DNA of 64,000 nucleotides. It comes from Candidatus Woesearchaeota archaeon (lineage in GTDB: Archaea > Nanobdellota > Nanobdellia > Woesearchaeales > JAZDKJ01). Positions 1-64,000 of this stretch are shown here, piece after piece. The notes under the pieces were generated by a model. That model did no database searches and was not told where the DNA came from. It worked only from the letters and a program-made list of their open reading frames with translations. The position numbers and the translations under genes were made by a program. Numbering within the stretch: position 1 is the stretch's first letter; each line of letters opens with the position of its first letter. The stretch lies in contig JAZDKJ010000006.1 in NCBI GenBank assembly GCA_043803105.1, positions 384,001 to 448,000 of the forward strand, in the 5' to 3' direction.

Positions 1-613
1 CAACCAGCACCCATATCCATAATTTCTTGGCAATTGATACGGATTCATTGAACCCGAATTGCACTCTTTTTTTGATAGAATCATAATTAATTTCTTTGAT
101 ATGTTTAGAGTTTGTAGATATAAGATCTTTAACAAGATGTTTGTCCAATTTCATGCCGCCAAGTATTAATCCGGATACAACTCCTATCAGAATGCCGCTT
201 AATACATATGCCATAGTGATTTTCCATCCAAAGAACCCGAGCATTAGGACTACCAAATATTCGTTTATCAGTGGGGAAGTTATTAAGAAGGAAAAAGTCA
301 CTCCTAAAGGGATTCCTGCCTCAAGAAAACTTATGAAAATGGGAATTGAAGAGCATGAACAGAAAGGTGTTATAGCCCCAAACAATGAAGCCAGTACGTT
401 TCCGATGCCTTTTTTCTTTCCGCTTAGCCATTGCTTGACTTTATTTTGGGGAATGTATGTTCTGATGAAGCCTATTGCAAGGATCATGAAGAACAGAAGG
501 AAGAGTATTTTGATAGAATCATAAACAAAATAATTAATGGATTGGATCAGCCTTGAAGAAGAATCAAGTCCTAAAAGGTTGTACAGGATCCAATCAACAA
601 TCACTTGCAGCAT
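1..613 (-). CDS. ArsP-like permease (DUF318 family), runs off the window start
   Basis: Manual minus-strand translation MLQVIVDWILYNLLGL...LASLFGAITPFCSCSSIPIF has the TPFCSC signature; downstream of an ArsR gene; not in the ORF track. Confidence 0.85.
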   Translation of the reverse strand, partial: MLQVIVDWILYNLLGLDSSSRLIQSINYFVYDSIKILFLLFFMILAIGFIRTYIPQNKVKQWLSGKKKGIGNVLASLFGAITPFCSCSSIPIFISFLEAGIPLGVTFSFLITSPLINEYLVVLMLGFFGWKITMAYVLSGILIGVVSGLILGGMKLDKHLVKDLISTNSKHIKEINYDSIKKRVQFGFNESVSIAKKLWIWVLV

Positions 614-714
614 GAGTCATCGCAGCAGCATTTTTTCTCTTTGGATTTCTTTTTGAGTTTCTTGTCCATTTTATCAATAATTTTTCCAATAAAATTCTTC
701 TTCTTTTCGGTCAT
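601..714 (-). CDS. 37-aa Lys/Cys-rich peptide, putative metal binder
   Basis: Manual translation MTEKKKNFIGKIIDKMDKKLKKKSKEKKCCCDDSCCK*; GGTGA upstream; fills the gap between arsR and the permease. Confidence 0.65.
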   Translation of the reverse strand: MTEKKKNFIGKIIDKMDKKLKKKSKEKKCCCDDSCCK

Positions 715-723
715 GTTTATCAC

Positions 724-1011
724 CTAGCATACAGTTTTCGTGGTTTTATTCTTGCCAATTCCCAGCAATTTGCAGATAGAGTATACCCTCTTGTCCTTAA
801 TTGAGTAGAAAATATTCCTGCCTTTTCTTCTGGATTTCAGGATATTTTCTTTTTCCAGGTCATTCAAGTGTGTTGAGACTGTTGATTGCGCTCTCCCTGT
901 AACCGAAATAAACTCGCATGAGCACACTTCGCCCTTAAGGAGATGCCTTATTATCTTGAGTTTTGTCTCATCACCCAAGATTCTCAAGAATACAGCACTT
1001 TCCTTTAGCAT
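724..1011 (-). CDS. arsR: ArsR/SmtB family transcriptional regulator
   Basis: LGDETKLKII...CSCEF...AQSTVSTHLNDLE...SRRKGRNIFYSI; start trimmed to MLKESA. Confidence 0.9.
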   Translation of the reverse strand: MLKESAVFLRILGDETKLKIIRHLLKGEVCSCEFISVTGRAQSTVSTHLNDLEKENILKSRRKGRNIFYSIKDKRVYSICKLLGIGKNKTTKTVC

Positions 1012-1160
1012 AAATATCGATAAATGTAGATATATAAATAATTTTCGGATGGACAGCACTTATGTTCCCTCTCAGGTTCCTTTTATAAACTGAAGTCGCC
1101 CCGAATGTAAGAACGGACAGAACAATAATCTTTATATATCACTTTAGAGTTACTATTGGA

Positions 1161-1412
1161 ATGCAGCACCAAGTTAACGTGTTTTATGATCCGAAAACAA
1201 TGGATATAGGTTTGTTGCAGAAGTTTTACTCAGCGTACGGTCTCGCTTCCCCGTCAGAAGACGCGTTAAGATTTCCTCTGTTTCGCCGCAACGGCGATGG
1301 ATTGGAAACAGCCCTGGCAAAATATGAGTTCTTGACAAAGGCTCAAGCTATGGAATTGATAAGTGCTGTTAGTGATTTCAAGAATATCCAAACAGAGATG
1401 TCTGACCTTTAG
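1161..1412 (+). CDS. hypothetical protein
   Basis: 83-aa ORF with a TTTATATA box about 30 nt upstream. Confidence 0.55.
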   Translation: MQHQVNVFYDPKTMDIGLLQKFYSAYGLASPSEDALRFPLFRRNGDGLETALAKYEFLTKAQAMELISAVSDFKNIQTEMSDL

Positions 1413-1493
1413 TGCTTCACCTAATTTTATATTGTAATTCTTCACCAATTTCTCATATAACTGTCTCTTGTATGAGCTTTATAGAATTCCAAC

Positions 1494-2039
1494 TTATTTC
1501 TTCCTTACCTTTTCCGGATTCAACTTCTTGTATCCCATCCATATAAGTATTGCCAGAGTCAAGCCTAAAATTATGACCCTGAGATAGTTTGAGGCATTGC
1601 TCCAGTACCTTATGATGCCATATATTATTGATATTACTCCTCCACCCATCAGCCCTGAGGAAACGCTCTCAAGCTTGAGGATAAATCCTCCTAAGGCCAC
1701 TGCTATTAACCCTAATATTGTTGCTGCAATGAATACATTTTTTGTATAGCCTTTGTCTGCATCCTCGTATTGTTTTTGACATTTTGAATACATGTCGCAA
1801 AAACCCTGTGGGCACTCAATTACTCCAGGTTCGCACTTCTGCTTACTTGGATATGGGTTCCAAACCCCTCCTGTTGCATTGCAGGCTGCCTCAGTCATTG
1901 TTGGTGGTGTTGCAACATTCTTGCAATAGTCATTATATTCTGGTCCTGGTTTGACAGCATGAATTGAGAATCCTACGAAAAGCGCAAGCACGATCGCTAT
2001 CGCGACCCCAAGGATTGTTTGCTTGACTTTGGATACCAT
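1494..2039 (-). CDS. hypothetical membrane protein with Cys-rich extracellular loop
   Basis: About 4 hydrophobic segments; C...CxxxGGxW...C...C...C loop. Confidence 0.75.
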   Translation of the reverse strand: MVSKVKQTILGVAIAIVLALFVGFSIHAVKPGPEYNDYCKNVATPPTMTEAACNATGGVWNPYPSKQKCEPGVIECPQGFCDMYSKCQKQYEDADKGYTKNVFIAATILGLIAVALGGFILKLESVSSGLMGGGVISIIYGIIRYWSNASNYLRVIILGLTLAILIWMGYKKLNPEKVRKK

Positions 2040-2128
2040 ACATCTGCCTAAGGTTGCCTATTATTTAAATTTATTGATTTGAGGCAGTTATGTAGGTAAT
2101 CAAAGAATCTTGTTTCCATGAATTGCCC

Positions 2129-2875
2129 CTACCTTTTAGTCCTGTAAAAACATGCGTGGTCAAAATCCCCTGGCACGATCTTTGCTGTATGGTCAGTAGC
2201 CACTTGAAGAAAAAACATCTTCCTGAATGCGTCTGAATGACTGCCTTTTTCATTGTGTCTGCCGATTCTGACAGACCATTCCTGTTTGTTATCTTCATAT
2301 TTGTGGTACAGCTGGTCAAGTTTTTCCATATAATGCAAGAATACTTGCTTAATCTCTTGACCGTTTTTGAAAGCCTTGAAGTCTTCTCTTGGGCGTATAT
2401 CCCTTACCAGGTAGCGTCCTCCTTCAGTAAGGTTGGGCATGATCATAAAGGTTCCGTGAGTGCTCGGGTACCATTGGGCTTTACCCTCTTTGTTCTTTAA
2501 GCACCCAGAAATTGCGGGTATATCAAACCCAAATTCTTGATATAGGAAGGTCATCATATCGTGCTGCTTTGGCGTATAGTTCGGCGACAAGTGCATCACA
2601 TAATATTTCTTGAACTTGAAATGGTTGGCCGCTTTCGCCACCCAGCGATCATCAAGCTTGATAACCAACTGTCCCTCACCGCGATTTAAGTATCGCCTTG
2701 AGTCAGTGCGGAGGTAGAACTCATCGCTTAGAAAGTCTTCAATGAGGTCAGTTGTGTCGCACCCGCATGCCGCGCACCATTCTGCATGAAACTTTCTTCT
2801 GGCAGCAACTATTTCTTCAGTCCTGTTCTGCGCTATTATCTCTTCGAGTTTTCCTATTTGTTCTGTAAAGGGCAT
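2129..2875 (-). CDS. hypothetical protein, possibly kinase-like fold
   Basis: 248-aa ORF; WVAK, MIMPNL and GDFDH are loosely spaced like kinase motifs. Confidence 0.55.
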   Translation of the reverse strand: MPFTEQIGKLEEIIAQNRTEEIVAARRKFHAEWCAACGCDTTDLIEDFLSDEFYLRTDSRRYLNRGEGQLVIKLDDRWVAKAANHFKFKKYYVMHLSPNYTPKQHDMMTFLYQEFGFDIPAISGCLKNKEGKAQWYPSTHGTFMIMPNLTEGGRYLVRDIRPREDFKAFKNGQEIKQVFLHYMEKLDQLYHKYEDNKQEWSVRIGRHNEKGSHSDAFRKMFFLQVATDHTAKIVPGDFDHACFYRTKR

Positions 2876-2957
2876 TAGTAGGTGCAGTTGCTTCTGGATT
2901 CTTAAGATTAATGGCTGCTAGCGCCTCACTCCTGATCCATCTGAAAGGATTAAATAC

Positions 2958-3353
2958 TTGGAAAACAATCTGTGCCCTGTGAAACCATTCATTATCATCT
3001 TACTGATTATATTCTTGCCCATTCTGGCCTGCTCTCAACAGCAAGGCATCATTCAAGGTAAGGTTAGCATCGGCCCTTTGTGCCCTGTTGAGAGAAATCC
3101 TCCTGACCCAAATTGTCAGCCTACTCTTGAGACCTTTCGCAATTGGCCTATTGGGGTTTATTCAGAAAACACAAAGGTAGGTGATATCATGCCTGATTCA
3201 AGCGGTACATACACTCTTGATTTGAACCCTGGTGTCTACACAGTCAAGCTTGAGCTAAACCAGGGCATAGGTCGCAACCTGCCGATGGAAATTGTTGTGA
3301 AATCTGGCGAGACAACATCCCTTGATGTGAATATCGATACTGGCATCAGATGA
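2958..3353 (+). CDS. putative lipoprotein with carboxypeptidase-regulatory-like beta domain
   Basis: Lipobox-like ILAC; GPLCPVE...C; GTYTLDLNPGVYTV; DTGIR terminus. Confidence 0.7.
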   Translation: MENNLCPVKPFIIILLIIFLPILACSQQQGIIQGKVSIGPLCPVERNPPDPNCQPTLETFRNWPIGVYSENTKVGDIMPDSSGTYTLDLNPGVYTVKLELNQGIGRNLPMEIVVKSGETTSLDVNIDTGIR

Positions 3354-3414
3354 ATTTACACTATTTCTTTTCCATATGGAAAACTATTTAAATGCCCGAC
3401 CCTGACCAAACCAC

Positions 3415-3732
3415 ATGCCCCGAGGTCGTCCTGTTTATAGTGAAGTCCGCCAGAACATGGTTGAGATTCTTGCAGCCCTAAAAAAAGGGTGCGGTTATGA
3501 CATCTATAGAGTGTACCGCAATATCTATCCCAAGATTACTCTGCGCCTTGTTTACTACCATTTGAAGAAGGGCGTTGTTCTGGGTGAGTTCAAGGTCCAC
3601 ACTGTTGTATCTGAAAAGGGTGATTACAGCTGGGGTCCAGAAGCTCAGAAGATTTATTATTCGCTTGGGGAAAAAGCCACTCCTAAAGGAGATCCCAGAG
3701 TGACCAAATATATAGACAGAAAAACAAAGTAA
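3415..3732 (+). CDS. hypothetical protein, winged-helix-like
   Basis: GYDIYRVY...TLRLVYYHLKKG...KIYYSLG resembles a PadR-like wHTH. Confidence 0.65.
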   Translation: MPRGRPVYSEVRQNMVEILAALKKGCGYDIYRVYRNIYPKITLRLVYYHLKKGVVLGEFKVHTVVSEKGDYSWGPEAQKIYYSLGEKATPKGDPRVTKYIDRKTK

Positions 3733-3999
3733 CTATCTTTTCTTTGCGCTTAAAGAGGTTAGCTTATGCACAACCTGTTTCAGGCTCTCTATGTCCTTTC
3801 TCACTTCAACCAAGTCAAAGAACTTGATGTATTTCAGGTAAGGAAGGAGCATTAAGACAAAGATTAAGCTGACCATGAAGAATGCGAACTTGTCTGTCTT
3901 CAGTGGCATAACATCAAATACGTGAAGGATCATCAGAACATAAAGCGTGAAAACGAGCAAGATAAACGGCAGCGGGTTCTTGGCTATCTTGTCTTCCAT
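3733..3999 (-). CDS. small membrane protein
   Basis: Two hydrophobic segments and a coiled C-terminus. Confidence 0.6.
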   Translation of the reverse strand: MEDKIAKNPLPFILLVFTLYVLMILHVFDVMPLKTDKFAFFMVSLIFVLMLLPYLKYIKFFDLVEVRKDIESLKQVVHKLTSLSAKKR

Positions 4000-4034
4000 G
4001 GTATTGCCCCCTCTTTGGAACTTTATAATTGTTT

Positions 4035-4271
4035 CTATTTGTGCATCCCTTCAATCATTTTCTTCTCAAGAAATCTTGACATGTTGATGTTCTTCTCTGT
4101 GCAATACGCCTTGAACCTTCTAAGTACATTCTCGTCAATCGTTATATTGAGCCTCTTCCTCCTGTAAAGTTTTGGAAGTTTTTTGGTTCTCTCATACTCC
4201 AGGAGACTCTCAAATACTTCGGGATATTTGCGTATTATTTCCAGTCCTTTTGCTACTTCCCGTTTTCCCAT
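4035..4271 (-). CDS. ribbon-helix-helix (CopG-like) protein
   Basis: RKRLNITIDENVLRRFKAYC...INMSRFLEKKM pattern. Confidence 0.7.
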   Translation of the reverse strand: MGKREVAKGLEIIRKYPEVFESLLEYERTKKLPKLYRRKRLNITIDENVLRRFKAYCTEKNINMSRFLEKKMIEGMHK

Positions 4272-4327
4272 TTGACTGTTGGCTTCATACGTACATATAC
4301 GTATAAATATTTAAGCCTTATGATTTA

Positions 4328-5011
4328 TTATTTAATCCGCTTAAAGAACCCAAAGAGCGCAAAAGCCTCTCTTTTGGTTAGGAAGCTCTTATTAAGAATT
4401 CGTTTCCATACCTTTCTCTGTGTTTCCTTTTTTTCTTTTGTAGGGAATTTCATCTTGCCGAGCACCTTGTCCACAAGCTTTAGCAGCAAGTCCTTTTCTT
4501 TCTTTGTTGCCAGCACAAATTTTTCTTCAGTCTGCTTTTCTGATTCCGCCCTTCTTAGTTCATAAAGCAATATTGCCACTGCGTGGCTTATGTTTAGTGT
4601 CGGATGCTTAGAGGCAGTTGGTATGTGCACAATGAAATCACAGTCCTGCACTTCTTTGTTTGTCAGCCCTATTCCTTCTCTCCCGAACAGTAGCGCAATC
4701 CTTGTCTTGCGCGGAATTACGCTTGCGAGTTGTCTCGGTGTTATCGGGCTCCTTGGAAGGTTGTAGTCAGTACCCAATCGTGCAGTTGTTCCAATGATAT
4801 AGTCATATTCCTTCAGAAGTCTCTTTTTCCCAATAATTGCGTTAGCCAATATCCTGTTTCCGAACTTTGAGCGCGCAATCGCCTCAGAACTTTTGATGTC
4901 GCACTTTGGGTCAATCAGAACAAGTCTTCCATATCTAAAATTGTGTAAAACCCTTGCTATCGCTCCAACATTGCCTGCGTTCTCCGGCTGCATAAGCACA
5001 ATGTCTATCAT
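4328..5011 (-). CDS. trmJ: TrmJ/SPOUT family tRNA methyltransferase
   Basis: IVLMQPENAGNVGAIAR, LLFGREGIGLTNKEV, TLNISHAV; start trimmed to MIDIVL. Confidence 0.9.
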   Translation of the reverse strand: MIDIVLMQPENAGNVGAIARVLHNFRYGRLVLIDPKCDIKSSEAIARSKFGNRILANAIIGKKRLLKEYDYIIGTTARLGTDYNLPRSPITPRQLASVIPRKTRIALLFGREGIGLTNKEVQDCDFIVHIPTASKHPTLNISHAVAILLYELRRAESEKQTEEKFVLATKKEKDLLLKLVDKVLGKMKFPTKEKKETQRKVWKRILNKSFLTKREAFALFGFFKRIK

Positions 5012-5049
5012 GCTAACAATGGATTGTATGGCGAATTTAAAGCTTTTTG

Positions 5050-6234
5050 TTATCTTGTGAATCCAAAGAAGACATTGACTAAGATAAGCGTAATGAAAAA
5101 TGCGCTGATAAGCATCCAATAGAATCTTGCCTTTTTCTGGTCGAAGTATTTCTCAAGGGTTGTGAGCATCATTCTGCCTCCATCCACCGGTCCTAAAGGC
5201 AGCAGGTTGAACAGCCCTATTCCAACACTTAGAAGGTAAAGCCAATAAAGTAATCCTAGCAACCAGACTATTGCCTCAGGTAGGAACCCCCCTATAGAGT
5301 TCTGCACTCCTGGCTTCAGTATGCTGTTCTGTCGGACGAATATCCCGAGGTATGGGGCGCTAAGGTTTGATGGGTTTGCTGCCAAGATCATATCATATCC
5401 TGTTTTATTGGTTGTGATATGCAGGTTCTCACCAGGTGTTTTCATCTTGAGTGCCTGCACAAAGCTTTCAATATCTGTGATGGAGTTATTATCAAGTCCT
5501 GTAACTATCTCCCCTGGCTTTATCCCTGATGTCTCTGCAGGGAATTTGGCTGTTGAGTTGATGAAGCCAGTTACCTGAACCCCGTTGTATTGGTATAATG
5601 CCCCAGTTATCGGACCGGCAAACGCGAAAAGCAGCAACAGCGCAATTGCCCCTAGTATAATGTTCGAAAATGGGCCTGCTGCAAAGACCGATAGTTGCTG
5701 CTTGACTTTTCTTTTTGACACCTCTTTTTCATCTGGCTCAACAAAGGCCGCTGGTAGTATAGGAATAATAATTCCGAGAAATGCGATTCCGCTGGATTTT
5801 ATCTTCATCTTGTATGCCCTGGCGATTAGCCCATGTGAGAATTCGTGCACTGCTGCGATGATCATGATTGAGATAATCCAGTAAAAGAACGGCACATAAA
5901 ATGTTCCCGGTACCTTTACAGGAAGCACGAGCTGTACCCCAGGCAATGCGGTTGGGTTGGTCAGAAGTTTTACCAGGTTTTGCACCAGCGCAAACGCTAT
6001 AAGTGCCATCCCAAGAAAACCGATAAAAATGCCTGCTGTTGCAAGCCATTTCAGCAGTTTTGGCAACCTGGATGCCCAGCTGTCCATTGCTTTTAAGCCT
6101 ACTTTGGAACGGTACATCAGCACGTACAGCACTGGGAAGAAGATTTTCTGCAACCTTAGCCTGTCTCTCCTTGCGTACAAGAAAACTCCCAAAAGAACAA
6201 CAAAGAGAATGGCACTTGTTGTCTGGAAATCCAT
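5050..6234 (-). CDS. site-2 protease (M50) with PDZ domain
   Basis: HEFSH, AFVEPDE, AAGPFSN, FNLLPLGPVDGG; PDZ-like PAETSGIKPGEIV. Confidence 0.92.
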   Translation of the reverse strand: MDFQTTSAILFVVLLGVFLYARRDRLRLQKIFFPVLYVLMYRSKVGLKAMDSWASRLPKLLKWLATAGIFIGFLGMALIAFALVQNLVKLLTNPTALPGVQLVLPVKVPGTFYVPFFYWIISIMIIAAVHEFSHGLIARAYKMKIKSSGIAFLGIIIPILPAAFVEPDEKEVSKRKVKQQLSVFAAGPFSNIILGAIALLLLFAFAGPITGALYQYNGVQVTGFINSTAKFPAETSGIKPGEIVTGLDNNSITDIESFVQALKMKTPGENLHITTNKTGYDMILAANPSNLSAPYLGIFVRQNSILKPGVQNSIGGFLPEAIVWLLGLLYWLYLLSVGIGLFNLLPLGPVDGGRMMLTTLEKYFDQKKARFYWMLISAFFITLILVNVFFGFTR

Positions 6235-6236
6235 TT

Positions 6237-6398
6237 TTACTTCTTTCTAACAGGCCTAAGTGCTTTGCTCCCGCACTTTCTGCAGCTGATCCTTTTTTGG
6301 ATCACTGCCATTGAAGGTGCTTTCACAACAGTCTTGCACTTTCTGCAGACAAAATGATTTTTGAACATTCGCGCTTCTGCTTCTGGGAATTTAACCAT
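6237..6398 (-). CDS. rpl40e: 50S ribosomal protein L40e
   Basis: Manual translation MVKFPEAEARMFKNHFVCRKCKT...ISCRKCGSKALRPVRKK*; below the ORF-track cutoff. Confidence 0.92.
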   Translation of the reverse strand: MVKFPEAEARMFKNHFVCRKCKTVVKAPSMAVIQKRISCRKCGSKALRPVRKK

Positions 6399-6407
6399 TT
6401 CTCACAC

Positions 6408-6806
6408 CTAATCAGGTTTAATCTGTTTCATTATCTTGTCATTCAGCACTACCCAATACAAGATAATTTTTCCTTCCTTTAATTCTGCTTTCAATTCATC
6501 TGGAATCTTTAGGTCAAAGGTCTCGTATGTCTGGCTGTCCATCACGTTTGCCATTTCTCCGGTTATTGATAGCACTTGTGCGTCTCTTTTCTCGATTATG
6601 GGGACTTCCACAGTGTCGTGTCCTGGCATGACCACTTCCCTTTTCTTGTCATCGATCATGCCTATGCCCACAATCCTGACCTTTGCGTGTCCGTGCTTTC
6701 CAGGTCTTGATATTTGTAGGTCACTTACAACGCAAGCTGCTCCGTCCATTACTAGGTAGCTTCCTTTCTTGAGGGTACCTGCACTTGCGTTTTTTGTCTC
6801 TCCCAT
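6408..6806 (-). CDS. eif5a: translation initiation factor aIF5A
   Basis: SRPGKHGHAKVR hypusine motif. Confidence 0.96.
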   Translation of the reverse strand: MGETKNASAGTLKKGSYLVMDGAACVVSDLQISRPGKHGHAKVRIVGIGMIDDKKREVVMPGHDTVEVPIIEKRDAQVLSITGEMANVMDSQTYETFDLKIPDELKAELKEGKIILYWVVLNDKIMKQIKPD

Positions 6807-6911
6807 CAAATCACCGTGATTATCAGAGACTATAGGCTATTTATAAAGGTTATGGTGGCATGCTGCCTTAGACAATTAGTTTTTTAAGGCGCATTGTATT
6901 TGCAGCTGGGT

Positions 6912-7880
6912 ATGGATGCGTCAAACGAATACTATGCTTTTGTTATCACTTCATGCCGTGGCAATCGCCTCAAGGAGTTTTGCCTGACACCTGCGAAGCG
7001 CCTTGTCACCTCACGCGTTTGTGTCAAAGCAAGCTTGGTTGACTACCAACATAAGCTTGCAGCTCGAGCTGTCTATAATTATAGGGTCGGAGATTCTGTT
7101 CTTGTACCGAGTGCAAGCATAGACAGTTTGACTGACGTTGTCAGCGAGTCCTGGGATGAATTCGTTGTGAATCTTGGGCCATGTTTGAAAAAGGGTGACC
7201 ATGTCCAGGCGCCAGGGCATAAAACTTCTCGTGGTTACCATCAGAGCAATTCAGACATAAAGTCAGTTTTTCACACCTCGGTTTCGTTTGGTGGCCTTGA
7301 TTTGTACTGCAGTCTTTTGCTCAAGAATACAAAGATTACAGAGGTCATCGAGACTAGGCAGCCCTTCGATTGCCGAGTTAAGAAAGTGGCTAAGTCAAAG
7401 AACATCGAGCACGGCACAGTTGTTGTTGCAGAGCCTGTTGACGAGAACCTCAAATACAAGGGCAATGAAGTTTTTGTCGCGAATATGGGAGGTTTTTTCG
7501 TGCGTGATGGCAAGGCTTATAATGGCTTGGCGGAATCGCTGACTCCTACCTTTTTGCATATGAAATACCCTGCCCTTGAAAGAGTCAACACTTATGTTCT
7601 TGTTGATAAAGAAGATGACTCCGCATTCCATGCGGCAAAAGGGGTCTATATTCTTGAGAATTGTGGGGTCACAGTGCTCAAGGAAAATTTAAACGATGAG
7701 GAACTGAGATATTTTTTGCATTTTTTGCAGGAGATGTTTACCTTGCACAAAGGAAGGGATCATCCGTTTGTTGTGGTGCGTAACTGTCCAGCATACAAGG
7801 AGCCTGAACATCTCTTGGAGCATTTTGGTTTTGATGCAGTGCGGCTGAGCCCGACCAAGTATTCTGATGTGTTCTATTAG
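6912..7880 (+). CDS. hypothetical protein
   Basis: Long ORF; first ATG at 6912; no confident motif. Confidence 0.6.
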   Translation: MDASNEYYAFVITSCRGNRLKEFCLTPAKRLVTSRVCVKASLVDYQHKLAARAVYNYRVGDSVLVPSASIDSLTDVVSESWDEFVVNLGPCLKKGDHVQAPGHKTSRGYHQSNSDIKSVFHTSVSFGGLDLYCSLLLKNTKITEVIETRQPFDCRVKKVAKSKNIEHGTVVVAEPVDENLKYKGNEVFVANMGGFFVRDGKAYNGLAESLTPTFLHMKYPALERVNTYVLVDKEDDSAFHAAKGVYILENCGVTVLKENLNDEELRYFLHFLQEMFTLHKGRDHPFVVVRNCPAYKEPEHLLEHFGFDAVRLSPTKYSDVFY

Positions 7881-7902
7881 CCAGTCAATTTGATGACTGG
7901 CT
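7879..7902. terminator. hairpin between convergent genes
   Basis: AGCCAGTCA-atttga-TGACTGGCT perfect 9-bp inverted repeat; terminator role is a guess. Confidence 0.3.
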
Positions 7903-7938
7903 GCAGTGTATCGAATCCTGGGTTAAATTGTTGAATAA

Positions 7939-8592
7939 TCAACCGAAGAAATCTATAATGCTCTTGCGTGTTATCCTTCTTATCTTCCTTTCTATCTCCT
8001 CAGCATTTTCAAATTCCTTTTCCTTTTCCTTGAAAACCCTTGAGTGATAGAGGTTGCTCTTGGTGTTTGCCTTGTATTGCAGCTTCTTATGCAATAGTTC
8101 GTGATACATTACATAATCAATTGCATCATCCCCGACCTTTCTCAGTATAGGACTTATGCTTATAGTGTTTGTGTGAAAGTTATAGCTACCCAATGTTCTC
8201 CTTGAGCCTTTTCCGAACAAGAGATTTGGTGCCTCCATCAATCCATAGAAATACTTTTTGTTAACCCGAAAGAAAGAATCAACCAATATTGGGTCCATCC
8301 GTGTTGCCGGAACCACTGTTCCAAGGTTTTTGATAAAGTGGTGATACAAGTCGATGTTAGTGCTTTTTGCAGGCTTTTTGAAAACCTTCACGAGCAGGCT
8401 CTGTACCAACCCTATCTGGATGTCTTCGCTCACAGTCTTCCATTTCGAGCTCAATTGCATACTCAAGCTGCTTCTAGAAAATCTTACCCTTGCATTGTAC
8501 GCCTTAAGCCGTCCGTATTCAAGCTTTGTTTCATAACCGGCAAGCTCTTTGTGATAGAGTCCTGAAAATGCTGCTTTGATTAGGTCGCTCAT
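7939..8592 (-). CDS. SprT/YgjP-like zinc metalloprotease
   Basis: RTLGSYN, IDYVMYHELLH, HSRVF. Confidence 0.8.
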   Translation of the reverse strand: MSDLIKAAFSGLYHKELAGYETKLEYGRLKAYNARVRFSRSSLSMQLSSKWKTVSEDIQIGLVQSLLVKVFKKPAKSTNIDLYHHFIKNLGTVVPATRMDPILVDSFFRVNKKYFYGLMEAPNLLFGKGSRRTLGSYNFHTNTISISPILRKVGDDAIDYVMYHELLHKKLQYKANTKSNLYHSRVFKEKEKEFENAEEIERKIRRITRKSIIDFFG

Positions 8593-9689
8593 CCCTGCAA
8601 TTCATACCTTAGGATTGCTGCCACTTTGCCAAGGTCTCGCAATTGTACCCCTTCTCTTGTCTCTGTGGAGATTATCTTTACTTCGCTTCCCATCTCCTGC
8701 GCCTTTTTGTCTAGTTCTGTCACAGTGTTCTCGTCAAGCGCGTCTGACACAAGTAGTGTGTTTACCATCCCTATCTCCAGGGCATGGCGTACTTCCTTTA
8801 GCCCATAGGCGACCATTCCTTGCTTTGTTGCTAGTAATTCAAAGAACCTTGCCATTATCTTTTTCTCGTCAGCTATTTCCTCATTTGCTAGCACATCCTG
8901 GCTTTTGTCAAGAAGTTCCTGAAGCCCGAAATCCCCAGTATAGGATAAGTCCTTTATAGCGATTATCTTTTTCTTCACCTCGTTTGTGATAAAATCTCCG
9001 TCAACAAACTCATATTTTGTTGGCCCAGGCCCTCCCACAAGTATTCCCTTTATTTCGCTCTTCCCAAGGAATGCGTCTTTTGCCATCTCCCCAATCTTTT
9101 GGTAGAATTCCTTCGCTGAATCCTCCCTTATCCTCATGAATCTTGCTGCTGATTGCCCTCCTGCCCTTGTCTTTCCAGGAACGTTTGATTTGGCAGAAGC
9201 GATTGGTATTATGCTTTTTCCTTTGAGCATTGCCACATCTCCATCGCGCCTATCCAAGACTATCATACCGAAAGCGTCCTTGATATCAGTCATGTCCCTC
9301 AGCAAGTCAAGCACGAATTCCTTGTCGCACCTGTAAATCCTTGTTTTAAGCGGCTCTGGGGGCTCAATGCTCCACACCCTGAAATCTTGCCCTCCCTCCC
9401 GTTCTGATACGTTTCCGGAAAAAACCGCCAATCCATCGGGAGGTGTTCTCTTGAAAAGCTTAAGGTGCTGTATCATTTTTTCCAGCGCATCCTGCACATT
9501 CTTGCGTGTTGCTGAAGACTTTATGTTTGACGCAGTGCCCTGCTCCTGAGAAAGATGGTTTATTATCTTGTTCAAGTCATAGTCTGCTGGCACGTAAACG
9601 CTCACAAGCTCAGTGTGCCTACCCTTGTATTTTTCCAGTTCCTTCACAAACTTCTGAAGGTCATATCTTTGTTTTGCAGTTAATGTCAT
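8589..9689 (-). CDS. prf1: peptide chain release factor aRF1
   Basis: GTASNIKS, YRCD, GGQSAARF, AAILRY. Confidence 0.97.
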   Translation of the reverse strand: MTLTAKQRYDLQKFVKELEKYKGRHTELVSVYVPADYDLNKIINHLSQEQGTASNIKSSATRKNVQDALEKMIQHLKLFKRTPPDGLAVFSGNVSEREGGQDFRVWSIEPPEPLKTRIYRCDKEFVLDLLRDMTDIKDAFGMIVLDRRDGDVAMLKGKSIIPIASAKSNVPGKTRAGGQSAARFMRIREDSAKEFYQKIGEMAKDAFLGKSEIKGILVGGPGPTKYEFVDGDFITNEVKKKIIAIKDLSYTGDFGLQELLDKSQDVLANEEIADEKKIMARFFELLATKQGMVAYGLKEVRHALEIGMVNTLLVSDALDENTVTELDKKAQEMGSEVKIISTETREGVQLRDLGKVAAILRYELQG

Positions 9690-9858
9690 GATTCAAACTA
9701 ACTTATCAGGGTATTTAAAAATTGTGTTGTGTTCATGCCTGCAAAAAGCTGCCTTGCCAGTCAGATTGACAGGCTCAGGCAAAAAGCATTAACTTTATAA
9801 ATCACTGGTCGGCTCTGTACAATAATCAAGGAGCAGTACACTTGACCTTACAATCATT

Positions 9859-9931
9859 GGGGCTGCGGGGGAGCTGCGAAGTCAGCTCGCACCTTCGTGG
9901 GACATAAAGTCCCCCTGACATCACAATCAAT
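9859..9931 (+). repeat. copy of tRNA-Pro nt 1-12 plus hairpin cassette in the tRNA leader
   Basis: caatcattggggctgcgggg (9851-9870) repeats caatcaatggggctgtgggg (9924-9943); hairpin GAGCTG-cgaagt-CAGCTC then GCACCTT. Confidence 0.75.
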
Positions 9932-10048
9932 GGGGCTGTGGGGTAGCTTGGTCTAGCCTATCTGGTTTGGGGCAATGCAAAAAACCAGATGACCCCGGTT
10001 CGAAAGTTTTATAAAAGGCTGATTAACTCGAAAATCCGGGCAGCCCCA
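9932..10048 (+). tRNA. tRNA-Pro(UGG) with two introns (37/38: 9972-9983; 59/60: 10005-10034)
   Basis: Acceptor GGGGCTG/CAGCCCC-A; anticodon stem TCTGG/CCAGA with TGG at 9968-9970; T stem CCCGG/CCGGG; 75 nt after intron removal; BHB-like helices TTTG/CAAA and TTCG/CGAA. Confidence 0.92.
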
Positions 10049-10052
10049 CTCA

Positions 10053-10146
10053 TGTTCGTGGTTGGTCTTCCCAATGGGAAGACGCACCCTTTAGGGTGCC
10101 GATGCAGTCAACAGGCATTTCTGTTGATCCGGGCCGCCCCCACTCA
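10053..10146 (+). repeat. three-hairpin cassette followed by a copy of the tRNA-Pro 3' end
   Basis: Hairpins at 10065-10083, 10084-10099 and 10108-10127; atccgggccgcccccactca (10127-10146) repeats atccgggcagccccactca (10034-10052). Confidence 0.75.
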
Positions 10147-10198
10147 GTTTTGTTGGCTAAAAACATGGGAAAACGCTGCACAAAGGGCAATTCGCAAA

Positions 10199-10507
10199 AT
10201 GGGAGAAAAACAATTCGGTTCAATCAAGAGGTTTGGAGCAAGGTACGGTCGTACTGTCAAACATAACCTCGCAAAGATAGAGGAAGGATTAAGGAATTTC
10301 CAGAAGTGCCCGTACTGTTTTGCAGTCAAGGTCAAGAGAGTATCTTCTGGAGTGTGGCATTGCCGCAAGTGCGATGCCAAGTTTACAGGCAAGGCATATA
10401 TTGTTTCAGGCAAGCTAAAACCTATTGTCCTTGCAAAACCTATCGAGGAAGTTGATGAGGAGATGTCTTTAGGGAAAAAGAAGGAAAAGGTTTCTGAGGA
10501 AGAATGA
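10199..10507 (+). CDS. rpl37ae: 50S ribosomal protein L37ae
   Basis: RFGARYG, CPYC...VKRVSSGVWHCRKC..KFTGKAY; start trimmed to MGEKQF. Confidence 0.95.
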   Translation: MGEKQFGSIKRFGARYGRTVKHNLAKIEEGLRNFQKCPYCFAVKVKRVSSGVWHCRKCDAKFTGKAYIVSGKLKPIVLAKPIEEVDEEMSLGKKKEKVSEEE

Positions 10508-10641
10508 CAAAATACAAGTGTTTTAATTGCAATAAAAGGGTGAGCGAGGAGTATGTAGGCAAAAGGGTTAGATGCCCTTATTGCGGAAGCAAGATGCTGT
10601 TTAAGCCTCGCAGCGTGCTGACCAAGGTCAAAGCCCGATAA
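10504..10641 (+). CDS. rpoP: RNA polymerase subunit P (Rpo12)
   Basis: Manual translation MTKYKCFNC...VRCPYCGSKMLFKPR...VKAR*; conserved position after L37ae. Confidence 0.92.
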   Translation: MTKYKCFNCNKRVSEEYVGKRVRCPYCGSKMLFKPRSVLTKVKAR

Positions 10642-10988
10642 TGAAAATTGACAAGGATGTTGAGCAGAAGATTAAGCGCCTTCAGCTCTATGAACAAAAC
10701 ATGCAGGCGCTTGCTTCACAAAAGCAGCAGTTCCAAAACCAGCTTGTTGAGATTGAATCAGCATTGGCTGAGCTGGAAACCGCAGAAGTCTCGTACAAAA
10801 TCATAGCAAATATCATGGTGAAGTCAGAGAAGCCCGCATTGAAGGCTGAGCTGGAGCAGAAAAAGGAGATGCTCGAGCTTCACATCAAGACCCTGGACAA
10901 ACAAGAGTCCAGCATTCGCGACAAGTCAAAGCAGATTCAGCAGGAAGTTCTAGGCACGATCAAAAATGAAGAAGACAAACCCAAGTGA
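10641..10988 (+). CDS. pfdB: prefoldin beta subunit
   Basis: Coiled coil flanking SYKIIANIMVKS; conserved gene context. Confidence 0.9.
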   Translation: MKIDKDVEQKIKRLQLYEQNMQALASQKQQFQNQLVEIESALAELETAEVSYKIIANIMVKSEKPALKAELEQKKEMLELHIKTLDKQESSIRDKSKQIQQEVLGTIKNEEDKPK

Positions 10989-11220
10989 TCTGGAGCTCAT
11001 TTTCTTAGCACTCCAAGAGTTGATTGATGATACAACTGTTCCCAGGAACGTTAAGTCAAAGGTTGAGGCAGTGCAAAAGATTTTGAAGGAAGAATGCGGG
11101 CTGTCCACCCGAGTAAACAAGGCCTTGAACGAGCTGGAGGAGATTGCTAACGACACGAACATGCAGGCTTACACAAGAACCCAGCTCTGGAATGTTGTCA
11201 GCCTTCTTGAAAAGCTTTAG
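10966..11220 (+). CDS. UPF0147 family protein
   Basis: DTTVPRNV, LEEIANDTNM..YTRTQLWNVVSLLE. Confidence 0.9.
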   Translation: MKKTNPSDLELIFLALQELIDDTTVPRNVKSKVEAVQKILKEECGLSTRVNKALNELEEIANDTNMQAYTRTQLWNVVSLLEKL

Positions 11221-11752
11221 ATAATGTAGCGTTCGGAACATAAATCTTATCTCCAGTTTCTGTTTCTATGAGTGTCTCTGTCATTCCTATGTGCTCAAGC
11301 CTTCCGTGCAATCCCTTGAGCCTTAGCCTTTTGCCTTTGGCTGGATATTTCTTCTTGAGTTTAAACCCTGCTACCAGGTTTGGAAAAAAACTTCTTAGTC
11401 CAAGGAATGTTGAGATGATTAAGATTATCAGGAGTGCTGAGGCGCTCAAGAACAATACCGGCCTTGTCAGGCCTAACTGGTTTAATGCTGCTATGATTGC
11501 AATGAAGTAAATGGTTAAGGTGCACAATGTTCCTATGAGAGCATCTGGCGCCACCTTCAGGTGCATTTTCTTCGACAATGTTTTCAGCTCTGCCTCTTTG
11601 AGTATCCTTTGTACAAGCCTTCCCACCACCTTGCCTACTATGATGCCTATAAGTATTATGAGCACAGCAAGGACCATTCGTGCTAAAATGCCCGAGAATA
11701 TTCTTGTGACCCATGGAAACTGGGTTATTGCAAGGAGTTCAGCTTCTGCCAT
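11198..11752 (-). CDS. MscS/CmpX-like membrane protein
   Basis: Transmembrane helices; NLVAGF...GRLEHIGMTETLIET..GDKIYVPNA. Confidence 0.8.
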   Translation of the reverse strand: MAEAELLAITQFPWVTRIFSGILARMVLAVLIILIGIIVGKVVGRLVQRILKEAELKTLSKKMHLKVAPDALIGTLCTLTIYFIAIIAALNQLGLTRPVLFLSASALLIILIISTFLGLRSFFPNLVAGFKLKKKYPAKGKRLRLKGLHGRLEHIGMTETLIETETGDKIYVPNATLSKAFQEG

Positions 11753-11834
11753 GCCTGTTCAAAGCATTTCAAGATTATTTAAAACTTGTGTTGAGACCAA
11801 AACATTTTAATTCTTCGCTGTTAAACTGTGGCTA

Positions 11835-12929
11835 ATGGATGAAATCTCCAGGAATATCCTGCCTCAGAAGATAAAGGAGTTGGAAGACGAGCTCGCCAAG
11901 ACCAAGTACAACAAGCGAACACAGCATGCCATTGGGCTCCTCAAGGCAAAGATTGCCTTATTGAAGGAGAAGCATGAGCAAAAGTCAAAGAAGGGCGGCC
12001 CACTCTATGGCTTTGCTGTAAAGAAGACTGGCGACGCTACCGTAGTTTTTTTCGGCTATCCCTCTGTCGGCAAAAGCACTCTTCTCAATAGGTTGACAAA
12101 CGCAAAGTCAGCTGTTGCAGGTTATGCCTTTACCACAGTATCAGTCATTCCAGGATTGATGGATTACAACAACACCAAGATCCAGCTTCTTGACATCCCG
12201 GGCATTATTGCTGGCGCTGCCACAGGTTCTGGCCGCGGTAGGGAAGTTCTTGCCATTGTCAGGAATGCTGACCTTCTTGTCATTATTGTTGAAGCACTTC
12301 ACACTGAGCAAATCAATATACTAAAGGATGAGTTGTACAGGTCAGGCGTACGGATAAATCAAAAACCTCCTCAAGTGAAGATTACTAATACCATGCAAGG
12401 TGGTATAGTGGTGGATTCTACAATCAAGCTCTCAAAGCTAGGTCGTGATACAATAAGGGATATATTGAGGGAATTCAGGATAATGAACGGACATGTGCTC
12501 ATAAGGGAGGACATCTCTACTGACCAGTTGATTGATGTGCTTACAGCCAATTGCAAATATCTTCCCTGCATCGTTGTGGCAAACAAGAGCGACCTTCTCA
12601 GTCAAAAGCAGCACATCAAGGGTTGCGACCTCATGATTTCTGCAAAGCATGACCCTAGTCTGGAAGAGCTGCGCAAGCTGATTTTTCTAAGACTCGAACT
12701 TATTCGCGTTTTCTGCAAAGAGGCTGGCAAGCCTGCAGATATGCAGGTTCCGCTGATTCTGAAGAAAGGCAGCAATGTTGAGGATGTTTGCCTCAAGCTT
12801 CACAGGGATTTTGTGCCCAGGTTCAAGATTGCCAAGGTCTGGGGGAAGAGCGCTAAGTTCCCTGGCCAGCAGCTTGGTATAAATCATGTTGTGCAAGATA
12901 TGGACATAGTTGAGCTTCATCTGCACTAG
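11835..12929 (+). CDS. DRG family (OBG-class) GTPase with TGS domain
   Basis: GYPSVGKS, YAFTT, DIPGII, NKSD, VWGKSAKFPGQ. Confidence 0.95.
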   Translation: MDEISRNILPQKIKELEDELAKTKYNKRTQHAIGLLKAKIALLKEKHEQKSKKGGPLYGFAVKKTGDATVVFFGYPSVGKSTLLNRLTNAKSAVAGYAFTTVSVIPGLMDYNNTKIQLLDIPGIIAGAATGSGRGREVLAIVRNADLLVIIVEALHTEQINILKDELYRSGVRINQKPPQVKITNTMQGGIVVDSTIKLSKLGRDTIRDILREFRIMNGHVLIREDISTDQLIDVLTANCKYLPCIVVANKSDLLSQKQHIKGCDLMISAKHDPSLEELRKLIFLRLELIRVFCKEAGKPADMQVPLILKKGSNVEDVCLKLHRDFVPRFKIAKVWGKSAKFPGQQLGINHVVQDMDIVELHLH

Positions 12930-12959
12930 CTTTAAATACATCCTGCAAACTGCAAAGAC

Positions 12960-14261
12960 TTGATGAAACCAATAACCATAATTGCATTATTGTGCCTTTT
13001 CCTTGTTGCCTGCTCCGTCCAACAGCCTGTACAATCTCCTACAGCCAAGGACCTTGGAGAAAGGCAAGTTAAGACCACCATTCCTGATAAGCAAACTATT
13101 CCCGAAAAGCAGACCATCGTTGCCCTTCCAAACACAAATTTCTCTCTTAGGCAAATTGAGTCTTTGATTTACTCTCTCTCAGCCGTGGACTATGAGTTCA
13201 GCCAAGACCTTACTGATGAGCCAATCGTTTCAGAACTAAGAAAAAAACAGCAATTCCTCGCAATGTCCGAAAATACAAACAAGTTTTTTGTTGTCCAACA
13301 GCTCAAGCAAGGCAAGCTACAGACACTCTCAGATTTCTATAACTTCGAGAAGAGTCCGGATTGGCAGCTTTGGCGTTATTATATTAATGAGACAAAGTGG
13401 CACTGGGCTTACAAGCCACTCAGCCAGAAAGAACTTGCTAGGTTGCTTCCAGGTTATTCCTATTTGTCTTATACTGCTCCCGACTCTGATTGGATTGATG
13501 TGGATATTTTCGAGCAGCCGGTCATGACAAGCCTTGGCCCGATCCTGGAGTACAGGATGTTCTTGACAAAGTATAACCAGTTTGGTTTTGCCCAGGATGA
13601 GTGGCAGCCTGCAGTGATTTTATATAAGGTTCCGTGCTCAGAATCAACAGTCTTTTACCTGAGGCCAAAAAGAGGCCTTGACTTTGGTTATGCTGTGCAG
13701 CTTAACCAGAAAAAGTCTGATTATCTTCACAACTGGGACAGGGAAATCTTAAAAAAACAGCCATTGATGATAAATTATAGTGAATCAATAATGCGTGCCT
13801 GCGGCTTAAACAGATCATCCTTCACCTCCGCAAATCCATCAACTTATGAGGACCATTTTAGTTTGGTAGTGAACAACAAGGTCTATTTCAAGAAGTTGTT
13901 CAATTTTTCAATGGATGCTAGGGTCTCGCTCAGGGAAAAGCCGCCTTATGATGCTTATCACATTGAAGACCTCAATCTGAGTTTTGTCTATTCAGACAAG
14001 TTCATGAGGATCACCGATTATCATGTGAGCGTGAAGATTTTGATCAATGATTCAGGATGGATTAAGGACTATGCTGAGTACCAGATTGTTGGTGACCCTG
14101 TTCCTTTCGGTAGGCAGGTCCAGAGGAATTTCAGTGTCTTCAAGGACATCACTTTTGGCCCTAACGCAACCATTATACTGATTCCCTATCTTGGCACAGT
14201 GGACACTTTTGAGGCATGGCGCTATTATATTGGTGAGCCTATAGCCAGGAAGATAAGCTGA
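12960..14261 (+). CDS. hypothetical lipoprotein
   Basis: Signal peptide ending LVAC; 433 aa. Confidence 0.7.
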   Translation: MMKPITIIALLCLFLVACSVQQPVQSPTAKDLGERQVKTTIPDKQTIPEKQTIVALPNTNFSLRQIESLIYSLSAVDYEFSQDLTDEPIVSELRKKQQFLAMSENTNKFFVVQQLKQGKLQTLSDFYNFEKSPDWQLWRYYINETKWHWAYKPLSQKELARLLPGYSYLSYTAPDSDWIDVDIFEQPVMTSLGPILEYRMFLTKYNQFGFAQDEWQPAVILYKVPCSESTVFYLRPKRGLDFGYAVQLNQKKSDYLHNWDREILKKQPLMINYSESIMRACGLNRSSFTSANPSTYEDHFSLVVNNKVYFKKLFNFSMDARVSLREKPPYDAYHIEDLNLSFVYSDKFMRITDYHVSVKILINDSGWIKDYAEYQIVGDPVPFGRQVQRNFSVFKDITFGPNATIILIPYLGTVDTFEAWRYYIGEPIARKIS

Positions 14262-14309
14262 CGAAAGCATTAAATACGAACCAAGAAACAAGGTTCAAAG
14301 GTGAGATTT

Positions 14310-14537
14310 ATGGCAAAGAAGAATGAATCAAGCAATGACGAGCAAATCGGTTTTCACAAGGGTGCCCTTTCCACACTCGCAAAGGAGCGTGAGGAGATGG
14401 CAAAGATTCTGTCCATTGTCGAGCAGCTTATGCAGATGCACGTCAAGGCTCTAAAGGAACTTGGTGTTGACCTTGCTGCCCAGGCAAAGGAGTTTGAGGC
14501 AAAGCAGAAATCCAAGAAGATTGATGATATGTTATGA
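14310..14537 (+). CDS. hypothetical protein
   Basis: First gene of an overlapping three-gene run; ATG at 14310. Confidence 0.7.
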   Translation: MAKKNESSNDEQIGFHKGALSTLAKEREEMAKILSIVEQLMQMHVKALKELGVDLAAQAKEFEAKQKSKKIDDML

Positions 14538-14923
14538 AGGTTTCTTTTTCTGCTTTTGGCCATCCCAACATCACTGCAACCCACAAGACCACTTTAGAGA
14601 TAACAAGCGATTCTGAAGTCTCAGCTTCAGGAACGTGCATTATCGGAGTTAGGGCAAAGATTCCTGACCTGAGATGTTTTCTTGACAAGCCCTCGATTAT
14701 CATATTGCTCAAGGTAGCTGGACTGGAGGACAAGATAAGATGTGTGCCGAACCCCTCGTTTCAAAGTGATAAAGAGCTGGTTGTTAGGATGGGAGAATTC
14801 AAGTCACCAAGGACATTTGGGTTAAGGGCTGACAAGGCTTCAAGACACATTGACCGGAGGATTGCGCAATTGCTCAAGGATAGTTCAATGCGCCTTCAAA
14901 TTGAGGTGACTGATGAGGCGTAA
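14534..14923 (+). CDS. DUF371 family protein
   Basis: GHPNITATHKTTLEIT...GTCIIGVRA...RT..LRADKAS. Confidence 0.9.
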   Translation: MKVSFSAFGHPNITATHKTTLEITSDSEVSASGTCIIGVRAKIPDLRCFLDKPSIIILLKVAGLEDKIRCVPNPSFQSDKELVVRMGEFKSPRTFGLRADKASRHIDRRIAQLLKDSSMRLQIEVTDEA

Positions 14924-15371
14924 GCAGCTCAGTAAGGCAGAGATAAAGGAGTTCGCAGATAAGCTCTGTGCCCTATACCCTGGTTATCAGCTTTCAAAAA
15001 AAGACCAGGTCGAGTTGGTTGACGAGAAGATCATTCTTATCAACAGGCAATCCTCTTTCTTCCTGCGTGAAGGCGTTCCTGTTCCAACTCTCAGGCTGCT
15101 TTTGAAGAATCAATTTCTTAAGACCTTAGTGGTTGATATGGGCGCTGTTGGGTTTGTTGCCGAAGGCGCTGATGTGATGCGGCCAGGAATAGTTGGTTTC
15201 GACAATGACATAACTGAAGGCGAGTTTGTTGCAGTCGTTGACTTGCAGAACCGAAAACCGCTTGCTGTTTGCCAGGCTGTTATGTCCTCAGAACAATTGA
15301 AGTCGACCGGCTCGGGCAAGTCGTGCAAGAACCTGCATCATGTAGGGGATGAGATCTGGTCCGTTACTTGA
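14913..15371 (+). CDS. PUA-domain RNA-binding protein (Tma20/MCT-1-like)
   Basis: PTLRLL, VVDMGAV..VAEGADVMRPGI, HHVGDEIW. Confidence 0.92.
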   Translation: MRRKQLSKAEIKEFADKLCALYPGYQLSKKDQVELVDEKIILINRQSSFFLREGVPVPTLRLLLKNQFLKTLVVDMGAVGFVAEGADVMRPGIVGFDNDITEGEFVAVVDLQNRKPLAVCQAVMSSEQLKSTGSGKSCKNLHHVGDEIWSVT

Positions 15372-15807
15372 TGCGTCTTGTCTTTGGCACATAGTTCAAT
15401 ATCCTTCCCTGTCTTGCGCTTCCGCAGCCAAGATAATGTTCCTTATGTTTCACGATCACAAATCCGTCCTGGCATTCCTTTTCTAAGTCAAAGCCTTTCA
15501 GCCAGCTCATTTCTTCCTGTTCATTCACTTCAACAATATTTTTTGTTGCGCCTGGGCCTATGATTTGGCTTCCTTCCATTGACAGCCTAAGCCTTTCGTG
15601 TGTTATCTCTCCGAAATAAAGCCCTACAGAATTGATTCGTAGCGCCTTTAGCTCTATCAACCCAAAATCCCGAGTGGTTAGGAAAATCCTTGACTTGTTG
15701 TTCATCAGGAATACGTACTCAAGTTTTGCCTTGAATCCCCATTGGTCTTCAAGGAGCACAGCTATCTTCTTTATTTCATGGGTGTTTAATATACTAAGGT
15801 TGTCCAT
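15364..15807 (-). CDS. PUA-like protein (RsmF/YebU C-terminal or NIP7-like)
   Basis: SVGLYFGE..RLRLSMEGSQ..., LGCG....ILNYVPKTRRI. Confidence 0.8.
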   Translation of the reverse strand: MDNLSILNTHEIKKIAVLLEDQWGFKAKLEYVFLMNNKSRIFLTTRDFGLIELKALRINSVGLYFGEITHERLRLSMEGSQIIGPGATKNIVEVNEQEEMSWLKGFDLEKECQDGFVIVKHKEHYLGCGSARQGRILNYVPKTRRIK

Positions 15808-15811
15808 AATT

Positions 15812-16012
15812 CTATGAGTTTAGCATTCCATCCATTGTGTCATGTACAACTTCCTTGAAAGTCCTGTACTCGTTAGGGTCTATAGCCTTCTGATAGAGCG
15901 CTTCAAGCACAGCACAACCCACAGACATCCCATATTTAATGCTACCTGCTTCAGGAAGCGCTGCCAGCACAGCCACTGAGTTCACTATTGCTGCTTCAAG
16001 GTTTACATCCAT
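15812..16012 (-). CDS. hypothetical protein
   Basis: 66-aa ORF filling the gap; TATA-like TTTAAATA upstream. Confidence 0.5.
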   Translation of the reverse strand: MDVNLEAAIVNSVAVLAALPEAGSIKYGMSVGCAVLEALYQKAIDPNEYRTFKEVVHDTMDGMLNS

Positions 16013-16098
16013 ACAAACCTTTCTCTCAGTGTGATATTTAAATATTTAGTTTCATTCAAACATAAAAGCTTAAATATCCATTTTAACAGTATATCCTT

Positions 16099-16716
16099 AT
16101 GAAGAAGCTGGTTGCCTTTGCCTTTCTCCTTGTCCTTTTGGCCTGCGTTGTGAAAGCTGCAGGAATCTCAGTCACTTATGCCTATATCGAGCTGAACGTG
16201 ACTAATGAGCCTCCGAGCATTGTCTCTCTATCTGTTGGAGACCCTGTGGTGTACGAGGACTCGGAAATTGTCTGCAACGCCACGGCTTTAGACAGGGAAA
16301 ATAATGATATCAATTATCATTATTCTTGGTCTATAAACAATCAGCCTGTTGCAGAAACCGGCCGCGTGTTTCATACCGGAGCGTTAAAGCCAGGCGATTC
16401 TGTGAGTTGCATTGCTGTTCCTTTTGACATGTTTGCAAACGGCACTTCTGCTGTTGCCTCAACAACAATCCAAGACATGCCTGTCGCAGTGAGGGCAGTT
16501 AAGCAAGGTCTCTCCCTTGTTGGAGTTGACGCAAAAGCACAAGCAATCTCTGGAGCTACACAAAGAGGCCTGCTCGCCACAACCGGTTTTGTTGCTGGAC
16601 AGGTTTCTTCAAGCACTGCCGGCTCTGTTGGTTTGCTCCTTGCCATTGTTGCTTTTCTTGTTTTCCTGAACCTTAACCTTGCCCTAAGGTTGAAAAAGAA
16701 GCTTTCTCGGGGTTAG
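16099..16716 (+). CDS. secreted membrane-anchored protein with Ig-like domain
   Basis: Signal peptide; NEPPSI...C...D.END.I.Y.Y.W..N...GD.V.C...PFD; C-terminal TM. Confidence 0.75.
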   Translation: MKKLVAFAFLLVLLACVVKAAGISVTYAYIELNVTNEPPSIVSLSVGDPVVYEDSEIVCNATALDRENNDINYHYSWSINNQPVAETGRVFHTGALKPGDSVSCIAVPFDMFANGTSAVASTTIQDMPVAVRAVKQGLSLVGVDAKAQAISGATQRGLLATTGFVAGQVSSSTAGSVGLLLAIVAFLVFLNLNLALRLKKKLSRG

Positions 16717-16747
16717 CTTTATAACAACAAGCGCACTGCCAAGATTC

Positions 16748-17095
16748 ATGGGTATCGATAATATTGCAAACGAGATTATGAAATCACACTTTACAGTTAT
16801 TGACCTTGGCAAGGAAACTGATATCTCAAAACTCTGGGAAACACTTCTTATCATAGCTGCTTCTAAAAAACCTGTTTATATCCTCAAAGAAGCAGGCTTT
16901 GAAGGAGCAATTCCAGGCGGCTTGCTTATCAAGCGCATGATTACCTATGAGGGTCCCGAAGACTCGGCATCACATAAAGAAGCTAGCAGGCAGCTCGAGT
17001 CATGGGCAAGGATAGAGACCAATGCAGAACCTATCAGGGAATTGTTTGACCATTTCCCTGCATGCCTGTTGCACAAAAAGCTTATATACCATTAG
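16748..17095 (+). CDS. hypothetical protein
   Basis: 115-aa ORF with upstream TTTATAA. Confidence 0.6.
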   Translation: MGIDNIANEIMKSHFTVIDLGKETDISKLWETLLIIAASKKPVYILKEAGFEGAIPGGLLIKRMITYEGPEDSASHKEASRQLESWARIETNAEPIRELFDHFPACLLHKKLIYH

Positions 17096-17110
17096 GCTTT
17101 TTGTTCTGCC

Positions 17111-17422
17111 ATGGCGATTTCTTACAAGCAAAGATGCATGCGGTGCAAAAAGAATATGGTCATGGTGACTTCAAGGACTTTTTTCCCAGTCTGTTACGAT
17201 TGTGAAAAGAATGATTTGCATGGTCTGGTCAAGAACCCTAAGATGAAAAAGCTCTTTAATATTCCAGAATCCTTCTATGTAGAGAATACTTTCCTGCGCT
17301 CAATAAAGATCAATTACCTGAAGTTTGGCAGCCTCTCAGAAAAGCAGATTGCAAGCTTCAAGAAGACTGTGGAAGAGTTAAAGAAAAAACCCGTAAGCCT
17401 CATACCCCCCAGACAGGGTTAG
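17111..17422 (+). CDS. hypothetical zinc-binding protein
   Basis: CMRC...CYDC. Confidence 0.7.
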   Translation: MAISYKQRCMRCKKNMVMVTSRTFFPVCYDCEKNDLHGLVKNPKMKKLFNIPESFYVENTFLRSIKINYLKFGSLSEKQIASFKKTVEELKKKPVSLIPPRQG

Positions 17423-19163
17423 ATTTTCTCATTATTATGGCTATCTCTTTCAAGACCTCAGTCTCTTCACGGCCAAGAAGCTTCCTGTACTCCTTTAGTT
17501 TTCGGAAATCATCCTCAGGCACCGAGCTGTAAAGTGTGTCTCCTTCTTTTATCTGTCTTCCAACAGTGAGGTGCTCAAGGCTCACCGCAACCTGCTTTCC
17601 CCGCTCAGCTTTCTCAAGGTTTTCCTGCTCTGCTTGTATGCTTTTTATCCTGCTAATCTCCTTGCCTTGCGCGTTCATTACAGGCATTCCTGTTCTTATT
17701 GTCCCTGCCTCCACCTCTACTCCTACTACTGCAGGATTGTTTTGCCTGAAAACATAGCCTTTCATGAGTTTGAATTTTGCCGGCCTGACCACCTTGTCCA
17801 GTTCTCCCAGCTCTTGTTTCTTTGACATCTCCTGTTTCCATGCCTCAAGGTCTTCCAGCAGTTTATAGATTATGTCGTGGACTATCACCTTCACATGGTC
17901 CAGGCACAACCCTGATTCGTCCTTGACATTGAACCCGAGCACCACTGCCATCAGCGGATCTTTTTCATAGTTGCTTTCCGCTTCCATAAGGTCTTTTCTC
18001 GTTATCGGCCCAACCCCTGCCTTTCTTATCTCGACTCCGCCGTCCTTCAGGAGCTTGACCATAGCCTCCATGCTGCCAAGCGTGTCTGCCTTTACTATTA
18101 TTCCTTCCTTGTTTGTTTCAATTAGTGCCTCGCTTATCTCGCGCATTATTTCTCTGCTGGTTTTCTCCAGGTTCTGCTGGCTTGTTGCCCTGATTGGCAT
18201 TCCTGCTATCGCTGTCTCAATGTCCGGTGCAGCAATCTTTACCCCTGTCGCTGCAACTGCTTTTCTGACCTTTGTGTATTTTGCCTTTTTGTCTCGCATC
18301 TCTTCAAGTGGCAATGGTTCAAGAAGAGCCTTAACTTTTGTTATGATGGGTTTCTCTATGCCCCCAATTACTATGATATCATTTACCTTGAGGATCCCAT
18401 CGTATATGATCACATCGATTGTTGTACCAAAACCACGTTCCTCCTTCACCTCGAGGATTGTTCCCTTGGCTGGTCCGCTTGCATCAATTTTTAGGTTGGT
18501 TTCAAGGTATCTTTGAGCTAGGCCTGTTAGCATTACGAGGAGTTCTGGTATGCCCTCTCCTGTTTTTGCAGATACTGGGACGATGATTATTTGTTTTGTA
18601 AAGTCCTCTACTCTGTCATATCTTTCAGAATTAAGGCCGAGCTTGCTTAATTCTCCCAGTATCTGATAGACTCTCTTGTCAAGCTGCTCTTGCACTGAAC
18701 TGCTCTGCTTGCTTATGTTCTCCAGCAAATGCTCTGCCTTATGCTGCCAGCCTGCAATTAAGTCTATCTTGTTCGCAGCGACAATAAATGGTGTCTTGCT
18801 ATGCTTGAGTATCTCTATTGCCTCGACTGTCTGTGGCTTGAATCCCTCGTTGACATCGATAACCACAATTGCGATGTCAGCTAGGCTGCCTCCTCTCTTT
18901 CTTAGGCTTGTGAATGCAGCATGCCCTGGAGTGTCAATGAAAAGAAGGCCTGGTATCGTGAATTTTGTGTTGAGCGCTTCCAGCAATGGGCCGCATATCT
19001 TCTTTATGACTTCAAGCGGTATTATTGAAGCGCCTATTGCCTGTGTTATCCTTCCCGCTTCTGTCTCAACTATGGCAGTGCCCCTGATCTTGTCTAGCAG
19101 GCTTGATTTTCCATGGTCCACATGCCCAAGCACTGTGCATATTGGGCTTCTTATCTCTGGCAT
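17400..19163 (-). CDS. infB: translation initiation factor aIF5B (IF-2)
   Basis: GHVDHGKSS, ITQAIGA, DTPGHAAF, NKID, KADTLGS. Confidence 0.97.
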   Translation of the reverse strand: MPEIRSPICTVLGHVDHGKSSLLDKIRGTAIVETEAGRITQAIGASIIPLEVIKKICGPLLEALNTKFTIPGLLFIDTPGHAAFTSLRKRGGSLADIAIVVIDVNEGFKPQTVEAIEILKHSKTPFIVAANKIDLIAGWQHKAEHLLENISKQSSSVQEQLDKRVYQILGELSKLGLNSERYDRVEDFTKQIIIVPVSAKTGEGIPELLVMLTGLAQRYLETNLKIDASGPAKGTILEVKEERGFGTTIDVIIYDGILKVNDIIVIGGIEKPIITKVKALLEPLPLEEMRDKKAKYTKVRKAVAATGVKIAAPDIETAIAGMPIRATSQQNLEKTSREIMREISEALIETNKEGIIVKADTLGSMEAMVKLLKDGGVEIRKAGVGPITRKDLMEAESNYEKDPLMAVVLGFNVKDESGLCLDHVKVIVHDIIYKLLEDLEAWKQEMSKKQELGELDKVVRPAKFKLMKGYVFRQNNPAVVGVEVEAGTIRTGMPVMNAQGKEISRIKSIQAEQENLEKAERGKQVAVSLEHLTVGRQIKEGDTLYSSVPEDDFRKLKEYRKLLGREETEVLKEIAIIMRKSNPVWGV

Positions 19164-19309
19164 ATTCTCTGCATATTTTGGGCTGTATTTAAAGGTTTTC
19201 AGGATACAAGGAAAGTTAGGATTTCATGTCCTTTTGTAATTTCTTCAGAAGGCAATCCACACCTTGTAATATATTATCTTCTTGAGGTTTTCAATATCGA
19301 TAAATTTTG

Positions 19310-19463
19310 CGCCCGGTCAGGGATTTTCACTTGATGAGATTTGAACTGTCAGAAATTCACTGAATTTCTGAGCATGCTCGGAAACATAGTTTCCGACACC
19401 TGGAGACCTGTGATGGTCAATTGCTTTTCAGGCAACCGCGATACCCGATTACGCTAGCCCGGC
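19310..19463 (-). pseudogene. tRNA-Ser-like gene with GAA anticodon, 59/60 intron and 52-nt T-stem insertion; probably a pseudo-tRNA
   Basis: GCCGGGCTAGCG start; anticodon arm GTTGC-CTGAAAA-GCAAT; long variable arm GACC/GGTC; G73; two acceptor-stem mismatches; BHB-type intron tctcatcaagtgaaaa. Confidence 0.65.
19347..19398. mobile_element. 52-nt twin-hairpin palindromic insertion (MITE/REP-like)
   Basis: TGTC...GACA termini; hairpins tcagaaattca/tgaatttctga and tcggaaac/gtttccga around central gagcatgctc; interrupts the CAGG|G T stem. Confidence 0.6.
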
Positions 19464-19673
19464 CTCGCACATTTCTAAATTGACCTGAACCTTAATATGT
19501 TCAATTGAGAATTTTCCGTAAGTTCTGCGACAAAACCGAGCAAAATCTTATATACCAGAATGCTTACAAACTTTATGACCTGCGATTTAATTACCTGATT
19601 ACGCGAGCCCTTTTTATATAGTATTTTCTGTAGATTTGACCAATGGCTCAAGTAGCCTTGGCCAGAAATAAAA

Positions 19674-19875
19674 TGGGGCTGCTGGGATTTCCATGCTTCT
19701 AGGACGGTCTTTTGGCATCAGCCAAAAGCCTTTTCCCAGGTTTTTGCATATTGCAAAAAGCTGTTTGGACCCAGATTAGGAGGTTTTCCGCTGAAAACCT
19801 TAGGTCAAATGCCCCGAACCTCCAGTGATAGTTTCTCGAAGAGTTTCTCTCTTCTCCAAGTTACACTACAGCCCC
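19674..19875 (-). tRNA. tRNA-Pro(CGG) with three introns (D-loop ~19832-19854; 37/38: 19785-19812; 59/60: 19688-19763)
   Basis: Acceptor GGGGCTG/CAGCCCC-A; anticodon stem GGAGG/CCTCC with CGG; T stem CTGGG/CCCAG; 75 nt after intron removal; BHB helices TTCG/CGGA and TCCA/TGGA. Confidence 0.88.
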
Positions 19876-20076
19876 ATAGGTTGAACTGGAAAGCCACACT
19901 GTTGTATGACCTTCCTATAACTGCTAAACAGCAGGGTGTTAAAAAGGTTGCGATGGAACGTAACGATGTGATATATTAGAATTTTATGTGCCTCTTACCC
20001 TTCAGCAATGTGCAGATTCTGCTAATTAAATTTATATATAAAGAACTGTTTTATTGTTGCAATCGCTTGCATCACT

Positions 20077-21210
20077 ATGGATAACAGAGCAAAATTTGAA
20101 CTTATAACGAGAAATTTAGAAGAAGTACTAACACCTGCAGATTTAATGAAACTCATTGAAAATGATGAGCCTTTAAAGCATTATATTGGTTTTGAAATAA
20201 GTGGTAAGGTGCATCTTGGAACTGGACTTATGTGTATGTCCAAAATTAAAGACTTCATGGATGCAGGTGCGGATGTTTCTGTGTTTCTTGCTGACTGGCA
20301 TAGTTGGATTAATGATAAACTTGGTGGAGACAGAGAAGTTATCAAAAAAATTGCCGTCGGATATTTCAAAGAAGCGATGAAGGCTAGCCTTCTTTGTCTT
20401 GGTGGTAATCCTGAAAAAATAAGATTTGTACTTGGTACAGAACTTTATCACAATAATGACGATTATTGGGCAACCATGATTGATGTAAGTAAAAATACGA
20501 CTCTAGGCAGGATGACTCGGAGCATTACAATCCTTGGAAGAAAAGAAGGGGAGGGAGTTGATTTTGCAAAATTGATCTATCCTGCAATGCAGGTTTCAGA
20601 TATTTTTGTTCAGAAATTGAACATACCTCATGCAGGAATTGATCAAAGGAAAGCGCAAGTTATTGCAAGAGAAGTTGCTTTAAAAATGAAAGTAAGTCAA
20701 ATTACTGATAAAGAGGGTAATAAAATTAAACCCGTTGCCCTGCATCATCATCTGTTACTAGGTCTTGGCAAACCCCCGGTATGGCCTGTTCCTCAAGATA
20801 AATTACAGGATTTATGGTCATCAATGAAGATGAGCAAGTCCAAGCCGGACACTTGTGTTTTTGTTCACGATAGTCCTGATGAAATTAAAAGAAAGATTGC
20901 AAAGGCATTCTGCCCTGAAGGTGAAACTGTGTTCAATCCAGTACTTGATTGGGCTAAATATTTATTGTTCAGAGAGACGACTGATGAACTTATAGTAAAA
21001 AGGCCTGAAAAATTCGGTGGAACTGTTATATATACAACTTACGAAAAACTTGAAAAAGATTTTGCAGACAAAAAAGTTCATCCAATGGACCTTAAAGATT
21101 CAGTTGCTGAAAGTTTAATTAAACTACTTGAACCTGCAAGAATCCATTTTGAAAAACCTGAAATCAAAAAGACGTTGGATCAGCTTAACAAGCTCATAAC
21201 CACAAGGTGA
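20077..21210 (+). CDS. tyrS: tyrosyl-tRNA synthetase (archaeal type)
   Basis: YIGFEISGKVHLG, LADWH, YPAMQVSD, GIDQRK, KMSKS, HPMDLK. Confidence 0.96.
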   Translation: MDNRAKFELITRNLEEVLTPADLMKLIENDEPLKHYIGFEISGKVHLGTGLMCMSKIKDFMDAGADVSVFLADWHSWINDKLGGDREVIKKIAVGYFKEAMKASLLCLGGNPEKIRFVLGTELYHNNDDYWATMIDVSKNTTLGRMTRSITILGRKEGEGVDFAKLIYPAMQVSDIFVQKLNIPHAGIDQRKAQVIAREVALKMKVSQITDKEGNKIKPVALHHHLLLGLGKPPVWPVPQDKLQDLWSSMKMSKSKPDTCVFVHDSPDEIKRKIAKAFCPEGETVFNPVLDWAKYLLFRETTDELIVKRPEKFGGTVIYTTYEKLEKDFADKKVHPMDLKDSVAESLIKLLEPARIHFEKPEIKKTLDQLNKLITTR

Positions 21211-21296
21211 TTTTATTCCTTTTTGTATGTTTATTCTAGATAGTTAATATTAGAATACAAAATTTCAGGATTAGCCTAAAATGTTTTATGCTTCTT

Positions 21297-21404
21297 TTCG
21301 AATTCCGGTCGGACGCATTCTGGTTTCATCCTCAAGCGTAAGTGATAGTTGCTTCAGGCAACCGAGCGAACTGGTTGGCGCTGGCCAAGTTACACTACAG
21401 CCCC
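21297..21404 (-). pseudogene. 3'-truncated tRNA-Pro(GGG)-derived pseudogene, anticodon now GAG
   Basis: First 20 nt identical to tRNA-Pro(CGG); D-loop insert; TACGC-TTGAGG-[12 nt]-T-GCGTC; CGGAA-TTCGAA; no CAGCCCCA 3' strand. Confidence 0.65.
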
Positions 21405-21551
21405 GTTGATTGTTATTGTTTCGCGAAGCTCACAAGAAACCTGATAGTTTCTTGGGAGTCCCAAAAAACTTCAAGTTTTTTGTGACGAAAGGCGACTGAA
21501 AGGAGTGTAAAGGTGCCAGCTGACTTCTCAGCTGAGTAGCACTACAGCCCC
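21405..21551 (-). repeat. copy of tRNA nt 1-12 plus hairpin cassette, homologous to 9859-9931
   Basis: GGGGCTGTAGTG at 21540-21551 and 21393-21404; CAGCTG-agaagt-CAGCTG-GCACCTT; ends ACAATCAAC; contains a twin-hairpin palindrome at 21430-21485. Confidence 0.75.
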
Positions 21552-21633
21552 AATTACTCAAACCAATTCGGTCGATTGCTTAAAAAATTTGTGCTTTGCC
21601 AAGCTTTTTAAGGGTTTTAGATACTCCGTCCTG

Positions 21634-22141
21634 CATGGAGAGGGCACCACAGCAAAAACCTAGCCGTGAGTTGTTGATAGAAAAATTCCTCCAGGACAAC
21701 CAGTTTAATCTCGAAGATGTGATATCCAAGGACGAGATTTTCCAAAGCGCGAATGACCTTGCTTCAGCTATATACAAGAAGAGACCATCATACATAACCT
21801 TCAAGGATTATAATTTAGGTATAACAAGCAGGTTTCCACAGACACCAGAATTTGAGGTCATGATGCTTTACCAGGTCCACGAGACTGCTTTGAAGTTCAA
21901 GCAGCAAGGATACAACGAACTTAGCTGGAACCAGCTTAAATCAGCATACCTAAAAGTCCACTTACAATCAAGGCATGACGCTGCTGGACGCCATGCCAGG
22001 TACAACTCACATTTTCCAAAAGCCCCAAAAGAGTTTGTTAGAGGCAAACATCCTGTGCACAGCATGCTGCTTACCTTGGACAGCATGGCTGTAGATATAC
22101 TCCTCCATTATGCCACTTTGCGAATATACAAGAAAAGATAG
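21634..22141 (+). CDS. hypothetical protein
   Basis: ORF; ATG at 21634 follows a TTTTTAA box. Confidence 0.6.
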
Positions 22142-22147
22142 AAAATA

Positions 22148-22750
22148 TTGGTCTGGCAGAAAATATTAAATAGTTGCGTTTCAGGTTCATTGTTTATGGA
22201 CAAGCTGGAACAGGCAGGTTTCTTCCAGGCAGCGCTTATCAATCTATTGCTTGGAAACTTTATACTTGGCGGGCTTCTGGCGTCGATTTTCTTTCTTTTC
22301 TTTGAAGCTATTATTGTGCAATTTATTTGTATAGCATTAGTTGGCTTATACAGTGGTTGGCTGACAATCTCTGTGATGGCCGGCTTTGAAATGAACTCAA
22401 GCCAAAAAGTCCTTGCAGGAGCGCTTTGCCCTATTCCTGTTGTTTGCCTGTTATTTGTCGAGCAATTCATTTTCAGCAGGCTTGGAGCACAGCTTCAGAT
22501 GCTTGGAGCCCCTGTGCAGAGCACTGCTGCATCAATTTCGAATATTTTTGGCCATCCCTCTCTGCAGGTCACCATTATCTTCATTTCTGTCTACTATCTT
22601 GCATTCAATTTCTTTGCGATACGGGAGATTGACCGAGCAAAACAATTCAGTTCTTTAGGTTGGTACTCATTCGGCTTGATTTTGTTGACATTGATTGTTC
22701 TATTAGCAAGGTTCCTGGCTGCATCAGTCACCGGTGCCAAAGTGTCCTGA
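22148..22750 (+). CDS. hypothetical membrane protein
   Basis: About 5 hydrophobic segments; start uncertain (ATG at 22196 possible). Confidence 0.65.
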   Translation: MVWQKILNSCVSGSLFMDKLEQAGFFQAALINLLLGNFILGGLLASIFFLFFEAIIVQFICIALVGLYSGWLTISVMAGFEMNSSQKVLAGALCPIPVVCLLFVEQFIFSRLGAQLQMLGAPVQSTAASISNIFGHPSLQVTIIFISVYYLAFNFFAIREIDRAKQFSSLGWYSFGLILLTLIVLLARFLAASVTGAKVS

Positions 22751-22790
22751 TTTGGCAACTTTTATATATTGAAGTTTGTGATAATGTGTT

Positions 22791-23342
22791 GTGCCAAGAA
22801 AAAAGAGGGTTGTTCAGCATAATGTGCTTGAGTACCTATACATGATGATATTTATTGCCTCTGTTGCGCTGGTGGTATTTATCCTTTTTTCTGGAGGTCT
22901 TAGAGCAAAGTCAGAGGAGCTTCGCAGGCTTAAGGTGATTGATGATTTCAAGACCTCGCTTAACCTTGAGAGGCAGGCTTGCGGTTATAAGTGCGACACA
23001 GCCTGGTCTTCTGGCTGCGAAGAAGATTCTGTTGCCCAGTTCTGTTTAATTTCAGTAGAGCTCGATGTTGAGCACAATGGAAAGTTTGACTACAGTGAAA
23101 ATATTATCCCGGGAACAGGCGTTTGCGAAGACAAGGTCTTTTGCTCCCAGCTTGTCAGTTGCGATTGTGTCCAAGGGATGAGAGAATGCATTGATTTCCT
23201 GTGCCATTACTGGAAGGAGAGAGACATGGACGGTTCCAAGGCATTGAACATGAACCTTGTTCCTGGCTCATGCGATTACCTTAACGAGCCTTTGCATTGG
23301 TACAATCAATTGAGAACCTCTGAAGGCTTGGCCTGCAGTTAA
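22791..23342 (+). CDS. Cys-rich membrane-anchored hypothetical protein
   Basis: N-terminal TM; many cysteines in the soluble part. Confidence 0.7.
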   Translation: MPRKKRVVQHNVLEYLYMMIFIASVALVVFILFSGGLRAKSEELRRLKVIDDFKTSLNLERQACGYKCDTAWSSGCEEDSVAQFCLISVELDVEHNGKFDYSENIIPGTGVCEDKVFCSQLVSCDCVQGMRECIDFLCHYWKERDMDGSKALNMNLVPGSCDYLNEPLHWYNQLRTSEGLACS

Positions 23343-23677
23343 CGCTTCTGTTCCCTTAAGAGCCGCACAGTGTCCCTTAGTGCTGCAGTAAGTTCGTCTT
23401 TTCCACTGGATTTATCGAACACAACTGACTCTCTCATCTCTCTGATGATATCATTTCTTGCTGCCCTGATGGCATTTACTGCTTCTCCCTGCTGCCCTGT
23501 CTGCTGGAGTATGTTCGTAACCTTCTCTTCAAAATCCTTCAGCGCCTTGAAGATGTAGCTGTGCTGGCTATGTATCAGCTGGTGAGTGCTATTTAGGTCA
23601 AGCTTGTCTATCTTGTGGTGCAATGCCTCTATGCTTCTAGAGAGGTTTGCGATTTGTTCCTCAACCGCTAATGGCAT
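23339..23677 (-). CDS. hypothetical coiled-coil protein
   Basis: 112 aa; GGAGGAG upstream. Confidence 0.65.
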   Translation of the reverse strand: MPLAVEEQIANLSRSIEALHHKIDKLDLNSTHQLIHSQHSYIFKALKDFEEKVTNILQQTGQQGEAVNAIRAARNDIIREMRESVVFDKSSGKDELTAALRDTVRLLREQKR

Positions 23678-23724
23678 GTGCGCTCCTCCTGTTTGCGCTT
23701 ATATAAACTTTTGTAATCACTTCT

Positions 23725-24252
23725 CTAAGGTATTCTTCTCAATTGCCTGACAAGGTAATTTTGCGAGTCATCAGGCAGCTTATGTCTTGCCTCTTCCTGC
23801 ACAATTGGCTTTGCCTCTTCTTTTTTGGCGAACGGATTCTCTGCCAAGGGCTTGAGGATAAGTTCTACAGTTGACATTTCCTCTTCGCTTAGCTGTTTCG
23901 TCTTCCACTCAAGGTTAAGGCCGTCGTTCTCCATCCTTGGTATTATCTGGATCGTGAAATGTGCGTACATTTGTCCAGCAGCAACTCCATTGTTGACAAG
24001 GATATTTGTGCCGTGCATGCCCAGGCTTTCGAACACTGAGGTTGATATCTTGTTTGCCATAACAAAGAGTTTTTCGAGCTCGTCGTCCGGCACCTGTTCG
24101 AGTATTGTATAATGCTTTTTCGGGAAGAGAAGTACCTGGCCTGGAGTGCTCGGTTTGTCATGGAGCACCGCCTTCATCATGTCATCTTCATAGACAGTGA
24201 ATTCTGCCCTGCCCAAGGCAAGGTTGCATATTGTACAATCTTCTTTGTTCAT
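23725..24252 (-). CDS. HIT family protein (degenerate triad)
   Basis: CTIC...VYEDD...PGQVLLFPKKH...NNGVAAGQ..AHFTIQIIPR. Confidence 0.88.
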   Translation of the reverse strand: MNKEDCTICNLALGRAEFTVYEDDMMKAVLHDKPSTPGQVLLFPKKHYTILEQVPDDELEKLFVMANKISTSVFESLGMHGTNILVNNGVAAGQMYAHFTIQIIPRMENDGLNLEWKTKQLSEEEMSTVELILKPLAENPFAKKEEAKPIVQEEARHKLPDDSQNYLVRQLRRIP

Positions 24253-24878
24253 TTGAATAGTCTGCTTATTGAGTCAAGGTCTGTTTGCCCGGCATCTGTT
24301 TTAGCAGGTTTTTCTGCAGGTTTTTTCTCTTCTACATGGCTCGTTTCTCTTTTTGCAGGCAGTTCCTCAGTTACCATATCCTTCACTCCCAAGATTTCAT
24401 AGAGCCGCTTCTTTATCCTTTTCTGCACTTCATGCATGTCGTTTGCAGTCATCTGCTTTGCGGGAAGCTTGAACTCGATTCCATCGTCTGCCATTCTCGG
24501 TATGACATGCATCATGAAGTGCTGCGCCTTCTGGCCTGCCACTAATCCGTTGGCAATAAATACTGTGGTTCCTCCTGCCTTAAGGCCTTTCAAGATTGCG
24601 TTTGACAATCCCTTGGCTACTCTGGAGAGTTTTCCAGTAGTCTTGTCTGGGATCAAGGGCATTATTGCGTAATGCTCGTTTGGTAATAGCAAGATGTGTC
24701 CAGGATTTGCAGGATTGATGTCAAGGACTGCAGTGCAGTCATCGTCTGAGAAAAGCTTTCTTGATTGTACCTTGCTGGAAATTATTTGGCAGAAAATGCA
24801 TTGCTTTTTTTGGAACTCCTTGAGCTCTTCTGGAGACATGTTCTTGATTTTTTCCTCATACTCCTGCTGCGGGTCCAT
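24249..24878 (-). CDS. HIT family protein (degenerate triad)
   Basis: CIFCQII...LDINPANPGHILLLPNEH...NGLVAGQ..QHFMMHVIPR; start trimmed to MDPQQE. Confidence 0.9.
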   Translation of the reverse strand: MDPQQEYEEKIKNMSPEELKEFQKKQCIFCQIISSKVQSRKLFSDDDCTAVLDINPANPGHILLLPNEHYAIMPLIPDKTTGKLSRVAKGLSNAILKGLKAGGTTVFIANGLVAGQKAQHFMMHVIPRMADDGIEFKLPAKQMTANDMHEVQKRIKKRLYEILGVKDMVTEELPAKRETSHVEEKKPAEKPAKTDAGQTDLDSISRLFK

Positions 24879-24954
24879 TATTCTTTTGTCTTCCGAAGAA
24901 ACTATAAAAATGTTTCCAGAAAGAATTAAATAGGTGGATTCCGATTTTCGGGTT

Positions 24955-25725
24955 ATGGTTGAAATAAAGCTTGACCTGCGAAAATCGGTTGAAGAGAACG
25001 CTGGGCTACATTTTGAGAAAGCGAAAAAGCTAAAGAAAAAACTTGTTGGTGCAAAGGCAACAGTTGAGCGCGTCAGAAAAGAGCTTGATAGGTTTGAGAA
25101 AAAGGAGCTGGCTGCTGTTGAGCTGCCTAAGGTCGACAGGAGAAAACAATGGTTCGAAAAGTTCCGCTGGTTCTTGAGTTCAGAGGGTTTTCTTGTGGTT
25201 GGCGGCCGCGACGCAACTACCAACGAAATAATAATCAAGAAGCACACGGAGCCTGAAGACCTTGTTTTTCATACTGACATGTCAGGCTCTCCTTTTTTCG
25301 TTGTTAAGGCTGATGGAAAACAACCTGGTGTCCAGACCTTAAGGGAGGCTGCAGACGCCACTTTTTCTTTTAGTCGCAGCTCAAAGACAGGTATGACCAC
25401 TTCTCCTGTTTTTTACGTTACGCCTGCTCAGGTCTCAAGGACTCCTAATCCTGGTGAGTCATTGCCTAAAGGCGCTTTCATCATTCGTGGCAAGACCAAT
25501 TACATAGAAAACAAGTTTAATGTTGCTGTCGGTATCTATAAGGGAGCTGTTATGGCTGGCCCGCTTGAAGCAGTGCAGAAGCATTGCGAAAAATATCTCC
25601 AATTGATTCCTGGGGAAAAAAAGCCTTCTGACATTGCAAAGATGGTTAGGAAGCTTATTGGTGGAGAGCTTGATGAGATAATTAGGGCTCTCCCCAGTGG
25701 CAACTGTGACCTGAAGAAACCTTAA
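24955..25725 (+). CDS. NFACT RNA-binding domain protein (short Rqc2/DUF814-like)
   Basis: WFEKFRWFLSSEGFLVVGGRDATTNE, FHTDMSGSP, GESLPKGAFIIRG. Confidence 0.92.
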   Translation: MVEIKLDLRKSVEENAGLHFEKAKKLKKKLVGAKATVERVRKELDRFEKKELAAVELPKVDRRKQWFEKFRWFLSSEGFLVVGGRDATTNEIIIKKHTEPEDLVFHTDMSGSPFFVVKADGKQPGVQTLREAADATFSFSRSSKTGMTTSPVFYVTPAQVSRTPNPGESLPKGAFIIRGKTNYIENKFNVAVGIYKGAVMAGPLEAVQKHCEKYLQLIPGEKKPSDIAKMVRKLIGGELDEIIRALPSGNCDLKKP

Positions 25726-26284
25726 CACTATCTCCTTTTCTTGCAATATAATGGTAGTTCACATAGAGTTCAACGTTCGTTGCATTCACACCGAGGCCGT
25801 TGTGCACCATGATTAATCCACTCTTCTCGATTTCTCGCCTTAACGTTCTTGCTTGCCCAAGGTAGGAGGGAATATCAATTGCAAGCTTTAAGAGTCTTCC
25901 CCTTTCTCTGAATTCTCTCATTGGTCTCATTGGAACGTCTCCGACAAGGTAGCCTCCCGGTTTCAGCACTCGTGCTGTCTCTGTAAAAAGCATGTTCCTG
26001 TCATGAACCAGGTCTGCAAGATATCCCTGAACCACAACGTCGATGCACTCATCCCTAAAGGGGAGGCGCAGCGCATCTCCTGCAACCGCATCCTTTACAA
26101 GCAGTGGTTTTTGCTCTCTGTAGCAAAGGTCGAGTGCGATAGTCTGTCCTGATGAAGCCAAGTGAAGCGAGCTGTCCAAGGCAAAATATCCAGCTCCAAG
26201 GTCAAGCATGCTCTTTGATTCTAGTTCAGGCACAAATGCCAGAAGCGTCCTGTGGTCATACAAAATCATGCCATGTTGTTCCAT
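25682..26284 (-). CDS. class I SAM-dependent methyltransferase
   Basis: MLDLGAG, GDALRLPFRDECIDVV, RVLKPGG. Confidence 0.88.
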   Translation of the reverse strand: MEQHGMILYDHRTLLAFVPELESKSMLDLGAGYFALDSSLHLASSGQTIALDLCYREQKPLLVKDAVAGDALRLPFRDECIDVVVQGYLADLVHDRNMLFTETARVLKPGGYLVGDVPMRPMREFRERGRLLKLAIDIPSYLGQARTLRREIEKSGLIMVHNGLGVNATNVELYVNYHYIARKGDSVKVSSGHSCHWGEP

Positions 26285-26427
26285 ATATCACTTTTAAAGC
26301 TTGCTGCTGACATCTCGTGCCAGAGCAATATCATATATCAAAATGTTACTATTCCAGAATAGAAATGCTTTAATAAGGGGCGTCTAAGGTTCTTTGCAGG
26401 GTGTTTAGAGAAAAGCGAGGTGTCTAG

Positions 26428-27732
26428 ATGAAAGTCCTTATTGTAGGTTCAGGAGGTCGGGAGCATGCTCTGGCCTGGAAAATAGCCAAAAGTCCGCTGG
26501 TTTCTAAGGTATATTGTGCTCCAGGTAATGACGGAATTTTGCAGACGCCAAAGGCAGATTGTTTCTCAGAAATCAAGGCAACAGATATTGAAGGCCTTGT
26601 TTCCCTGGCGAAAAAGAAAGGTGTTGATTTCACTCTTTTTGGTCCTGAAGATTCTTTGGTCAACGGCGCCTATGACAGGTTCAGGAAAGAAGGCCGTCTT
26701 GCTTTAGGCCCTGATAGCTGGGGAGCTGATATTGAAGGCAGCAAAGCCTGGACAAAGGACTTGATGCAAAACTATGGTATACCTACTGCCTTTGGCCAGT
26801 CAACCTCAAGGATTTCACAAGCTAAGGATATTGCCAAGGAATTTGTGCAGCATTATGGTGGTGTAGTTGTCAAGGCAGATGGGCCTTGTGGCGGAAAGGG
26901 AGTTTTTGTATGCAGAACCTTGCTTGAAGCCATTTTAGCCATAGACCGGATTATGGTCAAGCGAGTCTTTGGCCCTGCTGGAAAGCGAGTTGTCTTGGAA
27001 GAACTGCTTGTTGGCGAGGAAGCATCATTCATGGCATTGGTAAACAGCGTCGAAGATTATATCTTGCCTTTTGCTTCATCGCAAGACCATAAGAGGCGTG
27101 ATGATGGAGATAAAGGCCCAATGACCGGCGGCATGGGTGCTTATTCGCCTGCGCCTGTAGTAACACCTGTAATTCATAAAATGATAATGAAAGACACCTT
27201 GTACCAGACTATGCGCGCTATGGCTCAGGAAGGCAGGCCTTATGTTGGGGTCATGTATGCTGGCCTAATGATAGTTAAAGGAAAACCAAAGGTGCTGGAA
27301 TTCAACTGCCGCTTCGGAGACCCAGAGATCCAGCCAATACTAATGAGGATGAAACCTGACATTATGCCTTTGCTCATTGGCTGTGCAGAAGGCAACCTCA
27401 GAAAACAGACGGTTGAATGGTACGACGACGCTGCGGTCTGCGTAGTTATGGCCTCAAAAGGTTATCCTGAATCAGAGCAATTGAGAGGCCAGCAGATTCA
27501 CGGCCTTGAGGATGTTACACACATGGAAAATGTCTATGCCTTCCATGCAGGCACTGCTTACAAGAATGGTGTTTGGACTAATAAGGGTGGCCGTGTCTTA
27601 GGTGTAACTGGCAGAGCGCCCACCATAAAGGAGGCACAAGACCTTGCCTATGAAGCAGCCAAAATGATTACATTCAATGGTGCTCATTATCGCACTGACA
27701 TAGGCAATAAAGCAATCCAGAAAACAGTCTAG
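26428..27732 (+). CDS. purD: phosphoribosylamine--glycine ligase
   Basis: GSGGREHALAW, APGN, EGSK, QDHKR, TGGMGAYSP, EFNCRFGDPE, GGRVL. Confidence 0.97.
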   Translation: MKVLIVGSGGREHALAWKIAKSPLVSKVYCAPGNDGILQTPKADCFSEIKATDIEGLVSLAKKKGVDFTLFGPEDSLVNGAYDRFRKEGRLALGPDSWGADIEGSKAWTKDLMQNYGIPTAFGQSTSRISQAKDIAKEFVQHYGGVVVKADGPCGGKGVFVCRTLLEAILAIDRIMVKRVFGPAGKRVVLEELLVGEEASFMALVNSVEDYILPFASSQDHKRRDDGDKGPMTGGMGAYSPAPVVTPVIHKMIMKDTLYQTMRAMAQEGRPYVGVMYAGLMIVKGKPKVLEFNCRFGDPEIQPILMRMKPDIMPLLIGCAEGNLRKQTVEWYDDAAVCVVMASKGYPESEQLRGQQIHGLEDVTHMENVYAFHAGTAYKNGVWTNKGGRVLGVTGRAPTIKEAQDLAYEAAKMITFNGAHYRTDIGNKAIQKTV

Positions 27733-27771
27733 TATTGCGAATAACAGAAAAGCAAGTTAGAGGTATCTCAA

Positions 27772-28725
27772 GTGTCTGATAAACTGTTGCTGATTGGTAT
27801 GGGTTCGCCTAGTGATTTGAAGCATTTTGAAAAGCCTTATGCAAGCCTTGACGGCACCATCCCGGAATATCTCTTAAAAAAGGGTGTGAGACTATATTTG
27901 AGCCCTGGCACAGGAAAGCCTCTTGTTACCTCAATACATCGCACCACTGATACAGCAATGAAATTTGCAGATTCTCTTGATAGCTTGGTTGCTATAGAAG
28001 GAAGAAATGACAGGTTTGTTGCCTTATTGTTTGGCGGGCTTGCTTTTCATCTTGGTGGGGCTTTTGCTGGAAAGAATCCTGCAATACCGACGATTGTAGC
28101 TGCGATGGATGAGCATGCCTTCATGAGCGCCTATGCTATGCCTAAAGGAACTCCGGTTGGATTGGTTGGAGTCAACCAGCTTGACAAGGCTGTGATGATG
28201 GCAACTAAGATTCTTGACTATAACGATTCTAACCGAGCATGGATCATACACCATCATTTCACCAATCCTCCATCGACTGATAGGGAGCATCTCGTAAAGT
28301 CTTCATATGATGCTGCCACTCAGCTTCTGCAAAAGTGCAATGTTTTGTCTTGGGCAGTTGAATTTATTTTTGTCGCGCAGAAGAAATATAAAGGTGTTTC
28401 ATTAAGCCTGCCAGCGCTGCCACAAACCGCAATAGAAATGGACAAGAGGTTAATTTTGGGTTCTGTTTCGTTTGTCAATCCTGCTGCGTTAAGTCCTTGC
28501 ACCACAGGTCAGTATCAGACCCTCATGGATGTTGCTGGTCAGCTCAAGAACTCTTTGCTGGTCCATGACCCTTACAACGCAGCCCTTTTTACAATCCAGG
28601 TTATCGCAAACAAGTATCCAGACTTACGTCTTGGGCTTGACAGGATAAAGGAAGAATCGAGGCTGCCGACTGCGAAGGGTGGGTATTCTCAGTTTTTGCC
28701 AATAAAAAAGGATGATTTCAAGTGA
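27772..28725 (+). CDS. purE: double-length PurE-like AIR carboxylase/mutase
   Basis: MGSPSD, SIHRT, GLAFHLGG, MPKGTPVG; second degenerate domain ending NAALFTIQVIA. Confidence 0.8.
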   Translation: MSDKLLLIGMGSPSDLKHFEKPYASLDGTIPEYLLKKGVRLYLSPGTGKPLVTSIHRTTDTAMKFADSLDSLVAIEGRNDRFVALLFGGLAFHLGGAFAGKNPAIPTIVAAMDEHAFMSAYAMPKGTPVGLVGVNQLDKAVMMATKILDYNDSNRAWIIHHHFTNPPSTDREHLVKSSYDAATQLLQKCNVLSWAVEFIFVAQKKYKGVSLSLPALPQTAIEMDKRLILGSVSFVNPAALSPCTTGQYQTLMDVAGQLKNSLLVHDPYNAALFTIQVIANKYPDLRLGLDRIKEESRLPTAKGGYSQFLPIKKDDFK

Positions 28726-28736
28726 GGTGAAATAAC

Positions 28737-30017
28737 GTGGGCAGTACAAAAGATTTGGTTACTACAGGAAAGCTTGGTGAGCAATGGTATGCGCCTCCAA
28801 CCGCTGTCAAGTTTGGTTATGGACCAATGCAGGTAAAAGGAACCTTCTCTGTGGCAGACTTAAAGAAGCTTATTCCTGAGTCTATCATAAAAAACAAGGC
28901 AGAAGCCCTTGCCATGCAGCAGGCAGCATTTGCAGAGTATCTGCAATATAATCACCCTGAGATCCCAAATTCCTATTATGGTATATTGGACAAAGATTTC
29001 AAACGTACTGACGTTCAGCACTTGTTGTCTAAGGGAGAAACATCGAGCATCGTAGTCATGAAGCTTGCCCACACGCCAGATAGCTTTTGCGAAGGTAACC
29101 TTGATAAATATCGGGCTGCCCTGCAATCAGGAGAATTACAGTGCGGCGTTGCAGACGTGGAGTCAATCTTCAGGCTGGGCTTTCCGCTCGGCAGCTCGAC
29201 TTTCGAGGATATTTTCAAGGCTGTCAGGTTAGGAGAAAAGTACGAGCATTTAGCCACTTACAATGAGACTGCGGCCGAACTCGACAAAATCAGGGCTATG
29301 GTTTCCGAGCAAGGTCTTGACATCTTCGAAGGTTTGGAGGAATTGCTTCAAAAAAAAGGCCTGGGCACCACTATTCCGAATCCAGGATTTGTCCTCAAGC
29401 ATTTTGTTTATGATACAACCACAAAATTCGTGAGTTACGGCGACCTTAAGATATCTGAGGAAGATGCTGAGAAACTTAGCGGCCTAAGCCATGAGAGTTA
29501 TCAGCTCTGGAAGAATGACATGTTCCCGAAGATTGCTGCTGCGCAGATAAAATTTTGCATGGAAAGGAACATATTCAATATTGATGGCAAGAGTGAAATC
29601 GTGGCATACCATCGCATGCCAGTTGTTGCCGACTTCCAATGCACTGTTGACGAAAACAGGGAAATGATAGTTGTGGCGGTTGACGGGGTTGAATGGCTGA
29701 TTCCCAGCAATAAGGAAATACAGCGGGCGATTTTCAGAAAAGAGGGAGTTTATGCAGCAAAGGCTGAGGCTTTAAGGCGGTCAGTAAAAGACAAAGGAGT
29801 CTTTGACCATTGGAAGGAGTATTTTCCGGCTGTCATCAAGGAGCGAAAGATTGATTTGGTGGGTGTTACAGAATTCTCGTGTGATTTGATGGCAAATGCA
29901 ATCATGGAAGTTGCCAACCGGACTCTCGGCCATAGGGTGTTTGATGCAAAGCCGCTTGACTCGTGGGTTAGAGACTTTGTTCCTTATGCTAGTAAGTTAC
30001 AAAGGCAAGGTGATTAA
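28737..30017 (+). CDS. purC: SAICAR synthetase, long divergent form
   Basis: MGSTKDL, FSVAD, ESIFR.G.P.GSS, TTKF...D, DGKSE, VAD...TVDENR, NKEIQR. Confidence 0.85.
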   Translation: MGSTKDLVTTGKLGEQWYAPPTAVKFGYGPMQVKGTFSVADLKKLIPESIIKNKAEALAMQQAAFAEYLQYNHPEIPNSYYGILDKDFKRTDVQHLLSKGETSSIVVMKLAHTPDSFCEGNLDKYRAALQSGELQCGVADVESIFRLGFPLGSSTFEDIFKAVRLGEKYEHLATYNETAAELDKIRAMVSEQGLDIFEGLEELLQKKGLGTTIPNPGFVLKHFVYDTTTKFVSYGDLKISEEDAEKLSGLSHESYQLWKNDMFPKIAAAQIKFCMERNIFNIDGKSEIVAYHRMPVVADFQCTVDENREMIVVAVDGVEWLIPSNKEIQRAIFRKEGVYAAKAEALRRSVKDKGVFDHWKEYFPAVIKERKIDLVGVTEFSCDLMANAIMEVANRTLGHRVFDAKPLDSWVRDFVPYASKLQRQGD

Positions 30018-30019
30018 GA

Positions 30020-31972
30020 ATGGGGCATGTTTTGTTCGGTCGTTATCCAAGCAAGGAGATGAAGGAAATCATCGGTCCTCAACCCAAGGATTACAGGACG
30101 CTTTGCTCTCCTGATATGGAAAATATTTTCTCCAAGGAGTCAAAACATAATGGTTGGGATGACGTTTGGTATGCCCATATGAAAGCACAAAAAGAAACAG
30201 GCCTGCCAATACCGCAGGAGCATTTGGATGCCTTCCAAGTTATTCTACACAAGATTAATTATCAACGCATGGATGAGATTGAACGAATCCTGAAGCATGA
30301 TGTTGATTCTGGCAGGAAGCATCGTGCTGAAGAATTGGAGAAGGTGTTGGAAGGCTCTTCCGCATGGCTGCATGCTGGTGCAACTAGCTGCACGGTCACA
30401 GATAATCAGGAGCTTACTGCAATGTATAACGGCTTGCAGCTCTTGGCAGACAAAGGATACAATCTCCTTAACAAGCTTGAGCGTTTTGATTCTGGTCTGA
30501 TTGTTAACCAGCACAAGTCAGATCTAGAATATGCCTTGAATATATTAGACAGCAGGATCAACAACTTCAAGATAAGAGGTGCAAAAGGCACCACAGGCAC
30601 CCAGGCAAGCTATCTCGAGCTGTTTGATGGCAATGCAGAAAAGGTCAGCGCTTTCGAACAAGCCTTCATCCAAAGACTTGGGTTTGGTAGGGCATTCACG
30701 ATAACCGGTCAGACCTATCCACGGATTGCGGATTACCAGCTCGTATCAACCTTGGGCGTGCTTGCGACTGCGCTTTCAAACATTGCAGAGTACTCAGTCA
30801 GCTTTTCCGAAGAATTAGCTCATCCTTTGTCTGATGTGAAGAGCTTTGCAAAAAGCGCTGCGCACATGGCATCCAAGCAGTGGTTGGAGCGAACACTAGA
30901 TGACTCTGCCCAGAGACGGATTATCATCGAAGATTCCTTCAAGGCAGTTGAGTATGTTCTGGATAGGCTGAACTCTGCAGAAATTAACCCGATAGAGATA
31001 AGGGACCCTGACTTTCAGCTAAGCCAGCCATTGTCAGAAACGCTTGAAGGCACTACAGGCAAGGCTCTTGAGCTGTTGCGTGACAAGACTGTGAATACAA
31101 TTTTCAGAATTCACACATTTGCAGAGAAGTTCAAGGACCAGCCTTGCATGGCATACACTCATTATCAGGTTGCCCAGCCTACAACTGTAGGCAAGCGGCT
31201 TGACCTTTGGGCCTATAATTATGTTTTGGCACTTCAGGACATTGAAGACTTTTTGGAGTCTGACAAGAACCTTGAAGTAAGCCAGAATATTGTTGAATAT
31301 CGCATCGCCACACTGTTAACACAGATTGCGGTTGCTGCCCATAAGCAAGCCGCAGATGTCAGGTTGTGCCAGCATGACGGGATAATGACTGAGCCTTTTG
31401 CAATTGGCCAAAAAGGTTCAAGTGCTATGCCTCATAAGCGCAATCCTATGAAGAATGAGCGCATCTGTTCTCTATCTACAGAGTTGATTCAGTATGCTGA
31501 TTCCAATAATGCCAACCCTTATAGCTTTTTGCTAGCTGACTCAGTCTTGAATCTTGCAATGGCTGTTTTTGTTGAGGATACTCCTAAACAAAAGGGCTTT
31601 ACTGTTAACCCAGAGGTTATTGCAAAGAATTTCAGGGAATTTCTGCCATATATCTGCCTAGAGCAACTGGTTAACAAAGTGCTCAAGACAGGAAAATACA
31701 AGCGCGAGGAGCTGTATGACATCGCTTACAATTGCTCAATACAGGCCCGAACCAATGTCGAGGTACACGGCAAGGCAAACAACACGCTTGAATTAGTGTG
31801 CGAATACCCTCAATTTGGGCTCACTCCAGAAATGATTCCTGCGATGCTTGATCCTATGCTCTATATCGGTCTAGCGTCAAAACAGGTAGAATTGTTTGGA
31901 AGGGTGCATGTGGACCCCTTGAAAGAGAAGTACAAATCTGTTCAGGCGTTAGAGTCTGACGTGAAAGTTTAA
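30020..31972 (+). CDS. purB: adenylosuccinate lyase with internally duplicated central domain
   Basis: HDV, HAGATS, KGTTGTQAS, TGQTY, ERTLDDSA, THYQ.AQPTTVGKR, GSSAMPHKRNP all present but in non-canonical order; 650 aa. Confidence 0.92.
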   Translation: MGHVLFGRYPSKEMKEIIGPQPKDYRTLCSPDMENIFSKESKHNGWDDVWYAHMKAQKETGLPIPQEHLDAFQVILHKINYQRMDEIERILKHDVDSGRKHRAEELEKVLEGSSAWLHAGATSCTVTDNQELTAMYNGLQLLADKGYNLLNKLERFDSGLIVNQHKSDLEYALNILDSRINNFKIRGAKGTTGTQASYLELFDGNAEKVSAFEQAFIQRLGFGRAFTITGQTYPRIADYQLVSTLGVLATALSNIAEYSVSFSEELAHPLSDVKSFAKSAAHMASKQWLERTLDDSAQRRIIIEDSFKAVEYVLDRLNSAEINPIEIRDPDFQLSQPLSETLEGTTGKALELLRDKTVNTIFRIHTFAEKFKDQPCMAYTHYQVAQPTTVGKRLDLWAYNYVLALQDIEDFLESDKNLEVSQNIVEYRIATLLTQIAVAAHKQAADVRLCQHDGIMTEPFAIGQKGSSAMPHKRNPMKNERICSLSTELIQYADSNNANPYSFLLADSVLNLAMAVFVEDTPKQKGFTVNPEVIAKNFREFLPYICLEQLVNKVLKTGKYKREELYDIAYNCSIQARTNVEVHGKANNTLELVCEYPQFGLTPEMIPAMLDPMLYIGLASKQVELFGRVHVDPLKEKYKSVQALESDVKV

Positions 31973-33441
31973 TGCGACCACTAAAAAACGAGCCTTCAAG
32001 GAGCTTGAAGGAGTACAGGCTTCTTACAGGCAGGACTACTGCTAAGACTGTTATGTCTTCTGTCAATCTCAGGACAAGACTCTGCACGAGTCCTAATGGC
32101 AAGGACTTTCTCTATCTGAACATTCCATTGATGAGCGCAGCAATGCAGGCTGTTTCAGGAACAAGGTTATCTGTTGCGCTTGCACAGTTTGGAGGCATTT
32201 CTGTTTTGCCGTGCTCTATTCCGGTTCAGGAGCAGGTTGCAATAATCAAGGAAGTGAAGCGCTTCAAGGCAGGCTTCCAGGAGGATGTGACAACCTTTTC
32301 CAAGGATGACCTGATTGCCGATGCTGTTAAGGTAATGAGTACAAAAGGCTATCACACTTTTCCCATAACAGAAAATGGGAGATCGCACGGGAGGCTCCTT
32401 GGCATATTATCAGACAGGAATTTTGACCCCAAAGAGCACGTAAAGAATAAGATCGAGAAACACATGGTGAAGAATGTTGTGACAGCAAGGGAGGGCATTT
32501 CATTGCCTGATGCAAACAAGGTGATGATAAAATACGGCAGGAGCATACTACCTATTGTTGACTCAAGGAAAAACCTACGATACGTTGTCTTCAAGAAAGA
32601 CCTGGAAAAGCACAGGAACTTTCCTGATGAGCTCGTCGACCATAACAAGCGCTATATGATCGCTGCAGCAGTCTCGACCTTGCCTAGTGACCACTCAAGG
32701 ATTGATGCCCTGATTAAGGCAGGAGTTGATGCCTTGATCATTGATTCCTCCGATGGTTTTTCTGATTTCCAAATTGAGACCTTGAGCTATATCCGTAATA
32801 AAACAAGGAAGATTCCGGTGATTGGGGGAAATATAATCACTAAAGAAGGCTTTTTTCACTTGGCTGAAGCTGGTTTTGATGCAGTTAAGGTCGGAATGGG
32901 AATTGGTTCTGGCTGCACGACACAAGAGCAGAAAGGTGTTGGTCGAGGCCAGGCTTCTGCCTTGATTGATGTCTGCGCTGCTCGCGACGAGTTTTATTCA
33001 AACACCAACAGATATCTTCCAATAATTTCTGATGGCAGCATTTCAAATCCTGGCCAGATTGTAATTGCCTTGGCTCTAGGCGCAGATTCTGTCATGATGG
33101 GTCGGTTCTTTGCCCAATTCTCCGAGTCTGAAGGCGGTGTGAGGAATCATCCTCAATACGGTCCATTGAAAGAATTCTGGATGGAAGCCTCTGCCAGGGC
33201 GAGGAGTTATGGCCGCTATGAAACCAAGCCAGAATTCTTTTTTGAGGAAGGTGTCGAAGGCTATGTTCCGCACATTGGATCAATCTATGATAATCTCGGC
33301 CAGACTTTGATCAAGATAAAGTCTGCCTTGTCCAATGCTGGCTGCAAGAATATAGATGAATTGCACAAGACTGCAGTGCTTGAATTGCAATCAATAGCAT
33401 CATTGCAGGATGCTGCAGTGCATGATATTATAACTAAGTGA
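31972..33441 (+). CDS. guaB: IMP dehydrogenase with CBS pair
   Basis: PLMSAAMQAVS, IDSSDG, VKVGMGIGSGCTT, SDG, EEGVEGYVP. Confidence 0.95.
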   Translation: MRPLKNEPSRSLKEYRLLTGRTTAKTVMSSVNLRTRLCTSPNGKDFLYLNIPLMSAAMQAVSGTRLSVALAQFGGISVLPCSIPVQEQVAIIKEVKRFKAGFQEDVTTFSKDDLIADAVKVMSTKGYHTFPITENGRSHGRLLGILSDRNFDPKEHVKNKIEKHMVKNVVTAREGISLPDANKVMIKYGRSILPIVDSRKNLRYVVFKKDLEKHRNFPDELVDHNKRYMIAAAVSTLPSDHSRIDALIKAGVDALIIDSSDGFSDFQIETLSYIRNKTRKIPVIGGNIITKEGFFHLAEAGFDAVKVGMGIGSGCTTQEQKGVGRGQASALIDVCAARDEFYSNTNRYLPIISDGSISNPGQIVIALALGADSVMMGRFFAQFSESEGGVRNHPQYGPLKEFWMEASARARSYGRYETKPEFFFEEGVEGYVPHIGSIYDNLGQTLIKIKSALSNAGCKNIDELHKTAVLELQSIASLQDAAVHDIITK

Positions 33442-33451
33442 GGTGTCATAA

Positions 33452-34864
33452 ATGGGTTTTTCAGAATTGGTGTCAGGTAAGCAGACAATTGCTATTGTTT
33501 GCAATCAATGGGGTGATTCAGGCAAGGGAAAGTTTGTCCACTTGTTTAGCGAGTGGGCTGACATTATCGCACGTGGTACTGGAGGTCCGAATGCAGGTCA
33601 TACTGTTGTAATAAACGACAAGACATACATCTTCCACACGATCCCTTCTGGAATTTTGTATGACTGCGCTGGAAAGACTAATGTGATGGGACCTGGAATG
33701 GTTATTGATTTGAAAGGCCTTGGTGAAGAGTTGGACACGCTTGACAAAGAGCGTGCCTCATATAATCACTTGGTTATCAGCAATGCAGCAAATGTGATTT
33801 TGCCCCAGCACAAGATTCGAGATGGTGCTGCTTTCGCATCCATGGCCAAAGGGTCTGTTGGTTCAACCGGCCGAGGCATCGGCCCTTGCTATGCTGATGC
33901 GACTGCCAGAACAGGAATTACCTTAGCAGATCTGTTTGACAAAGATATATTGGCAAAGAAATTGAGGGAAAACCTCAAGAACTATCCTGATTTGGTTGAC
34001 AAGCTAGACGTGGACGAGATTATTGAAGAGCAGCTCAAACATTTTGAAAGAATAAGACCTTTTGTCCGCGAAACGCATTATCTTATGAACGAGTCCCTTG
34101 CTGCAGGAAAGAAGATCCTCCTGGAAGGTGCACAGGGATTATTGCTGAGCATAATGTTTGGTACCACACGATATCAGACCAGCTCTGATTGCTCTATTAT
34201 CGGAACAGCTCAAGGTGTAGGCCTGAATCCAGCAGTCGTTGACTTAACTCTTGGGATAGTCAAGGCACCTTATATGACTCGTGTTGGCAACGGCCCATTC
34301 CCTACTGAGTTTGGAGGAGTACTGGCTGAAGAGTATTGTGCAGATGTGAGCCACAACAAGAAGGTTGAACTGGCAAATTACAATCTTGAAGCGCTTCTAC
34401 GCTCTCCACGCGAGTTCGACCAGGGGTTATATGCGAGAATTAAAGGAAATGAGTATGGGGCCACCACTGGCCGTCCAAGGAGAACCGGATGGATTGACTT
34501 GGTTGCCCTTCGCTATGCTGCCATGATTAACAAGAGCGCAAAGGCGAAAAGGGCTGATGTTATCATAACAAAGCCCGATGTGATGGATGAGTTTGACAAG
34601 ATAAAATTATGTGTTGGCTACACCCTTGGGGGTGTGATCACCACCAGGTTCCCGCACCGTTCTGAACTGCTTGAACAATGTGCACCTATTTACGTAACCA
34701 TGGACGGGTGGAAGACCCCAATAAGCGACTTCAGGGATTACAATGAAATAAAGAGGAAAGCGCCAAACCTTGCCAACATTCTGTTCTTCATTGAAGAATA
34801 TGCTGGTGTTAATATCAGGAGCGTATCTGTTGGCGCTGATAATGACCAAACAATCTTTAGGTGA
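33452..34864 (+). CDS. purA: adenylosuccinate synthetase
   Basis: QWGDSGKGK, GGPNAGHT, GSTGRGIGPCY, LLEGAQG, TRVGNGPFPTE, EYGATTGRPRRTGW. Confidence 0.96.
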   Translation: MGFSELVSGKQTIAIVCNQWGDSGKGKFVHLFSEWADIIARGTGGPNAGHTVVINDKTYIFHTIPSGILYDCAGKTNVMGPGMVIDLKGLGEELDTLDKERASYNHLVISNAANVILPQHKIRDGAAFASMAKGSVGSTGRGIGPCYADATARTGITLADLFDKDILAKKLRENLKNYPDLVDKLDVDEIIEEQLKHFERIRPFVRETHYLMNESLAAGKKILLEGAQGLLLSIMFGTTRYQTSSDCSIIGTAQGVGLNPAVVDLTLGIVKAPYMTRVGNGPFPTEFGGVLAEEYCADVSHNKKVELANYNLEALLRSPREFDQGLYARIKGNEYGATTGRPRRTGWIDLVALRYAAMINKSAKAKRADVIITKPDVMDEFDKIKLCVGYTLGGVITTRFPHRSELLEQCAPIYVTMDGWKTPISDFRDYNEIKRKAPNLANILFFIEEYAGVNIRSVSVGADNDQTIFR

Positions 34865-34873
34865 GGTGTAAAA

Positions 34874-35647
34874 ATGCAAAAAACTTTAATGGATGTTTTA
34901 AAAGATTTTCCCTATCTAGGGAGGTTTGTTCTTATAGGCGTTGACCTCACAGATACATTTAATTTTATAGCCTGTGGCATCCAGGGTCGAAGCCCGCCAA
35001 GTAGAGAAAGGTATTATGAAGAAAGCACTGACAGGAAGACTCTCTCTGTAAAACCTCTTGCGTATGACAAGATGGTCCGTGAATTCCAGGGAGGCAACCT
35101 TAGCGCCAATCCAGAACTTCTGTTATACAATGTGATAAAAGCTCACCTGACCGGCGTTGCAGTCAGCAACGGAAAACAGACTGATTCGATTGCTGACCTT
35201 ATACAACCTGGCCAAAAGCCAAAATCCATTCTTGAAAGAGGCTTATCCAATTGGAGTTATGAATCTGATCCTCCAAATAACACTCCAAGAGTTAACGGGG
35301 TGGTGAATGATAATCAGGCATGCTTGGCAATTCTGAAAAAGGACAAGGATGGATCACGATTGCCACTATATTTTAACGTCCCGATGACAAGAGGCAGAGG
35401 CATGTTACTCCCAACTTATACAGGGGTTAATATGAATCCTCTTCCTTCGTTTCAAGGCGAGCCTCTGGAATTGGAGCTCACTGCCACAACCCCAACTGAG
35501 ATGGTGCTTATGCTTTATGGTGCCTTAGTGCCACAGTCAGGAGATGATTTACGCGTTGCTGTCGGAGCAATGTTCCAGAACAGGATGGACTTTTCCACAA
35601 TGCTCTACAGCAAGAGCCGTTACGAAAAACCAGTCGAGGTGAAATAA
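34874..35647 (+). CDS. purO: IMP cyclohydrolase (PurO/IMP_cyclohyd-like)
   Basis: YLGRFVLIG, GRSPPSRER, LLLYN, SNGKQTD, YESDPPNNTPRV.G, PTY. Confidence 0.85.
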   Translation: MQKTLMDVLKDFPYLGRFVLIGVDLTDTFNFIACGIQGRSPPSRERYYEESTDRKTLSVKPLAYDKMVREFQGGNLSANPELLLYNVIKAHLTGVAVSNGKQTDSIADLIQPGQKPKSILERGLSNWSYESDPPNNTPRVNGVVNDNQACLAILKKDKDGSRLPLYFNVPMTRGRGMLLPTYTGVNMNPLPSFQGEPLELELTATTPTEMVLMLYGALVPQSGDDLRVAVGAMFQNRMDFSTMLYSKSRYEKPVEVK

Positions 35648-35648
35648 G

Positions 35649-37112
35649 ATGGCAGCAATGCGAGAAGAGAAGCAGAAGTATTTCAACAGGATGCAGGATA
35701 ATTTCCCGCAAGCACTCCTGGTTGGCTTCGCTGATTTGGATGCATCCAAAATACTGGCTGTCAACGTCTCACACCTCAACCAACATGGAGAAACCATAGA
35801 GACGACTCTCCAGCCATTAGCCTACCGCAAAGTGACTTGGACTCTTCCTAATGCAAAAGGTGAGTTGGAAGAGATGGGTTTGCGTTACGGAGACAATCCT
35901 GACCAAAAATCTGCTATGTTCAAATTAGTGGGAGGAAATCTTGCTCTTGCAGCCTGTAAGTTTGTTGGAGCAAATAACGGGCTTGTAAGTGCAATAACTG
36001 AGGCTGACATGATCCAAGCAGGTAAGCATCCAGGTAAAACAAACCTTACTGATGTGGATTCCGCGCTGAATATACTTAGGTATTTGGGTGAAAAACCGGC
36101 ATGCGCTATAATGAAGCACAACAATCCCTCCGGCTTAGCCTATGGAGGTTCTTCTGAAGTGACAGGTGCTGCCTTCGGGTCTGACGTCTCCGAAGCATAC
36201 AGGAAGGCAAATGATGCTGACAGGATAGCTGCTTTTGGTGGGGCTGCTGTTTTCAATAAGCCCATAGATACAGTCACAGCAGAAATGATTAATCGCAATT
36301 ACCTGGAGGTGGTCTGTGCCCCGGACTTTGAAAGAGGTGCTGTTGAAATCCTTAAGGGTAGGAAGAACTTGAGAATAATTCGCTTGGACAATATCAATCG
36401 CCTAGAGAATTATTCAACCACCCAGATTATTGATTTTAAGGCATTGATGGATGGTGGGTTCATAGTCCAGGAGTCCCAGGTGAATAAGGTTCGTTCATTG
36501 GCAGACCTGAAAAGAGCCAGTCACAAAGGTTATCAGACAGAACGGTGGCCCCCAGACCCCAACGAAGTTAGGGACATGATTTTTGGTGTGGCAGTAGAGT
36601 GTGGGGTTACATCAAACTCTGTCCTTTACGTTAAGGACGAAACAACAGTATCTGTTGGGACAGGTCAGCAGGACAGGCTTGATGTTACAGTCTATGCCAT
36701 AGCTAAAGCGTATAGAAAGCGCCGTGACAGGGAATGTTTCAAAGAGTTTGGTATTCCCTATCCAGCGCTTGAAACAATGATATTTCACAAAGAGCAAGGC
36801 ATAGACAGGGATTATGGAAGCACTGCGGTCAATAACGCTAACCTGAACGGAGTTGGTATGCTAAGAGAGTGGAAAAAAGAGATAGATGCAAGAGTCAACA
36901 GTATACATGGTGGATTGATTGGCGCGACAAAGGTTTCAGACGCTTTCTTCCCTGAGCCTGACGCCATCGATTACTCGCTTATGGAATTCATTTCCGCAGT
37001 TGTGCATCCCGAAGGTTCGGATAAGGATTGGGCTACCATTGATGCCTGCAATAAGGCTAAGCCGAGGCCAGTTATTGTGGCGCATACAACTCAGAGATTG
37101 TTCAAGCACTGA
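35649..37112 (+). CDS. purH: AICAR transformylase (PurH C-terminal domain only)
   Basis: LRYGDNPDQ, KHNNP, AAFGG, LEVVCAP, SNS, SDAFFP, RLFKH; no MGS-like cyclohydrolase domain recognised. Confidence 0.9.
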   Translation: MAAMREEKQKYFNRMQDNFPQALLVGFADLDASKILAVNVSHLNQHGETIETTLQPLAYRKVTWTLPNAKGELEEMGLRYGDNPDQKSAMFKLVGGNLALAACKFVGANNGLVSAITEADMIQAGKHPGKTNLTDVDSALNILRYLGEKPACAIMKHNNPSGLAYGGSSEVTGAAFGSDVSEAYRKANDADRIAAFGGAAVFNKPIDTVTAEMINRNYLEVVCAPDFERGAVEILKGRKNLRIIRLDNINRLENYSTTQIIDFKALMDGGFIVQESQVNKVRSLADLKRASHKGYQTERWPPDPNEVRDMIFGVAVECGVTSNSVLYVKDETTVSVGTGQQDRLDVTVYAIAKAYRKRRDRECFKEFGIPYPALETMIFHKEQGIDRDYGSTAVNNANLNGVGMLREWKKEIDARVNSIHGGLIGATKVSDAFFPEPDAIDYSLMEFISAVVHPEGSDKDWATIDACNKAKPRPVIVAHTTQRLFKH

Positions 37113-37114
37113 GA

Positions 37115-38071
37115 ATGTTAAACAACAAAACCCTCGAGTCAGCCCTGTCAATACTTGGCTCTCTTGGTCCAGGACCTGCCTGCCTTATCTATAATGATGG
37201 CATGCTCTCGAGTGCTGCATGCAGCATTTCTGCTGCTGACGCTTTCGAGAAGGCTCGTGATAGTTGCTGGACAGGAACCATTGCAGGCTCTGCATTCTTC
37301 AACAGGCCTCTGTGCTTGGACACAGCTAAAATGATTGAAGAGACTGATCTTCTTCAGGTGTACGCTCCTTCATTTGATGATAAGGCAGTGAAGGTTTTAG
37401 AGAAGAAGACGATGGTTCCAATAAACCTCAATAAAGCGCCAAACACAATTCAACTAATTTGCTTGAATAAGCGGAATAGTCAGTTGCGCACTTCTTTTTC
37501 TGCTCAGCAAAATGATTTGTACTTGGCCATTGCGTGCATGCAAGATACGCCATCCCGTGCCCTGGTATTAGCCAAGGAAAGCAAGACTGCCGCGATTGTT
37601 GCGTCTGAAACACTGGAGGATTGTGCTTTGCTTGCGTTGAGGGACGCAGGGAGAAACTATAAGAACATGATTTGTTACAATGATTACCATCTCTCCTATG
37701 ACTTTCTTGAAAGCAGCATCTCCTGCGTCGCCCTCAGAGTGATTACAGAGCCAGAGGCAATTGCCAAAATTGAGGATATACAAGCAAGGAGTAAGATCAT
37801 TGGTGGTGCTGTTAAGGTAGAAAAGCTTAGTGTAATGGACACCATAAACAAGCTTGCCAATCAAGACAGGTCGGGTCTTAATTACGCTGTTGCAGTCACC
37901 AAATGCGAATTTGACATGGCCACCCTTAGCTTTCTTGCTGACAAAGGCATAATTGCTGTGGCACAGCCAAGCCATAATCCTGAGATTGAAAAAGGATGCC
38001 GTAAATTAGACCTTACTTTGTTGCTCTATCACATTAATGAAAAGCCAAAATGCTGCGAGGTGCGAATATGA
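37115..38071 (+). CDS. degenerate paralog of the upstream AICAR transformylase
   Basis: Colinear similarity to 35649-37112 (ESALSIL..L...PACLI vs DSALNIL..L...PACAI; FNRPL vs FNKPI; APSFD vs APDFE) without KHNNP or SDAFFP. Confidence 0.75.
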   Translation: MLNNKTLESALSILGSLGPGPACLIYNDGMLSSAACSISAADAFEKARDSCWTGTIAGSAFFNRPLCLDTAKMIEETDLLQVYAPSFDDKAVKVLEKKTMVPINLNKAPNTIQLICLNKRNSQLRTSFSAQQNDLYLAIACMQDTPSRALVLAKESKTAAIVASETLEDCALLALRDAGRNYKNMICYNDYHLSYDFLESSISCVALRVITEPEAIAKIEDIQARSKIIGGAVKVEKLSVMDTINKLANQDRSGLNYAVAVTKCEFDMATLSFLADKGIIAVAQPSHNPEIEKGCRKLDLTLLLYHINEKPKCCEVRI

Positions 38072-39105
38072 ATGATAAAAAAGAATTTATGACTTACAAA
38101 GGTTCAGGTGTGGATGTTGAAAAAGGTGAGGCTGTTGCAAAAAATCTGGAGGAAGAATTGGGCTCGACTCTTAACGACCATGTGGTTCCAGGAAAGTCTG
38201 GATTCAAGAGGTTTTGGAGGGACGAAAATCATACTTATGTTGCAGGTGCTGACGGTGTTGGAACAAAGCTCAAGGTTGGATTCTTGCTAAAAAAGATTGA
38301 CACTGTAGGCATAGACCTGGTTGCAATGTGCATTAACGATATTGTCAGGGTGGGTGCAGAGCCAATGTTCTTTCTTGATTATCTTGCTACCGGTAAATTG
38401 GATGAAGGTGACCATCTTAAGATTGTCAGTGGAATCGTAGAAGGCTGCAGGCGTGCAGGGGTTCCTTTGCTGGGAGGCGAGACTGCTGAACTGCCAGGGT
38501 TCTACTCGCCTAAAGAATTTGATCTTGCAGGTTTTGCAGTTGGCAGAGCGAAACACCAAGATCTGATTGACGGCACCAATATAAAGGTTGGGGCTGCGCT
38601 TTTAGGCATTGAGTCATCAGGCCTGCACAGCAATGGCTACTCTTTGGCGAGAAAGGTGCTTATGGAAAAGCTAGGCCTTGGAATGTTTGATTATGTGGCC
38701 AAGCTTAGGTGCACAGTTGGACAAGAGCTGATAAGGTCAACCATCATCTACTCCAAGCCAGTTCTTGATCTACTGAGTCACTTTCCTGGCCAGGTTCAGG
38801 GAATGGCTCATGTTAGTGGAGGAGGTATGCCAAACAAGGTTCCAAAATGTTTTCCTGAAGGCTGCGGCGCAGTCATAAATGAGGGCAGCTGGCCTGTGCA
38901 TCAGATTTTCTCGTACATTGCAGAGAACGGCCCAGTTGCACCTGAGGAAATGAGAAGGACCTTCAACATGGGTATTGGTATGGTTATGGTAATAAACGAC
39001 AAGGGTGTGGTGCCAGAGATATCTTCGCTTTTGTTGGAAAGCCACAAACTCAAGAGTTATGACATAGGCAACATTGTTGCTGGCAGAGGATTGCAGTATA
39101 TCTAG
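38068..39105 (+). CDS. purM: phosphoribosylformylglycinamidine cyclo-ligase (AIR synthetase)
   Basis: TYKGSGVD, DGVGTKL, GIDLVAMCIND, GGETAE, SSGLHSNGYSL, TFNMGIG. Confidence 0.97.
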   Translation: MNDKKEFMTYKGSGVDVEKGEAVAKNLEEELGSTLNDHVVPGKSGFKRFWRDENHTYVAGADGVGTKLKVGFLLKKIDTVGIDLVAMCINDIVRVGAEPMFFLDYLATGKLDEGDHLKIVSGIVEGCRRAGVPLLGGETAELPGFYSPKEFDLAGFAVGRAKHQDLIDGTNIKVGAALLGIESSGLHSNGYSLARKVLMEKLGLGMFDYVAKLRCTVGQELIRSTIIYSKPVLDLLSHFPGQVQGMAHVSGGGMPNKVPKCFPEGCGAVINEGSWPVHQIFSYIAENGPVAPEEMRRTFNMGIGMVMVINDKGVVPEISSLLLESHKLKSYDIGNIVAGRGLQYI

Positions 39106-39144
39106 CACCAAACCTTTTTAAAGCAAGTGCCTTATCGGGCTTTT

Positions 39145-40134
39145 ATGTTCTTAGACAGATTGGGCAAGGTTGAGCACTCCAAGTTCTATGTAGAGCTTGC
39201 TATAAGGCACGCTAATGCGCGATGCAAGCTCTTGAAGCAGAAACTGCCTGTCAAGGAACGCCTGCTAAGGGAGAAAAAGGTTGGCTCTTACAGGCTGCAG
39301 ATGATTGACAAGTATTTGGGAGCAGAGCTTAACAGGCTCATAGCCTGCTTTCCAGACTTTGAGTCTATTCCTGTCTTCTACCTTGAGCTTGTCAAGCTCA
39401 CAACAGATTATGAGGCGACAACGTCAGCATTAAAAAAGCTTGATTGGCTGAGAAGAAGCACGCGCTCATTGGCTAAGGCATATATTGACAGGATTTCAAA
39501 ACGTAATGACATTAAATTTATTCTCTCCAGCGAGAAAGCATTTTATGGCAGGCTTTTCGGCTTAGCAAGGAAGGTCGACCCTAGCTTAGAAGTCCTTGAG
39601 ACGGTTAGGAAGGTCATGAGAGAATACCCTGTTGTAAAGACCTCGTTGTTCACTGTTGCTATTGCAGGCTTTCCAAATGTCGGCAAGACCACTCTGCTTT
39701 TCAAGCTGACAGGTTCACAGCCAGAGATAAAGAACTATGCCTTCACAACAAAAGGCATCAACACTGCTTACATGTCTTTTGAGTCAAGGAAGGTTCAGCT
39801 TCTTGACACCCCCGGCACTTTGGACAGGATTGAGAAGATGAACAATCTTGAAAAACAGTCTTTCCTTGCAATACAGCATCTTGCAAACTGCATAGTCTAT
39901 GTTTTTGATGTTACAGAATCTTATCCTCTTGATGACCAGATAAAGCTTTACCTCAGGTTAAAGGAGCTTGACAAGCCGATGATTGTGTATGCCTCAAAGA
40001 CTGACATTTCCAAGGATAACCTTGCACTGCTTTCAGATTATGAGCCGATCACTGACTTACAGATTCTTCAGGAAAAGTTGAAATCCTTGGCAGAAAAATC
40101 CGATATTCTGCCACCGCCATCTTCAGATTCTTAG
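39145..40134 (+). CDS. NOG1 family GTPase
   Basis: GFPNVGKTT, YAFTTKGI, DTPGTLDR..KMNNLE, SKTD. Confidence 0.92.
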   Translation: MFLDRLGKVEHSKFYVELAIRHANARCKLLKQKLPVKERLLREKKVGSYRLQMIDKYLGAELNRLIACFPDFESIPVFYLELVKLTTDYEATTSALKKLDWLRRSTRSLAKAYIDRISKRNDIKFILSSEKAFYGRLFGLARKVDPSLEVLETVRKVMREYPVVKTSLFTVAIAGFPNVGKTTLLFKLTGSQPEIKNYAFTTKGINTAYMSFESRKVQLLDTPGTLDRIEKMNNLEKQSFLAIQHLANCIVYVFDVTESYPLDDQIKLYLRLKELDKPMIVYASKTDISKDNLALLSDYEPITDLQILQEKLKSLAEKSDILPPPSSDS

Positions 40135-41187
40135 CCTCTCATCATCAATGTATATGGTTGGATTTCTGAAGACCTGGTCAAGGTGCGTGCTAGAATACAC
40201 GCTTCCTCCGAACCATTCGTTGCTTCCTATGGCTATATGAGCAGTGCCTAATGTTTTCTCATTAATTAGGTTTGGCCCCATTATCTTTGCGTTTGGGTTT
40301 ATGCCTATGCCAAGCTCCCCTATCCTTCTTGTTCCTGCAGGATTTTTCTTTTCTGCAGCACAAAGTGTTTTTTCAAGAAGCTCTGCCTCTTCCCCGCCTT
40401 TGATGCTTGTTATCTCTCCCCTGCTCACGTCCAGCACTATCGGTTCTCTGACAAGGATTGTCTGGTCTTTGATCTTTGCGGAGCCGTCGATTACAACTCG
40501 CCCGTCAACTCCCTTTCCGTTTGGTGCTATGTAAACCTCTCCTGCAGGGATGTTCCCTCCCGATCTCGGCTCATCATAGTTTGCAGTATTGGCTACAGCA
40601 TATTTCCTGCTTATGTCTATCGTCACGTCAGTTCCTGCAGGGCTTGTTACCCTTACTGTGTTCCCGTTGTCAAGCTTCTGCTTGATCAATGAGGCCCTCC
40701 TCTGCATTTCGCCGTAGTCAACATCTATCGCTGCCACCAGGGCGCCAAACTGTTTTGTTGTCAGTTCCTGCAAGCTCACTGTTGTTGCGAATTTATGTGC
40801 CTGAGACTTAGCATATCTCCTGAAGCTTTTGCCCAGCACTTTGGCGCTGCTCAACTTGCCGCTAATCGCTATGGCAAGTGCATTGCACTCATTGAACTCT
40901 GACAATGCCTTTACAAGAGGATCATCCTCTGTTGAGTGGATCTTTTTGGGCTCCTGTACAACAAGGCTGTACTTTAGCCCTAGTCTTTTTGCTGCCAGGA
41001 GATAGCATCCGGTCATGATGGCAGATGCTCGCCTGTCTTCATAGCCATAGTCTCCGATTATCAGGAGGTACTCCTTCCTTAGCCCAAGTGATTTTGTAAG
41101 AAGGGATTCAAATACAGGATAGTGCCGTTCTGCAACATGAAATAGGCTGTTTTCCTTTAGCCACTGCACAAATTCTTGGGGTGTCAT
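40123..41187 (-). CDS. aminopeptidase (M29/thermophilic metalloprotease family)
   Basis: GTD, GNIPAGEVYIAP, IGELGIGINP, EKTLGTAHIAIGSN..FGG, HLD. Confidence 0.9.
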   Translation of the reverse strand: MTPQEFVQWLKENSLFHVAERHYPVFESLLTKSLGLRKEYLLIIGDYGYEDRRASAIMTGCYLLAAKRLGLKYSLVVQEPKKIHSTEDDPLVKALSEFNECNALAIAISGKLSSAKVLGKSFRRYAKSQAHKFATTVSLQELTTKQFGALVAAIDVDYGEMQRRASLIKQKLDNGNTVRVTSPAGTDVTIDISRKYAVANTANYDEPRSGGNIPAGEVYIAPNGKGVDGRVVIDGSAKIKDQTILVREPIVLDVSRGEITSIKGGEEAELLEKTLCAAEKKNPAGTRRIGELGIGINPNAKIMGPNLINEKTLGTAHIAIGSNEWFGGSVYSSTHLDQVFRNPTIYIDDERLRI

Positions 41188-41296
41188 CTCTCTGCCTTTG
41201 TTCTGTGAGGGGGTTTTTATACTTTTTCCCAAAATTACAGTACACAACGTGCCCCGATTACAAAGGTTTTTAAAGACTCACAAATTTTTTTAACCT

Positions 41297-41587
41297 ATGA
41301 CCAAGCGCATAGGCAAGGGCCGAAAAGGCACCAGGCACATCTACAGGAAAAAGCCTGCTTTGCGTGGAAAGGTTCCTATAAGAAAGTTCATGCAGAAATT
41401 TGCTGTAGGAGACAAAGTGATGCTAAAGCTCGATCCTTTCTACCAGAAAGGTGTTTATTTCCCAAGGGTTCATTGTAAGGTCGGTGTAGTCAAAGGCAGC
41501 ACAGGCAGGTGCTATCGAGTGGAGATTTCTGACAGGAAAAAACAAAAGATTTTTATTGTCAATCCAGTTCATCTGAAGAAGGTGTAA
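41297..41587 (+). CDS. rpl21e: 50S ribosomal protein L21e
   Basis: RKGTR, FAVGDKV, KG...PR.H..VG.V, PVHLK. Confidence 0.95.
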   Translation: MTKRIGKGRKGTRHIYRKKPALRGKVPIRKFMQKFAVGDKVMLKLDPFYQKGVYFPRVHCKVGVVKGSTGRCYRVEISDRKKQKIFIVNPVHLKKV

Positions 41588-41589
41588 TT

Positions 41590-41940
41590 TTGGCAAGACT
41601 TGAAGTTTTCAGCGAAACTCCCATATCGTATTCTGTGCTAGCTTCTGAACTTAAGAGGATAAAGAAGCGCGACAAGGAATTGAGTTTTCGCGCCCTGAAG
41701 ACTGAGGAATACCTTCAGCAAATCATTGTTCTTGAAGAGGATAAGGCCAAGGAGTTATTGGAAAAGCTTAACAAGCTAAATGTCCCAAGGCTTAAGGAAA
41801 ACCACATGATAAAGCTCATTGACCTCCTGCCGACCTCACCCGAAGAGGTTAAGCTTATTCTCCAGGGATATACCATCACAGTCAATCAAGATAATCTGAA
41901 GAAGATTTCAAAGACATTTGAAGAGTTTATGGCCAAGTGA
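41590..41940 (+). CDS. rpoF: RNA polymerase subunit F (Rpo4)
   Basis: IKLIDLLPTSPEEVKLIL; conserved L21e-rpoF-DUF655 order. Confidence 0.9.
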   Translation: MARLEVFSETPISYSVLASELKRIKKRDKELSFRALKTEEYLQQIIVLEEDKAKELLEKLNKLNVPRLKENHMIKLIDLLPTSPEEVKLILQGYTITVNQDNLKKISKTFEEFMAK

Positions 41941-42029
41941 ATACTGCCATAAGGGGTTTTCTTGCTAGCTTTTAGCATAAGGTTTATATAGTCAGCCGGT
42001 TGTGATTCCTTGCAATTAGGGGGATTGTA

Positions 42030-42593
42030 ATGGAAAAGCAGACGATTAGAGAAGAGACAGCTGTAGTGTTAGACTCCCTGCCGAACGGCTATCCCTTTGA
42101 CACGCGCCCCAGCCACATCAAGACCCCTATAGTCCAGGCGCTTGGCAAGACTCATTTTTCCCTGCTCGAGCTTGTGCCCAAGAAGGGTGTTTCTATCAAG
42201 CCTAATGAGGATATTTACATCGGTGAGGGCAAGAGGGATAAGATACATCATATCCTCGGAAAGCTTCCATTTTCCAAGCTAACAAGTACCGCAAAGTCTG
42301 AGCTCGAGTTTGTTGTTGCAGACATAGTCGCGAAGGATGAGCAGCATTTCGTTGACTTCTTTAATACTGCTCAGCCCCTAACAATGAGGATGCACCAGCT
42401 TGAGCTTCTGCCAGGTGTGGGGAAGAAGCACATGTGGGAGATCCTGGCAAAGCGGGACGAGTTGAAGTTCGCAAGCTTTGACGACATCAAGTATAGGGTA
42501 AAGCTGATGCCTGACCCAAAGAAGACAATCGTCAAAAGGATTATCATAGAAATTGAAGGCTCGGAAAAGCATCATATTTTCATAGACTCATAA
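42030..42593 (+). CDS. DUF655 family RNA-binding protein
   Basis: QALG..HFSLLE, FVDFFN.AQPLT.RMHQLELLPGVGKKHM. Confidence 0.93.
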   Translation: MEKQTIREETAVVLDSLPNGYPFDTRPSHIKTPIVQALGKTHFSLLELVPKKGVSIKPNEDIYIGEGKRDKIHHILGKLPFSKLTSTAKSELEFVVADIVAKDEQHFVDFFNTAQPLTMRMHQLELLPGVGKKHMWEILAKRDELKFASFDDIKYRVKLMPDPKKTIVKRIIIEIEGSEKHHIFIDS

Positions 42594-42608
42594 AAAAAGA
42601 GGTGCAGT

Positions 42609-42998
42609 ATGGCAAATGAGAGTGTTGACGACTTGGAAGTTCCGCTCTTCCCACGTCCATCTGATAATATACCAAAACCTGGATTCTTTACAAAGCTTTT
42701 CAACAGACGCAAGACTGCAGAGCCTCAGCCAGAGCTGGCTGTGCCATCAGTAGTACCTCCTCAAGAGGAATCTAAAGCGCTTGAGGTAGTGCTCCCGCAG
42801 ATTAAGATGCTTGAGATCAACAGTCAGGCGTTGAAAAAAGAGGCAAAAAAGAAAGCTAAAAAGCAGGAGATAAAACCTCCGCTTGATGCAAAACAAGCTG
42901 CACTCCAGACCAAGATTAAGTCTTTTGATGAGGAGCTTTCCAGTATAAACACTGATATTGCAAAGCTTAACGATGAGCTGACAAAGACTAAGGTTTAA
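42609..42998 (+). CDS. hypothetical protein
   Basis: 129 aa; GAGGTG upstream; Pro/Lys-rich with coiled C-terminus. Confidence 0.65.
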   Translation: MANESVDDLEVPLFPRPSDNIPKPGFFTKLFNRRKTAEPQPELAVPSVVPPQEESKALEVVLPQIKMLEINSQALKKEAKKKAKKQEIKPPLDAKQAALQTKIKSFDEELSSINTDIAKLNDELTKTKV

Positions 42999-43062
42999 GG
43001 AAATAATATTGCATTATTGTACCTTCACGATAAATTTCTTCTGCAATATCTGCATAAATCAA

Positions 43063-43686
43063 TTATGAGAACAGTAGCCCTTTAAGGGCTCTGACAGTGC
43101 TTGCCTCAAAATCAGCCTTCACATTGTCAAACCTGTCCCACTTTGCAAGGACTGACTTAATCCTAAGCGTTTTGCAGGCAGTCACATCTTCTCTGCTATT
43201 GCCAATATAGCAGGTTGGCTTGCCGTATCTCGCAGTAAAACGCCTTAACAGGACTAGTTTTGAAGGTTTCTCGTGGAGTGGCTGCAGAAATACTATATCA
43301 AATAAGGCTCCAGATGCTTTCAACAAAGGTTTGACAACATCTTCTGGGGAAGTGGTCACTAAGGCTGTTCTGTATTTTTTCCTTAAGGTTTTCAGGAGTT
43401 GGGTCATATCCTTGACCAAAATGTCATGTTCTTGTGCTTTGCCCAGGAGAATCAGCTGGTAAAGGTTCCTTGCAAGCTTGACAAGGACTACCTTGTCTTG
43501 AATTCCAGTATATCTCTTTGTTATTGTAATTACTGATCCCATAAAATCTTTTTTCCCTGCAAGCCTAACTACCTTAGGGTCTTTGAGGAGTATTGACATT
43601 ATCCTGTACCAATCCTTGTGCGCCTCTTCGCTAATCGCCGACTTTATCGTTGTGCCGTCAAAGTCAAATGCTATTATTGGTTTCAT
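43063..43686 (-). CDS. HAD superfamily hydrolase
   Basis: FDFDGT, LVTTS, KPSK, YIGNSRED. Confidence 0.88.
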   Translation of the reverse strand: MKPIIAFDFDGTTIKSAISEEAHKDWYRIMSILLKDPKVVRLAGKKDFMGSVITITKRYTGIQDKVVLVKLARNLYQLILLGKAQEHDILVKDMTQLLKTLRKKYRTALVTTSPEDVVKPLLKASGALFDIVFLQPLHEKPSKLVLLRRFTARYGKPTCYIGNSREDVTACKTLRIKSVLAKWDRFDNVKADFEASTVRALKGLLFS

Positions 43687-44033
43687 TGCTTCTTTGCTTT
43701 TTTCTTTTTTGGCTGTTCCTCTTGTGCCGGTTGCTCGATGCTTGTCTCATCTGCTTTTTGGTCTTTTTTTTCATGTTCTTTTTCAAGCTCTTCCACATAG
43801 TTCACCTGCAGCTGTGTAATCGCACCTGACAGCAGGCTTTCTTCTGCCCTTGAAAGGTTTCCCCTGGTCTTTTTCTGCAGCATTACAAGAACATCTATTG
43901 TCTGTTTTGCAGCAGCAAGATTTTTTTCCTGTTTTCCCGTTATTGGATTGGCGATCTTTCCAAGAAGCATCCATGTGCTTCCTTGAAGCCCCATTACCAG
44001 CTGCATGAATTCTGATTCAAAATTTTCATCCAT
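43683..44033 (-). CDS. DUF1844 family protein
   Basis: LGKIANPITG...NL.AAKQTIDVL.MLQKKTRGNL...E..LL. Confidence 0.85.
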   Translation of the reverse strand: MDENFESEFMQLVMGLQGSTWMLLGKIANPITGKQEKNLAAAKQTIDVLVMLQKKTRGNLSRAEESLLSGAITQLQVNYVEELEKEHEKKDQKADETSIEQPAQEEQPKKKKAKKQ

Positions 44034-44156
44034 CTTATCACCCCGGGATGATGGTCTTTGCATTCATATTTAAGATTTGTTGCAAAAGTCAAGTTTTATA
44101 AACCATTCAAGAAACCTTGACCTCGCTGAGTCATACTGGCTCGGGAGGTAACACCT

Positions 44157-44549
44157 ATGGCTGAATTCAAGCTTGTTTTGTCAACAAAGGATGGCAAGAG
44201 CCACCAACGTGATGTTAAAGATACAGAGGCTAGGCCCTTTCTTGGAAAAAAGATTGGCGATGCTGTAAAGGGAGATGATTTTGGTCTTGCAGGATATGAG
44301 GTCCAAATTTCTGGAGGCTCAGACTTCTGTGGCTTTCCTATGCGCCATGACGTGCAGGGTACCGGAAGGAAAAGGATTCTTGCTGTGGCTGGCGTTGGGA
44401 TAAGGAAGAAGGCTAAGGGTATTCGCCAGAGAAAGACTGTCTGCGGTAACACTATTCACGGAAAGATTGCCCAGATTAATCTTAAGGTAACAAAGGAAGG
44501 AAAAGAGCCTTTGGCAAAGCCTGGGGAAAAAGCAGAAAAGAAAGATTGA
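44157..44549 (+). CDS. rps6e: 30S ribosomal protein S6e
   Basis: GKKIGD, ISGGSD..GFPMR.DV.G, RKTVCGN.I...IAQIN. Confidence 0.96.
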   Translation: MAEFKLVLSTKDGKSHQRDVKDTEARPFLGKKIGDAVKGDDFGLAGYEVQISGGSDFCGFPMRHDVQGTGRKRILAVAGVGIRKKAKGIRQRKTVCGNTIHGKIAQINLKVTKEGKEPLAKPGEKAEKKD

Positions 44550-44599
44550 TTCTGTTGCCAGGCAACTAGGATTGCTCCCTTCACGGTTATGGTGGTGCT

Positions 44600-46033
44600 T
44601 TAAGTATTCAAATTATACTGTTTTTGCCTCTCTTCAAGAATTTCCCTTTGTCTGTTAACCAGGCTCTTTATCTGGTCTCTGGCAAGCTTGGCGTTGAAGT
44701 GCATTCGATAGATTATTGGCCTTCCTGCATCATCCGTCAACCTATTGTCTTTTAACGCTTGCCTTAACTGGGGATTCCTTAGGCTTGCCACGTCTTTTGG
44801 GTTTATTTCATAGCCATCTTTGCTGTTCTGCTTGAGGCACCATTCGATAGTTACGGCTGATAAAGGGTCCAGGACGCAGAAATCTTGTATGCTTTTCACT
44901 TCACCTCTTAGCGCAGACCTGATTGCCTTCAGGAATTCCTGGGGGCTTGTAATATATTTTGTCCTATCTCTATTGTAGTTTCTGCTCACAACGATGTCCT
45001 GATACACTGGTACAAAACTGTAAGTGTAATCGCTTTTTCCTTTCTGATAAAACCTTCCTGAAAGCATGTTCTTGAGGTTAATTATTCGATTTTGGTTTTT
45101 GTACTCCCATTTTGTAAGTCGTGCATTGACAGCAGGGTCTTTCATATGCATTATGGCTGTATTGTCAAACTGGAGGCCTCTTTCAACTTTAGATTGTATA
45201 TATTTGAGGATAATCTGAGTTGCTTCGTTAATGATCGGGTGTAGATGCCAAAAGTAATCTGCCCTAGCCCCTCTTTCCTTAATGAGCTTTGCAGCATTGT
45301 AAAGTGACCCGATATCATTCACAAACCTTTCTTCAGCTGGGATCTCATTTGCCTGCCTGATCCTTCCTTCAGAAATAAACGACACTTTCCGCTGGGCTTC
45401 CAAGGCTAGCCTCTTGTTCTTTTGTTCCTGGCGATCTGGCTTTTTGCGGCTCCTGCTTATGTGCATCAACACCCTCTTTTTAGCCCAATTCTCTCTGGAA
45501 TATCTCCAGTAGTTCTTTTTCATGCGTTCCTTCATATTGTTAGCCATTTGCCATGTCCAACCGCCGTCTTTCTTTGTGTGCCTTTGATATGACTTTGAAG
45601 CGTGTGGCTTAAGGTCTTTTGAGATTCGCCAAGGCACAACCTCATAATAAGTCTCGTTAAGATTGTAGCAGGCGAACTTCTCGTCACAGGATTGAGGAAT
45701 TGCTCCCAGAACCAAGTCACAGATCTGTTCTGTTTGGCTTCCAAGCCATGGTGAATGTTTTGTTCTGCCTGTTATCGTCTTGCTCATCTCGCTTCCTTTG
45801 TTCCTGTACACTCTTTGATGTTTGGGTTTCAAGTCGATAGCCTTGAGAATATATTTGGAAGGAGTGCGTCCAACCCTTTGGTGCTTCTCAAGCCTCAGGC
45901 TTTTCCTTCTTAACACCCCTTCATTTTTTTCGAGAAATTGGATTAATCTTATAGCATCGAATGTGACCTGCTCTTGACCAAATGTCTGTCTCCATTGCTC
46001 GCTAGCAAGTTGCAGTTCAAGGCATCTTTCCAT
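44600..46033 (-). CDS. hypothetical basic protein
   Basis: 477-aa uninterrupted ORF, rich in Lys and Arg. Confidence 0.7.
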   Translation of the reverse strand: MERCLELQLASEQWRQTFGQEQVTFDAIRLIQFLEKNEGVLRRKSLRLEKHQRVGRTPSKYILKAIDLKPKHQRVYRNKGSEMSKTITGRTKHSPWLGSQTEQICDLVLGAIPQSCDEKFACYNLNETYYEVVPWRISKDLKPHASKSYQRHTKKDGGWTWQMANNMKERMKKNYWRYSRENWAKKRVLMHISRSRKKPDRQEQKNKRLALEAQRKVSFISEGRIRQANEIPAEERFVNDIGSLYNAAKLIKERGARADYFWHLHPIINEATQIILKYIQSKVERGLQFDNTAIMHMKDPAVNARLTKWEYKNQNRIINLKNMLSGRFYQKGKSDYTYSFVPVYQDIVVSRNYNRDRTKYITSPQEFLKAIRSALRGEVKSIQDFCVLDPLSAVTIEWCLKQNSKDGYEINPKDVASLRNPQLRQALKDNRLTDDAGRPIIYRMHFNAKLARDQIKSLVNRQREILEERQKQYNLNT

Positions 46034-46135
46034 TGTCTAGTCAGTTGGCAATTCCTTTTTAAAGCTTATCACAAAGCTTATTTTACGGCTGCCTTAACGA
46101 AATATTTTTATAAGGCAAATCTTACCTATTTTGTT

Positions 46136-46300
46136 ATGGTCGAGACAAAAAAGCTCAAGAACTGCCCTGAGTGTGGCAGCTCAAACATCCAGAAAAGCAA
46201 ATTGAAGGAGCAGATCATCTGCCTGGATTGCGGAGTGATTTTCGAAGCCCTCGCTCCGAAGAGTGAAAAGAAGTATGAGAAAGTAAGTGATGTTATTTGA
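46136..46300 (+). CDS. small TFIIB-type zinc-ribbon protein
   Basis: CPECGS...IICLDCG; ATG at 46136. Confidence 0.8.
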   Translation: MVETKKLKNCPECGSSNIQKSKLKEQIICLDCGVIFEALAPKSEKKYEKVSDVI

Positions 46301-46500
46301 GTGCCGCAAAGCGCAAGGCTCGCTCTAGTTCTCTAAGTGCTAAAATATTGGTTCAATTGAAGAAAGCCAAGAAGGAAGAGAAAAAGAAAGTACCTTCCAA
46401 GATGGACATCCAAAAAGAGGATGCATTGTTTGTAAGCCAGGCAAGAAAGTTAAGGCGGCTCCTTAGCCCGATACCCAAGACCAAGGCAAGGAAATCCTAG
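46297..46500 (+). CDS. small basic hypothetical protein
   Basis: TTG start overlapping the upstream stop; fills the gap. Confidence 0.45.
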   Translation: MSAAKRKARSSSLSAKILVQLKKAKKEEKKKVPSKMDIQKEDALFVSQARKLRRLLSPIPKTKARKS

Positions 46501-46501
46501 A

Positions 46502-47476
46502 TTACCTCCAATTCACTTCAACATCATCAGTTCTCTGGTAGGGCTTGATGTCAAGCTTATTGCCAGTTGCCTCTTTCTGCTGCAATATTCCCTGCCAGGC
46601 TATTTGCACTCCGTTGTCAACAAGGAATTGGTTTTCCGGAACAAAGCACTTAGCTCCTCGCTCAAGGCACATCTTTCTGCACATCTCTTGAAGCCTTTTG
46701 TTGCATGCAACCCCTCCGCCAAGCAGGAGCTCTTTCTTCTCGCAGTGTGCCATTGCCCGCTCAGCCACCTCGACAAGCATTGCAAACACTGTCTCTTGTG
46801 CCGAATACGCCAGGTCTTCATTAGAAAACTTGCCGATTTTTTGTTTTAGGTTTGTGAGTATTCCTCCCACAGAAATGTCCATTCCCTTGACAACATAGGG
46901 AAGCTCAATGTACTGTTTTCCTTTACTAGCGAGTTCAGCAATCTTCGGCCCTCCTGGAAAACCTATTCCAAGCTCTCTGCCGAATGCATCAAGAAAGTTT
47001 CCCACTCCATTGTCCAGCGTTTCCCCAAATATCCTGTACTTGCCGCCTTCATACGCGATTACCTGAGTATTGGCTCCTGAAACGTAAAGGAGCACAGGGT
47101 CTTTTGCTGGGGTGACAAGCCTTCCTATTTCAAGGTGCGATATGCAGTGGTTCACACCAACAAGGCTTATCTTGTTCCGTCTGCAAAAATCTGTTGCTTT
47201 CTCTAGCCCAACAACAAGGCATGGCGCAAGCCCTGGCCCCTGAGAAAAGCTCACCAGCCCAATTTGATGCTCTTGCAGGCCTGCTTTTGCTAAGGCTGAA
47301 TTTATTACCTGGTCTGCGACCTTCAAGTGATGTTCTTTTGCCGCAGACGGGTGTATCCCTCCGTGAGTGGTTGTGTAGCTGTCTTTTTCATTAGCGAGTA
47401 TTTTTCCCTCGTTTGTCACTATACCTACACCAAATGTGTGTGCAGTGCTTTCTATGCCCAAACATATCATAATCAT
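46502..47476 (-). CDS. kae1: tRNA N6-threonylcarbamoyltransferase Kae1
   Basis: LGIESTAHTFG, SQGPG, VNHCISHLEIG, SGANTQ, GETLD, GGVACN, DNG. Confidence 0.96.
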   Translation of the reverse strand: MIMICLGIESTAHTFGVGIVTNEGKILANEKDSYTTTHGGIHPSAAKEHHLKVADQVINSALAKAGLQEHQIGLVSFSQGPGLAPCLVVGLEKATDFCRRNKISLVGVNHCISHLEIGRLVTPAKDPVLLYVSGANTQVIAYEGGKYRIFGETLDNGVGNFLDAFGRELGIGFPGGPKIAELASKGKQYIELPYVVKGMDISVGGILTNLKQKIGKFSNEDLAYSAQETVFAMLVEVAERAMAHCEKKELLLGGGVACNKRLQEMCRKMCLERGAKCFVPENQFLVDNGVQIAWQGILQQKEATGNKLDIKPYQRTDDVEVNWR

Positions 47477-47554
47477 GGTAAAAACTGGGTGTTTTTAAAA
47501 AAGTTGCCAAAAAGCACCAAAACCTTTAATAATTCTGGCGACATGGAATAACGC

Positions 47555-49453
47555 ATGTCGCTCAAGTTGCTTCTCAATGATATTTCCAAATATAATCCGA
47601 AGGCCAATCTTGCCCTGATCGAAAAAGCCTACAGGTTTGCAGAGACTTGTCATGCAGGGCAAAAACGCGAATCAGGCCAACTCTATTTTACCCACCCGCT
47701 GGAGGTAGCAAAGATTCTTTCGCGCATGAAGGCTGATTCAGCGACAATTGCTGCAGGACTTCTTCACGATACTATGGAGGAATGCAACATTAAGCTGGAG
47801 ACCATTGCGCATGAGTTTGGTTCTGAGGTAAGCGAACTTGTGGAAGGAGTGACGAAGATTGACAAGATTCATTTCCAGGATAAAGAGGATTACACTGCAG
47901 AGAACCTTAGGAAGATCATCCTGGCGACAGCAAAAGACGTCAGGGTAATGTTGATAAAGTTAGCAGACAGGCTTCACAACATGGAGACCCTGCGCACCTT
48001 TAGAGAGGAAAAGCAGAGGAGAATAGCGCAGGAGACCCTTGACATCTATGCACCGATTGCACACAAGCTTGGGATGCGCGCAATTAAGGGAGAGCTTGAA
48101 GACTTGTCATTGCGCGTGCTCGATCCCACAAATTACCGTCTCCTGGCAAACAAGATTCAGCAGAGGAGAGAGGAGAGGGAGCACAAGACAAAGCGCCTCA
48201 TCAAGCAGATTAGGGCTGCGCTTAGGGAGAAAGGGATTGATGCCTCTGTTCAAGGTCGTGCAAAGTACTTTTACAGCATCTATAAGAAAATGAAGAAAAG
48301 GAGTGTTGACTTCAATGAGATATATGACCTCACAGCCATAAGGATTATTACGAAGACCATCCCAGAATGCTACACTGCCTTGGGCGTGGTACACGAGCTC
48401 TTTAAGCCGCTGCCCGGACGCTTTAAGGATTATATTGCACTTCCTAAGTCCAATGGTTACCAGAGCCTTCACACCACTGTTGTCGAGAGTGAAAGCAAGA
48501 TTCTTGAGATTCAGATACGCACTGAGGAGATGCACAACATTGCAGAAGATGGCATTGCTGCCCACTGGCGCTACAAGCAGACTGAACGCGATAAGGGTTT
48601 TGACAAGAAGATTGGCTGGTTGAAGCAGGTGCTTGATTGGAAGGCCAGTTCAAAGGACGCAAGAGAGTTCATCGAAACGCTTAAGACTGACCTCTTTGAG
48701 GATGAGGTTGTTGTATTTACGCCTAAAGGGGATCCAATCTCTCTCCCTGAAGGTTCCACACCGGTTGACTTTGCATATGAGGTTCACTCTAACCTTGGCC
48801 ACAAATGCTCCAAGGCAATGGTCAATAATAAGCTTGTCACTCTTGATTACAAGCTGAAGTCCGGCGACCTCGTGGAAATTATTGTAAAGAAGGATGCAGA
48901 GCCATCAAGGCAATGGCTCAACTTCGTAAAGACCAACCGTGCAAAGGGAAAGATTCGGTCTTATCTCAAGATTGAAGGTGATACGTCGCTTAAGTCAGGC
49001 GCTGTTTCTCTTTCCGAGGAGAAACTCTCCTCTTTGATCCGGGTTGACAGCAAGAAGAACGTGCTAAAGATTGCCAAGTGCTGCGAGCCCCACCCGAATG
49101 ATAAGATTGTCGCCTTTCCAACCAAGGACAAGAAGCTTACAGTTCATAAGGCAGATTGCGAGACAGTTAAAGGCCTTGACAAGAGAAAACTTCTCTTGGC
49201 ATATTGGCAGCTGCCGGAAAAAAAGGACATCAAGCTCAGCATTACGATGCTTGACCGTGTCGGAATCCTCTCTGAGGTTCTCAATGTCATTTCGCGTTAT
49301 AAGGCCAACATTTCCAGCGTGCATACCAAAGCTGGCAGGGAGAAATTCTTCATTGCAGACATCAGCATTGAGTCTTCTGATCAGGAGCACCTTCCCACCA
49401 TAATCTTTGAGATTCGCAAGATTAAGGACGTGACTGAGGTGCATAACAGTTAA
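47555..49453 (+). CDS. rel: long RelA/SpoT homolog, (p)ppGpp synthetase/hydrolase
   Basis: HAGQKRESG..YFTHP, LHDTMEE, KLADRLHNM, GRAK..YSIYKKM, RFKDYI..PKSNGYQSLHT, EIQIRT, TGS domain, AKCC zinc finger, ACT domain. Confidence 0.96.
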   Translation: MSLKLLLNDISKYNPKANLALIEKAYRFAETCHAGQKRESGQLYFTHPLEVAKILSRMKADSATIAAGLLHDTMEECNIKLETIAHEFGSEVSELVEGVTKIDKIHFQDKEDYTAENLRKIILATAKDVRVMLIKLADRLHNMETLRTFREEKQRRIAQETLDIYAPIAHKLGMRAIKGELEDLSLRVLDPTNYRLLANKIQQRREEREHKTKRLIKQIRAALREKGIDASVQGRAKYFYSIYKKMKKRSVDFNEIYDLTAIRIITKTIPECYTALGVVHELFKPLPGRFKDYIALPKSNGYQSLHTTVVESESKILEIQIRTEEMHNIAEDGIAAHWRYKQTERDKGFDKKIGWLKQVLDWKASSKDAREFIETLKTDLFEDEVVVFTPKGDPISLPEGSTPVDFAYEVHSNLGHKCSKAMVNNKLVTLDYKLKSGDLVEIIVKKDAEPSRQWLNFVKTNRAKGKIRSYLKIEGDTSLKSGAVSLSEEKLSSLIRVDSKKNVLKIAKCCEPHPNDKIVAFPTKDKKLTVHKADCETVKGLDKRKLLLAYWQLPEKKDIKLSITMLDRVGILSEVLNVISRYKANISSVHTKAGREKFFIADISIESSDQEHLPTIIFEIRKIKDVTEVHNS

Positions 49454-49486
49454 CTTTATAAGGGACTTTACAGTATTTGAAAAAAA

Positions 49487-49777
49487 ATGAAGTACAAAGC
49501 AAAGAGCGTCATTATAGGAAGGAAAAAAAGGGAGAAAGAGTCAGACGATGATTATCCCTGCTTTGTCAGCCTGTTCAGCGTAAACAATCCTCATGTTTCA
49601 GGCAAAGTGCCTGACAAGATCCTGGAGTTCAAGCACACAGACAGGGTCAATATTGACGGCCTTGATATAATCTATCTCCCAGCAGGCAACGACCTTATTA
49701 TCAATGATTTGGCAGAATTCGAGTTAATGCACGAGACCGGCGGCCACCTTTACATCAAAGGAAAGCAGAAGAAATAG
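49487..49777 (+). CDS. hypothetical protein
   Basis: 96 aa; TTTATAA upstream. Confidence 0.65.
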   Translation: MKYKAKSVIIGRKKREKESDDDYPCFVSLFSVNNPHVSGKVPDKILEFKHTDRVNIDGLDIIYLPAGNDLIINDLAEFELMHETGGHLYIKGKQKK

Positions 49778-49890
49778 TCATGTATTCTCAAAGATTTGGA
49801 AACTCCAAGGAAGCTTAAGCCCAGAAAAAGGCGTTGCCAATCGCCCATGAATCAGTAAAATTTATATAGTACTATCAAGTACTAACAATC

Positions 49891-50256
49891 ATGCGGGACA
49901 AAGCAATTCAAAAAATTCTGCAGATCTTTAAAATCACAGATCAAAAACTCGATTTAGTTGAGAGAGTACTCGCATTGGAAGGCGATAAAAAAGTCCTGGG
50001 TGAGCCTCGAGTGTGCATCTGGGACGCAAAACTGCATCTCGAAGTTGAACTTAACAAGAATTTCAATAGCCTAATAGAATTTCGACAATATCTCAAGAAT
50101 CACAATCTTCCTTATAGTCAAGATCAAGTTTTTCGCAACAAAAGGGAAGGTTACACTCTTCAGGTTAGTGATGTTCCAGTCTATTTCTCACATGAGGCAT
50201 CCTTGCGGATTCTTGCGTGCCCAGACCCTTACGAAAACTTCCACTTCCAAATGTGA
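49891..50256 (+). CDS. hypothetical protein
   Basis: 121 aa; TTTATATA about 30 nt upstream. Confidence 0.6.
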   Translation: MRDKAIQKILQIFKITDQKLDLVERVLALEGDKKVLGEPRVCIWDAKLHLEVELNKNFNSLIEFRQYLKNHNLPYSQDQVFRNKREGYTLQVSDVPVYFSHEASLRILACPDPYENFHFQM

Positions 50257-50312
50257 TTAACAAGTTGCTTAAGAAAGATTAGCTTCAAATTACTGACTCG
50301 CTCAGAGTTATT

Positions 50313-51200
50313 TTAGTCATTAACCTTTGTCGTCACAATCACTTTCTCATCAATAATAAATGTATGTTCTGCCTGGCTCACAAGACCCTTTCTGACGTCA
50401 GGCAAAGGCGGATATCGTCTTATGATTTCAAGCGAAGCAAGTTCCTTGAGAGCGAAATTTACTTTGAACAACGGATATTTCTTTGCAAGCCATCTTGTTG
50501 TGAACGGCAAGCCCTTATAGCCCTCAATTTCCTTTAGTATCTGTCGCGATATCTGGCTTCTTACTGGTTTTGTGCTGATGAGCTGGAATATGTTTGCCTG
50601 TTCTGTCTCATAAATGACTCCTGCTCCTGTGGTTGCAAAAGGCTCGATCGCTATCACCTGGTCTCTCATAAGCTCAGTCTTGTCTTTTGTGTCAATGTTT
50701 GGTATGCTTGGCTTGTCGTGTATATTATAAGGTGACAGGCCATGGCCAGAGAGGTTTCTGATGGGTTGAAACCCATAGCCCTCGATTGTCTCCTGTATTG
50801 TCTTCCCTATCTCTCCAAGTGTTATTCCAACCCTTATAATCTTCGAGACATTGTCCAGTGCTTCTCTGCTTGCCTTTACGAGCTCTGCATTCTCGCCGCT
50901 TAAGTCTACAGTGCATGCAGTGTCTCCTATGCAGCCGTCGATATGCACGCCAACATCAAGGCAGCATACTTGCTTGTCAAAGACCGTCTCATCGTTTGGT
51001 TCAGCGCAGTAGTGTGCAGCAATGTGGTCCATCGATATCTGTACAGGGAATGCGCAAACTCCTCCAAGAAAATGTATTTTTTCCTCTATCTTTTCACTTA
51101 CATCCAGAAGTTTTGCCCCTGGCTTGATGAGTTCACTTCCGTATTGCAGTGCCTCTGCAGCAATCCTTCCTGCTTTTATCCATTTGTCAATATTCTCCAT
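50313..51200 (-). CDS. map: methionine aminopeptidase type II
   Basis: AFPV, AAHY, DVGVHIDGCIGDTA, NLSGH, AIEPFAT, SQAEHT. Confidence 0.96.
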   Translation of the reverse strand: MENIDKWIKAGRIAAEALQYGSELIKPGAKLLDVSEKIEEKIHFLGGVCAFPVQISMDHIAAHYCAEPNDETVFDKQVCCLDVGVHIDGCIGDTACTVDLSGENAELVKASREALDNVSKIIRVGITLGEIGKTIQETIEGYGFQPIRNLSGHGLSPYNIHDKPSIPNIDTKDKTELMRDQVIAIEPFATTGAGVIYETEQANIFQLISTKPVRSQISRQILKEIEGYKGLPFTTRWLAKKYPLFKVNFALKELASLEIIRRYPPLPDVRKGLVSQAEHTFIIDEKVIVTTKVND

Positions 51201-51232
51201 CACCCTTGCGGGTAGAAATATCCTATATAAAT

Positions 51233-51745
51233 TTATGTCTCGGTTTCAGCCGCAAACCCTGGACTCACTCCAGGCAATGTTTTCGGATGTTGCCTTAGAT
51301 ATTCAAAAAGCACTATTGCATACGCTTCTGACAAGCCAAGGCACTGCACTGGGTGCACTATGGGAATAACAAATTTCTCTACTCCATTTCTTCTGCTTAT
51401 CTCCCTTGGCAGCCCTCTGCTCTCACAGCCAAATATTAAGAGAGAATCCTCTTCGAAATAGAGTTTGTCTTTAGGGTCGCCCAGCCGCCTGACGTTTCCG
51501 ACCACTGTTGCATACTTATTAACATATCTTGATAGCAAACCCTCAAGCTCTGTCACTGTGGCAATTTCAACGCGGTTTCTCCTGTCTCTCCTGCAGACAA
51601 GGTTTATGAGTTCTTGACATTCTTCATTCTCTAGAAGTTGATTGGCATCATATAGATGGATTTTTGGAATGTTAAATGCAACGCTGGTGCGAATAATGCT
51701 TCCTAGATTTCTTGGATTCTCGGTGGCATACAACAAGACGTCCAT
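51233..51745 (-). CDS. SpoU/TrmH family RNA methyltransferase
   Basis: ENPRNLGSIIRT, LIFGCESRGLP, IPI....CLGLSEA. Confidence 0.85.
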   Translation of the reverse strand: MDVLLYATENPRNLGSIIRTSVAFNIPKIHLYDANQLLENEECQELINLVCRRDRRNRVEIATVTELEGLLSRYVNKYATVVGNVRRLGDPKDKLYFEEDSLLIFGCESRGLPREISRRNGVEKFVIPIVHPVQCLGLSEAYAIVLFEYLRQHPKTLPGVSPGFAAETET

Positions 51746-51752
51746 GACAACT

Positions 51753-51908
51753 TCATTCCTCGCAGAAGAGCTGGTCCATCTCAAACTTGCTTATCTTGCC
51801 CTTGTTGAGCATTGAGAGTACTGGCTTCTTGCCCTTGCCGCCGTTTATCTGGTCAAAGACAAACTCATGCGTCTCGTTTGCTTCCTTTATCTCGTTCGTT
51901 TTGCCCAT
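51753..51908 (-). CDS. 51-aa hypothetical protein
   Basis: Manual translation MGKTNEIKEANETHEFVFDQINGGKGKKPVLSMLNKGKISKFEMDQLFCEE*; GAGG upstream; AAG/GAG codon usage like host genes. Confidence 0.6.
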   Translation of the reverse strand: MGKTNEIKEANETHEFVFDQINGGKGKKPVLSMLNKGKISKFEMDQLFCEE

Positions 51909-52145
51909 TTTTGCCTCTTCAAAAGTTCAAGGCCCAAGCCCTTATCAGTCCGGGGGGAGAGAATTATGCGCTTGGGCGCAAGACTCTTGTTGTTACTATT
52001 AAGTAGAAATAACTAGTATATAAATTTTTCGATTTGTTACCACTATATAGTTAGTTAATACCAAAATCTTTAAAGTCTAAGGCGATTATGCTGCTCTTGC
52101 CTCAGTAAGATTTATAAGAAGCGGACAAATGCGATTAATGCCATA

Positions 52146-53315
52146 ATGAACAAGAAACTGCCTTTAGCAATGTTTTTAGCATTCGTAATACTTTCAGTAT
52201 TCACTCTCTCTGATGACAGCACATGTTCTGTAACCAAATGCGCTACTATTGACAATGTGAGCGTTAGTTTTCCAGCAACAGAGAGCTCTGCTGGAGAAAT
52301 TTGCATCTATTTTTTCTACGGCAAGAACTGCCCTCATTGCGCCAGGGTAGAGCCTCTGGTAACCGAGCTTGCGGTAAAGCATCCTCGAGTTGACCTTAAG
52401 CCGTTCGAGATTTACTTCAATAATTCAAACCAGCAGCTCTTCAATGACTTTGTCTCAAGGTATGACATTGATACCCCGGGAGTTCCCGCCCTCTTTATTG
52501 GAGACCGGGCCTTGATTGGAGAGGCTGCCATCCGTGACAATCTTGAGACGAGCATTGCCTATTTTGAAGAGCATGGTCCAATCTGTCCAGAGACTTATAA
52601 GAAGGTCGAGGGTACTCCGCATGAGTTGAGCCCTGCCACAGATGTTAAGCTCACCCTTCCTGCGCTTGTTATTGCTGCAGTTATTGACAGCATCAATCCT
52701 TGTGCTTTCTCAGTGCTCATTTTCCTTCTCCTGTATCTTTCTGCGCTTGGCGCAAGAAAAAAGATGCTGAAGGTCGGAATCACCTACATTGTGGTTATCT
52801 TCATTGTCTATTTTCTCTCAGGCCTTGGCCTTTTCACAGTGATCCAGACTACAAACCTTACAAAGTTTGTTTATACTATTGCTGCAGTCATCGCAATAAT
52901 TGCAGGGCTCATCAATGTTAAGGATTTTTTCTGGTATGGCAAGGGCATAACCCTGGCAATCCCAGAATCAAGAAAGCCTCTTCTGCAGAAATACATACAT
53001 AAGGCCACTCTACCTGCTGCTGTTGTGCTCGGAGTTCTGGTTAGCATGTTTGAGCTTCCTTGCACTGGAGGGGTTTATCTTGCAGTCCTGGGCCTCCTGA
53101 GCAGCAAGATGACCTTGATACAGGGAATTCCCTACTTGTTGCTGTACAACCTGATCTTTGTGCTTCCGTTGTTTGTTATCCTGTTGGCTATTTTCTGGGG
53201 CATGCCTCCAGAGCGCGCAGAAAGGTGGAGGCTTGATCAGCGCAAATGGATGAAGCTTGCTATGGGCATCTTGATGATCACTTTAGGTGTGATAATGCTT
53301 TTGGGGTGGATTTAG
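52146..53315 (+). CDS. thioredoxin-domain plus CcdA/DsbD-type membrane protein
   Basis: CPHC, GVP; DSINPCAF and FELPCTGG..YL; multiple TMs. Confidence 0.9.
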   Translation: MNKKLPLAMFLAFVILSVFTLSDDSTCSVTKCATIDNVSVSFPATESSAGEICIYFFYGKNCPHCARVEPLVTELAVKHPRVDLKPFEIYFNNSNQQLFNDFVSRYDIDTPGVPALFIGDRALIGEAAIRDNLETSIAYFEEHGPICPETYKKVEGTPHELSPATDVKLTLPALVIAAVIDSINPCAFSVLIFLLLYLSALGARKKMLKVGITYIVVIFIVYFLSGLGLFTVIQTTNLTKFVYTIAAVIAIIAGLINVKDFFWYGKGITLAIPESRKPLLQKYIHKATLPAAVVLGVLVSMFELPCTGGVYLAVLGLLSSKMTLIQGIPYLLLYNLIFVLPLFVILLAIFWGMPPERAERWRLDQRKWMKLAMGILMITLGVIMLLGWI

Positions 53316-54047
53316 TTGGCCTTGTTTAAGGGATTTTTTGCAGGCAATGTCTTGTTTTATCCAGGATGCCTTACAAAGTTTGTTGGCAAGGATATTGAGG
53401 CAAACTACAAGCAGATCCTTTCAAAGGTAGGCGTGGAGTTTATTATGCTCAAGGACCTTGAGGTCTGCTGCGGAAGTCCGGTGATGAATTCAGGGCATTT
53501 TGATGAAGCAACCGACCTTGCGAAAAAGAACCTTGCGGTTTTCAAGGAGCATAGCGTGCAGAAGATCATTACAGCCTGCCCTGCCTGCTACAAGATGTTC
53601 TCAAAGGAGTATCCCAGGATGCTGAAGTCTTGGGATATCGAGGTAGAGCACATTACCCAGATCATAGAGAAGGCAATTAAGTCTGGCAAATATAAGCCTG
53701 CAAAAAAGGACTTTGTGGTAACGTATCATGACCCCTGCCATTTGGGCAGGCATTGCGGCATTTACGATTCGCCAAGGGAAATCATCAAGAGCACTGGAGC
53801 CAATCTCAAGGAGATGCGTTTAAACAAGGAAATGGCTTTCTGTTGTGGTGCAGGCTCTGGTGTAAAGTCTAACTATCCTGAACTTGCGAACTCAGCAGGC
53901 AAGGAACGAATCAAGATGGCAAAAGAGACAAAAGCAAAATGTCTAGTAACCACCTGCCCCATGTGCTTTTATAATCTTAAGGAGAACTCTGAAGACTTGG
54001 AAGTAATGGAACTAAGCGAATTCCTTGAAGGTGGCAAGAATGGATGA
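53316..54047 (+). CDS. CCG-domain Fe-S protein (LutA/HdrD-like)
   Basis: YPGC, CCGSP, CPAC, TYHDPCHLGR, CCGAG, CPMC. Confidence 0.9.
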   Translation: MALFKGFFAGNVLFYPGCLTKFVGKDIEANYKQILSKVGVEFIMLKDLEVCCGSPVMNSGHFDEATDLAKKNLAVFKEHSVQKIITACPACYKMFSKEYPRMLKSWDIEVEHITQIIEKAIKSGKYKPAKKDFVVTYHDPCHLGRHCGIYDSPREIIKSTGANLKEMRLNKEMAFCCGAGSGVKSNYPELANSAGKERIKMAKETKAKCLVTTCPMCFYNLKENSEDLEVMELSEFLEGGKNG

Positions 54048-55299
54048 CCTTGTTAAGGAAATCAAAGCCAGGGCCTCATTGAAAGAAATTCTTCTGCCCA
54101 TAGTCTATTCATACAAGCAGAAGAGGGACTCGATTGCAGTTGACAAAGATAAGCTGCGTGATAATGTCAGGCAAATCAAGGAAAAGTCGATTGAAGATAT
54201 TTCCTCCCTGCGAAAGCAGGCAATCTCGAACCTTCAGAAAAGTGGTATTACTGTTCTAGAGCTGCCTGACGCAAAGGCCGTGAAAAAGGTGCTTTATGAT
54301 ATCATCGGTAAAGAGAAGCTGATTGTAAAGTCCAAGTCAAATCTTGCTAGCGAATTGGGGCTTAGTGAGATGCTGGCAGGTAGCGAGCTTGTTGAGACTG
54401 ATGTCGGCGATTTCCTGGTTAACCTTGCTGAAGAGAAAGAATCTCATCCAGTGCTTCCTGCGCTTCTGCTCACTCCAGAGCGCATATCCGAACTCATTGA
54501 GCAAAAGTTGCATGAGAAGGTCAAGCCTAACCCAGATGCAATTGTCAGGTTTGTTCGCGAATATATCAGGGGCAAATTGCTTGCAGCAAAGGTCGGAATC
54601 ACCGGAGCAAATGTAATAACTGCAGACGGAAGTGTGGTGATACTTGAGAATGAAGGTAATATCTCCCTTGTTTCCAGGATTCCTGACAAGCATGTGATCA
54701 TCGCAGGCATTGATAAGATCGTGCCTACTCGTGAGGATGCACTGCAGATTGTCAAGTGTGCTGCTGTGTATGGCACAGGCCAGGATTATCCGTCCTACGT
54801 CAACATAATTTCTGGTCCAAGCAAGACTGCTGACATACAGAACGAGACAGTTACTGGAGCCCAGGGCGCTAAAGAGGTTTTCCTGCTTCTTGTCGACAAT
54901 GGCCGTTCAGCTATCTTGAAGAGCGATTACAAGGAATTGCTGTATTGCATAAACTGTGGAGCATGCCTTAATTTCTGCCCGGTCTATCACCAGATAACCA
55001 CTCGCTATGGCTCTAAGTTTCCAGGGGCAAAAGGCGTTATCCAGTCTGTTTTTCTTGAAGGATTGCACGAGTCTTATGAGCATGGAGCATACTTTTGCAC
55101 TGGCTGCCAGGCATGCAAGGAGAATTGTCCTGCCAAGATCGACCTCCCGAACCTTATAAAAACTCTTAGGAGGGATTTAGCCAAGAACGGTATCGAACCC
55201 AAGGGAGTAACTGAGATGATAAAGAACGTGAAGAAGTTCGGCAATCCTTTTGGCGAAGTGGCTGAAGGCAAAATACCGAAGAGCCTTTATTGCTGCTAG
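54040..55299 (+). CDS. LUD-domain Fe-S protein (LutB-like)
   Basis: VKSKS, ETDVGDF, ENEGN, SGPSKTADI, CINCGAC...CP, CTGCQAC...CP. Confidence 0.9.
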   Translation: MDDLVKEIKARASLKEILLPIVYSYKQKRDSIAVDKDKLRDNVRQIKEKSIEDISSLRKQAISNLQKSGITVLELPDAKAVKKVLYDIIGKEKLIVKSKSNLASELGLSEMLAGSELVETDVGDFLVNLAEEKESHPVLPALLLTPERISELIEQKLHEKVKPNPDAIVRFVREYIRGKLLAAKVGITGANVITADGSVVILENEGNISLVSRIPDKHVIIAGIDKIVPTREDALQIVKCAAVYGTGQDYPSYVNIISGPSKTADIQNETVTGAQGAKEVFLLLVDNGRSAILKSDYKELLYCINCGACLNFCPVYHQITTRYGSKFPGAKGVIQSVFLEGLHESYEHGAYFCTGCQACKENCPAKIDLPNLIKTLRRDLAKNGIEPKGVTEMIKNVKKFGNPFGEVAEGKIPKSLYCC

Positions 55300-55303
55300 G
55301 ATT

Positions 55304-55846
55304 CTATTTCTTTTTGGTGATGAGCCTGTATGGCCTTTCCAGCATCGGACCATTGTCGCCATTTATCGCGATGTACTCTGAAGGCAAAACATCTGTGAGG
55401 TCTGTTGGTTGTCGCTCCCACCCATAGATAAGGTAGTCCCATCTCAGCTTGTACGGCTCAAGCATCACTATGCGGCATTTAGGCATGAAGGTGTTCTTGT
55501 CGAGTTTTGGTTCGCACCTTAAGCTCAAGGTGATTGCTTCATAATGATTTGAAGTAACTCGATTGATGAAACCAGTCTCCACCATGACCCTGCCAATCGT
55601 GCCCACTTTGCCCGAATCCGGTATGATAAAACTTTCTGGATAATAAATCCAGTGTCTGCCTAAAGAAATAACCTCAGTATTGCCGAGGGACTCCTTTACC
55701 TCTGGGTTTATGAGCTTGTGCCAAGCCACAGCCATCGGACTGGAGTCTGTAAACTCACCCAGAATGAATTTGTCGTCAGGAAACACGCGTTTTTCGTTAA
55801 GGTAACCCACCAGTTTTCCTATGTCAAAAAATTCCAGTCCTGCCAT
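55304..55846 (-). CDS. hypothetical protein
   Basis: 180-aa ORF. Confidence 0.6.
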   Translation of the reverse strand: MAGLEFFDIGKLVGYLNEKRVFPDDKFILGEFTDSSPMAVAWHKLINPEVKESLGNTEVISLGRHWIYYPESFIIPDSGKVGTIGRVMVETGFINRVTSNHYEAITLSLRCEPKLDKNTFMPKCRIVMLEPYKLRWDYLIYGWERQPTDLTDVLPSEYIAINGDNGPMLERPYRLITKKK

Positions 55847-55897
55847 AATACCTGTAGTTGCCCGATGGCTTTTAAAACTTTCCCGCTGAATTTGGCC

Positions 55898-56698
55898 TTA
55901 TCTTTCATAATGAGCAACATAATTCCTTAACAGCTCTTCTATCTTGTTCGCCTTTGTTGCCTTGCCATGCACAGAATCCGGGTTTATTACCCATTCGATT
56001 ATTATGCCCAGTACTGCACCGTCTGATATGACAACGCTTCCGCTATGGCCCTTTACCACGCGCACTCCAGCCACGACATACGAATCATTTTGGCTGATTA
56101 TCTGTCCTAAGAGCATAGGCTTTCCGTTTGCAGAGCTTGGCAGCACCACAACATCTTTGTTCCTCGGGTCTTTGCAGAATGGCACAGGATTCCTATTATC
56201 GGATTCTCCCTGAAAAATTCCAAGGCATATGTCTAATTCGGTTGAATACGCCAGCAGTTTTCCATTCTTATACACGCTCCCGTTGTCCAATTCCAGCTCT
56301 GGTTGGTGGCAGAGGACCTTAAGTATATGGTAGGCAGACAGGAAAAAAACATTCTCCTCGAGTGAGCCGATTGTGATTGCCTGCCCGCTGAAGAAGCGTT
56401 CCGCGAGCCCTTGAGGAGTCTGTTTGAGGAATACCGGGCACTTGACATAGCCCATCTTTTTGCTTATCTCTTCGACAGATTGGCTTGGAACCTTGTACAT
56501 GTTTGTGACTATCTCATGGATCGATTCTGCGCATTTCTCGCCGAATCTTTGGTCTATATCCGGATTCAAGTGAAAATCTGTTCTTCCACCATTTTTTTGT
56601 CTCATTTCACTTTCAAGGCTGAGTGCCTTTCCTTTGGATATTTGTAGGCTGGCTGCAAAAATCAGTCCTTGCTCGATGAACTTACGCCTTGTGATCAT
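55898..56698 (-). CDS. trypsin-like serine protease with twin-arginine signal
   Basis: TRRKFI; SAYH, ELDIC, GHSGS triad motifs; GAVLGI. Confidence 0.75.
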   Translation of the reverse strand: MITRRKFIEQGLIFAASLQISKGKALSLESEMRQKNGGRTDFHLNPDIDQRFGEKCAESIHEIVTNMYKVPSQSVEEISKKMGYVKCPVFLKQTPQGLAERFFSGQAITIGSLEENVFFLSAYHILKVLCHQPELELDNGSVYKNGKLLAYSTELDICLGIFQGESDNRNPVPFCKDPRNKDVVVLPSSANGKPMLLGQIISQNDSYVVAGVRVVKGHSGSVVISDGAVLGIIIEWVINPDSVHGKATKANKIEELLRNYVAHYER

Positions 56699-56771
56699 AG
56701 TAGAAAAATCACTTTTTCTTATTTAAAGCTTTGCAGCCTCAGCAACTATCTAGAATTTTGGCAGGGTAAAT

Positions 56772-57113
56772 CTATTTTTGTGCTGCTTTCCTCTTTGCCT
56801 TCTGTTCTCTTATGAAAGGTATTCTCATGATTTTCTGGCAGCTCTTGCACGTGTATACTACCCTGCTGCTTCTTGTCCTCACGCTGCAGTTGATCCCTGG
56901 GACAAGATATGTGTAGCAATGCTTGCAATACCTTAGCCTGAACTTTTCAGGCATTGGGACGTTGAACCTCATCGATAGGTTTCTTGCAAGTGTTACGTAC
57001 CTATTCGCGAGCGCAAGCTCTGTTCTGGCCTCTTTTTCAGCCTTGCCAAACAGGAATTCTATGCGCCTGGAAACGATTTTTTTGGCCTCCAATACTTTTT
57101 TCAGGTTTCTCAT
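56772..57113 (-). CDS. rnp4: RNase P protein component 4 (Rpp21)
   Basis: RIEFLF, RYVTLAR, YCKHC..LVPG, TCKSC...RIP. Confidence 0.93.
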   Translation of the reverse strand: MRNLKKVLEAKKIVSRRIEFLFGKAEKEARTELALANRYVTLARNLSMRFNVPMPEKFRLRYCKHCYTYLVPGINCSVRTRSSRVVYTCKSCQKIMRIPFIREQKAKRKAAQK

Positions 57114-57169
57114 CTATTGAGTGCCAATTGCCTGGGTTTTAAAAACGTTTCCACAAAAGATATTTAAAC

Positions 57170-57385
57170 ATGAACCACCAAGATCAAGGCATGATAGAAA
57201 AGAAAGTCTCCCATTCTGAATATAAGAAACTCAAGCGCTGGTATGAAGAGCAGCTTAGAAGCAAGGATAAGCAGATTGAAGAGCTCAAGCGAGAGAACGA
57301 GACTGTCATCAAGACTGCTGTCAGCCAGGCCAAAAGGGCAAAGGATTGGGAGGGCATTGCTAGGCAATTTGCAGCAAAAAAATAA
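57170..57385 (+). CDS. small coiled-coil hypothetical protein
   Basis: 71 aa; start may be at 57191. Confidence 0.6.
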   Translation: MNHQDQGMIEKKVSHSEYKKLKRWYEEQLRSKDKQIEELKRENETVIKTAVSQAKRAKDWEGIARQFAAKK

Positions 57386-57423
57386 GCGATTGTTTTATAA
57401 ACTGTTAGCCTTCCCTTTTGCTG

Positions 57424-58062
57424 ATGCTCCCAGACCTTCTCAAGATATTTTTTCACCTTGATGAATTCCTGGGTGCTGCAATCCAGCAATACGGTGTTTT
57501 TGTTTATTTGATAGTGTTTGTCATTGTTTTCATGGAGACTGGCCTTGTTCTCACGCCTTTCTTGCCAGGCGACTCTCTCTTGTTTGTTTCAGGTACTCTT
57601 GCTTCCACAGGACTTTTGAACATTTTCTTTCTCTTTATCCTTGTGGCTATAGCGGCAGTTCTGGGTGACACAGTCAACTACTGGTTGGGCAGCGTCTTTG
57701 GAGAAAAGGTTTTTGCCAAGAGCAGGTTGTTTAAGAAGAAGTATCTTGACCAGACAAAGGAGTTCTATAAAAAACACGGCGCAGAGACTATTATCCTCGC
57801 GCGCTTCATTCCCATTGTCAGGACATTTGCTCCTTTTGTGGCTGGCATTGGTAAGATGAATTACGTGCGCTTCTTGATCTTCAATGTTATTGGTGCTCTC
57901 GCATGGGTTGTTGTTTTCCTATTAGGGGGCTATTTCTTTGGCTCTCTGCCCTTTGTTAGGAACAACCTGACGCTTGTTACGCTCGCGATTATAGTGATTT
58001 CTATGATACCCCCGGGCATTGAGGTTTGGAGGCAATGGAGAAAATCGAACAGGCATATTTAA
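57424..58062 (+). CDS. dedA: DedA family membrane protein
   Basis: ETGL...PFLPGDSLLF, GDTVNYW.G, ARFIPIVRTFAPFVAG. Confidence 0.94.
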   Translation: MLPDLLKIFFHLDEFLGAAIQQYGVFVYLIVFVIVFMETGLVLTPFLPGDSLLFVSGTLASTGLLNIFFLFILVAIAAVLGDTVNYWLGSVFGEKVFAKSRLFKKKYLDQTKEFYKKHGAETIILARFIPIVRTFAPFVAGIGKMNYVRFLIFNVIGALAWVVVFLLGGYFFGSLPFVRNNLTLVTLAIIVISMIPPGIEVWRQWRKSNRHI

Positions 58063-58106
58063 CCAAAAGCACAATGTTTTTATAGTAATCCAGATACTTT
58101 TTTATT

Positions 58107-58361
58107 ATGTACGAGAAGAAACCTGTCGAGAAAGAGCCTCCTTTAACCGATGAGGAATCTGTTTATGAGGACGAATCGCGCTCTGAACTTGTTGAAGATG
58201 ATGAGATTACTCCTGAAGAGAGCGGCTTTATGCAGGGTTATGAAAGTGAGGAGCCAGCTCCTGTGAAAGAAGAAGAGGAGGAGGAAGAATCGTTCATTGC
58301 ACGGAAAACTAAAAAAATCAAAAAGTTCATCTCAAAGTTTAGAAGAAAGAAAAAGGTCTAG
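58107..58361 (+). CDS. acidic hypothetical protein
   Basis: SVY....R.ELVEDDEITPEE.GFMQGY; basic tail. Confidence 0.7.
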   Translation: MYEKKPVEKEPPLTDEESVYEDESRSELVEDDEITPEESGFMQGYESEEPAPVKEEEEEEESFIARKTKKIKKFISKFRRKKKV

Positions 58362-58379
58362 AATGTTCTTGGTGTGCTC

Positions 58380-60065
58380 ATGCAAAGCTTTGAGTCTGAT
58401 GTGAGGGAGCTTCTGGAGGGGCTCATTCCTGGCCAGACAATCGCCCTAGCGCAACCGCCTGACCAGTCGATGGGTGATTTGGCCTTTGCCTGTTTCGAAC
58501 TCGCAAAATCACAGCATAAGAATCCGGCTGATATTGCGGGCGAACTGGCCACCGCGCTTAAACCAGAAGGGCTTGTGAAAAAGATTGAGGCCATGGGCCC
58601 TTACGTCAATTTTTTCGTTGACAAGCAAGCGCTTTTTGCACTGCTTTCAAAGCAGATAGAAAGGAAGAAGGACAGGTTTGGGGCTGGGAAAAGACAGAGA
58701 GAGCGCATAATGGTTGAGTTCTTTCACGCCAACACTCATAAGGCAGTGCACATTGGTCACGTCCGCACAATGTGCTTGGGGATTGCCCTTTCAAACATCC
58801 TGGAATTTTATGGTCACAAGGTGTTTAGGGCAAATTATCAAGGTGACATCGGGCCGCATGTGGTTAAGTGCATTTGGGGCCTGATGCGTTTCAAGGAAGA
58901 ACCTTCAAATGAGAGCAAGCTTAAATGGCTTGGCGAGATATACACTAGGGCTCATCATCTGATCGATGGCAATGAGGAGCTTGAGCAGGAGATAAAGTCA
59001 ATGACAAAGAAGCTTTACGACGGAGATCCTGAGCTCGTCAAGATATGGAAGGAAACAAGGCAATGGTGCCTTGATGACTTCAATAAGATGTACGAAGAAT
59101 TTGGCGTCAAGTTTGATAGGCTGTTTTTTGAAAGTGAAGTGGAGCCTCGTGGCAAGAAGATAGTGAAAGACCTGCTAAAAAAAGGCATAGCAAAGGAGAG
59201 CGAAGGCGCCATCATAATGGACCTGGAGCAGCATGGCCTCGGTATCTTCCTCTTGCTAAGGAATGATGGCGTTGCCCTTTACTCAACTAAAGACCTTGCC
59301 CTCGCACAGCTCAAGTTCAAGGAGTTCAAGGTTGAAAGGAACATCCATGTTGTCGGCGCTGAGCAAGAGTTGTATTTCAGGCAGCTAAAAAAGACCTTGG
59401 AATTGATTGGCTCCCCGAATGCTAACAAGCTATATCATCTGTCTTATGGTTTGGTGATGCTTCCCGAGGGCAAGATGAGTTCTCGTGTTGGCACTGTTGT
59501 TCTTTATGAAGACCTCAAGCAAAGGCTCTATGATGCTGCTGAAAAATCTACCCGGGAGCGTCATGATGATTGGGATGCTTCAAAGATTGACCAAACCAAG
59601 AGACTGCTGGCATTTTCTGCACTGAAGTTTGGCATGGTCTCTCGCGAGACAAACAAGTCCTTGCTCTTCGACTGGGACAAGGCCCTTGATTTTGAGGGTG
59701 AAACTGGTCCCTATGTTCAATATGCTTTCGCGAGGATTTGTTCTATATTAAGGAAGCATGATAAGCCGTTAGCAAAAAGAATAGATTACAACCTTCTTAG
59801 CGCACCTCATGAAGAAAGGATAATATCGCTTCTCTCTGGTTTCGAGTCCAGGGTCTCTGAGGCAGCCACGCACTACAGGCCATATGTGCTTGCTAAATTT
59901 CTTGTTGAGCTTGCCCAAGCATTTAACGAGTTCTACCATGCCTGTCCCATACTTCAGGAAAAAGAAGGTCTGATGCATGCACGCCTGGCGCTGATAACCT
60001 CAGTTCGACAGGTCTTGGCAAATGGACTTATGCTTCTCGGCATCCAAGCGCCAGAGATGATGTGA
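58380..60065 (+). CDS. argS: arginyl-tRNA synthetase
   Basis: GPYVNF, ANTHKAVHIGH, YSTKDLA, KMSSR.G, GETGPYVQYA.AR. Confidence 0.97.
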   Translation: MQSFESDVRELLEGLIPGQTIALAQPPDQSMGDLAFACFELAKSQHKNPADIAGELATALKPEGLVKKIEAMGPYVNFFVDKQALFALLSKQIERKKDRFGAGKRQRERIMVEFFHANTHKAVHIGHVRTMCLGIALSNILEFYGHKVFRANYQGDIGPHVVKCIWGLMRFKEEPSNESKLKWLGEIYTRAHHLIDGNEELEQEIKSMTKKLYDGDPELVKIWKETRQWCLDDFNKMYEEFGVKFDRLFFESEVEPRGKKIVKDLLKKGIAKESEGAIIMDLEQHGLGIFLLLRNDGVALYSTKDLALAQLKFKEFKVERNIHVVGAEQELYFRQLKKTLELIGSPNANKLYHLSYGLVMLPEGKMSSRVGTVVLYEDLKQRLYDAAEKSTRERHDDWDASKIDQTKRLLAFSALKFGMVSRETNKSLLFDWDKALDFEGETGPYVQYAFARICSILRKHDKPLAKRIDYNLLSAPHEERIISLLSGFESRVSEAATHYRPYVLAKFLVELAQAFNEFYHACPILQEKEGLMHARLALITSVRQVLANGLMLLGIQAPEMM

Positions 60066-60098
60066 GGTTTTTTATATTGCAAGCATTTTTTTCTTGCC

Positions 60099-60782
60099 AT
60101 GATTTTGGTGCAAGCTGATACTTCAACACCTGAGCTCTTGGATCATGTCAAGGCAAATCTGAACGAGAGCTTAAAGGTGCCTCTAATCCATTCGACAAGC
60201 CTGCAATCGTTTGAAGAGTCGCCTTCTTTCGAAGAACTGCCCGTATTTGTCGGTAAGGACCACACTCTCACCGCTCGCGCATTTCAGCTTTTCTCGAAGA
60301 ATTTTTCAAAACCCGGTATCATAATGTTTGATGCTCACCTTGATTTGATTGAAAACAAGACTGTGCGGACATTGATTGACACATTGAAAGTTCCGCCAGA
60401 AAACATCCTGGTTGTCGGTGCCAGGAGTATTCGTGCTGCAGAGCTCGCCTCTCTAAGGCAAACCAGGCTTAAGGTTTATCCGATGAGAGAGATAATCTCC
60501 GAAGGAATCCAAAATGTCTGCGACTCTGTAATGTCTGTTGCAAAGAATTTTGGTGCTCTTTTTGTTTCGATCGACCTTGATGTTGTGGACCCAATCTTTG
60601 CTCCTGCTGTTCTTGCGAAAGAGCCTGCCGGCATGTCATCCAGAGAGTTGATATATTTTATTCAGAGGCTCAAATTGTTACGCAATCTCAAGGCGTTTGA
60701 TGTCATGGGTTTTTTGCCTGAAAAAGACACTCAAGAGATCACCCTTAAATTGTTGGTAAAAATTGTCCAGGAGGCTTATTAA
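60099..60782 (+). CDS. arginase/agmatinase family protein
   Basis: GKDHT, FDAHLD, VGAR, SIDLDVVDP.FAP, EPAG. Confidence 0.85.
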   Translation: MILVQADTSTPELLDHVKANLNESLKVPLIHSTSLQSFEESPSFEELPVFVGKDHTLTARAFQLFSKNFSKPGIIMFDAHLDLIENKTVRTLIDTLKVPPENILVVGARSIRAAELASLRQTRLKVYPMREIISEGIQNVCDSVMSVAKNFGALFVSIDLDVVDPIFAPAVLAKEPAGMSSRELIYFIQRLKLLRNLKAFDVMGFLPEKDTQEITLKLLVKIVQEAY

Positions 60783-60884
60783 TATACTTTTTTATATACC
60801 AAAATACTATATACTTCACTAATTTTGTAAAAAGGTCCTGTTATTCCATAACATTTATAAATGAATTTTGGCTATCAATAGTTT

Positions 60885-61076
60885 ATGGGTAGAATAAAGA
60901 CTAAGCTTGTGAAGAGATTTACTGAAGAGATCTTTGCTGAGCATGCAGCTGATTTCAAGAAGGACTTTAACGAGAACAAGCCTCTCGTCGAGAAATACCT
61001 TGATGTCAACAGCAGGAAGCTAAGGAATGTTATTGCTGGTTATATTACAAGGCTGGTTAGGGCTAGAAGGACTTAG
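60885..61076 (+). CDS. rps17e: 30S ribosomal protein S17e
   Basis: MGRIKTKLVKR, DFNENK, SRKLRNVIAGYIT. Confidence 0.96.
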   Translation: MGRIKTKLVKRFTEEIFAEHAADFKKDFNENKPLVEKYLDVNSRKLRNVIAGYITRLVRARRT

Positions 61077-61094
61077 TGTAGTGGGGGTGCTTGG

Positions 61095-61382
61095 ATGCTG
61101 AAGGACAACTCTATCTTCGTTGGTGGAAAGCCATTCATGAATTATGTGACTGGCGTAGTGATGCAGTTTACGACTAAGGGTGCAGACGAGGTTATTGTTA
61201 AGGCGCGAGGAAAGTTCATCTCCCGTGCTGTTGATATTTCTGAGGTCGCAACAAAGCGGTTTCTCGAAGGTCAGATAGAGGTTAAGGACATCAGGATTGA
61301 CTCTGAGGGTTTTAAGAACAAGGAAGGCAAGGATGTTAGGGTTTCCATTATTGAGATTACCCTAGTCAAGATATTGAAATAA
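61095..61382 (+). CDS. albA: DNA/RNA-binding protein Alba
   Basis: KPFMNYV, VKARGK.ISRAVD, VSIIEITL. Confidence 0.96.
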   Translation: MLKDNSIFVGGKPFMNYVTGVVMQFTTKGADEVIVKARGKFISRAVDISEVATKRFLEGQIEVKDIRIDSEGFKNKEGKDVRVSIIEITLVKILK

Positions 61383-61409
61383 CCTTTGACAAGAAATTGG
61401 CTTTTTTTC

Positions 61410-62678
61410 TCATTCATACCTTAGCGCATCTACCGGCTTTAGTTTTGACGCTCTGTATGCGGGTACGATTCCTGCAATCATTCCTATTCCTATAGACATT
61501 GTTAGTGCCTCCACGAGTAGGCTTATAGGCACTACTGTAACCAGCCCGCCACTGCCCCCAATACCTCCTACTCCTAATCCACCCAGCAATTGTGGTAGCA
61601 CGAGCGATATCGCTACACCGAGCAGTATTCCCAGTAATCCTCCTGCAAGGCCGACCAGCCCTGAATTAAGGACAAAGATTAGCATCACGTCCCTGTTTTT
61701 TGCTCCTACTGCTTTCATTATCCCGATTTCCTTTGTCTTTTCAAGGACTGATGTGAACATCGTGTTTGCAATTCCCACCGCCCCAACTATCAGTGAGACT
61801 GCAGCAATTGCCGCCAAGAATAGGGTGAATGTTGCGGTTACGCTCTGTATTGTTTGTTGTACATCTAAGGAAGATGTTACTGTGAAGTCCTGTGTTCTGG
61901 TTGTGAGGTGTCTTTCCATGAGCAACCGGATTGTTGTTTCGTTTGCGACCTGGTCTACAAAATCTGAATTCTCTACCTTTACCTGTATTGAGTCAAATTC
62001 TGTTTGCCCCACGTCCTGCAGTGTTGTGCGTGCAGTTACTATTGGCATGTATATGGTGTTTCCGCCTCCCCCGCCTGCCCCAAATCCTCCTGAAGAAGAC
62101 TGAAGTATTCCAACAACCTTGAATACCTTTCCCTGGATCATTATCGGCCTGTTTATCCCAACCTGCTGCTTGAATGTATTGGTGGCTATCCCGTTTGACA
62201 GAACCACAACGTTTGTGTCTCCAGATTGTAAGAACCTTCCAGTGTCAATCTTTGATGTTGTGATGTATTGCCAGGAATTTGGGTCTACTCCCTGAACCTG
62301 GGCATTTGTGGTTTGCGTTAGGTAGTTGACTGTGGCTCTTCCGCTTATGATTCCATTTACATACAAGACTCCTGGTGTTGTCTTTATTGCCTGGATGTCT
62401 TGTTGCGTTAGATTCTTGGTTAGGATGCCATTGCCTCCTCCTCTATCTAATCCTCCAAAGGCTCCCTGCGCCCTGCTAAATCCAGGGCTTACTGTAAAAA
62501 TGTCTTGGCCAAGCCCTCCCAGTCTCTGCTGCACGCTTGCAGAAGCACCTTCGCCAATCGACACTATGCCCACTATAGCGCCCACACCAATCACTATTCC
62601 AATAATGGTGAGCCAGCTCCTCAGCCTGCTGTGAAGCAGGATGTTTAGCGCAAGCTTGAACGAAATCCTAAGCCTCAT
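61410..62678 (-). CDS. ABC transporter permease (MacB/FtsX family)
   Basis: LRSWLTIIGIVIGV, GIANTMFTSVLEKTKEIGIMKAVGA, PAYRASKLKPVDALRYE. Confidence 0.94.
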   Translation of the reverse strand: MRLRISFKLALNILLHSRLRSWLTIIGIVIGVGAIVGIVSIGEGASASVQQRLGGLGQDIFTVSPGFSRAQGAFGGLDRGGGNGILTKNLTQQDIQAIKTTPGVLYVNGIISGRATVNYLTQTTNAQVQGVDPNSWQYITTSKIDTGRFLQSGDTNVVVLSNGIATNTFKQQVGINRPIMIQGKVFKVVGILQSSSGGFGAGGGGGNTIYMPIVTARTTLQDVGQTEFDSIQVKVENSDFVDQVANETTIRLLMERHLTTRTQDFTVTSSLDVQQTIQSVTATFTLFLAAIAAVSLIVGAVGIANTMFTSVLEKTKEIGIMKAVGAKNRDVMLIFVLNSGLVGLAGGLLGILLGVAISLVLPQLLGGLGVGGIGGSGGLVTVVPISLLVEALTMSIGIGMIAGIVPAYRASKLKPVDALRYE

Positions 62679-63946
62679 TTCTTTGCCTTGCTTTTTCTCC
62701 TGCCGTAAAAGAAACCTGCTACCAACCCTGCCAAAAGCAGCCCTATCATCAGGTACCAGTTTGTCCCGCTGCTTGTCCTGCTAACTGTTCCTGTTGTCGT
62801 GGTTGTTGTTCCTGTGGAAGTGGCAGCCCTGAATTGGATTGGCACTTCCTTCTCCGCAGATTGCCTGTGTCCTGTGGTGTCTGTATACTGAACAGTTACC
62901 TTAAGAGGTGCTGGTTTTGCGGCTGCCTGCTGACTTGTGCCGCCTGAGCCAGCCGTTGCCCTTGCCTGGCTTCCTGCAATCTGGAAAGATACAATTGTGT
63001 AATCACCCTTCGCAAGATTGCCTATGATTGCGCTGCTGCTCCCTGTTACGCGATAGCCTTGCTGGTCCGGTATGATCACAGTAACTGATTGCGCAGGGTT
63101 GTTTCCTATGTTTGCCACAGACAGCGATGTTTGCCCTACAGAACTCTCTGAGAATGCAACATCAAAGTCAGTTTGTCCTCCCACAAATATTCCCGCAGTT
63201 GTCTTTGCTGTTGAGATTGTTGTGTTGGTCATGCTTTCAAACTTCAAGGTCATTTGCATTTGGTATAATCCTGGATTTGCATTTACATCTGCAACAACAT
63301 TGTAGGTTAAGTTCACAGATTGGCCAATCCCTAGGTATTGGACGTATTTTGTGTTGTCTGAGTACACGGGCAGCACAGCACCTGTCGGCTCTGTCCATGA
63401 GAATGCTATGTTCTGTAATGGTGCGCTGCCTTTGTTGGATATTGTGAAGGTTACTTTTGTTTCCTGCCCCGGGCTTAGTTGCGATTTGTCAATCATTAGT
63501 TGTGCGAATTCCTTGTTGGTCACAGCTATTGGGAATTTCTGGGTGATCCATGATCCTCCGCTGCCATAATTGTACCTAACCTGCAAATCATAGCTGCCTT
63601 CATGTGCGTCGGGCGAAATCTTGATTGTATATTGTACCTGCGCATAATTATTGTCTGTCTGGAACGCATTAACACTTCCAACAGTCTGCAGGTTGTTGCC
63701 GTCAGCCACTGTGAATGGATAGCTGGGTTGAACCTCTATCTGCAAATTATTGGCAGGCTGTCCTCCTCTGTTTTCGAACTTGAGCCGCACTGTGGCCGTA
63801 CCTCCTGCTGGAGCAGGGTTTGGGTCCTGGTTCAGAAGGCTTAATTGCAGCTGCGCCCCGCTGTTTGAATCTCCGAGCTGTGCAGTTGCACTGTAAGCCA
63901 TTGCCATCACCAATAATATCATCAACAATAGGTTTTTCCATTTCAT
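62675..63946 (-). CDS. COG1361-type S-layer-like secreted protein
   Basis: Signal peptide, QDPNPA..G, repeated Ig-like N.G motifs, Thr-rich linker, C-terminal TM; upstream of the MacB-like permease. Confidence 0.85.
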   Translation of the reverse strand: MKWKNLLLMILLVMAMAYSATAQLGDSNSGAQLQLSLLNQDPNPAPAGGTATVRLKFENRGGQPANNLQIEVQPSYPFTVADGNNLQTVGSVNAFQTDNNYAQVQYTIKISPDAHEGSYDLQVRYNYGSGGSWITQKFPIAVTNKEFAQLMIDKSQLSPGQETKVTFTISNKGSAPLQNIAFSWTEPTGAVLPVYSDNTKYVQYLGIGQSVNLTYNVVADVNANPGLYQMQMTLKFESMTNTTISTAKTTAGIFVGGQTDFDVAFSESSVGQTSLSVANIGNNPAQSVTVIIPDQQGYRVTGSSSAIIGNLAKGDYTIVSFQIAGSQARATAGSGGTSQQAAAKPAPLKVTVQYTDTTGHRQSAEKEVPIQFRAATSTGTTTTTTGTVSRTSSGTNWYLMIGLLLAGLVAGFFYGRRKSKAKK

Positions 63947-64000
63947 TTTTTTCACTCTCCTTTCACGATTTGTCCGTCCTTGAGCTGGATTTTTCTTCTC

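What the first reader, a model, noticed from the sequence alone, without database searches (positions are those of the whole stretch)
9851..21551. Candidate tRNA-targeting mini-element: the same hairpin cassette at two tRNA-Pro 5' ends, each with a duplication of that tRNA's own first 12 nt
Seen: locus A (+, 9859-9943) reads GGGGCTGCGGGG-GAGCTGcgaagtCAGCTC-GCACCTT...ACAATCAAT-GGGGCTGTGGGG(tRNA). Locus B (-, 21551-21393) reads GGGGCTGTAGTG-ctact-CAGCTGagaagtCAGCTG-GCACCTT...ACAATCAAC-GGGGCTGTAGTG(tRNA). The hairpins differ by a compensatory G-C to C-G closing pair and one loop base. Each upstream 12-mer matches its own downstream tRNA (12/12 and 11/12) better than the other tRNA. Inference: the duplications arose separately at each locus, as expected if a 60-135 nt non-coding element inserts after tRNA position 12 and regenerates the gene's 5' end. 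No mobilising enzyme is recognisable in the window. An alternative is a conserved structured tRNA leader carrying a decoy 5' strand. I do not recognise a described element with this layout.
Basis: partly seen in the sequence, partly recalled or inferred. Interest (0 to 1): 0.85.

Follow-up and report, generated by a model that had tools for sequence, protein, structure and literature searches.

The report
Small hairpin inserts duplicating tRNA-gene ends
A family of tiny, non-coding, hairpin-rich DNA inserts in Woesearchaeota archaea sits at the ends of tRNA genes, each bracketed by a copy of that gene's own end, and the same inserts also serve as tRNA introns, which may show how such introns arrive.

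Summary
Locus A is a two-intron tRNA-Pro(UGG). It is preceded by a degenerate copy of its own -9..+12 segment plus a 52-nt two-hairpin cassette, and followed by a mirror-image cassette and a copy of its 3' end. Locus B has the same layout, but its "tRNA" is a truncated Pro-like fragment; the complete tRNA-Pro(CGG) lies 1.5 kb downstream.

The hairpin module (SAGCTG-NRAAGT-CAGCTS-GCACCTTCG-hairpin 2) has 9 covariance-model hits in this genome. It occurs in 21 of 151 genomes of the order and, across 185,579 species genomes, almost only in Woesearchaeota.

- At tRNA ends it is flanked by direct duplications of 11-45 nt; one protein-gene case reaches 126 nt.
- The hairpin always abuts the outer pseudo-copy and points into the gene, from the 5' end or, inverted, from the 3' end.
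- The module also starts bona fide T-loop and anticodon-loop introns.
- A same-genus relative has empty sites, and the reverse is true at other tRNAs.
- Reverse transcriptase and Y1 transposase show no excess in module-bearing genomes; Cas1 and TnpB were not found in the few checked. RNase P RNA is present.

Best reading (about 0.55): a non-autonomous, DNA-level insertion family whose target duplication regenerates the gene end. The mechanism is unknown.

The parts
9850..9870 (+). Outer pseudo-copy at locus A: leader ACAATCATT plus GGGGCTGCGGGG. It copies -9..+12 of tRNA-Pro(UGG) at 19 of 21 positions and has C8 where the gene has the near-universal U8.
   Evidence: read directly from the sequence
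9871..9922 (+). 5' cassette, 52 nt: hairpin 1 GAGCTG-CGAAGT-CAGCTC (9871-9888), spacer GCACCTTCG (9889-9897), hairpin 2 GGGAC-ATAAA-GTCCC, and a tail.
   Evidence: (model R1, 43.6 bits)
9923..10048 (+). Leader ACAATCAAT (9923-9931) and tRNA-Pro(UGG) (9932-10048). It has an anticodon-loop intron (about 9971-9982) and a T-loop 59/60 intron (about 10003-10033).
   Evidence: orthologues; ARAGORN calls tRNA-Pro tgg after in-script intron removal
10053..10126 (-). 3' cassette. Read on the - strand it has the same layout: hairpin CAACAG-AAATGC-CTGTTG, spacer ACTGCATCG, hairpin GCACCC-TAAA-GGGTGC, and a third hairpin. This is a divergent family member identified by eye, below the model threshold.
   Evidence: weak HgcC match E=0.046, judged to be chance
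10127..10146 (+). Outer pseudo-copy of the tRNA-Pro(UGG) 3' end, ATCCGGGCCGCCCCCACTCA. The gene's own copy is ATCCGGGCAGCCCCACTCA at 10034-10052.
   Evidence: absent from G001, where rpl37ae follows the tRNA directly
21540..21551 (-). Outer copy at locus B, GGGGCTGTAGTG.
21405..21539 (-). Locus B cassette: filler CTACT, hairpin 1 CAGCTG-AGAAGT-CAGCTG (21534-21517), GCACCTT, further hairpins, ending ...ACAATCAAC.
   Evidence: (43.3 bits)
21296..21404 (-). Truncated Pro-like tRNA fragment (a pseudogene or relic). It holds the 5' acceptor strand, D-arm with an insert, an anticodon arm with loop TTGAGGA and one stem mismatch, and the 5' half of the T-arm. No 3' end follows.
   Evidence: 76% over 121 nt to C7; that C7 locus is a tRNA-Pro(GGG) gene
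19674..19875 (-). Complete tRNA-Pro(CGG) with a D-loop, an anticodon-loop and a T-loop intron. The T-loop intron carries the second repeat module (M: CAGCTTTTT-hairpin-AAAAACCTGGGAAAAGG-hairpin), which includes window 19732-19762.
   Evidence: (intact orthologue in G001)

Best explanation
The cassette belongs to a family of short (about 52-135 nt), non-coding, non-autonomous insertion modules specific to Woesearchaeales. The core is about 58 nt: a 6-bp hairpin with an NRAAGU loop, GCACCUUCG, and a second hairpin.

Shown:
- Copies are gained and lost between congeneric genomes.
- At gene ends each copy lies between two direct copies of the target's own terminal segment. The hairpin-1 end abuts the outer copy, which decays. 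The other end abuts the inner copy, which runs on into an intact gene.
- The element always points into the gene: in sense at 5' ends, inverted at 3' ends.
- The same module begins true BHB introns in T-loops and anticodon loops.

Inferred:
- Insertion happens at the DNA level inside the first arm of the tRNA gene (D-arm, or the T-arm read on the other strand).
- Insertion is coupled to a duplication of the stretch between the break and the gene boundary. This could be fill-in of a long staggered break, or a nascent strand that enters the gene, switches template to a module copy and re-primes at the gene boundary.
- That duplication is why the tRNA survives. The extra leader or trailer is then removed by ordinary RNase P and 3' processing.
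- Copies that land in loops where a bulge-helix-bulge can form persist as introns.
- The enzyme is not encoded by the element and remains unidentified.
For: 1. Repeated family. It occurs in 21 of 151 genomes of the order (20 of 150 without the unpublished G132). The exact pattern gives 35 stretches in the species-genome collection: 29 are titled Woesearchaeota or Nanoarchaeota, 5 'uncultured Methanosarcinales' and 1 Omnitrophota. It gives 0 in viral contigs. The reversed-pattern control gave 0 in all 31 genomes.
2. Target duplications. A genome-wide scan for direct repeats of at least 11 nt spaced 35-260 nt, read by eye, gave about 19 duplications at about 16 tRNA-like genes. Examples are Tyr 18/20, C6:316742 17/17, Phe 20/20, and Ala 28/28 plus 15/15.
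3. Duplications in relatives. 20 of 30 module hits and 13 of 31 have a direct repeat of at least 9 nt whose first copy ends 0-19 nt before hairpin 1. The two sets share some assemblies.
4. Polarity. At 16 relative loci with tRNA-end duplications, ARAGORN put a tRNA downstream of the element in 15. It lies at the inner copy in 14: 4 on the element's strand (5' ends) and 10 on the complementary strand (3' ends). At L053 it lies beyond an array of copies. In G000, 6 copies are 5'-direct and 4 are 3'-inverted; 7 of these 10 pass the model and 3 were found by eye.
5. Outer copies are degenerate where they differ. ProA has C8 for U8. Tyr has lost G18 and has a G.U at 4:69. C12b has A3 opposite C70.
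6. Gain and loss. ProA 5' and 3' are filled here and empty in G001 and 10 other genomes. The Lys 5' site is filled in G001 and empty here. The Pro(CGG) 3' site is filled in G001 and empty here.
7. Intron use. The module occurs in the His and Gln T-loops of G000, in two T-loops of G018 and in a tRNA-Gly 37/38 intron of G070. Hairpin 1 starts 0-1 nt after the 5' splice site in four of the five; the fifth (a G018 T-loop) was not resolved.
8. RNase P RNA (117.5 bits) and EndA are present.
9. One non-tRNA case regenerates a protein-gene 3' region with a 126-nt duplication at 86% identity.
Against: - No mobilising enzyme was found. RVT_1 is in 4 of 21 module-positive genomes against 30 of 130 negative ones. 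Y1_Tnp is in 6 of 21 against 50 of 130. Cas1 was in 0 of 5 genomes. The TnpB zinc ribbon was not found in G000, G008 or G009.
- Duplication length is far more variable than for any known transposase.
- The right-hand end of the cassette is not sharply defined in G000, and extra modules are appended.
- There are no terminal inverted repeats: 0-8 of 14 positions match in 13 cassettes.
- Gene conversion between nearby repeats could keep the two copies alike, so identity does not date the events.
- 10 of 30 hits and 18 of 31 hits show no duplication. Some of these are introns, some lie inside a larger TIR-type repeat, and some are unexplained.
- The 30 loci were the best-scoring ones, not a random sample.
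- No read data could be obtained, so neither transcription nor population polymorphism is shown.
Confidence: 0.55

Rival explanations
1. The cassettes are scars or miniature derivatives of tyrosine-integrase elements. Such elements integrate into tRNA genes and carry a copy of the tRNA end (attL/attR). On this view the cassettes are what is left between the two att sites, or small elements moved in trans by an integrase.
For: G000 has three integrases of about 430-450 aa besides a XerA-like one. One lies next to a tRNA on C10. The 3' end of that tRNA, CAGCCTCGGCGTATTAC, recurs 36 kb and 37 kb away, which is a classical integrated element with accretion. Arrays of three or four end copies resemble tandem accretion (Ala; G009). 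Sugahara et al. 2012 (abstract read) describe a tRNA fragment, a 1.8-kb recombinase element and a tRNA.
Against: - The same 58-nt module sits in at least 15 different tRNA species with different repeat sequences and lengths. Tyrosine recombinases need a fixed shared core.
- No hairpin module lies at the ends of the 36-kb element.
- Cassettes are 52-135 nt and hold no remnant of a gene.
- The module also starts introns.
- Independent deletions would not leave the same two hairpins flush against the outer repeat every time.
Confidence: 0.12
2. The duplications are by-products of replication or repair at tRNA genes (template switching, unprocessed flaps, break-induced replication). The hairpin module is merely a favoured 'filler' template, not an element with its own transposition cycle.
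For: - Duplication length is variable (11-126 nt).
- Structures can be nested and complex: locus B has three copies of a tRNA 5' part spread over 1.7 kb, the Ala locus has three 3' ends, and G009 has four.
- No enzyme co-occurs with the module.
- Polarity fits a nascent strand entering a heavily transcribed gene from either side.
- Hairpin 1 resembles D-arm sequence (CAGCTG against TCAGCTGG in tRNA-Lys of G001), which gives microhomology.
Against: - The left junction falls exactly at the foot of hairpin 1 in most copies.
- The 58-nt unit is nearly identical across distant families (45-bit hits in several families). That needs either transfer or strong selection, not random filler.
- This rival overlaps with the best explanation and differs mainly on whether the module is 'selfish'.
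Confidence: 0.15
3. The cassette is a functional RNA part of the precursor. It could be a structured leader whose decoy 5' strand controls folding or processing, or the outer copy plus scaffold could be a guide-like RNA.
For: - A TATA box lies upstream of the outer copy at Tyr and C6:316742, so the cassette should be co-transcribed.
- Loop sequences (NRAAGU, AUAAA) and the spacer are conserved, as expected for a protein-binding RNA.
- A conserved U.G in hairpin 2 of the canonical form works on one strand only.
- The layout of a variable 5' segment followed by a constant scaffold recalls guide RNAs.
Against: - It is absent from orthologous tRNA-Pro loci in 11 of 11 other genomes.
- It is inverted at 3' ends, where it cannot act within the tRNA transcript.
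- Outer copies decay at positions that matter for a tRNA.
- TnpB was not found in G000, G008 or G009; IscB was not searched for.
- Hairpin 1 shows no G.U in 90 cells, which suits DNA or a strict protein site as well as RNA.
Confidence: 0.1
4. The cassettes are relics of incomplete intron loss. The outer copy is the old 5' exon and the cassette the old D-arm intron. A processed copy of the tRNA recombined in downstream and left them stranded.
For: The cassette is homologous to real introns. Breakpoints fall at known non-canonical intron positions (12/13, 20/21, 59/60).
Against: - It cannot explain the inverted cassettes at 3' ends.
- It cannot explain duplicated leader or trailer nucleotides.
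- It cannot explain the protein-gene case.
- It needs reverse transcription, and RVT_1 was not found in G000.
- Relatives show simple intron-less D-arms at these tRNAs.
Confidence: 0.05

Closest known systems
Recurrent ('transposing') BHB intron families of Thermoproteales tRNA genes (Sugahara 2008, Fujishima 2010). Known to me from recall and from their citation in the Asgard preprint section read.
   Same: Related short non-coding sequences occur in different tRNA species and at different positions within one genome, and are spliced through bulge-helix-bulge motifs. No mobilising enzyme is known.
   Different: Here the same sequence also sits outside the mature tRNA, at both gene ends. It has long duplications of the target and a fixed polarity, and presence/absence varies between congeners. 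As far as I read, neither feature is reported for the Thermoproteales families.
tRNA fragment plus inserted element in Caldiarchaeum subterraneum (Sugahara et al. 2012, PMC3293823; abstract read), and integrase-type elements at tRNA genes in general.
   Same: A partial copy of a tRNA 5' part lies upstream of an intact gene, with foreign DNA between, and is linked by the authors to intron gain. A 36-kb example of integrase-type integration is present in this genome.
   Different: Those inserts are 1.8 kb or more and encode a recombinase. These are 52-135 nt, encode nothing, occupy many different tRNAs with the same module, and also occur inverted at 3' ends.
MITEs and IS200/IS605-derived palindromic elements (REP/PATE)
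   Same: Small, multi-copy, non-autonomous and hairpin-rich. In one MAG (JACQXV01) the module is embedded in a typical TIR-type repeat with at least 12 copies.
   Different: There are no terminal inverted repeats. There is no fixed short target duplication and no conserved target tetranucleotide. There is no link to Y1 transposase.
Target-primed retroposition (SINE-like) and replication-based duplication-insertions. Both are recalled concepts.
   Same: Flanking duplications are variable and sometimes long, with one sharply defined end and one looser end.
   Different: There is no A-tail. Reverse transcriptase was not found in G000 and is not enriched in module-bearing genomes. The element is 58 nt.

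Membership tests
Archaeal BHB intron | Lies inside the mature RNA sequence, so that its removal restores a functional RNA | tested here: not met
   For the terminal cassettes the inner copy alone gives a complete tRNA. The outer copy is degenerate, for example C8 at ProA and a lost G18 at Tyr. The feature is met for the His and Gln T-loop copies of the same module.
Archaeal BHB intron | A bulge-helix-bulge (3-4-3) motif at both boundaries | tested here: inconclusive
   A strict motif scan found no BHB that joins the outer copy to the gene in register. That scan also missed the relaxed T-loop motifs, which I then found by hand (H = 54-57, H' = CGAA/TGAA, bulge AAT/AGT).
TIR-type MITE | Terminal inverted repeats | tested here: not met
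   0-8 of 14 terminal positions match in 13 cassettes.
TIR-type MITE | A short target-site duplication of fixed length | tested here: not met
   Duplications measure 11, 12, 13, 14, 15, 17, 18, 20, 21, 23, 27, 28, 32, 35 and 40+ nt, and 126 nt.
IS200/IS605-derived element (PATE/REP) | A Y1 (HUH) transposase in the same genomes, and insertion 3' of a fixed tetranucleotide without duplication | tested here: not met
   Y1_Tnp is in 6 of 21 module-positive genomes against 50 of 130 negative ones. The bases before hairpin 1 differ from copy to copy, and duplications are present.
Integrase-borne integrative element (att duplication) | Direct repeats that are partial copies of a tRNA end | tested here: met
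Integrase-borne integrative element (att duplication) | An integrase gene, or its remnant, between the repeats, and one shared core per element family | tested here: not met
   Cassettes are 52-135 nt with no coding remnant. The same module has different repeats in at least 15 tRNA species.
Non-LTR/SINE-like retroposon | A reverse transcriptase available, and a 3' A-rich or recognisable tail | tested here: not met
   RVT_1 was not found in G000. It is in 4 of 21 module-positive genomes against 30 of 130 negative ones. No common tail is seen.
Guide-plus-scaffold RNA of a transposon nuclease (omega RNA) | A TnpB or IscB gene in the genome or next to the element | tested here: not met
   The TnpB zinc-ribbon family was not found in G000, G008 or G009. 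IscB was not searched for.
Split tRNA gene (considered for locus B) | The two halves are encoded apart with complementary flanks, and no intact gene exists | tested here: not met
   A complete tRNA-Pro(CGG) lies at 19875-19674. The fragment at B has no complementary partner and is closest to tRNA-Pro(GGG) on C7.

The most novel reading that the evidence does not exclude
These cassettes are fresh footprints of how archaeal bulge-helix-bulge introns are gained. A host-dependent, enzyme-less mini-element is copied into the first arm of a structured-RNA gene from the outside inwards, duplicating the target as it goes. Insertions whose duplication reaches the gene boundary survive as leader or trailer cassettes. 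Insertions in loops that can form a BHB survive as introns. This would be a new class of mobile element: polar, with a long and variable target duplication, no inverted repeats and no transposase of its own. It would also be the first direct route of arrival for archaeal tRNA introns.
Probability: 0.3. Interest if true: 0.9.

Novelty: new variant of a known kind. Interest (0 to 1): 0.78.

Why it matters
How archaeal tRNA introns arrive is an open question. A 2026 preprint on Asgard tRNA genes tested copying, mobile elements and reverse transcription, and concluded that the route "remains open" (abstract and section 2.5 read).

Here one sequence family is caught in three states: as an intron, as a recent insertion beside the gene with its target duplication still intact, and as an empty site in a congener. 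That makes the question testable in a defined lineage.

There is a practical point too. Standard tRNA finders see 0 tRNA genes in this window and 9 in a 96%-complete genome. Woesearchaeota tRNA sets are therefore badly under-annotated, and the pseudo-ends could mislead annotation.

Tried and rejected
- Rfam: nothing at gathering score in the window. At E up to 10 around both loci there were only chance-level hits, the best being HgcC at E=0.046 on the 3' cassette. Nothing was found for the C5 RNA gene.
- A strict BHB scan was too noisy and too strict to be useful.
- Split-tRNA reading of locus B: I held this for a while because a Trp/Tyr-tRNA synthetase gene lies beside the fragment. I rejected it once the intact gene was found.
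- An automated search for hairpin 2 picked up spurious stems. Only the canonical GTGGGTTT...AAGCCCAC form is used, read by eye.
- Sequencing runs: none was listed for window 9000-18900. No RNA holder was listed.
- Viral contigs: no exact match to the module.
- Literature searches found nothing describing this layout: 'tRNA, intron, DPANN, T-loop' gave 0 papers; 'tRNA intron, archaea, transposition, bulge-helix-bulge' gave 100 papers, of which 15 were listed; 'Woesearchaeota, tRNA, intron' gave 12 papers. Rogers & Bendich 2025 was read in passages only and covers four archaeal introns, none from DPANN. The Nanobdellota preprint passages say nothing on this. Supplements were closed and may hold intron catalogues I could not see.
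- I considered a promoter inside the cassette (the ATAAA loop lies about 27 nt before +1 at locus A). I dropped it because the spacing does not hold at other loci.

Full report
**What is at the two loci**

The window belongs to a 1.56-Mb, 96%-complete archaeal genome of 13 contigs. Its relatives in the public species collection are titled Candidatus Woesearchaeota or Nanoarchaeota.

The two 12-mers are not chance. GGGGCTGTAGTG occurs 3 times in the window against 0.13 expected. GGGGCTGTGGGG, with up to 1 mismatch, occurs 2 times against 0.18 expected. No shuffle reached either count.

ARAGORN sees no tRNA in the window, and Rfam sees nothing at gathering score. The genes are broken by several introns. 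After in-script removal of an anticodon-loop and a T-loop intron, ARAGORN calls locus A tRNA-Pro(UGG), 9932-10048.

Locus A is more elaborate than reported:
- The duplication includes the 9-nt leader, so 19 of 21 positions match.
- The 3' end of the gene (10034-10052) is repeated at 10127-10146.
- Between those two copies lies a 74-nt cassette which, read on the minus strand, has the same layout of hairpin, spacer and hairpin.

Locus B needs a correction:
- The sequence after the cassette matches a tRNA-Pro only as far as the 5' half of the T-loop. It has a mismatched anticodon stem and the loop TTGAGGA, and no 3' end follows.
- It is 76% identical over 121 nt to a tRNA-Pro(GGG) gene on contig 7.
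- The complete tRNA-Pro(CGG), with three introns, is at 19875-19674 on the same strand. It lies beyond a Trp/Tyr-tRNA synthetase gene.
- The same-genus genome G001 has this tRNA contiguous and without a 5' cassette.

**The cassette is a family**

A covariance model built on 15 copies finds 9.

Hairpin 1 is paired in 90 of 90 cells. Three of its 6 pairs change on both sides, none shows G.U, and slid controls pair in only 11-46% of cells.

In relatives the unit is about 58 nt: CAGCTGAAAAGTCAGCTG-GCACCTTCG-GTGGGTTT...AAGCCCAC, which is two hairpins.

G000 also has other modules:
- A second module (M; TTTTCCCAGGTTTTT-hairpin-AAAAAGCTG) has 10 copies here and 1 in one of 30 relatives.
- A third (CTCACAGAAC-NNN-GTTCTGTRGTC) stands before three tRNAs.

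**Where the copies sit**

In G000 the hairpin module stands upstream of ProA, the ProB fragment, Tyr, Met(CAT), an unidentified RNA on C12, and a tRNA at C6:316742. Each time it is preceded by a copy of that gene's own start (12 to 20 nt; 17/17 at C6:316742, 18/20 at Tyr).

It also stands downstream of tRNA-Val, in inverted orientation and followed by a copy of that gene's 3' end. By eye, divergent copies do the same at tRNA-Phe, a tRNA at C8:7640, and ProA.

In tRNA-His and tRNA-Gln it is the 5' part of a T-loop intron at 59/60. By hand I found there a relaxed bulge-helix-bulge motif, the structure the splicing endonuclease cuts.

A scan of the whole genome for direct repeats of at least 11 nt at 35-260 nt spacing, read by eye, gave about 19 terminal duplications at about 16 tRNA-like genes. 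These include tRNA-Ala with three copies of its 3' end (28 and 15 nt) and tRNA-Arg with cassettes at both ends.

For scale, my own arithmetic (not a tool result) puts exact 14-mers at that spacing at about one per genome by chance.

Module M also lies in four T-loop introns and in the 16S rRNA gene.

**Relatives**

At the syntenic tRNA-Pro/rpl37ae locus, none of the 11 other genomes I read has the cassette or the duplicate. They have a TATA-like box some 25 nt before +1, and G001 runs from the tRNA straight into rpl37ae.

The polymorphism runs in both directions between the congeners G000 and G001:

| Site | G000 | G001 |
|---|---|---|
| tRNA-Pro(UGG), 5' and 3' | filled | empty |
| tRNA-Lys, 5' | empty | filled (13-nt duplication) |
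| tRNA-Pro(CGG), 3' | empty | filled (13-nt duplication, 68-nt cassette) |

The model finds the module in 21 of 151 genomes of the order, scattered over families. This count includes the unpublished G132.

The exact pattern occurs in 35 stretches of the 185,579-species collection: 29 titled Woesearchaeota or Nanoarchaeota, 5 'uncultured Methanosarcinales' and 1 Omnitrophota. It occurs in no viral contig.

Of 30 hits examined, 20 had a direct repeat of at least 9 nt whose first copy ends 0-19 nt before hairpin 1. Of 31, 13 did. The two sets share some assemblies, and the loci were the best-scoring ones.

At 16 loci where the repeat looked like a tRNA end, ARAGORN placed a tRNA downstream of the element in 15. 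In 14 it sits at the inner copy: 4 on the element's strand (5' ends) and 10 on the other strand (3' ends). At L053 it lies beyond an array of copies. The tRNAs represent about a dozen isotypes.

In every one of these 15 loci, and in the 10 terminal copies of G000, the gene lies downstream of the element in the element's own orientation.

Other contexts:
- A membrane-protein gene whose 3' region is duplicated over 126 nt at 86% identity.
- A canonical 37/38 intron in tRNA-Gly of G070, and T-loop introns in G018.
- In one MAG, the interior of an ordinary TIR-type repeat with at least 12 copies.

**What it is not**

- The cassettes have no terminal inverted repeats.
- They have no conserved target tetranucleotide.
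- They have no coding capacity.
- Reverse transcriptase and Y1 transposase are no commoner in module-bearing genomes: 4/21 against 30/130, and 6/21 against 50/130.
- Cas1 was found in none of five genomes.
- The TnpB zinc ribbon was not found in G000, G008 or G009.
- RNase P RNA and EndA are present, so a long leader needs no special processing.
- Integrases exist, and one 36-kb element shows textbook integration at a tRNA 3' end. No hairpin module lies at its ends, and a fixed-core recombinase cannot explain one module with a different repeat in each tRNA.

**Reading**

I commit, at about 0.55, to a non-autonomous insertion family acting on DNA. It enters the first arm of a tRNA gene from outside and duplicates the stretch between the break and the gene boundary, which thereby leaves an intact gene. 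Where it lands in a loop able to form a bulge-helix-bulge, it is kept as an intron.

Shown:
- The family, the duplications and the polarity.
- The decay of the outer copies.
- The empty sites, and the use of the module as an intron.

Inferred:
- That insertion and duplication are one event.
- That it happens on DNA.
- Which enzymes do it.

A replication or repair origin (template switching) is the closest rival, and it shades into the main reading. Integrase scars, a functional leader or guide RNA, and incomplete intron loss each fail on one or more tested points.

**Limits**

- No reads or RNA data could be had.
- Paper supplements were closed.
- The G000 catalogue of terminal duplications was assembled by eye, not with a validated tRNA annotation.
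- Several family members (Phe 3', ProA 3', C8:7640, Gln) fall below the model threshold.

Noticed in passing
window 19674-19875 (-): Complete tRNA-Pro(CGG) with three introns (D-loop, anticodon loop, T-loop). After splicing by the 59/60 rule its T-loop would read TCCAAAT, with C at position 55, where G001 has TTCAAAT.
   Followed up: partly
window 19841-19850 and 21341-21350 (-); synthetase gene 20077-21210 (+): A 10-nt string AACTATCACT (tRNA positions about 17-26) occurs in both the truncated fragment at locus B and the real tRNA-Pro(CGG). The two are about 1.5 kb apart, and that stretch carries a Trp/Tyr-tRNA synthetase gene on the other strand. In G001 the synthetase gene (94% identical) was found on a different contig from that tRNA; G001 is a 240-contig draft.
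   Followed up: partly
G000 contig C8, about 150800-151000: The 16S rRNA gene is interrupted in the 785-806 region (GGATTAGATACCC...GTAGTCC) by an insert that carries the M module and is bounded by CAGCTTTTT ... AAAAAGCTG.
   Followed up: no
G000 contig C10, 28583-65640: A roughly 36-kb integrated element lies at the 3' end of a Ser/Leu-like tRNA, with a 429-aa integrase next to the tRNA. The att repeat CAGCCTCGGCGTAT(TAC) is at 28721, 64631 and 65627. The same tRNA also has a 14-nt 5' duplication with a 57-nt cassette.
   Followed up: partly
G000 contig C5, about 47015-47375 (-): An unidentified structured RNA gene follows a TATA box, with ends GGGTTGGG...CCCAACC. It holds two internal inserts of 49 and 46 nt, flanked by perfect direct repeats of 16 and 19 nt. 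There is no Rfam match.
   Followed up: partly
whole genome G000: ARAGORN with introns allowed finds only 9 tRNA genes, and Rfam tRNA finds 6 above cut-off, in a 96%-complete genome. T-loop (59/60) introns are common across the order at tRNA-Pro. One ARAGORN call (tRNA-Pro tgg at C6:92591-92668) looks like a false positive.
   Followed up: partly
L074-L108, records JACQXV01...: One groundwater Woesearchaeota MAG has about 19 exact matches to the module, many at contig ends. Most lie inside a 140-250-nt repeat with inverted ends GTATTTGTTTAGC...GCTAAACAAATAC. It looks like an ordinary MITE that has captured the module.
   Followed up: partly
L107, record CP070655.1: One exact match, with a 12-nt flanking duplication at a tRNA 3' end, lies in a record titled Candidatus Omnitrophota bacterium. 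This is either a mis-binned or mislabelled archaeal sequence, or a transfer.
   Followed up: no
G000 C10:15722-15748 (-); G104 L052; G009 L071: In three copies the module starts only 8-11 nt after a TATA-like box and has no flanking duplication. Transcription would then begin inside hairpin 1.
   Followed up: no
L045 and L069: Between the outer copy and hairpin 1 there is a 4-5-nt filler, CCAC or CCCAC. This equals the last bases of the canonical element (...GCCCAC), as if the inserted DNA came from a circular or tandem form.
   Followed up: no

Follow-up and report, generated by a model that had tools for sequence, protein, structure and literature searches.

This locus raises the question of how adenylosuccinate lyase (ADSL, PurB), an enzyme with sites built from three subunits, could work from a chain in which the central domain (D2) occurs twice and the catalytic motifs stand in an unusual order. 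In the window, which is the whole 64,000-nucleotide stretch of DNA from a Candidatus Woesearchaeota archaeon that was analysed, one gene, here referred to as PurB-long, encodes such a protein. Its layout is as follows.

30020..31972, + strand: open frame of PurB-long, tandem-D2 adenylosuccinate lyase, 650 aa
30020..30376, + strand: domain 1 (D1), residues 1-119, with KHDV at 92-95 (nt 30293-30304)
30041..30133, + strand: N-terminal arm with a 19-residue insertion, RYPSKEM (8-14) followed by CSPDMENIFS (29-38)
30377..30976, + strand: D2a, residues 120-319, first five-helix bundle
30977..31051, + strand: inter-copy linker, residues 320-344
31052..31591, + strand: D2b, residues 345-524, second five-helix bundle
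31592..31969, + strand: domain 3 (D3, lid), residues 525-650, corresponding to Pfam ADSL_C and human ADSL 363-483

The two D2 copies retain different loops. Those kept by D2a are all located at its domain-1 pole (GATS 120-123, KGTTGT 189-194, TGQTY 229-233 and ERTLDDSA 290-297), and the THxQ and SSxMPxKxNP loops are missing from it. D2b, in which KALELLRDK occupies residues 348-356, keeps only loops of the domain-3 pole, namely THYQ 380-383 with the catalytic His381 and GSSAMPHKRNP 466-476, the catalytic Ser loop; it has neither the KGTTGT..TGQTY sub-domain nor the ERTLDDSA loop. An earlier note on this DNA had described these motifs as divided between two copies, and a regular-expression search of the 650-aa protein recovered all the motifs that it quoted, each searched motif once only and split in this way. 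Arg562 is aligned to the lid arginine of human ADSL. The reading that we favour, and hold to be likely, is that PurB-long is a working ADSL with D2 duplicated in frame (D1-D2a-D2b-D3), two chains of which form a pseudo-tetramer with two sites. We infer from this that the protein is dimeric, carries two sites per dimer and is active as a lyase on both SAICAR and adenylosuccinate.

The 20-helix core of the canonical enzyme consists of four D2 bundles. One subunit contributes its domain-1 pole (HDV, GATS, KGTTGT, TGQTY, ERTLDDSA) to each site, and two antiparallel subunits contribute their domain-3 poles, the THxQ histidine coming from one of these two and the SSxMPxKxNP serine loop from the other. 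Canonical ADSL (TIGR00928; human 2J91/5NX8, C. elegans 1YIS) shares its three domain types and its catalytic motifs with PurB-long, but it has one D2 in ~430-490 aa and colinear motifs, whereas PurB-long has two D2 domains in 650 aa and a non-colinear order, with motifs in one copy each; the former is a homotetramer with four sites and the latter a predicted homodimer with two. The accessible text of PMC13539675 describes four sites in ASL, each formed by three conserved D2 regions of three monomers, and that of PMC6301967 describes domain 3 of ADSL as a lid, with Arg396 entering the site.

In the favoured assembly, two PurB-long chains would be arranged around a two-fold axis along the bundle, D2a and D2a' standing in place of subunits A and D, and D2b and D2b' in place of B and C. 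One pole would hold two complete composite sites, each with contributions from both chains, and the opposite pole would hold only short variable loops and linkers. Since each site must draw its His loop and its Ser loop from different D2b copies, a monomer could not be active. The pole geometry is drawn from helix topology, rigid-body matches and the cross-chain contacts of the predicted models listed below.

That a dimer could rebuild the four-bundle core had been proposed at the outset, and complex prediction on the D2a-D2b core (residues 112-528, 417 of the 650 residues per chain) agrees with the proposal. The core homodimer reached an ipSAE of 0.48 (runs 0.48, 0.45 and 0.50) against 0.02 for the best of three controls, a pass that, since ADSL tetramers are already solved, measures likeness to them rather than giving independent proof of binding and may stem from the predictor's memory of those tetramers. 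At least 61% of contacts agreed between the runs, and partner pLDDT was at least 74. In the calibration, the mark was reached by 20 of 30 proteins whose solved structures pair two copies of one chain, and by one of 23 whose structures hold a single chain. Between the chains, N475/P476/M477 are predicted to contact H381, residues 448-452 to contact 379-385, and D2a 275-299 to run antiparallel to D2b' 483-491; these contacts would thus bring the two D2b copies together at their domain-3 poles, adjoining the domain-1 pole of D2a. In the predicted complex, the His loop of one chain faces the Ser-loop region of the other, as expected of a canonical site.

The architecture could be real and the assembly nevertheless a different one, with stacked dimer pairs, a partner protein on the bare pole or sites formed in another way; we regard this as unlikely, although it is the alternative that survives best. 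The oligomeric state comes from prediction of a truncated core, and the one single-chain protein that also reached the mark speaks for caution, but the predicted cross-chain contacts reproduce the canonical juxtaposition of His loop and Ser loop. Surface exposure and variability of the bare pole and of the linker also count in favour of such an assembly, but the dead-pole loops are unconserved, which makes it less likely that a conserved docking surface lies there. Over 20 sequences, the dead-pole loops and linker have top-residue frequencies of 0.14-0.26, gaps of 19-57% and variable length (the poorly conserved linker between the D2 copies spans 11-32 residues across the long family); the live-pole segments have mean top-residue frequencies of 0.72-0.90, contain no gaps and keep a constant length.

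Another question is whether a chain assembled in this manner has remained an ADSL. The catalytic motifs vary little or not at all among the 20 aligned long-family members. The Ser loop carries the SSxMPxKxN signature of the aspartase/fumarase superfamily, and its G466, S467, M470, K473, N475 and P476 are invariant in 20/20. The gene is embedded in an operon with the order purD, purE-like, purC-like, purB-long, guaB, purA, purO, two purH-like genes and purM; its ATG lies 2 nt downstream of the stop of the PurC-like gene, and its own stop shares bases with the guaB ATG (TAATG). In the 96.5%-complete genome, PurB-long is the sole PurB candidate, and the only other Lyase_1 gene is argH, adjoining argG. 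An internal duplication was also sought in the PurE-like neighbour, where the C-terminal half gave a weak match only, self-alignment gave a z of 0.84 and only two homologues were found, results that do not establish a duplication there.

Against curated models, PurB-long scores unevenly. It passes the model of the aspartase/fumarase superfamily, Pfam Lyase_1 (PF00206), with 57.3 bits in two stretches, the gathering score being 27, and falls short of the ADSL_C cut-off (PF10397; 29.4 bits against 32.7), although residues 525-646 align to human ADSL 363-483. With the NCBIfam equivalog TIGR00928 (purB) it obtains 217 bits in five stretches, below the cut-off of 326.2; four further long-family members obtain 213.8-275.4 bits, so that all five long forms tested are below the cut-off, and the canonical sisters tested lie above it (347.5 and 353.1 bits). 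The low score is due to the non-colinear motif order, which splits the match into five stretches.

A score under the curated purB cut-off would also fit a protein that has become a pseudoenzyme or a regulator, or that acts as a lyase on a different succinyl- or fumarate-forming substrate; a loss or change of activity of this kind ranks slightly below the alternative assemblies in probability. The superfamily does include enzymes with other substrates, and PurB-long also has weak matches to pcaB and XcbD, but ADSL is its best match both by sequence and by fold, and the ADSL catalytic and substrate-binding motifs have stayed invariant in 20 members at 33-48% identity. The de novo pathway appears incomplete, since searches of the genome (~96.5% complete) recovered no purF, purL or purQ; the SAICAR-lyase role may therefore be dispensable, whereas the adenylosuccinate role is still required beside purA, only two genes away. 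The low HMM score is in turn accounted for by the motif order, and the genome offers no second PurB candidate.

The favoured reading, a working ADSL with a duplicated D2, depends on the two bundles being true copies. A phmmer search of solved structures with PurB-long returned human ADSL (5nx8, 487 aa) with a whole-protein E of 7.7e-61, in six pieces.

PurB-long 28-154: human ADSL 24-146
PurB-long 182-249: human ADSL 195-262
PurB-long 282-318: human ADSL 323-359
PurB-long 349-409: human ADSL 130-190
PurB-long 427-490: human ADSL 252-315
PurB-long 525-646: human ADSL 363-483

The order of the human pieces in PurB-long is A-C-E followed by B-D-F, which is non-canonical, and human ADSL segments 130-146 and 252-262 are each covered twice. 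This six-piece, doubled match is far beyond chance. Profile-profile alignment to a reference of 100 canonical PurB sequences placed residues 124-325 on canonical positions 102-350 (E 4.7e-59) and residues 340-525 on positions 110-356 (E 1.2e-65), each half being colinear over the entire canonical D2. Both halves align to helices h1 and h3 of the canonical D2 and to the last part of h5. Missing from D2a are canonical stretches ~137-157 (THxQ) and ~262-290 (SS loop), and missing from D2b are ~185-228 (KGTTGT..TGQTY) and ~308-327 (ERTLDDSA), so that the complementary loss described in the earlier note is recovered by the alignment.

The halves no longer resemble each other directly. The self dot-plot suggested in the earlier note would show nothing: D2a and D2b compared by hhalign reach only E 0.06 (probability 0.9%), and the Smith-Waterman z is 0.65, with 65 of the 300 shuffles scoring as high. 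Their common origin is thus argued transitively, and the duplication is visible only via the canonical intermediate.

Structure models provide an additional line of evidence. The AlphaFold model (pLDDT 89.4, pTM 0.92) contains ten long D2 helices grouped as two five-helix bundles, and a separate ESM Atlas model has a pTM of 0.90. With VIA-align, model residues 16-331 match D1 and D2 of C. elegans ADSL (1yis, residues 2-365; Z 26.7, rmsd 2.9 A, 312 aligned), and model residues 332-639 match D2 and D3 of delta-crystallin (1xwo_C, residues 112-464; Z 17.6, rmsd 3.2 A, 287 aligned). D1+D2a and D2b+D3 superpose on solved lyases singly and never both on one chain, end-to-end alignments having an rmsd of ~32 A. 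A Foldseek comparison of the whole model with ADSL, with a TM of just 0.31/0.42 and an rmsd of ~30 A, was uninformative until VIA-align split the model in two. The expectation that both halves align to domain 2 is therefore borne out by profile and by fold.

A single D2 whose segments were rearranged and padded with unrelated linkers, with no true duplication, is very improbable. The motif order A-C-E-B-D-F is by itself compatible with it, as is the absence of significant direct similarity between D2a and D2b; each half, however, is colinear across the canonical D2, three helices are covered by both, and the ten D2 helices of the model fall into two bundles, each of which superposes separately on a solved D2.

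The same architecture was found in 19 other proteins from other contigs (33-48% identity, 603-698 aa), which answers the search proposed for further PurB proteins of ~650 aa with this motif order, and in 12 full-length clusters of a library of 1.84 billion proteins. The named long-family proteins number five, all from DPANN archaea, and in five of seven named cases among the relatives the source label is 'lyase family protein' or 'hypothetical protein'. Among the at least 80 matching loci listed by a family-alignment search of the genome collection, none is of the long form, their gene length being canonical. The library search also returned short single-stretch matches (P0125, P0232, P0235 and P0242), which may be contig-end fragments or stand-alone halves. 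An artefact of assembly or gene calling, such as a chimeric contig (a concern already raised in the earlier note) or a two-gene fusion, has a negligible probability: the sole public sequencing run found (7% of sampled words) yielded over the window a single 256-nt contig at 30290-30545, short of the D2a/D2b junction, and no RNA run was listed, but the architecture recurs in those 19 proteins and 12 clusters of an independent library, and the ORF is uninterrupted and packed tightly into its operon. The alignments and searches establish a tandem D2 architecture with reciprocal deletions in which the catalytic residues are all conserved.

The tree gathers the 23 long proteins in a single clade (SH-aLRT 95), whose sister is a group of seven canonical-length proteins (support 100); this sequence phylogeny indicates a single evolutionary origin of the long form. 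The sisters (P0021-P0026 and P0124; 463-511 aa, metagenomic) have the N-terminal GRYPSKEMK in common with PurB-long, but they possess a single D2, the canonical motif order (six stretches against the long-family profile) and no 19-residue insertion. In PurB-long, hhalign places this insertion between RY (8-9) and S30; the inserted piece begins PSKEMKEII, which is similar to the ASxEMxxIFS found after RY in canonical PurB. This resemblance makes it plausible, as had been suspected, that the RY-ASxEMxxIFS segment underwent a short duplication.

How could such a distribution of losses arise? An in-frame duplication of D2 would have created D1-D2a-D2b-D3, leaving the domain-3-facing pole of D2a without domain 3 and the domain-1-facing pole of D2b without domain 1. 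These two half-sites would have been incomplete from the outset and would have decayed, and since they lacked the terminal domains from the start, the losses would be exactly complementary. Subfunctionalisation after internal duplication, as first proposed, holds in so far as there was a duplication and the halves are complementary; the copies would, however, not have been equivalent initially, their half-sites being incomplete from the start. Somewhat less confidently than for the working enzyme itself, we lean towards seeing here a natural case of a homotetramer with 222 symmetry becoming a C2 homodimer through a change within the single chain, a polar enzyme in which intragenic complementation has been fixed by evolution. 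Of the four shared sites, two would have been left without their terminal domains and would have degenerated one loop after another. Both catalytic sites of such an enzyme would lie at one end of the bundle, and the other end would offer an unconstrained, evolvable surface.

Comparable systems are known in part. Hybrid tetramers of B. subtilis ADSL reportedly undergo intragenic complementation. Intragenic complementation is also reported for argininosuccinate lyase (PMC12818424) and delta-crystallin. Because the sites are shared between subunits, chains with defects in different site regions can jointly rebuild intact ones. The logic of PurB-long is the same in all these lyases, in that defective parts rebuild shared sites; however, the known cases involve point mutations on separate tetramer chains in patients or the laboratory, whereas in PurB-long the copies are fused, whole loops are deleted and the lineage is natural. 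The large PurL (FGAM synthetase) has an internal duplication of its PurM-like domain, and the two copies make a pseudo-dimer in which one site is catalytic and the other is not. Like PurB-long, it is a purine enzyme in which duplication has made an oligomer interface intrachain and one symmetric site is without catalysis, but its fold is unrelated, its sites are not formed by three subunits and it has no reciprocal partition of motifs. In the accessible text of PMC3261824, one purB is assigned per purine-synthesising archaeon and a duplicated PurB is not mentioned; that of PMC12892359 lists purB only as a gene of the DPANN ancestor. No earlier description of such a duplication in the aspartase/fumarase superfamily was found in the literature searched, subscription journals lying outside its coverage.

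We rate the long PurB as a variant form of the known ADSL family. It would provide a natural example of how an enzyme with three-subunit sites alters its oligomeric state through domain duplication and of which parts can decay afterwards; what is lost would be dictated by geometry and not by chance. Mutations in human ADSL cause disease, and a scaffold with two sites on one pole would open cooperativity, lid closure and site sharing in ADSL to study. Because its motif order is non-colinear, curated models miss the long PurB, and PurB may consequently be scored as absent in metabolic reconstructions of these small archaeal genomes.

The gene considered here is an unbroken reading frame:

30020-31972, + strand, purB-long, 650 codons, homologue of adenylosuccinate lyase (PurB/ADSL)

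Its start lies 2 nt past the preceding stop codon, and its own stop shares bases with the start of the gene that follows. The Pfam Lyase_1 profile scored 57.3 bits against a cut-off of 27, ADSL_C scored 29.4 bits against 32.7, and the NCBIfam purB model TIGR00928 matched in five stretches with 217 bits against 326.2. Searches of all solved structures with phmmer returned adenylosuccinate lyases as the best matches. With human-type ADSL 5nx8 (E 7.7e-61), six pieces were matched, and their order in the query differs from that in the enzyme.

Pieces of purB-long matched to ADSL 5nx8 (phmmer)
purB-long 28-154, ADSL 24-146
purB-long 182-249, ADSL 195-262
purB-long 282-318, ADSL 323-359
purB-long 349-409, ADSL 130-190
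purB-long 427-490, ADSL 252-315
purB-long 525-646, ADSL 363-483

When the canonical segments are lettered A to F, purB-long carries them as A-C-E and then B-D-F, and ADSL residues 130-146 and 252-262 are each matched twice. All of the motifs named in the earlier note were found, and each motif searched occurs once.

A central question is whether this order represents a permutation or a duplication of the helical domain D2. The alignment of the long family (603-698-aa PurB proteins with the same layout) was split into two halves, and each was compared by hhalign with 100 aligned PurB proteins of canonical length (P0021-P0120). As had been claimed, both halves aligned to domain 2: residues 124-325 were colinear with canonical positions 102-350 (E 4.7e-59) and residues 340-525 with positions 110-356 (E 1.2e-65). 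Therefore, each half spans the whole of D2, and the copies are referred to as D2a and D2b. Two clean deletions are present in D2a, at canonical ~137-157 (THxQ loop) and ~262-290 (SSxMPxKxNP loop), and two in D2b, at ~185-228 (KGTTGT through TGQTY) and ~308-327 (ERTLDDSA loop); h1, h3 and the end of h5 are recognisable in both copies. Direct comparison of the halves gave no significant likeness (hhalign E 0.06; Smith-Waterman z 0.65, a score equalled by 65 of 300 shuffles), and their common origin is therefore argued via the canonical intermediate. The alignments argue that the layout is a duplication of D2 rather than a permutation.

The AlphaFold2 model, for which the 20-sequence family alignment was the input, had a mean pLDDT of 89.4 and a pTM of 0.92, and the ESM Atlas has its own model of the protein (pTM 0.90). 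The predicted secondary structure contains two up-down five-helix bundles with a 25-residue linker between them.

Helices of the two bundles (predicted model)
D2a: 123-154, 160-181, 236-256, 264-285, 295-319
D2b: 345-370, 390-412, 422-452, 477-494, 500-516

In VIA-align comparisons, residues 16-331 fitted D1 and D2 of ADSL (1yis 2-365: Z 26.7, rmsd 2.9 A, 312 aligned; 4ffx_C 8-369: Z 25.3). Residues 332-639, as a separate rigid body, fitted D2 and D3 of delta-crystallin and argininosuccinate lyase (1xwo_C 112-464: Z 17.6, rmsd 3.2 A, 287 aligned), with further matches to 1u16 and 6ien_D. End-to-end structural alignments had an rmsd of ~32 A (Foldseek TM 0.31/0.42); these values and the two separate fits therefore assign domain 1 to the D2a bundle and domain 3 to the D2b bundle.

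The N-terminal segment had also been noted as apparently doubled. A 19-residue insertion was identified by hhalign between the conserved RY (8-9) and S30; it starts with PSKEMKEII, resembling the ASxEMxxIFS that follows RY in canonical PurB and recurs in purB-long as CSPDMENIFS. The insertion is absent from the sister clade, whose N-terminus reads GRYPSKEMKAIFG. A short tandem doubling is thus plausible from the resemblance, in a segment too short to test.

The arrangement of the catalytic loops is best considered against the canonical enzyme, in which four sites are each formed by three conserved D2 regions of three monomers (PMC13539675), and domain 3 forms a lid that brings an arginine up to the serine loop (PMC6301967). 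R562 of purB-long aligns with this lid arginine. In the up-down-up-down-up bundle, which leads from domain 1 to domain 3, the domain-1 pole bears GATS (before h1), KGTTGT..TGQTY (h2/h3) and ERTLDDSA (h4/h5), and the domain-3 pole bears THxQ (h1/h2) and the SS loop (h3/h4). D2a retains domain 1 and all of the domain-1-pole loops, and D2b retains domain 3 and all of the domain-3-pole loops. The tetramer's 222 symmetry suggests that, at a canonical site, two antiparallel subunits (B and C) each bring their domain-3 pole to the domain-1 pole of a third (A). Were D2a and D2a' (the prime denoting the second chain) to stand in for A and D, with D2b and D2b' in place of B and C, two sites would be complete at one bundle end, and the two at the other end would have lost everything.

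Prediction of the dimer, a check proposed in the earlier note, was performed with controls on two copies of the core, residues 112-528. The core homodimer reached an ipSAE of 0.48 (runs 0.48, 0.45 and 0.50) against 0.02 for the best control, a value to be read as likeness to the tetramer core and not as independent proof, since the predictor may remember solved ADSL tetramers. In calibration, the mark was reached by 20 of 30 solved same-chain pairs and 1 of 23 solved single chains. At least 61% of contacts were common to the runs, with partner pLDDT of at least 74. The cross-chain contacts predicted with confidence match what the two-chain site model requires: N475/P476/M477 with H381, 448-452 with 379-385, W288 with R448, and D2a helix 275-286 antiparallel to D2b' helix 483-491. 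Thus, the domain-3 poles of both D2b copies are predicted to lie together, beside the domain-1 pole of D2a. As a corollary, a monomer would be unable to form a complete site, because any given site must draw its His loop from one D2b copy and its Ser loop from the other.

Straight after a D1-D2-D2-D3 duplication, the two other-end sites would already have been without domain 1 and domain 3. Lacking the terminal domains from the outset, they would therefore decay with no need of selection. The doubled D2 proposed in the earlier note is thus confirmed and its interpretation supported, with one refinement: we think that geometry-driven, selection-free decay of incomplete sites describes the losses better than subfunctionalisation.

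The D1-D2a-D2b-D3 architecture is conserved in the long family. When 5.8 billion protein clusters were searched for further proteins of ~650 aa with this layout, as suggested earlier, 19 were obtained (603-698 aa, 96-100% query coverage, 33-48% identity), followed by ordinary PurB of 463-511 aa with query coverage of only 39-53%. Source names were available for seven of the 19. Five name an organism (Aenigmatarchaeota, one; Nanoarchaeota, two; Woesearchaeota, two), with the product given as 'lyase family protein' or 'hypothetical protein', and two JGI entries are labelled adenylosuccinate lyase. Against 1.84 billion representatives, the long-family profile matched 12 full-length clusters in one colinear stretch each and gave four shorter hits, also in a single stretch; canonical PurB matched it in six stretches. 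No catalytic motif varies across the 20 aligned sequences. Segments of the live pole (the bundle end with retained catalytic loops) are gap-free and of fixed length, with a mean top-residue frequency of 0.72-0.90; the four loops of the opposite, dead pole and the linker vary in length, with values of 0.14-0.26 and 19-57% gaps. In P0009 and P0014, two members of the family, the D2a loop replacing the SS loop is enlarged by extra insertions of up to ~35 residues, which fits a dead pole free to vary; P0014 has an additional insertion in domain 3.

A maximum-likelihood tree of 98 rows was built by a quick method, with the long proteins entered as six conserved blocks in canonical order. All 23 long proteins formed one clade (SH-aLRT 95), whose sister group comprises seven proteins of canonical length (P0021-P0026 and P0124; support 100), and 10 of the 14 canonical PurB from the window's phylum clustered elsewhere (support 99). 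The tree fits a single origin of the D2 duplication, although putting the blocks into canonical order might by itself draw the long rows together. In a sample of 401 genomes from the phylum, 16 (including the unpublished G396) had any match at E <= 1e-10, and the long form was present only in the genome studied here. Matches were obtained in 4 of the 41 nearest relatives and not in the sole same-genus genome (84% complete), and the long form was not found in the relatives searched in either set.

On the + strand, the operon runs purD, purE-like, purC-like, purB-long, guaB, purA, purO, two purH-like genes and purM.

Further genes in and near the operon
23725-24252, - strand, HIT-domain gene 1
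24249-25247, - strand, HIT-domain gene 2, adjacent to gene 1 just upstream of the operon
27772-28725, + strand, purE-like, 317 aa, ~2x the usual PurE length, AIRC domain at residues 8-154 only
28737-30017, + strand, purC-like, 426 aa, divergent, in the purC position
35649-37112, + strand, purH-like 1, 487 aa, AICARFT_IMPCHas E 1e-53
37115-38071, + strand, purH-like 2, 318 aa, weak AICARFT_IMPCHas (E 2.6e-07, residues 10-161 vs profile 123-294)

A NOG1-type GTPase of archaeal/eukaryal type follows the operon, with aIF5B, DUF655 and a class I Trp/Tyr-type tRNA synthetase in the vicinity; these neighbours fit an archaeon. The only other Lyase_1 gene in the genome (1.56 Mb, 13 contigs, 96.5% complete) is argH, adjoining argG, which leaves purB-long as the sole PurB candidate of this organism. 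Two genes downstream of it lies purA, whose product PurB must cleave. In this genome, the family models used gave no purL (the only AIRS_C match is purM), no purQ (GATase_5 had no match) and, above the cut-off, no purF (best 109 bits vs 350, in a 613-aa frame). The de novo pathway thus appears incomplete despite the large operon, and the SAICAR step could be either in use or idle; at this completeness, the three genes may be truly absent, or analogues that escape recognition may take their place.

The purC-like product had no match in Pfam or among solved structures and only weak, separated NCBIfam SAICAR-synthase matches (residues 20-155 and 214-345); it looks like a very divergent, unusually long PurC. 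A second internal duplication is possible in purE-like, whose self-alignment was not significant (z 0.84) and for which only two homologues were found. Separately, its C-terminal half weakly matches the last PurE helix (6o55_A; E 3e-5 for the whole protein, 0.02 for the half alone). The two purH-like genes are adjacent to each other, beside the archaeal purO, and the second could be either a remnant or a paralogous partner that has diverged. One HIT-domain protein has 175 aa and the other 332 aa, with the domain in its C-terminal half; the pair may be nucleotide hydrolases or transferases.

By its motifs, fold and context, we infer that purB-long works like adenylosuccinate lyase. Unlike canonical ADSL, it matches the curated purB model out of colinear order and under the cut-off, and its predicted structure departs from the three-domain fold with one D2; each of the five long forms tested fell below the TIGR00928 cut-off, and both canonical sisters tested passed. 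Two conceptual relatives come closest. One is intragenic complementation, which occurs in argininosuccinate lyase (PMC12818424). ADSL hybrid tetramers display it as well. The second is the internally duplicated PurM-like domain of large PurL. The largely open-access literature searched contained no description of a tandem-D2 member of the aspartase/fumarase superfamily. A dimeric state, two sites per dimer and lyase activity are, taken jointly, fairly probable. purB-long is of interest for enzyme and oligomer evolution and for the annotation of DPANN genomes.
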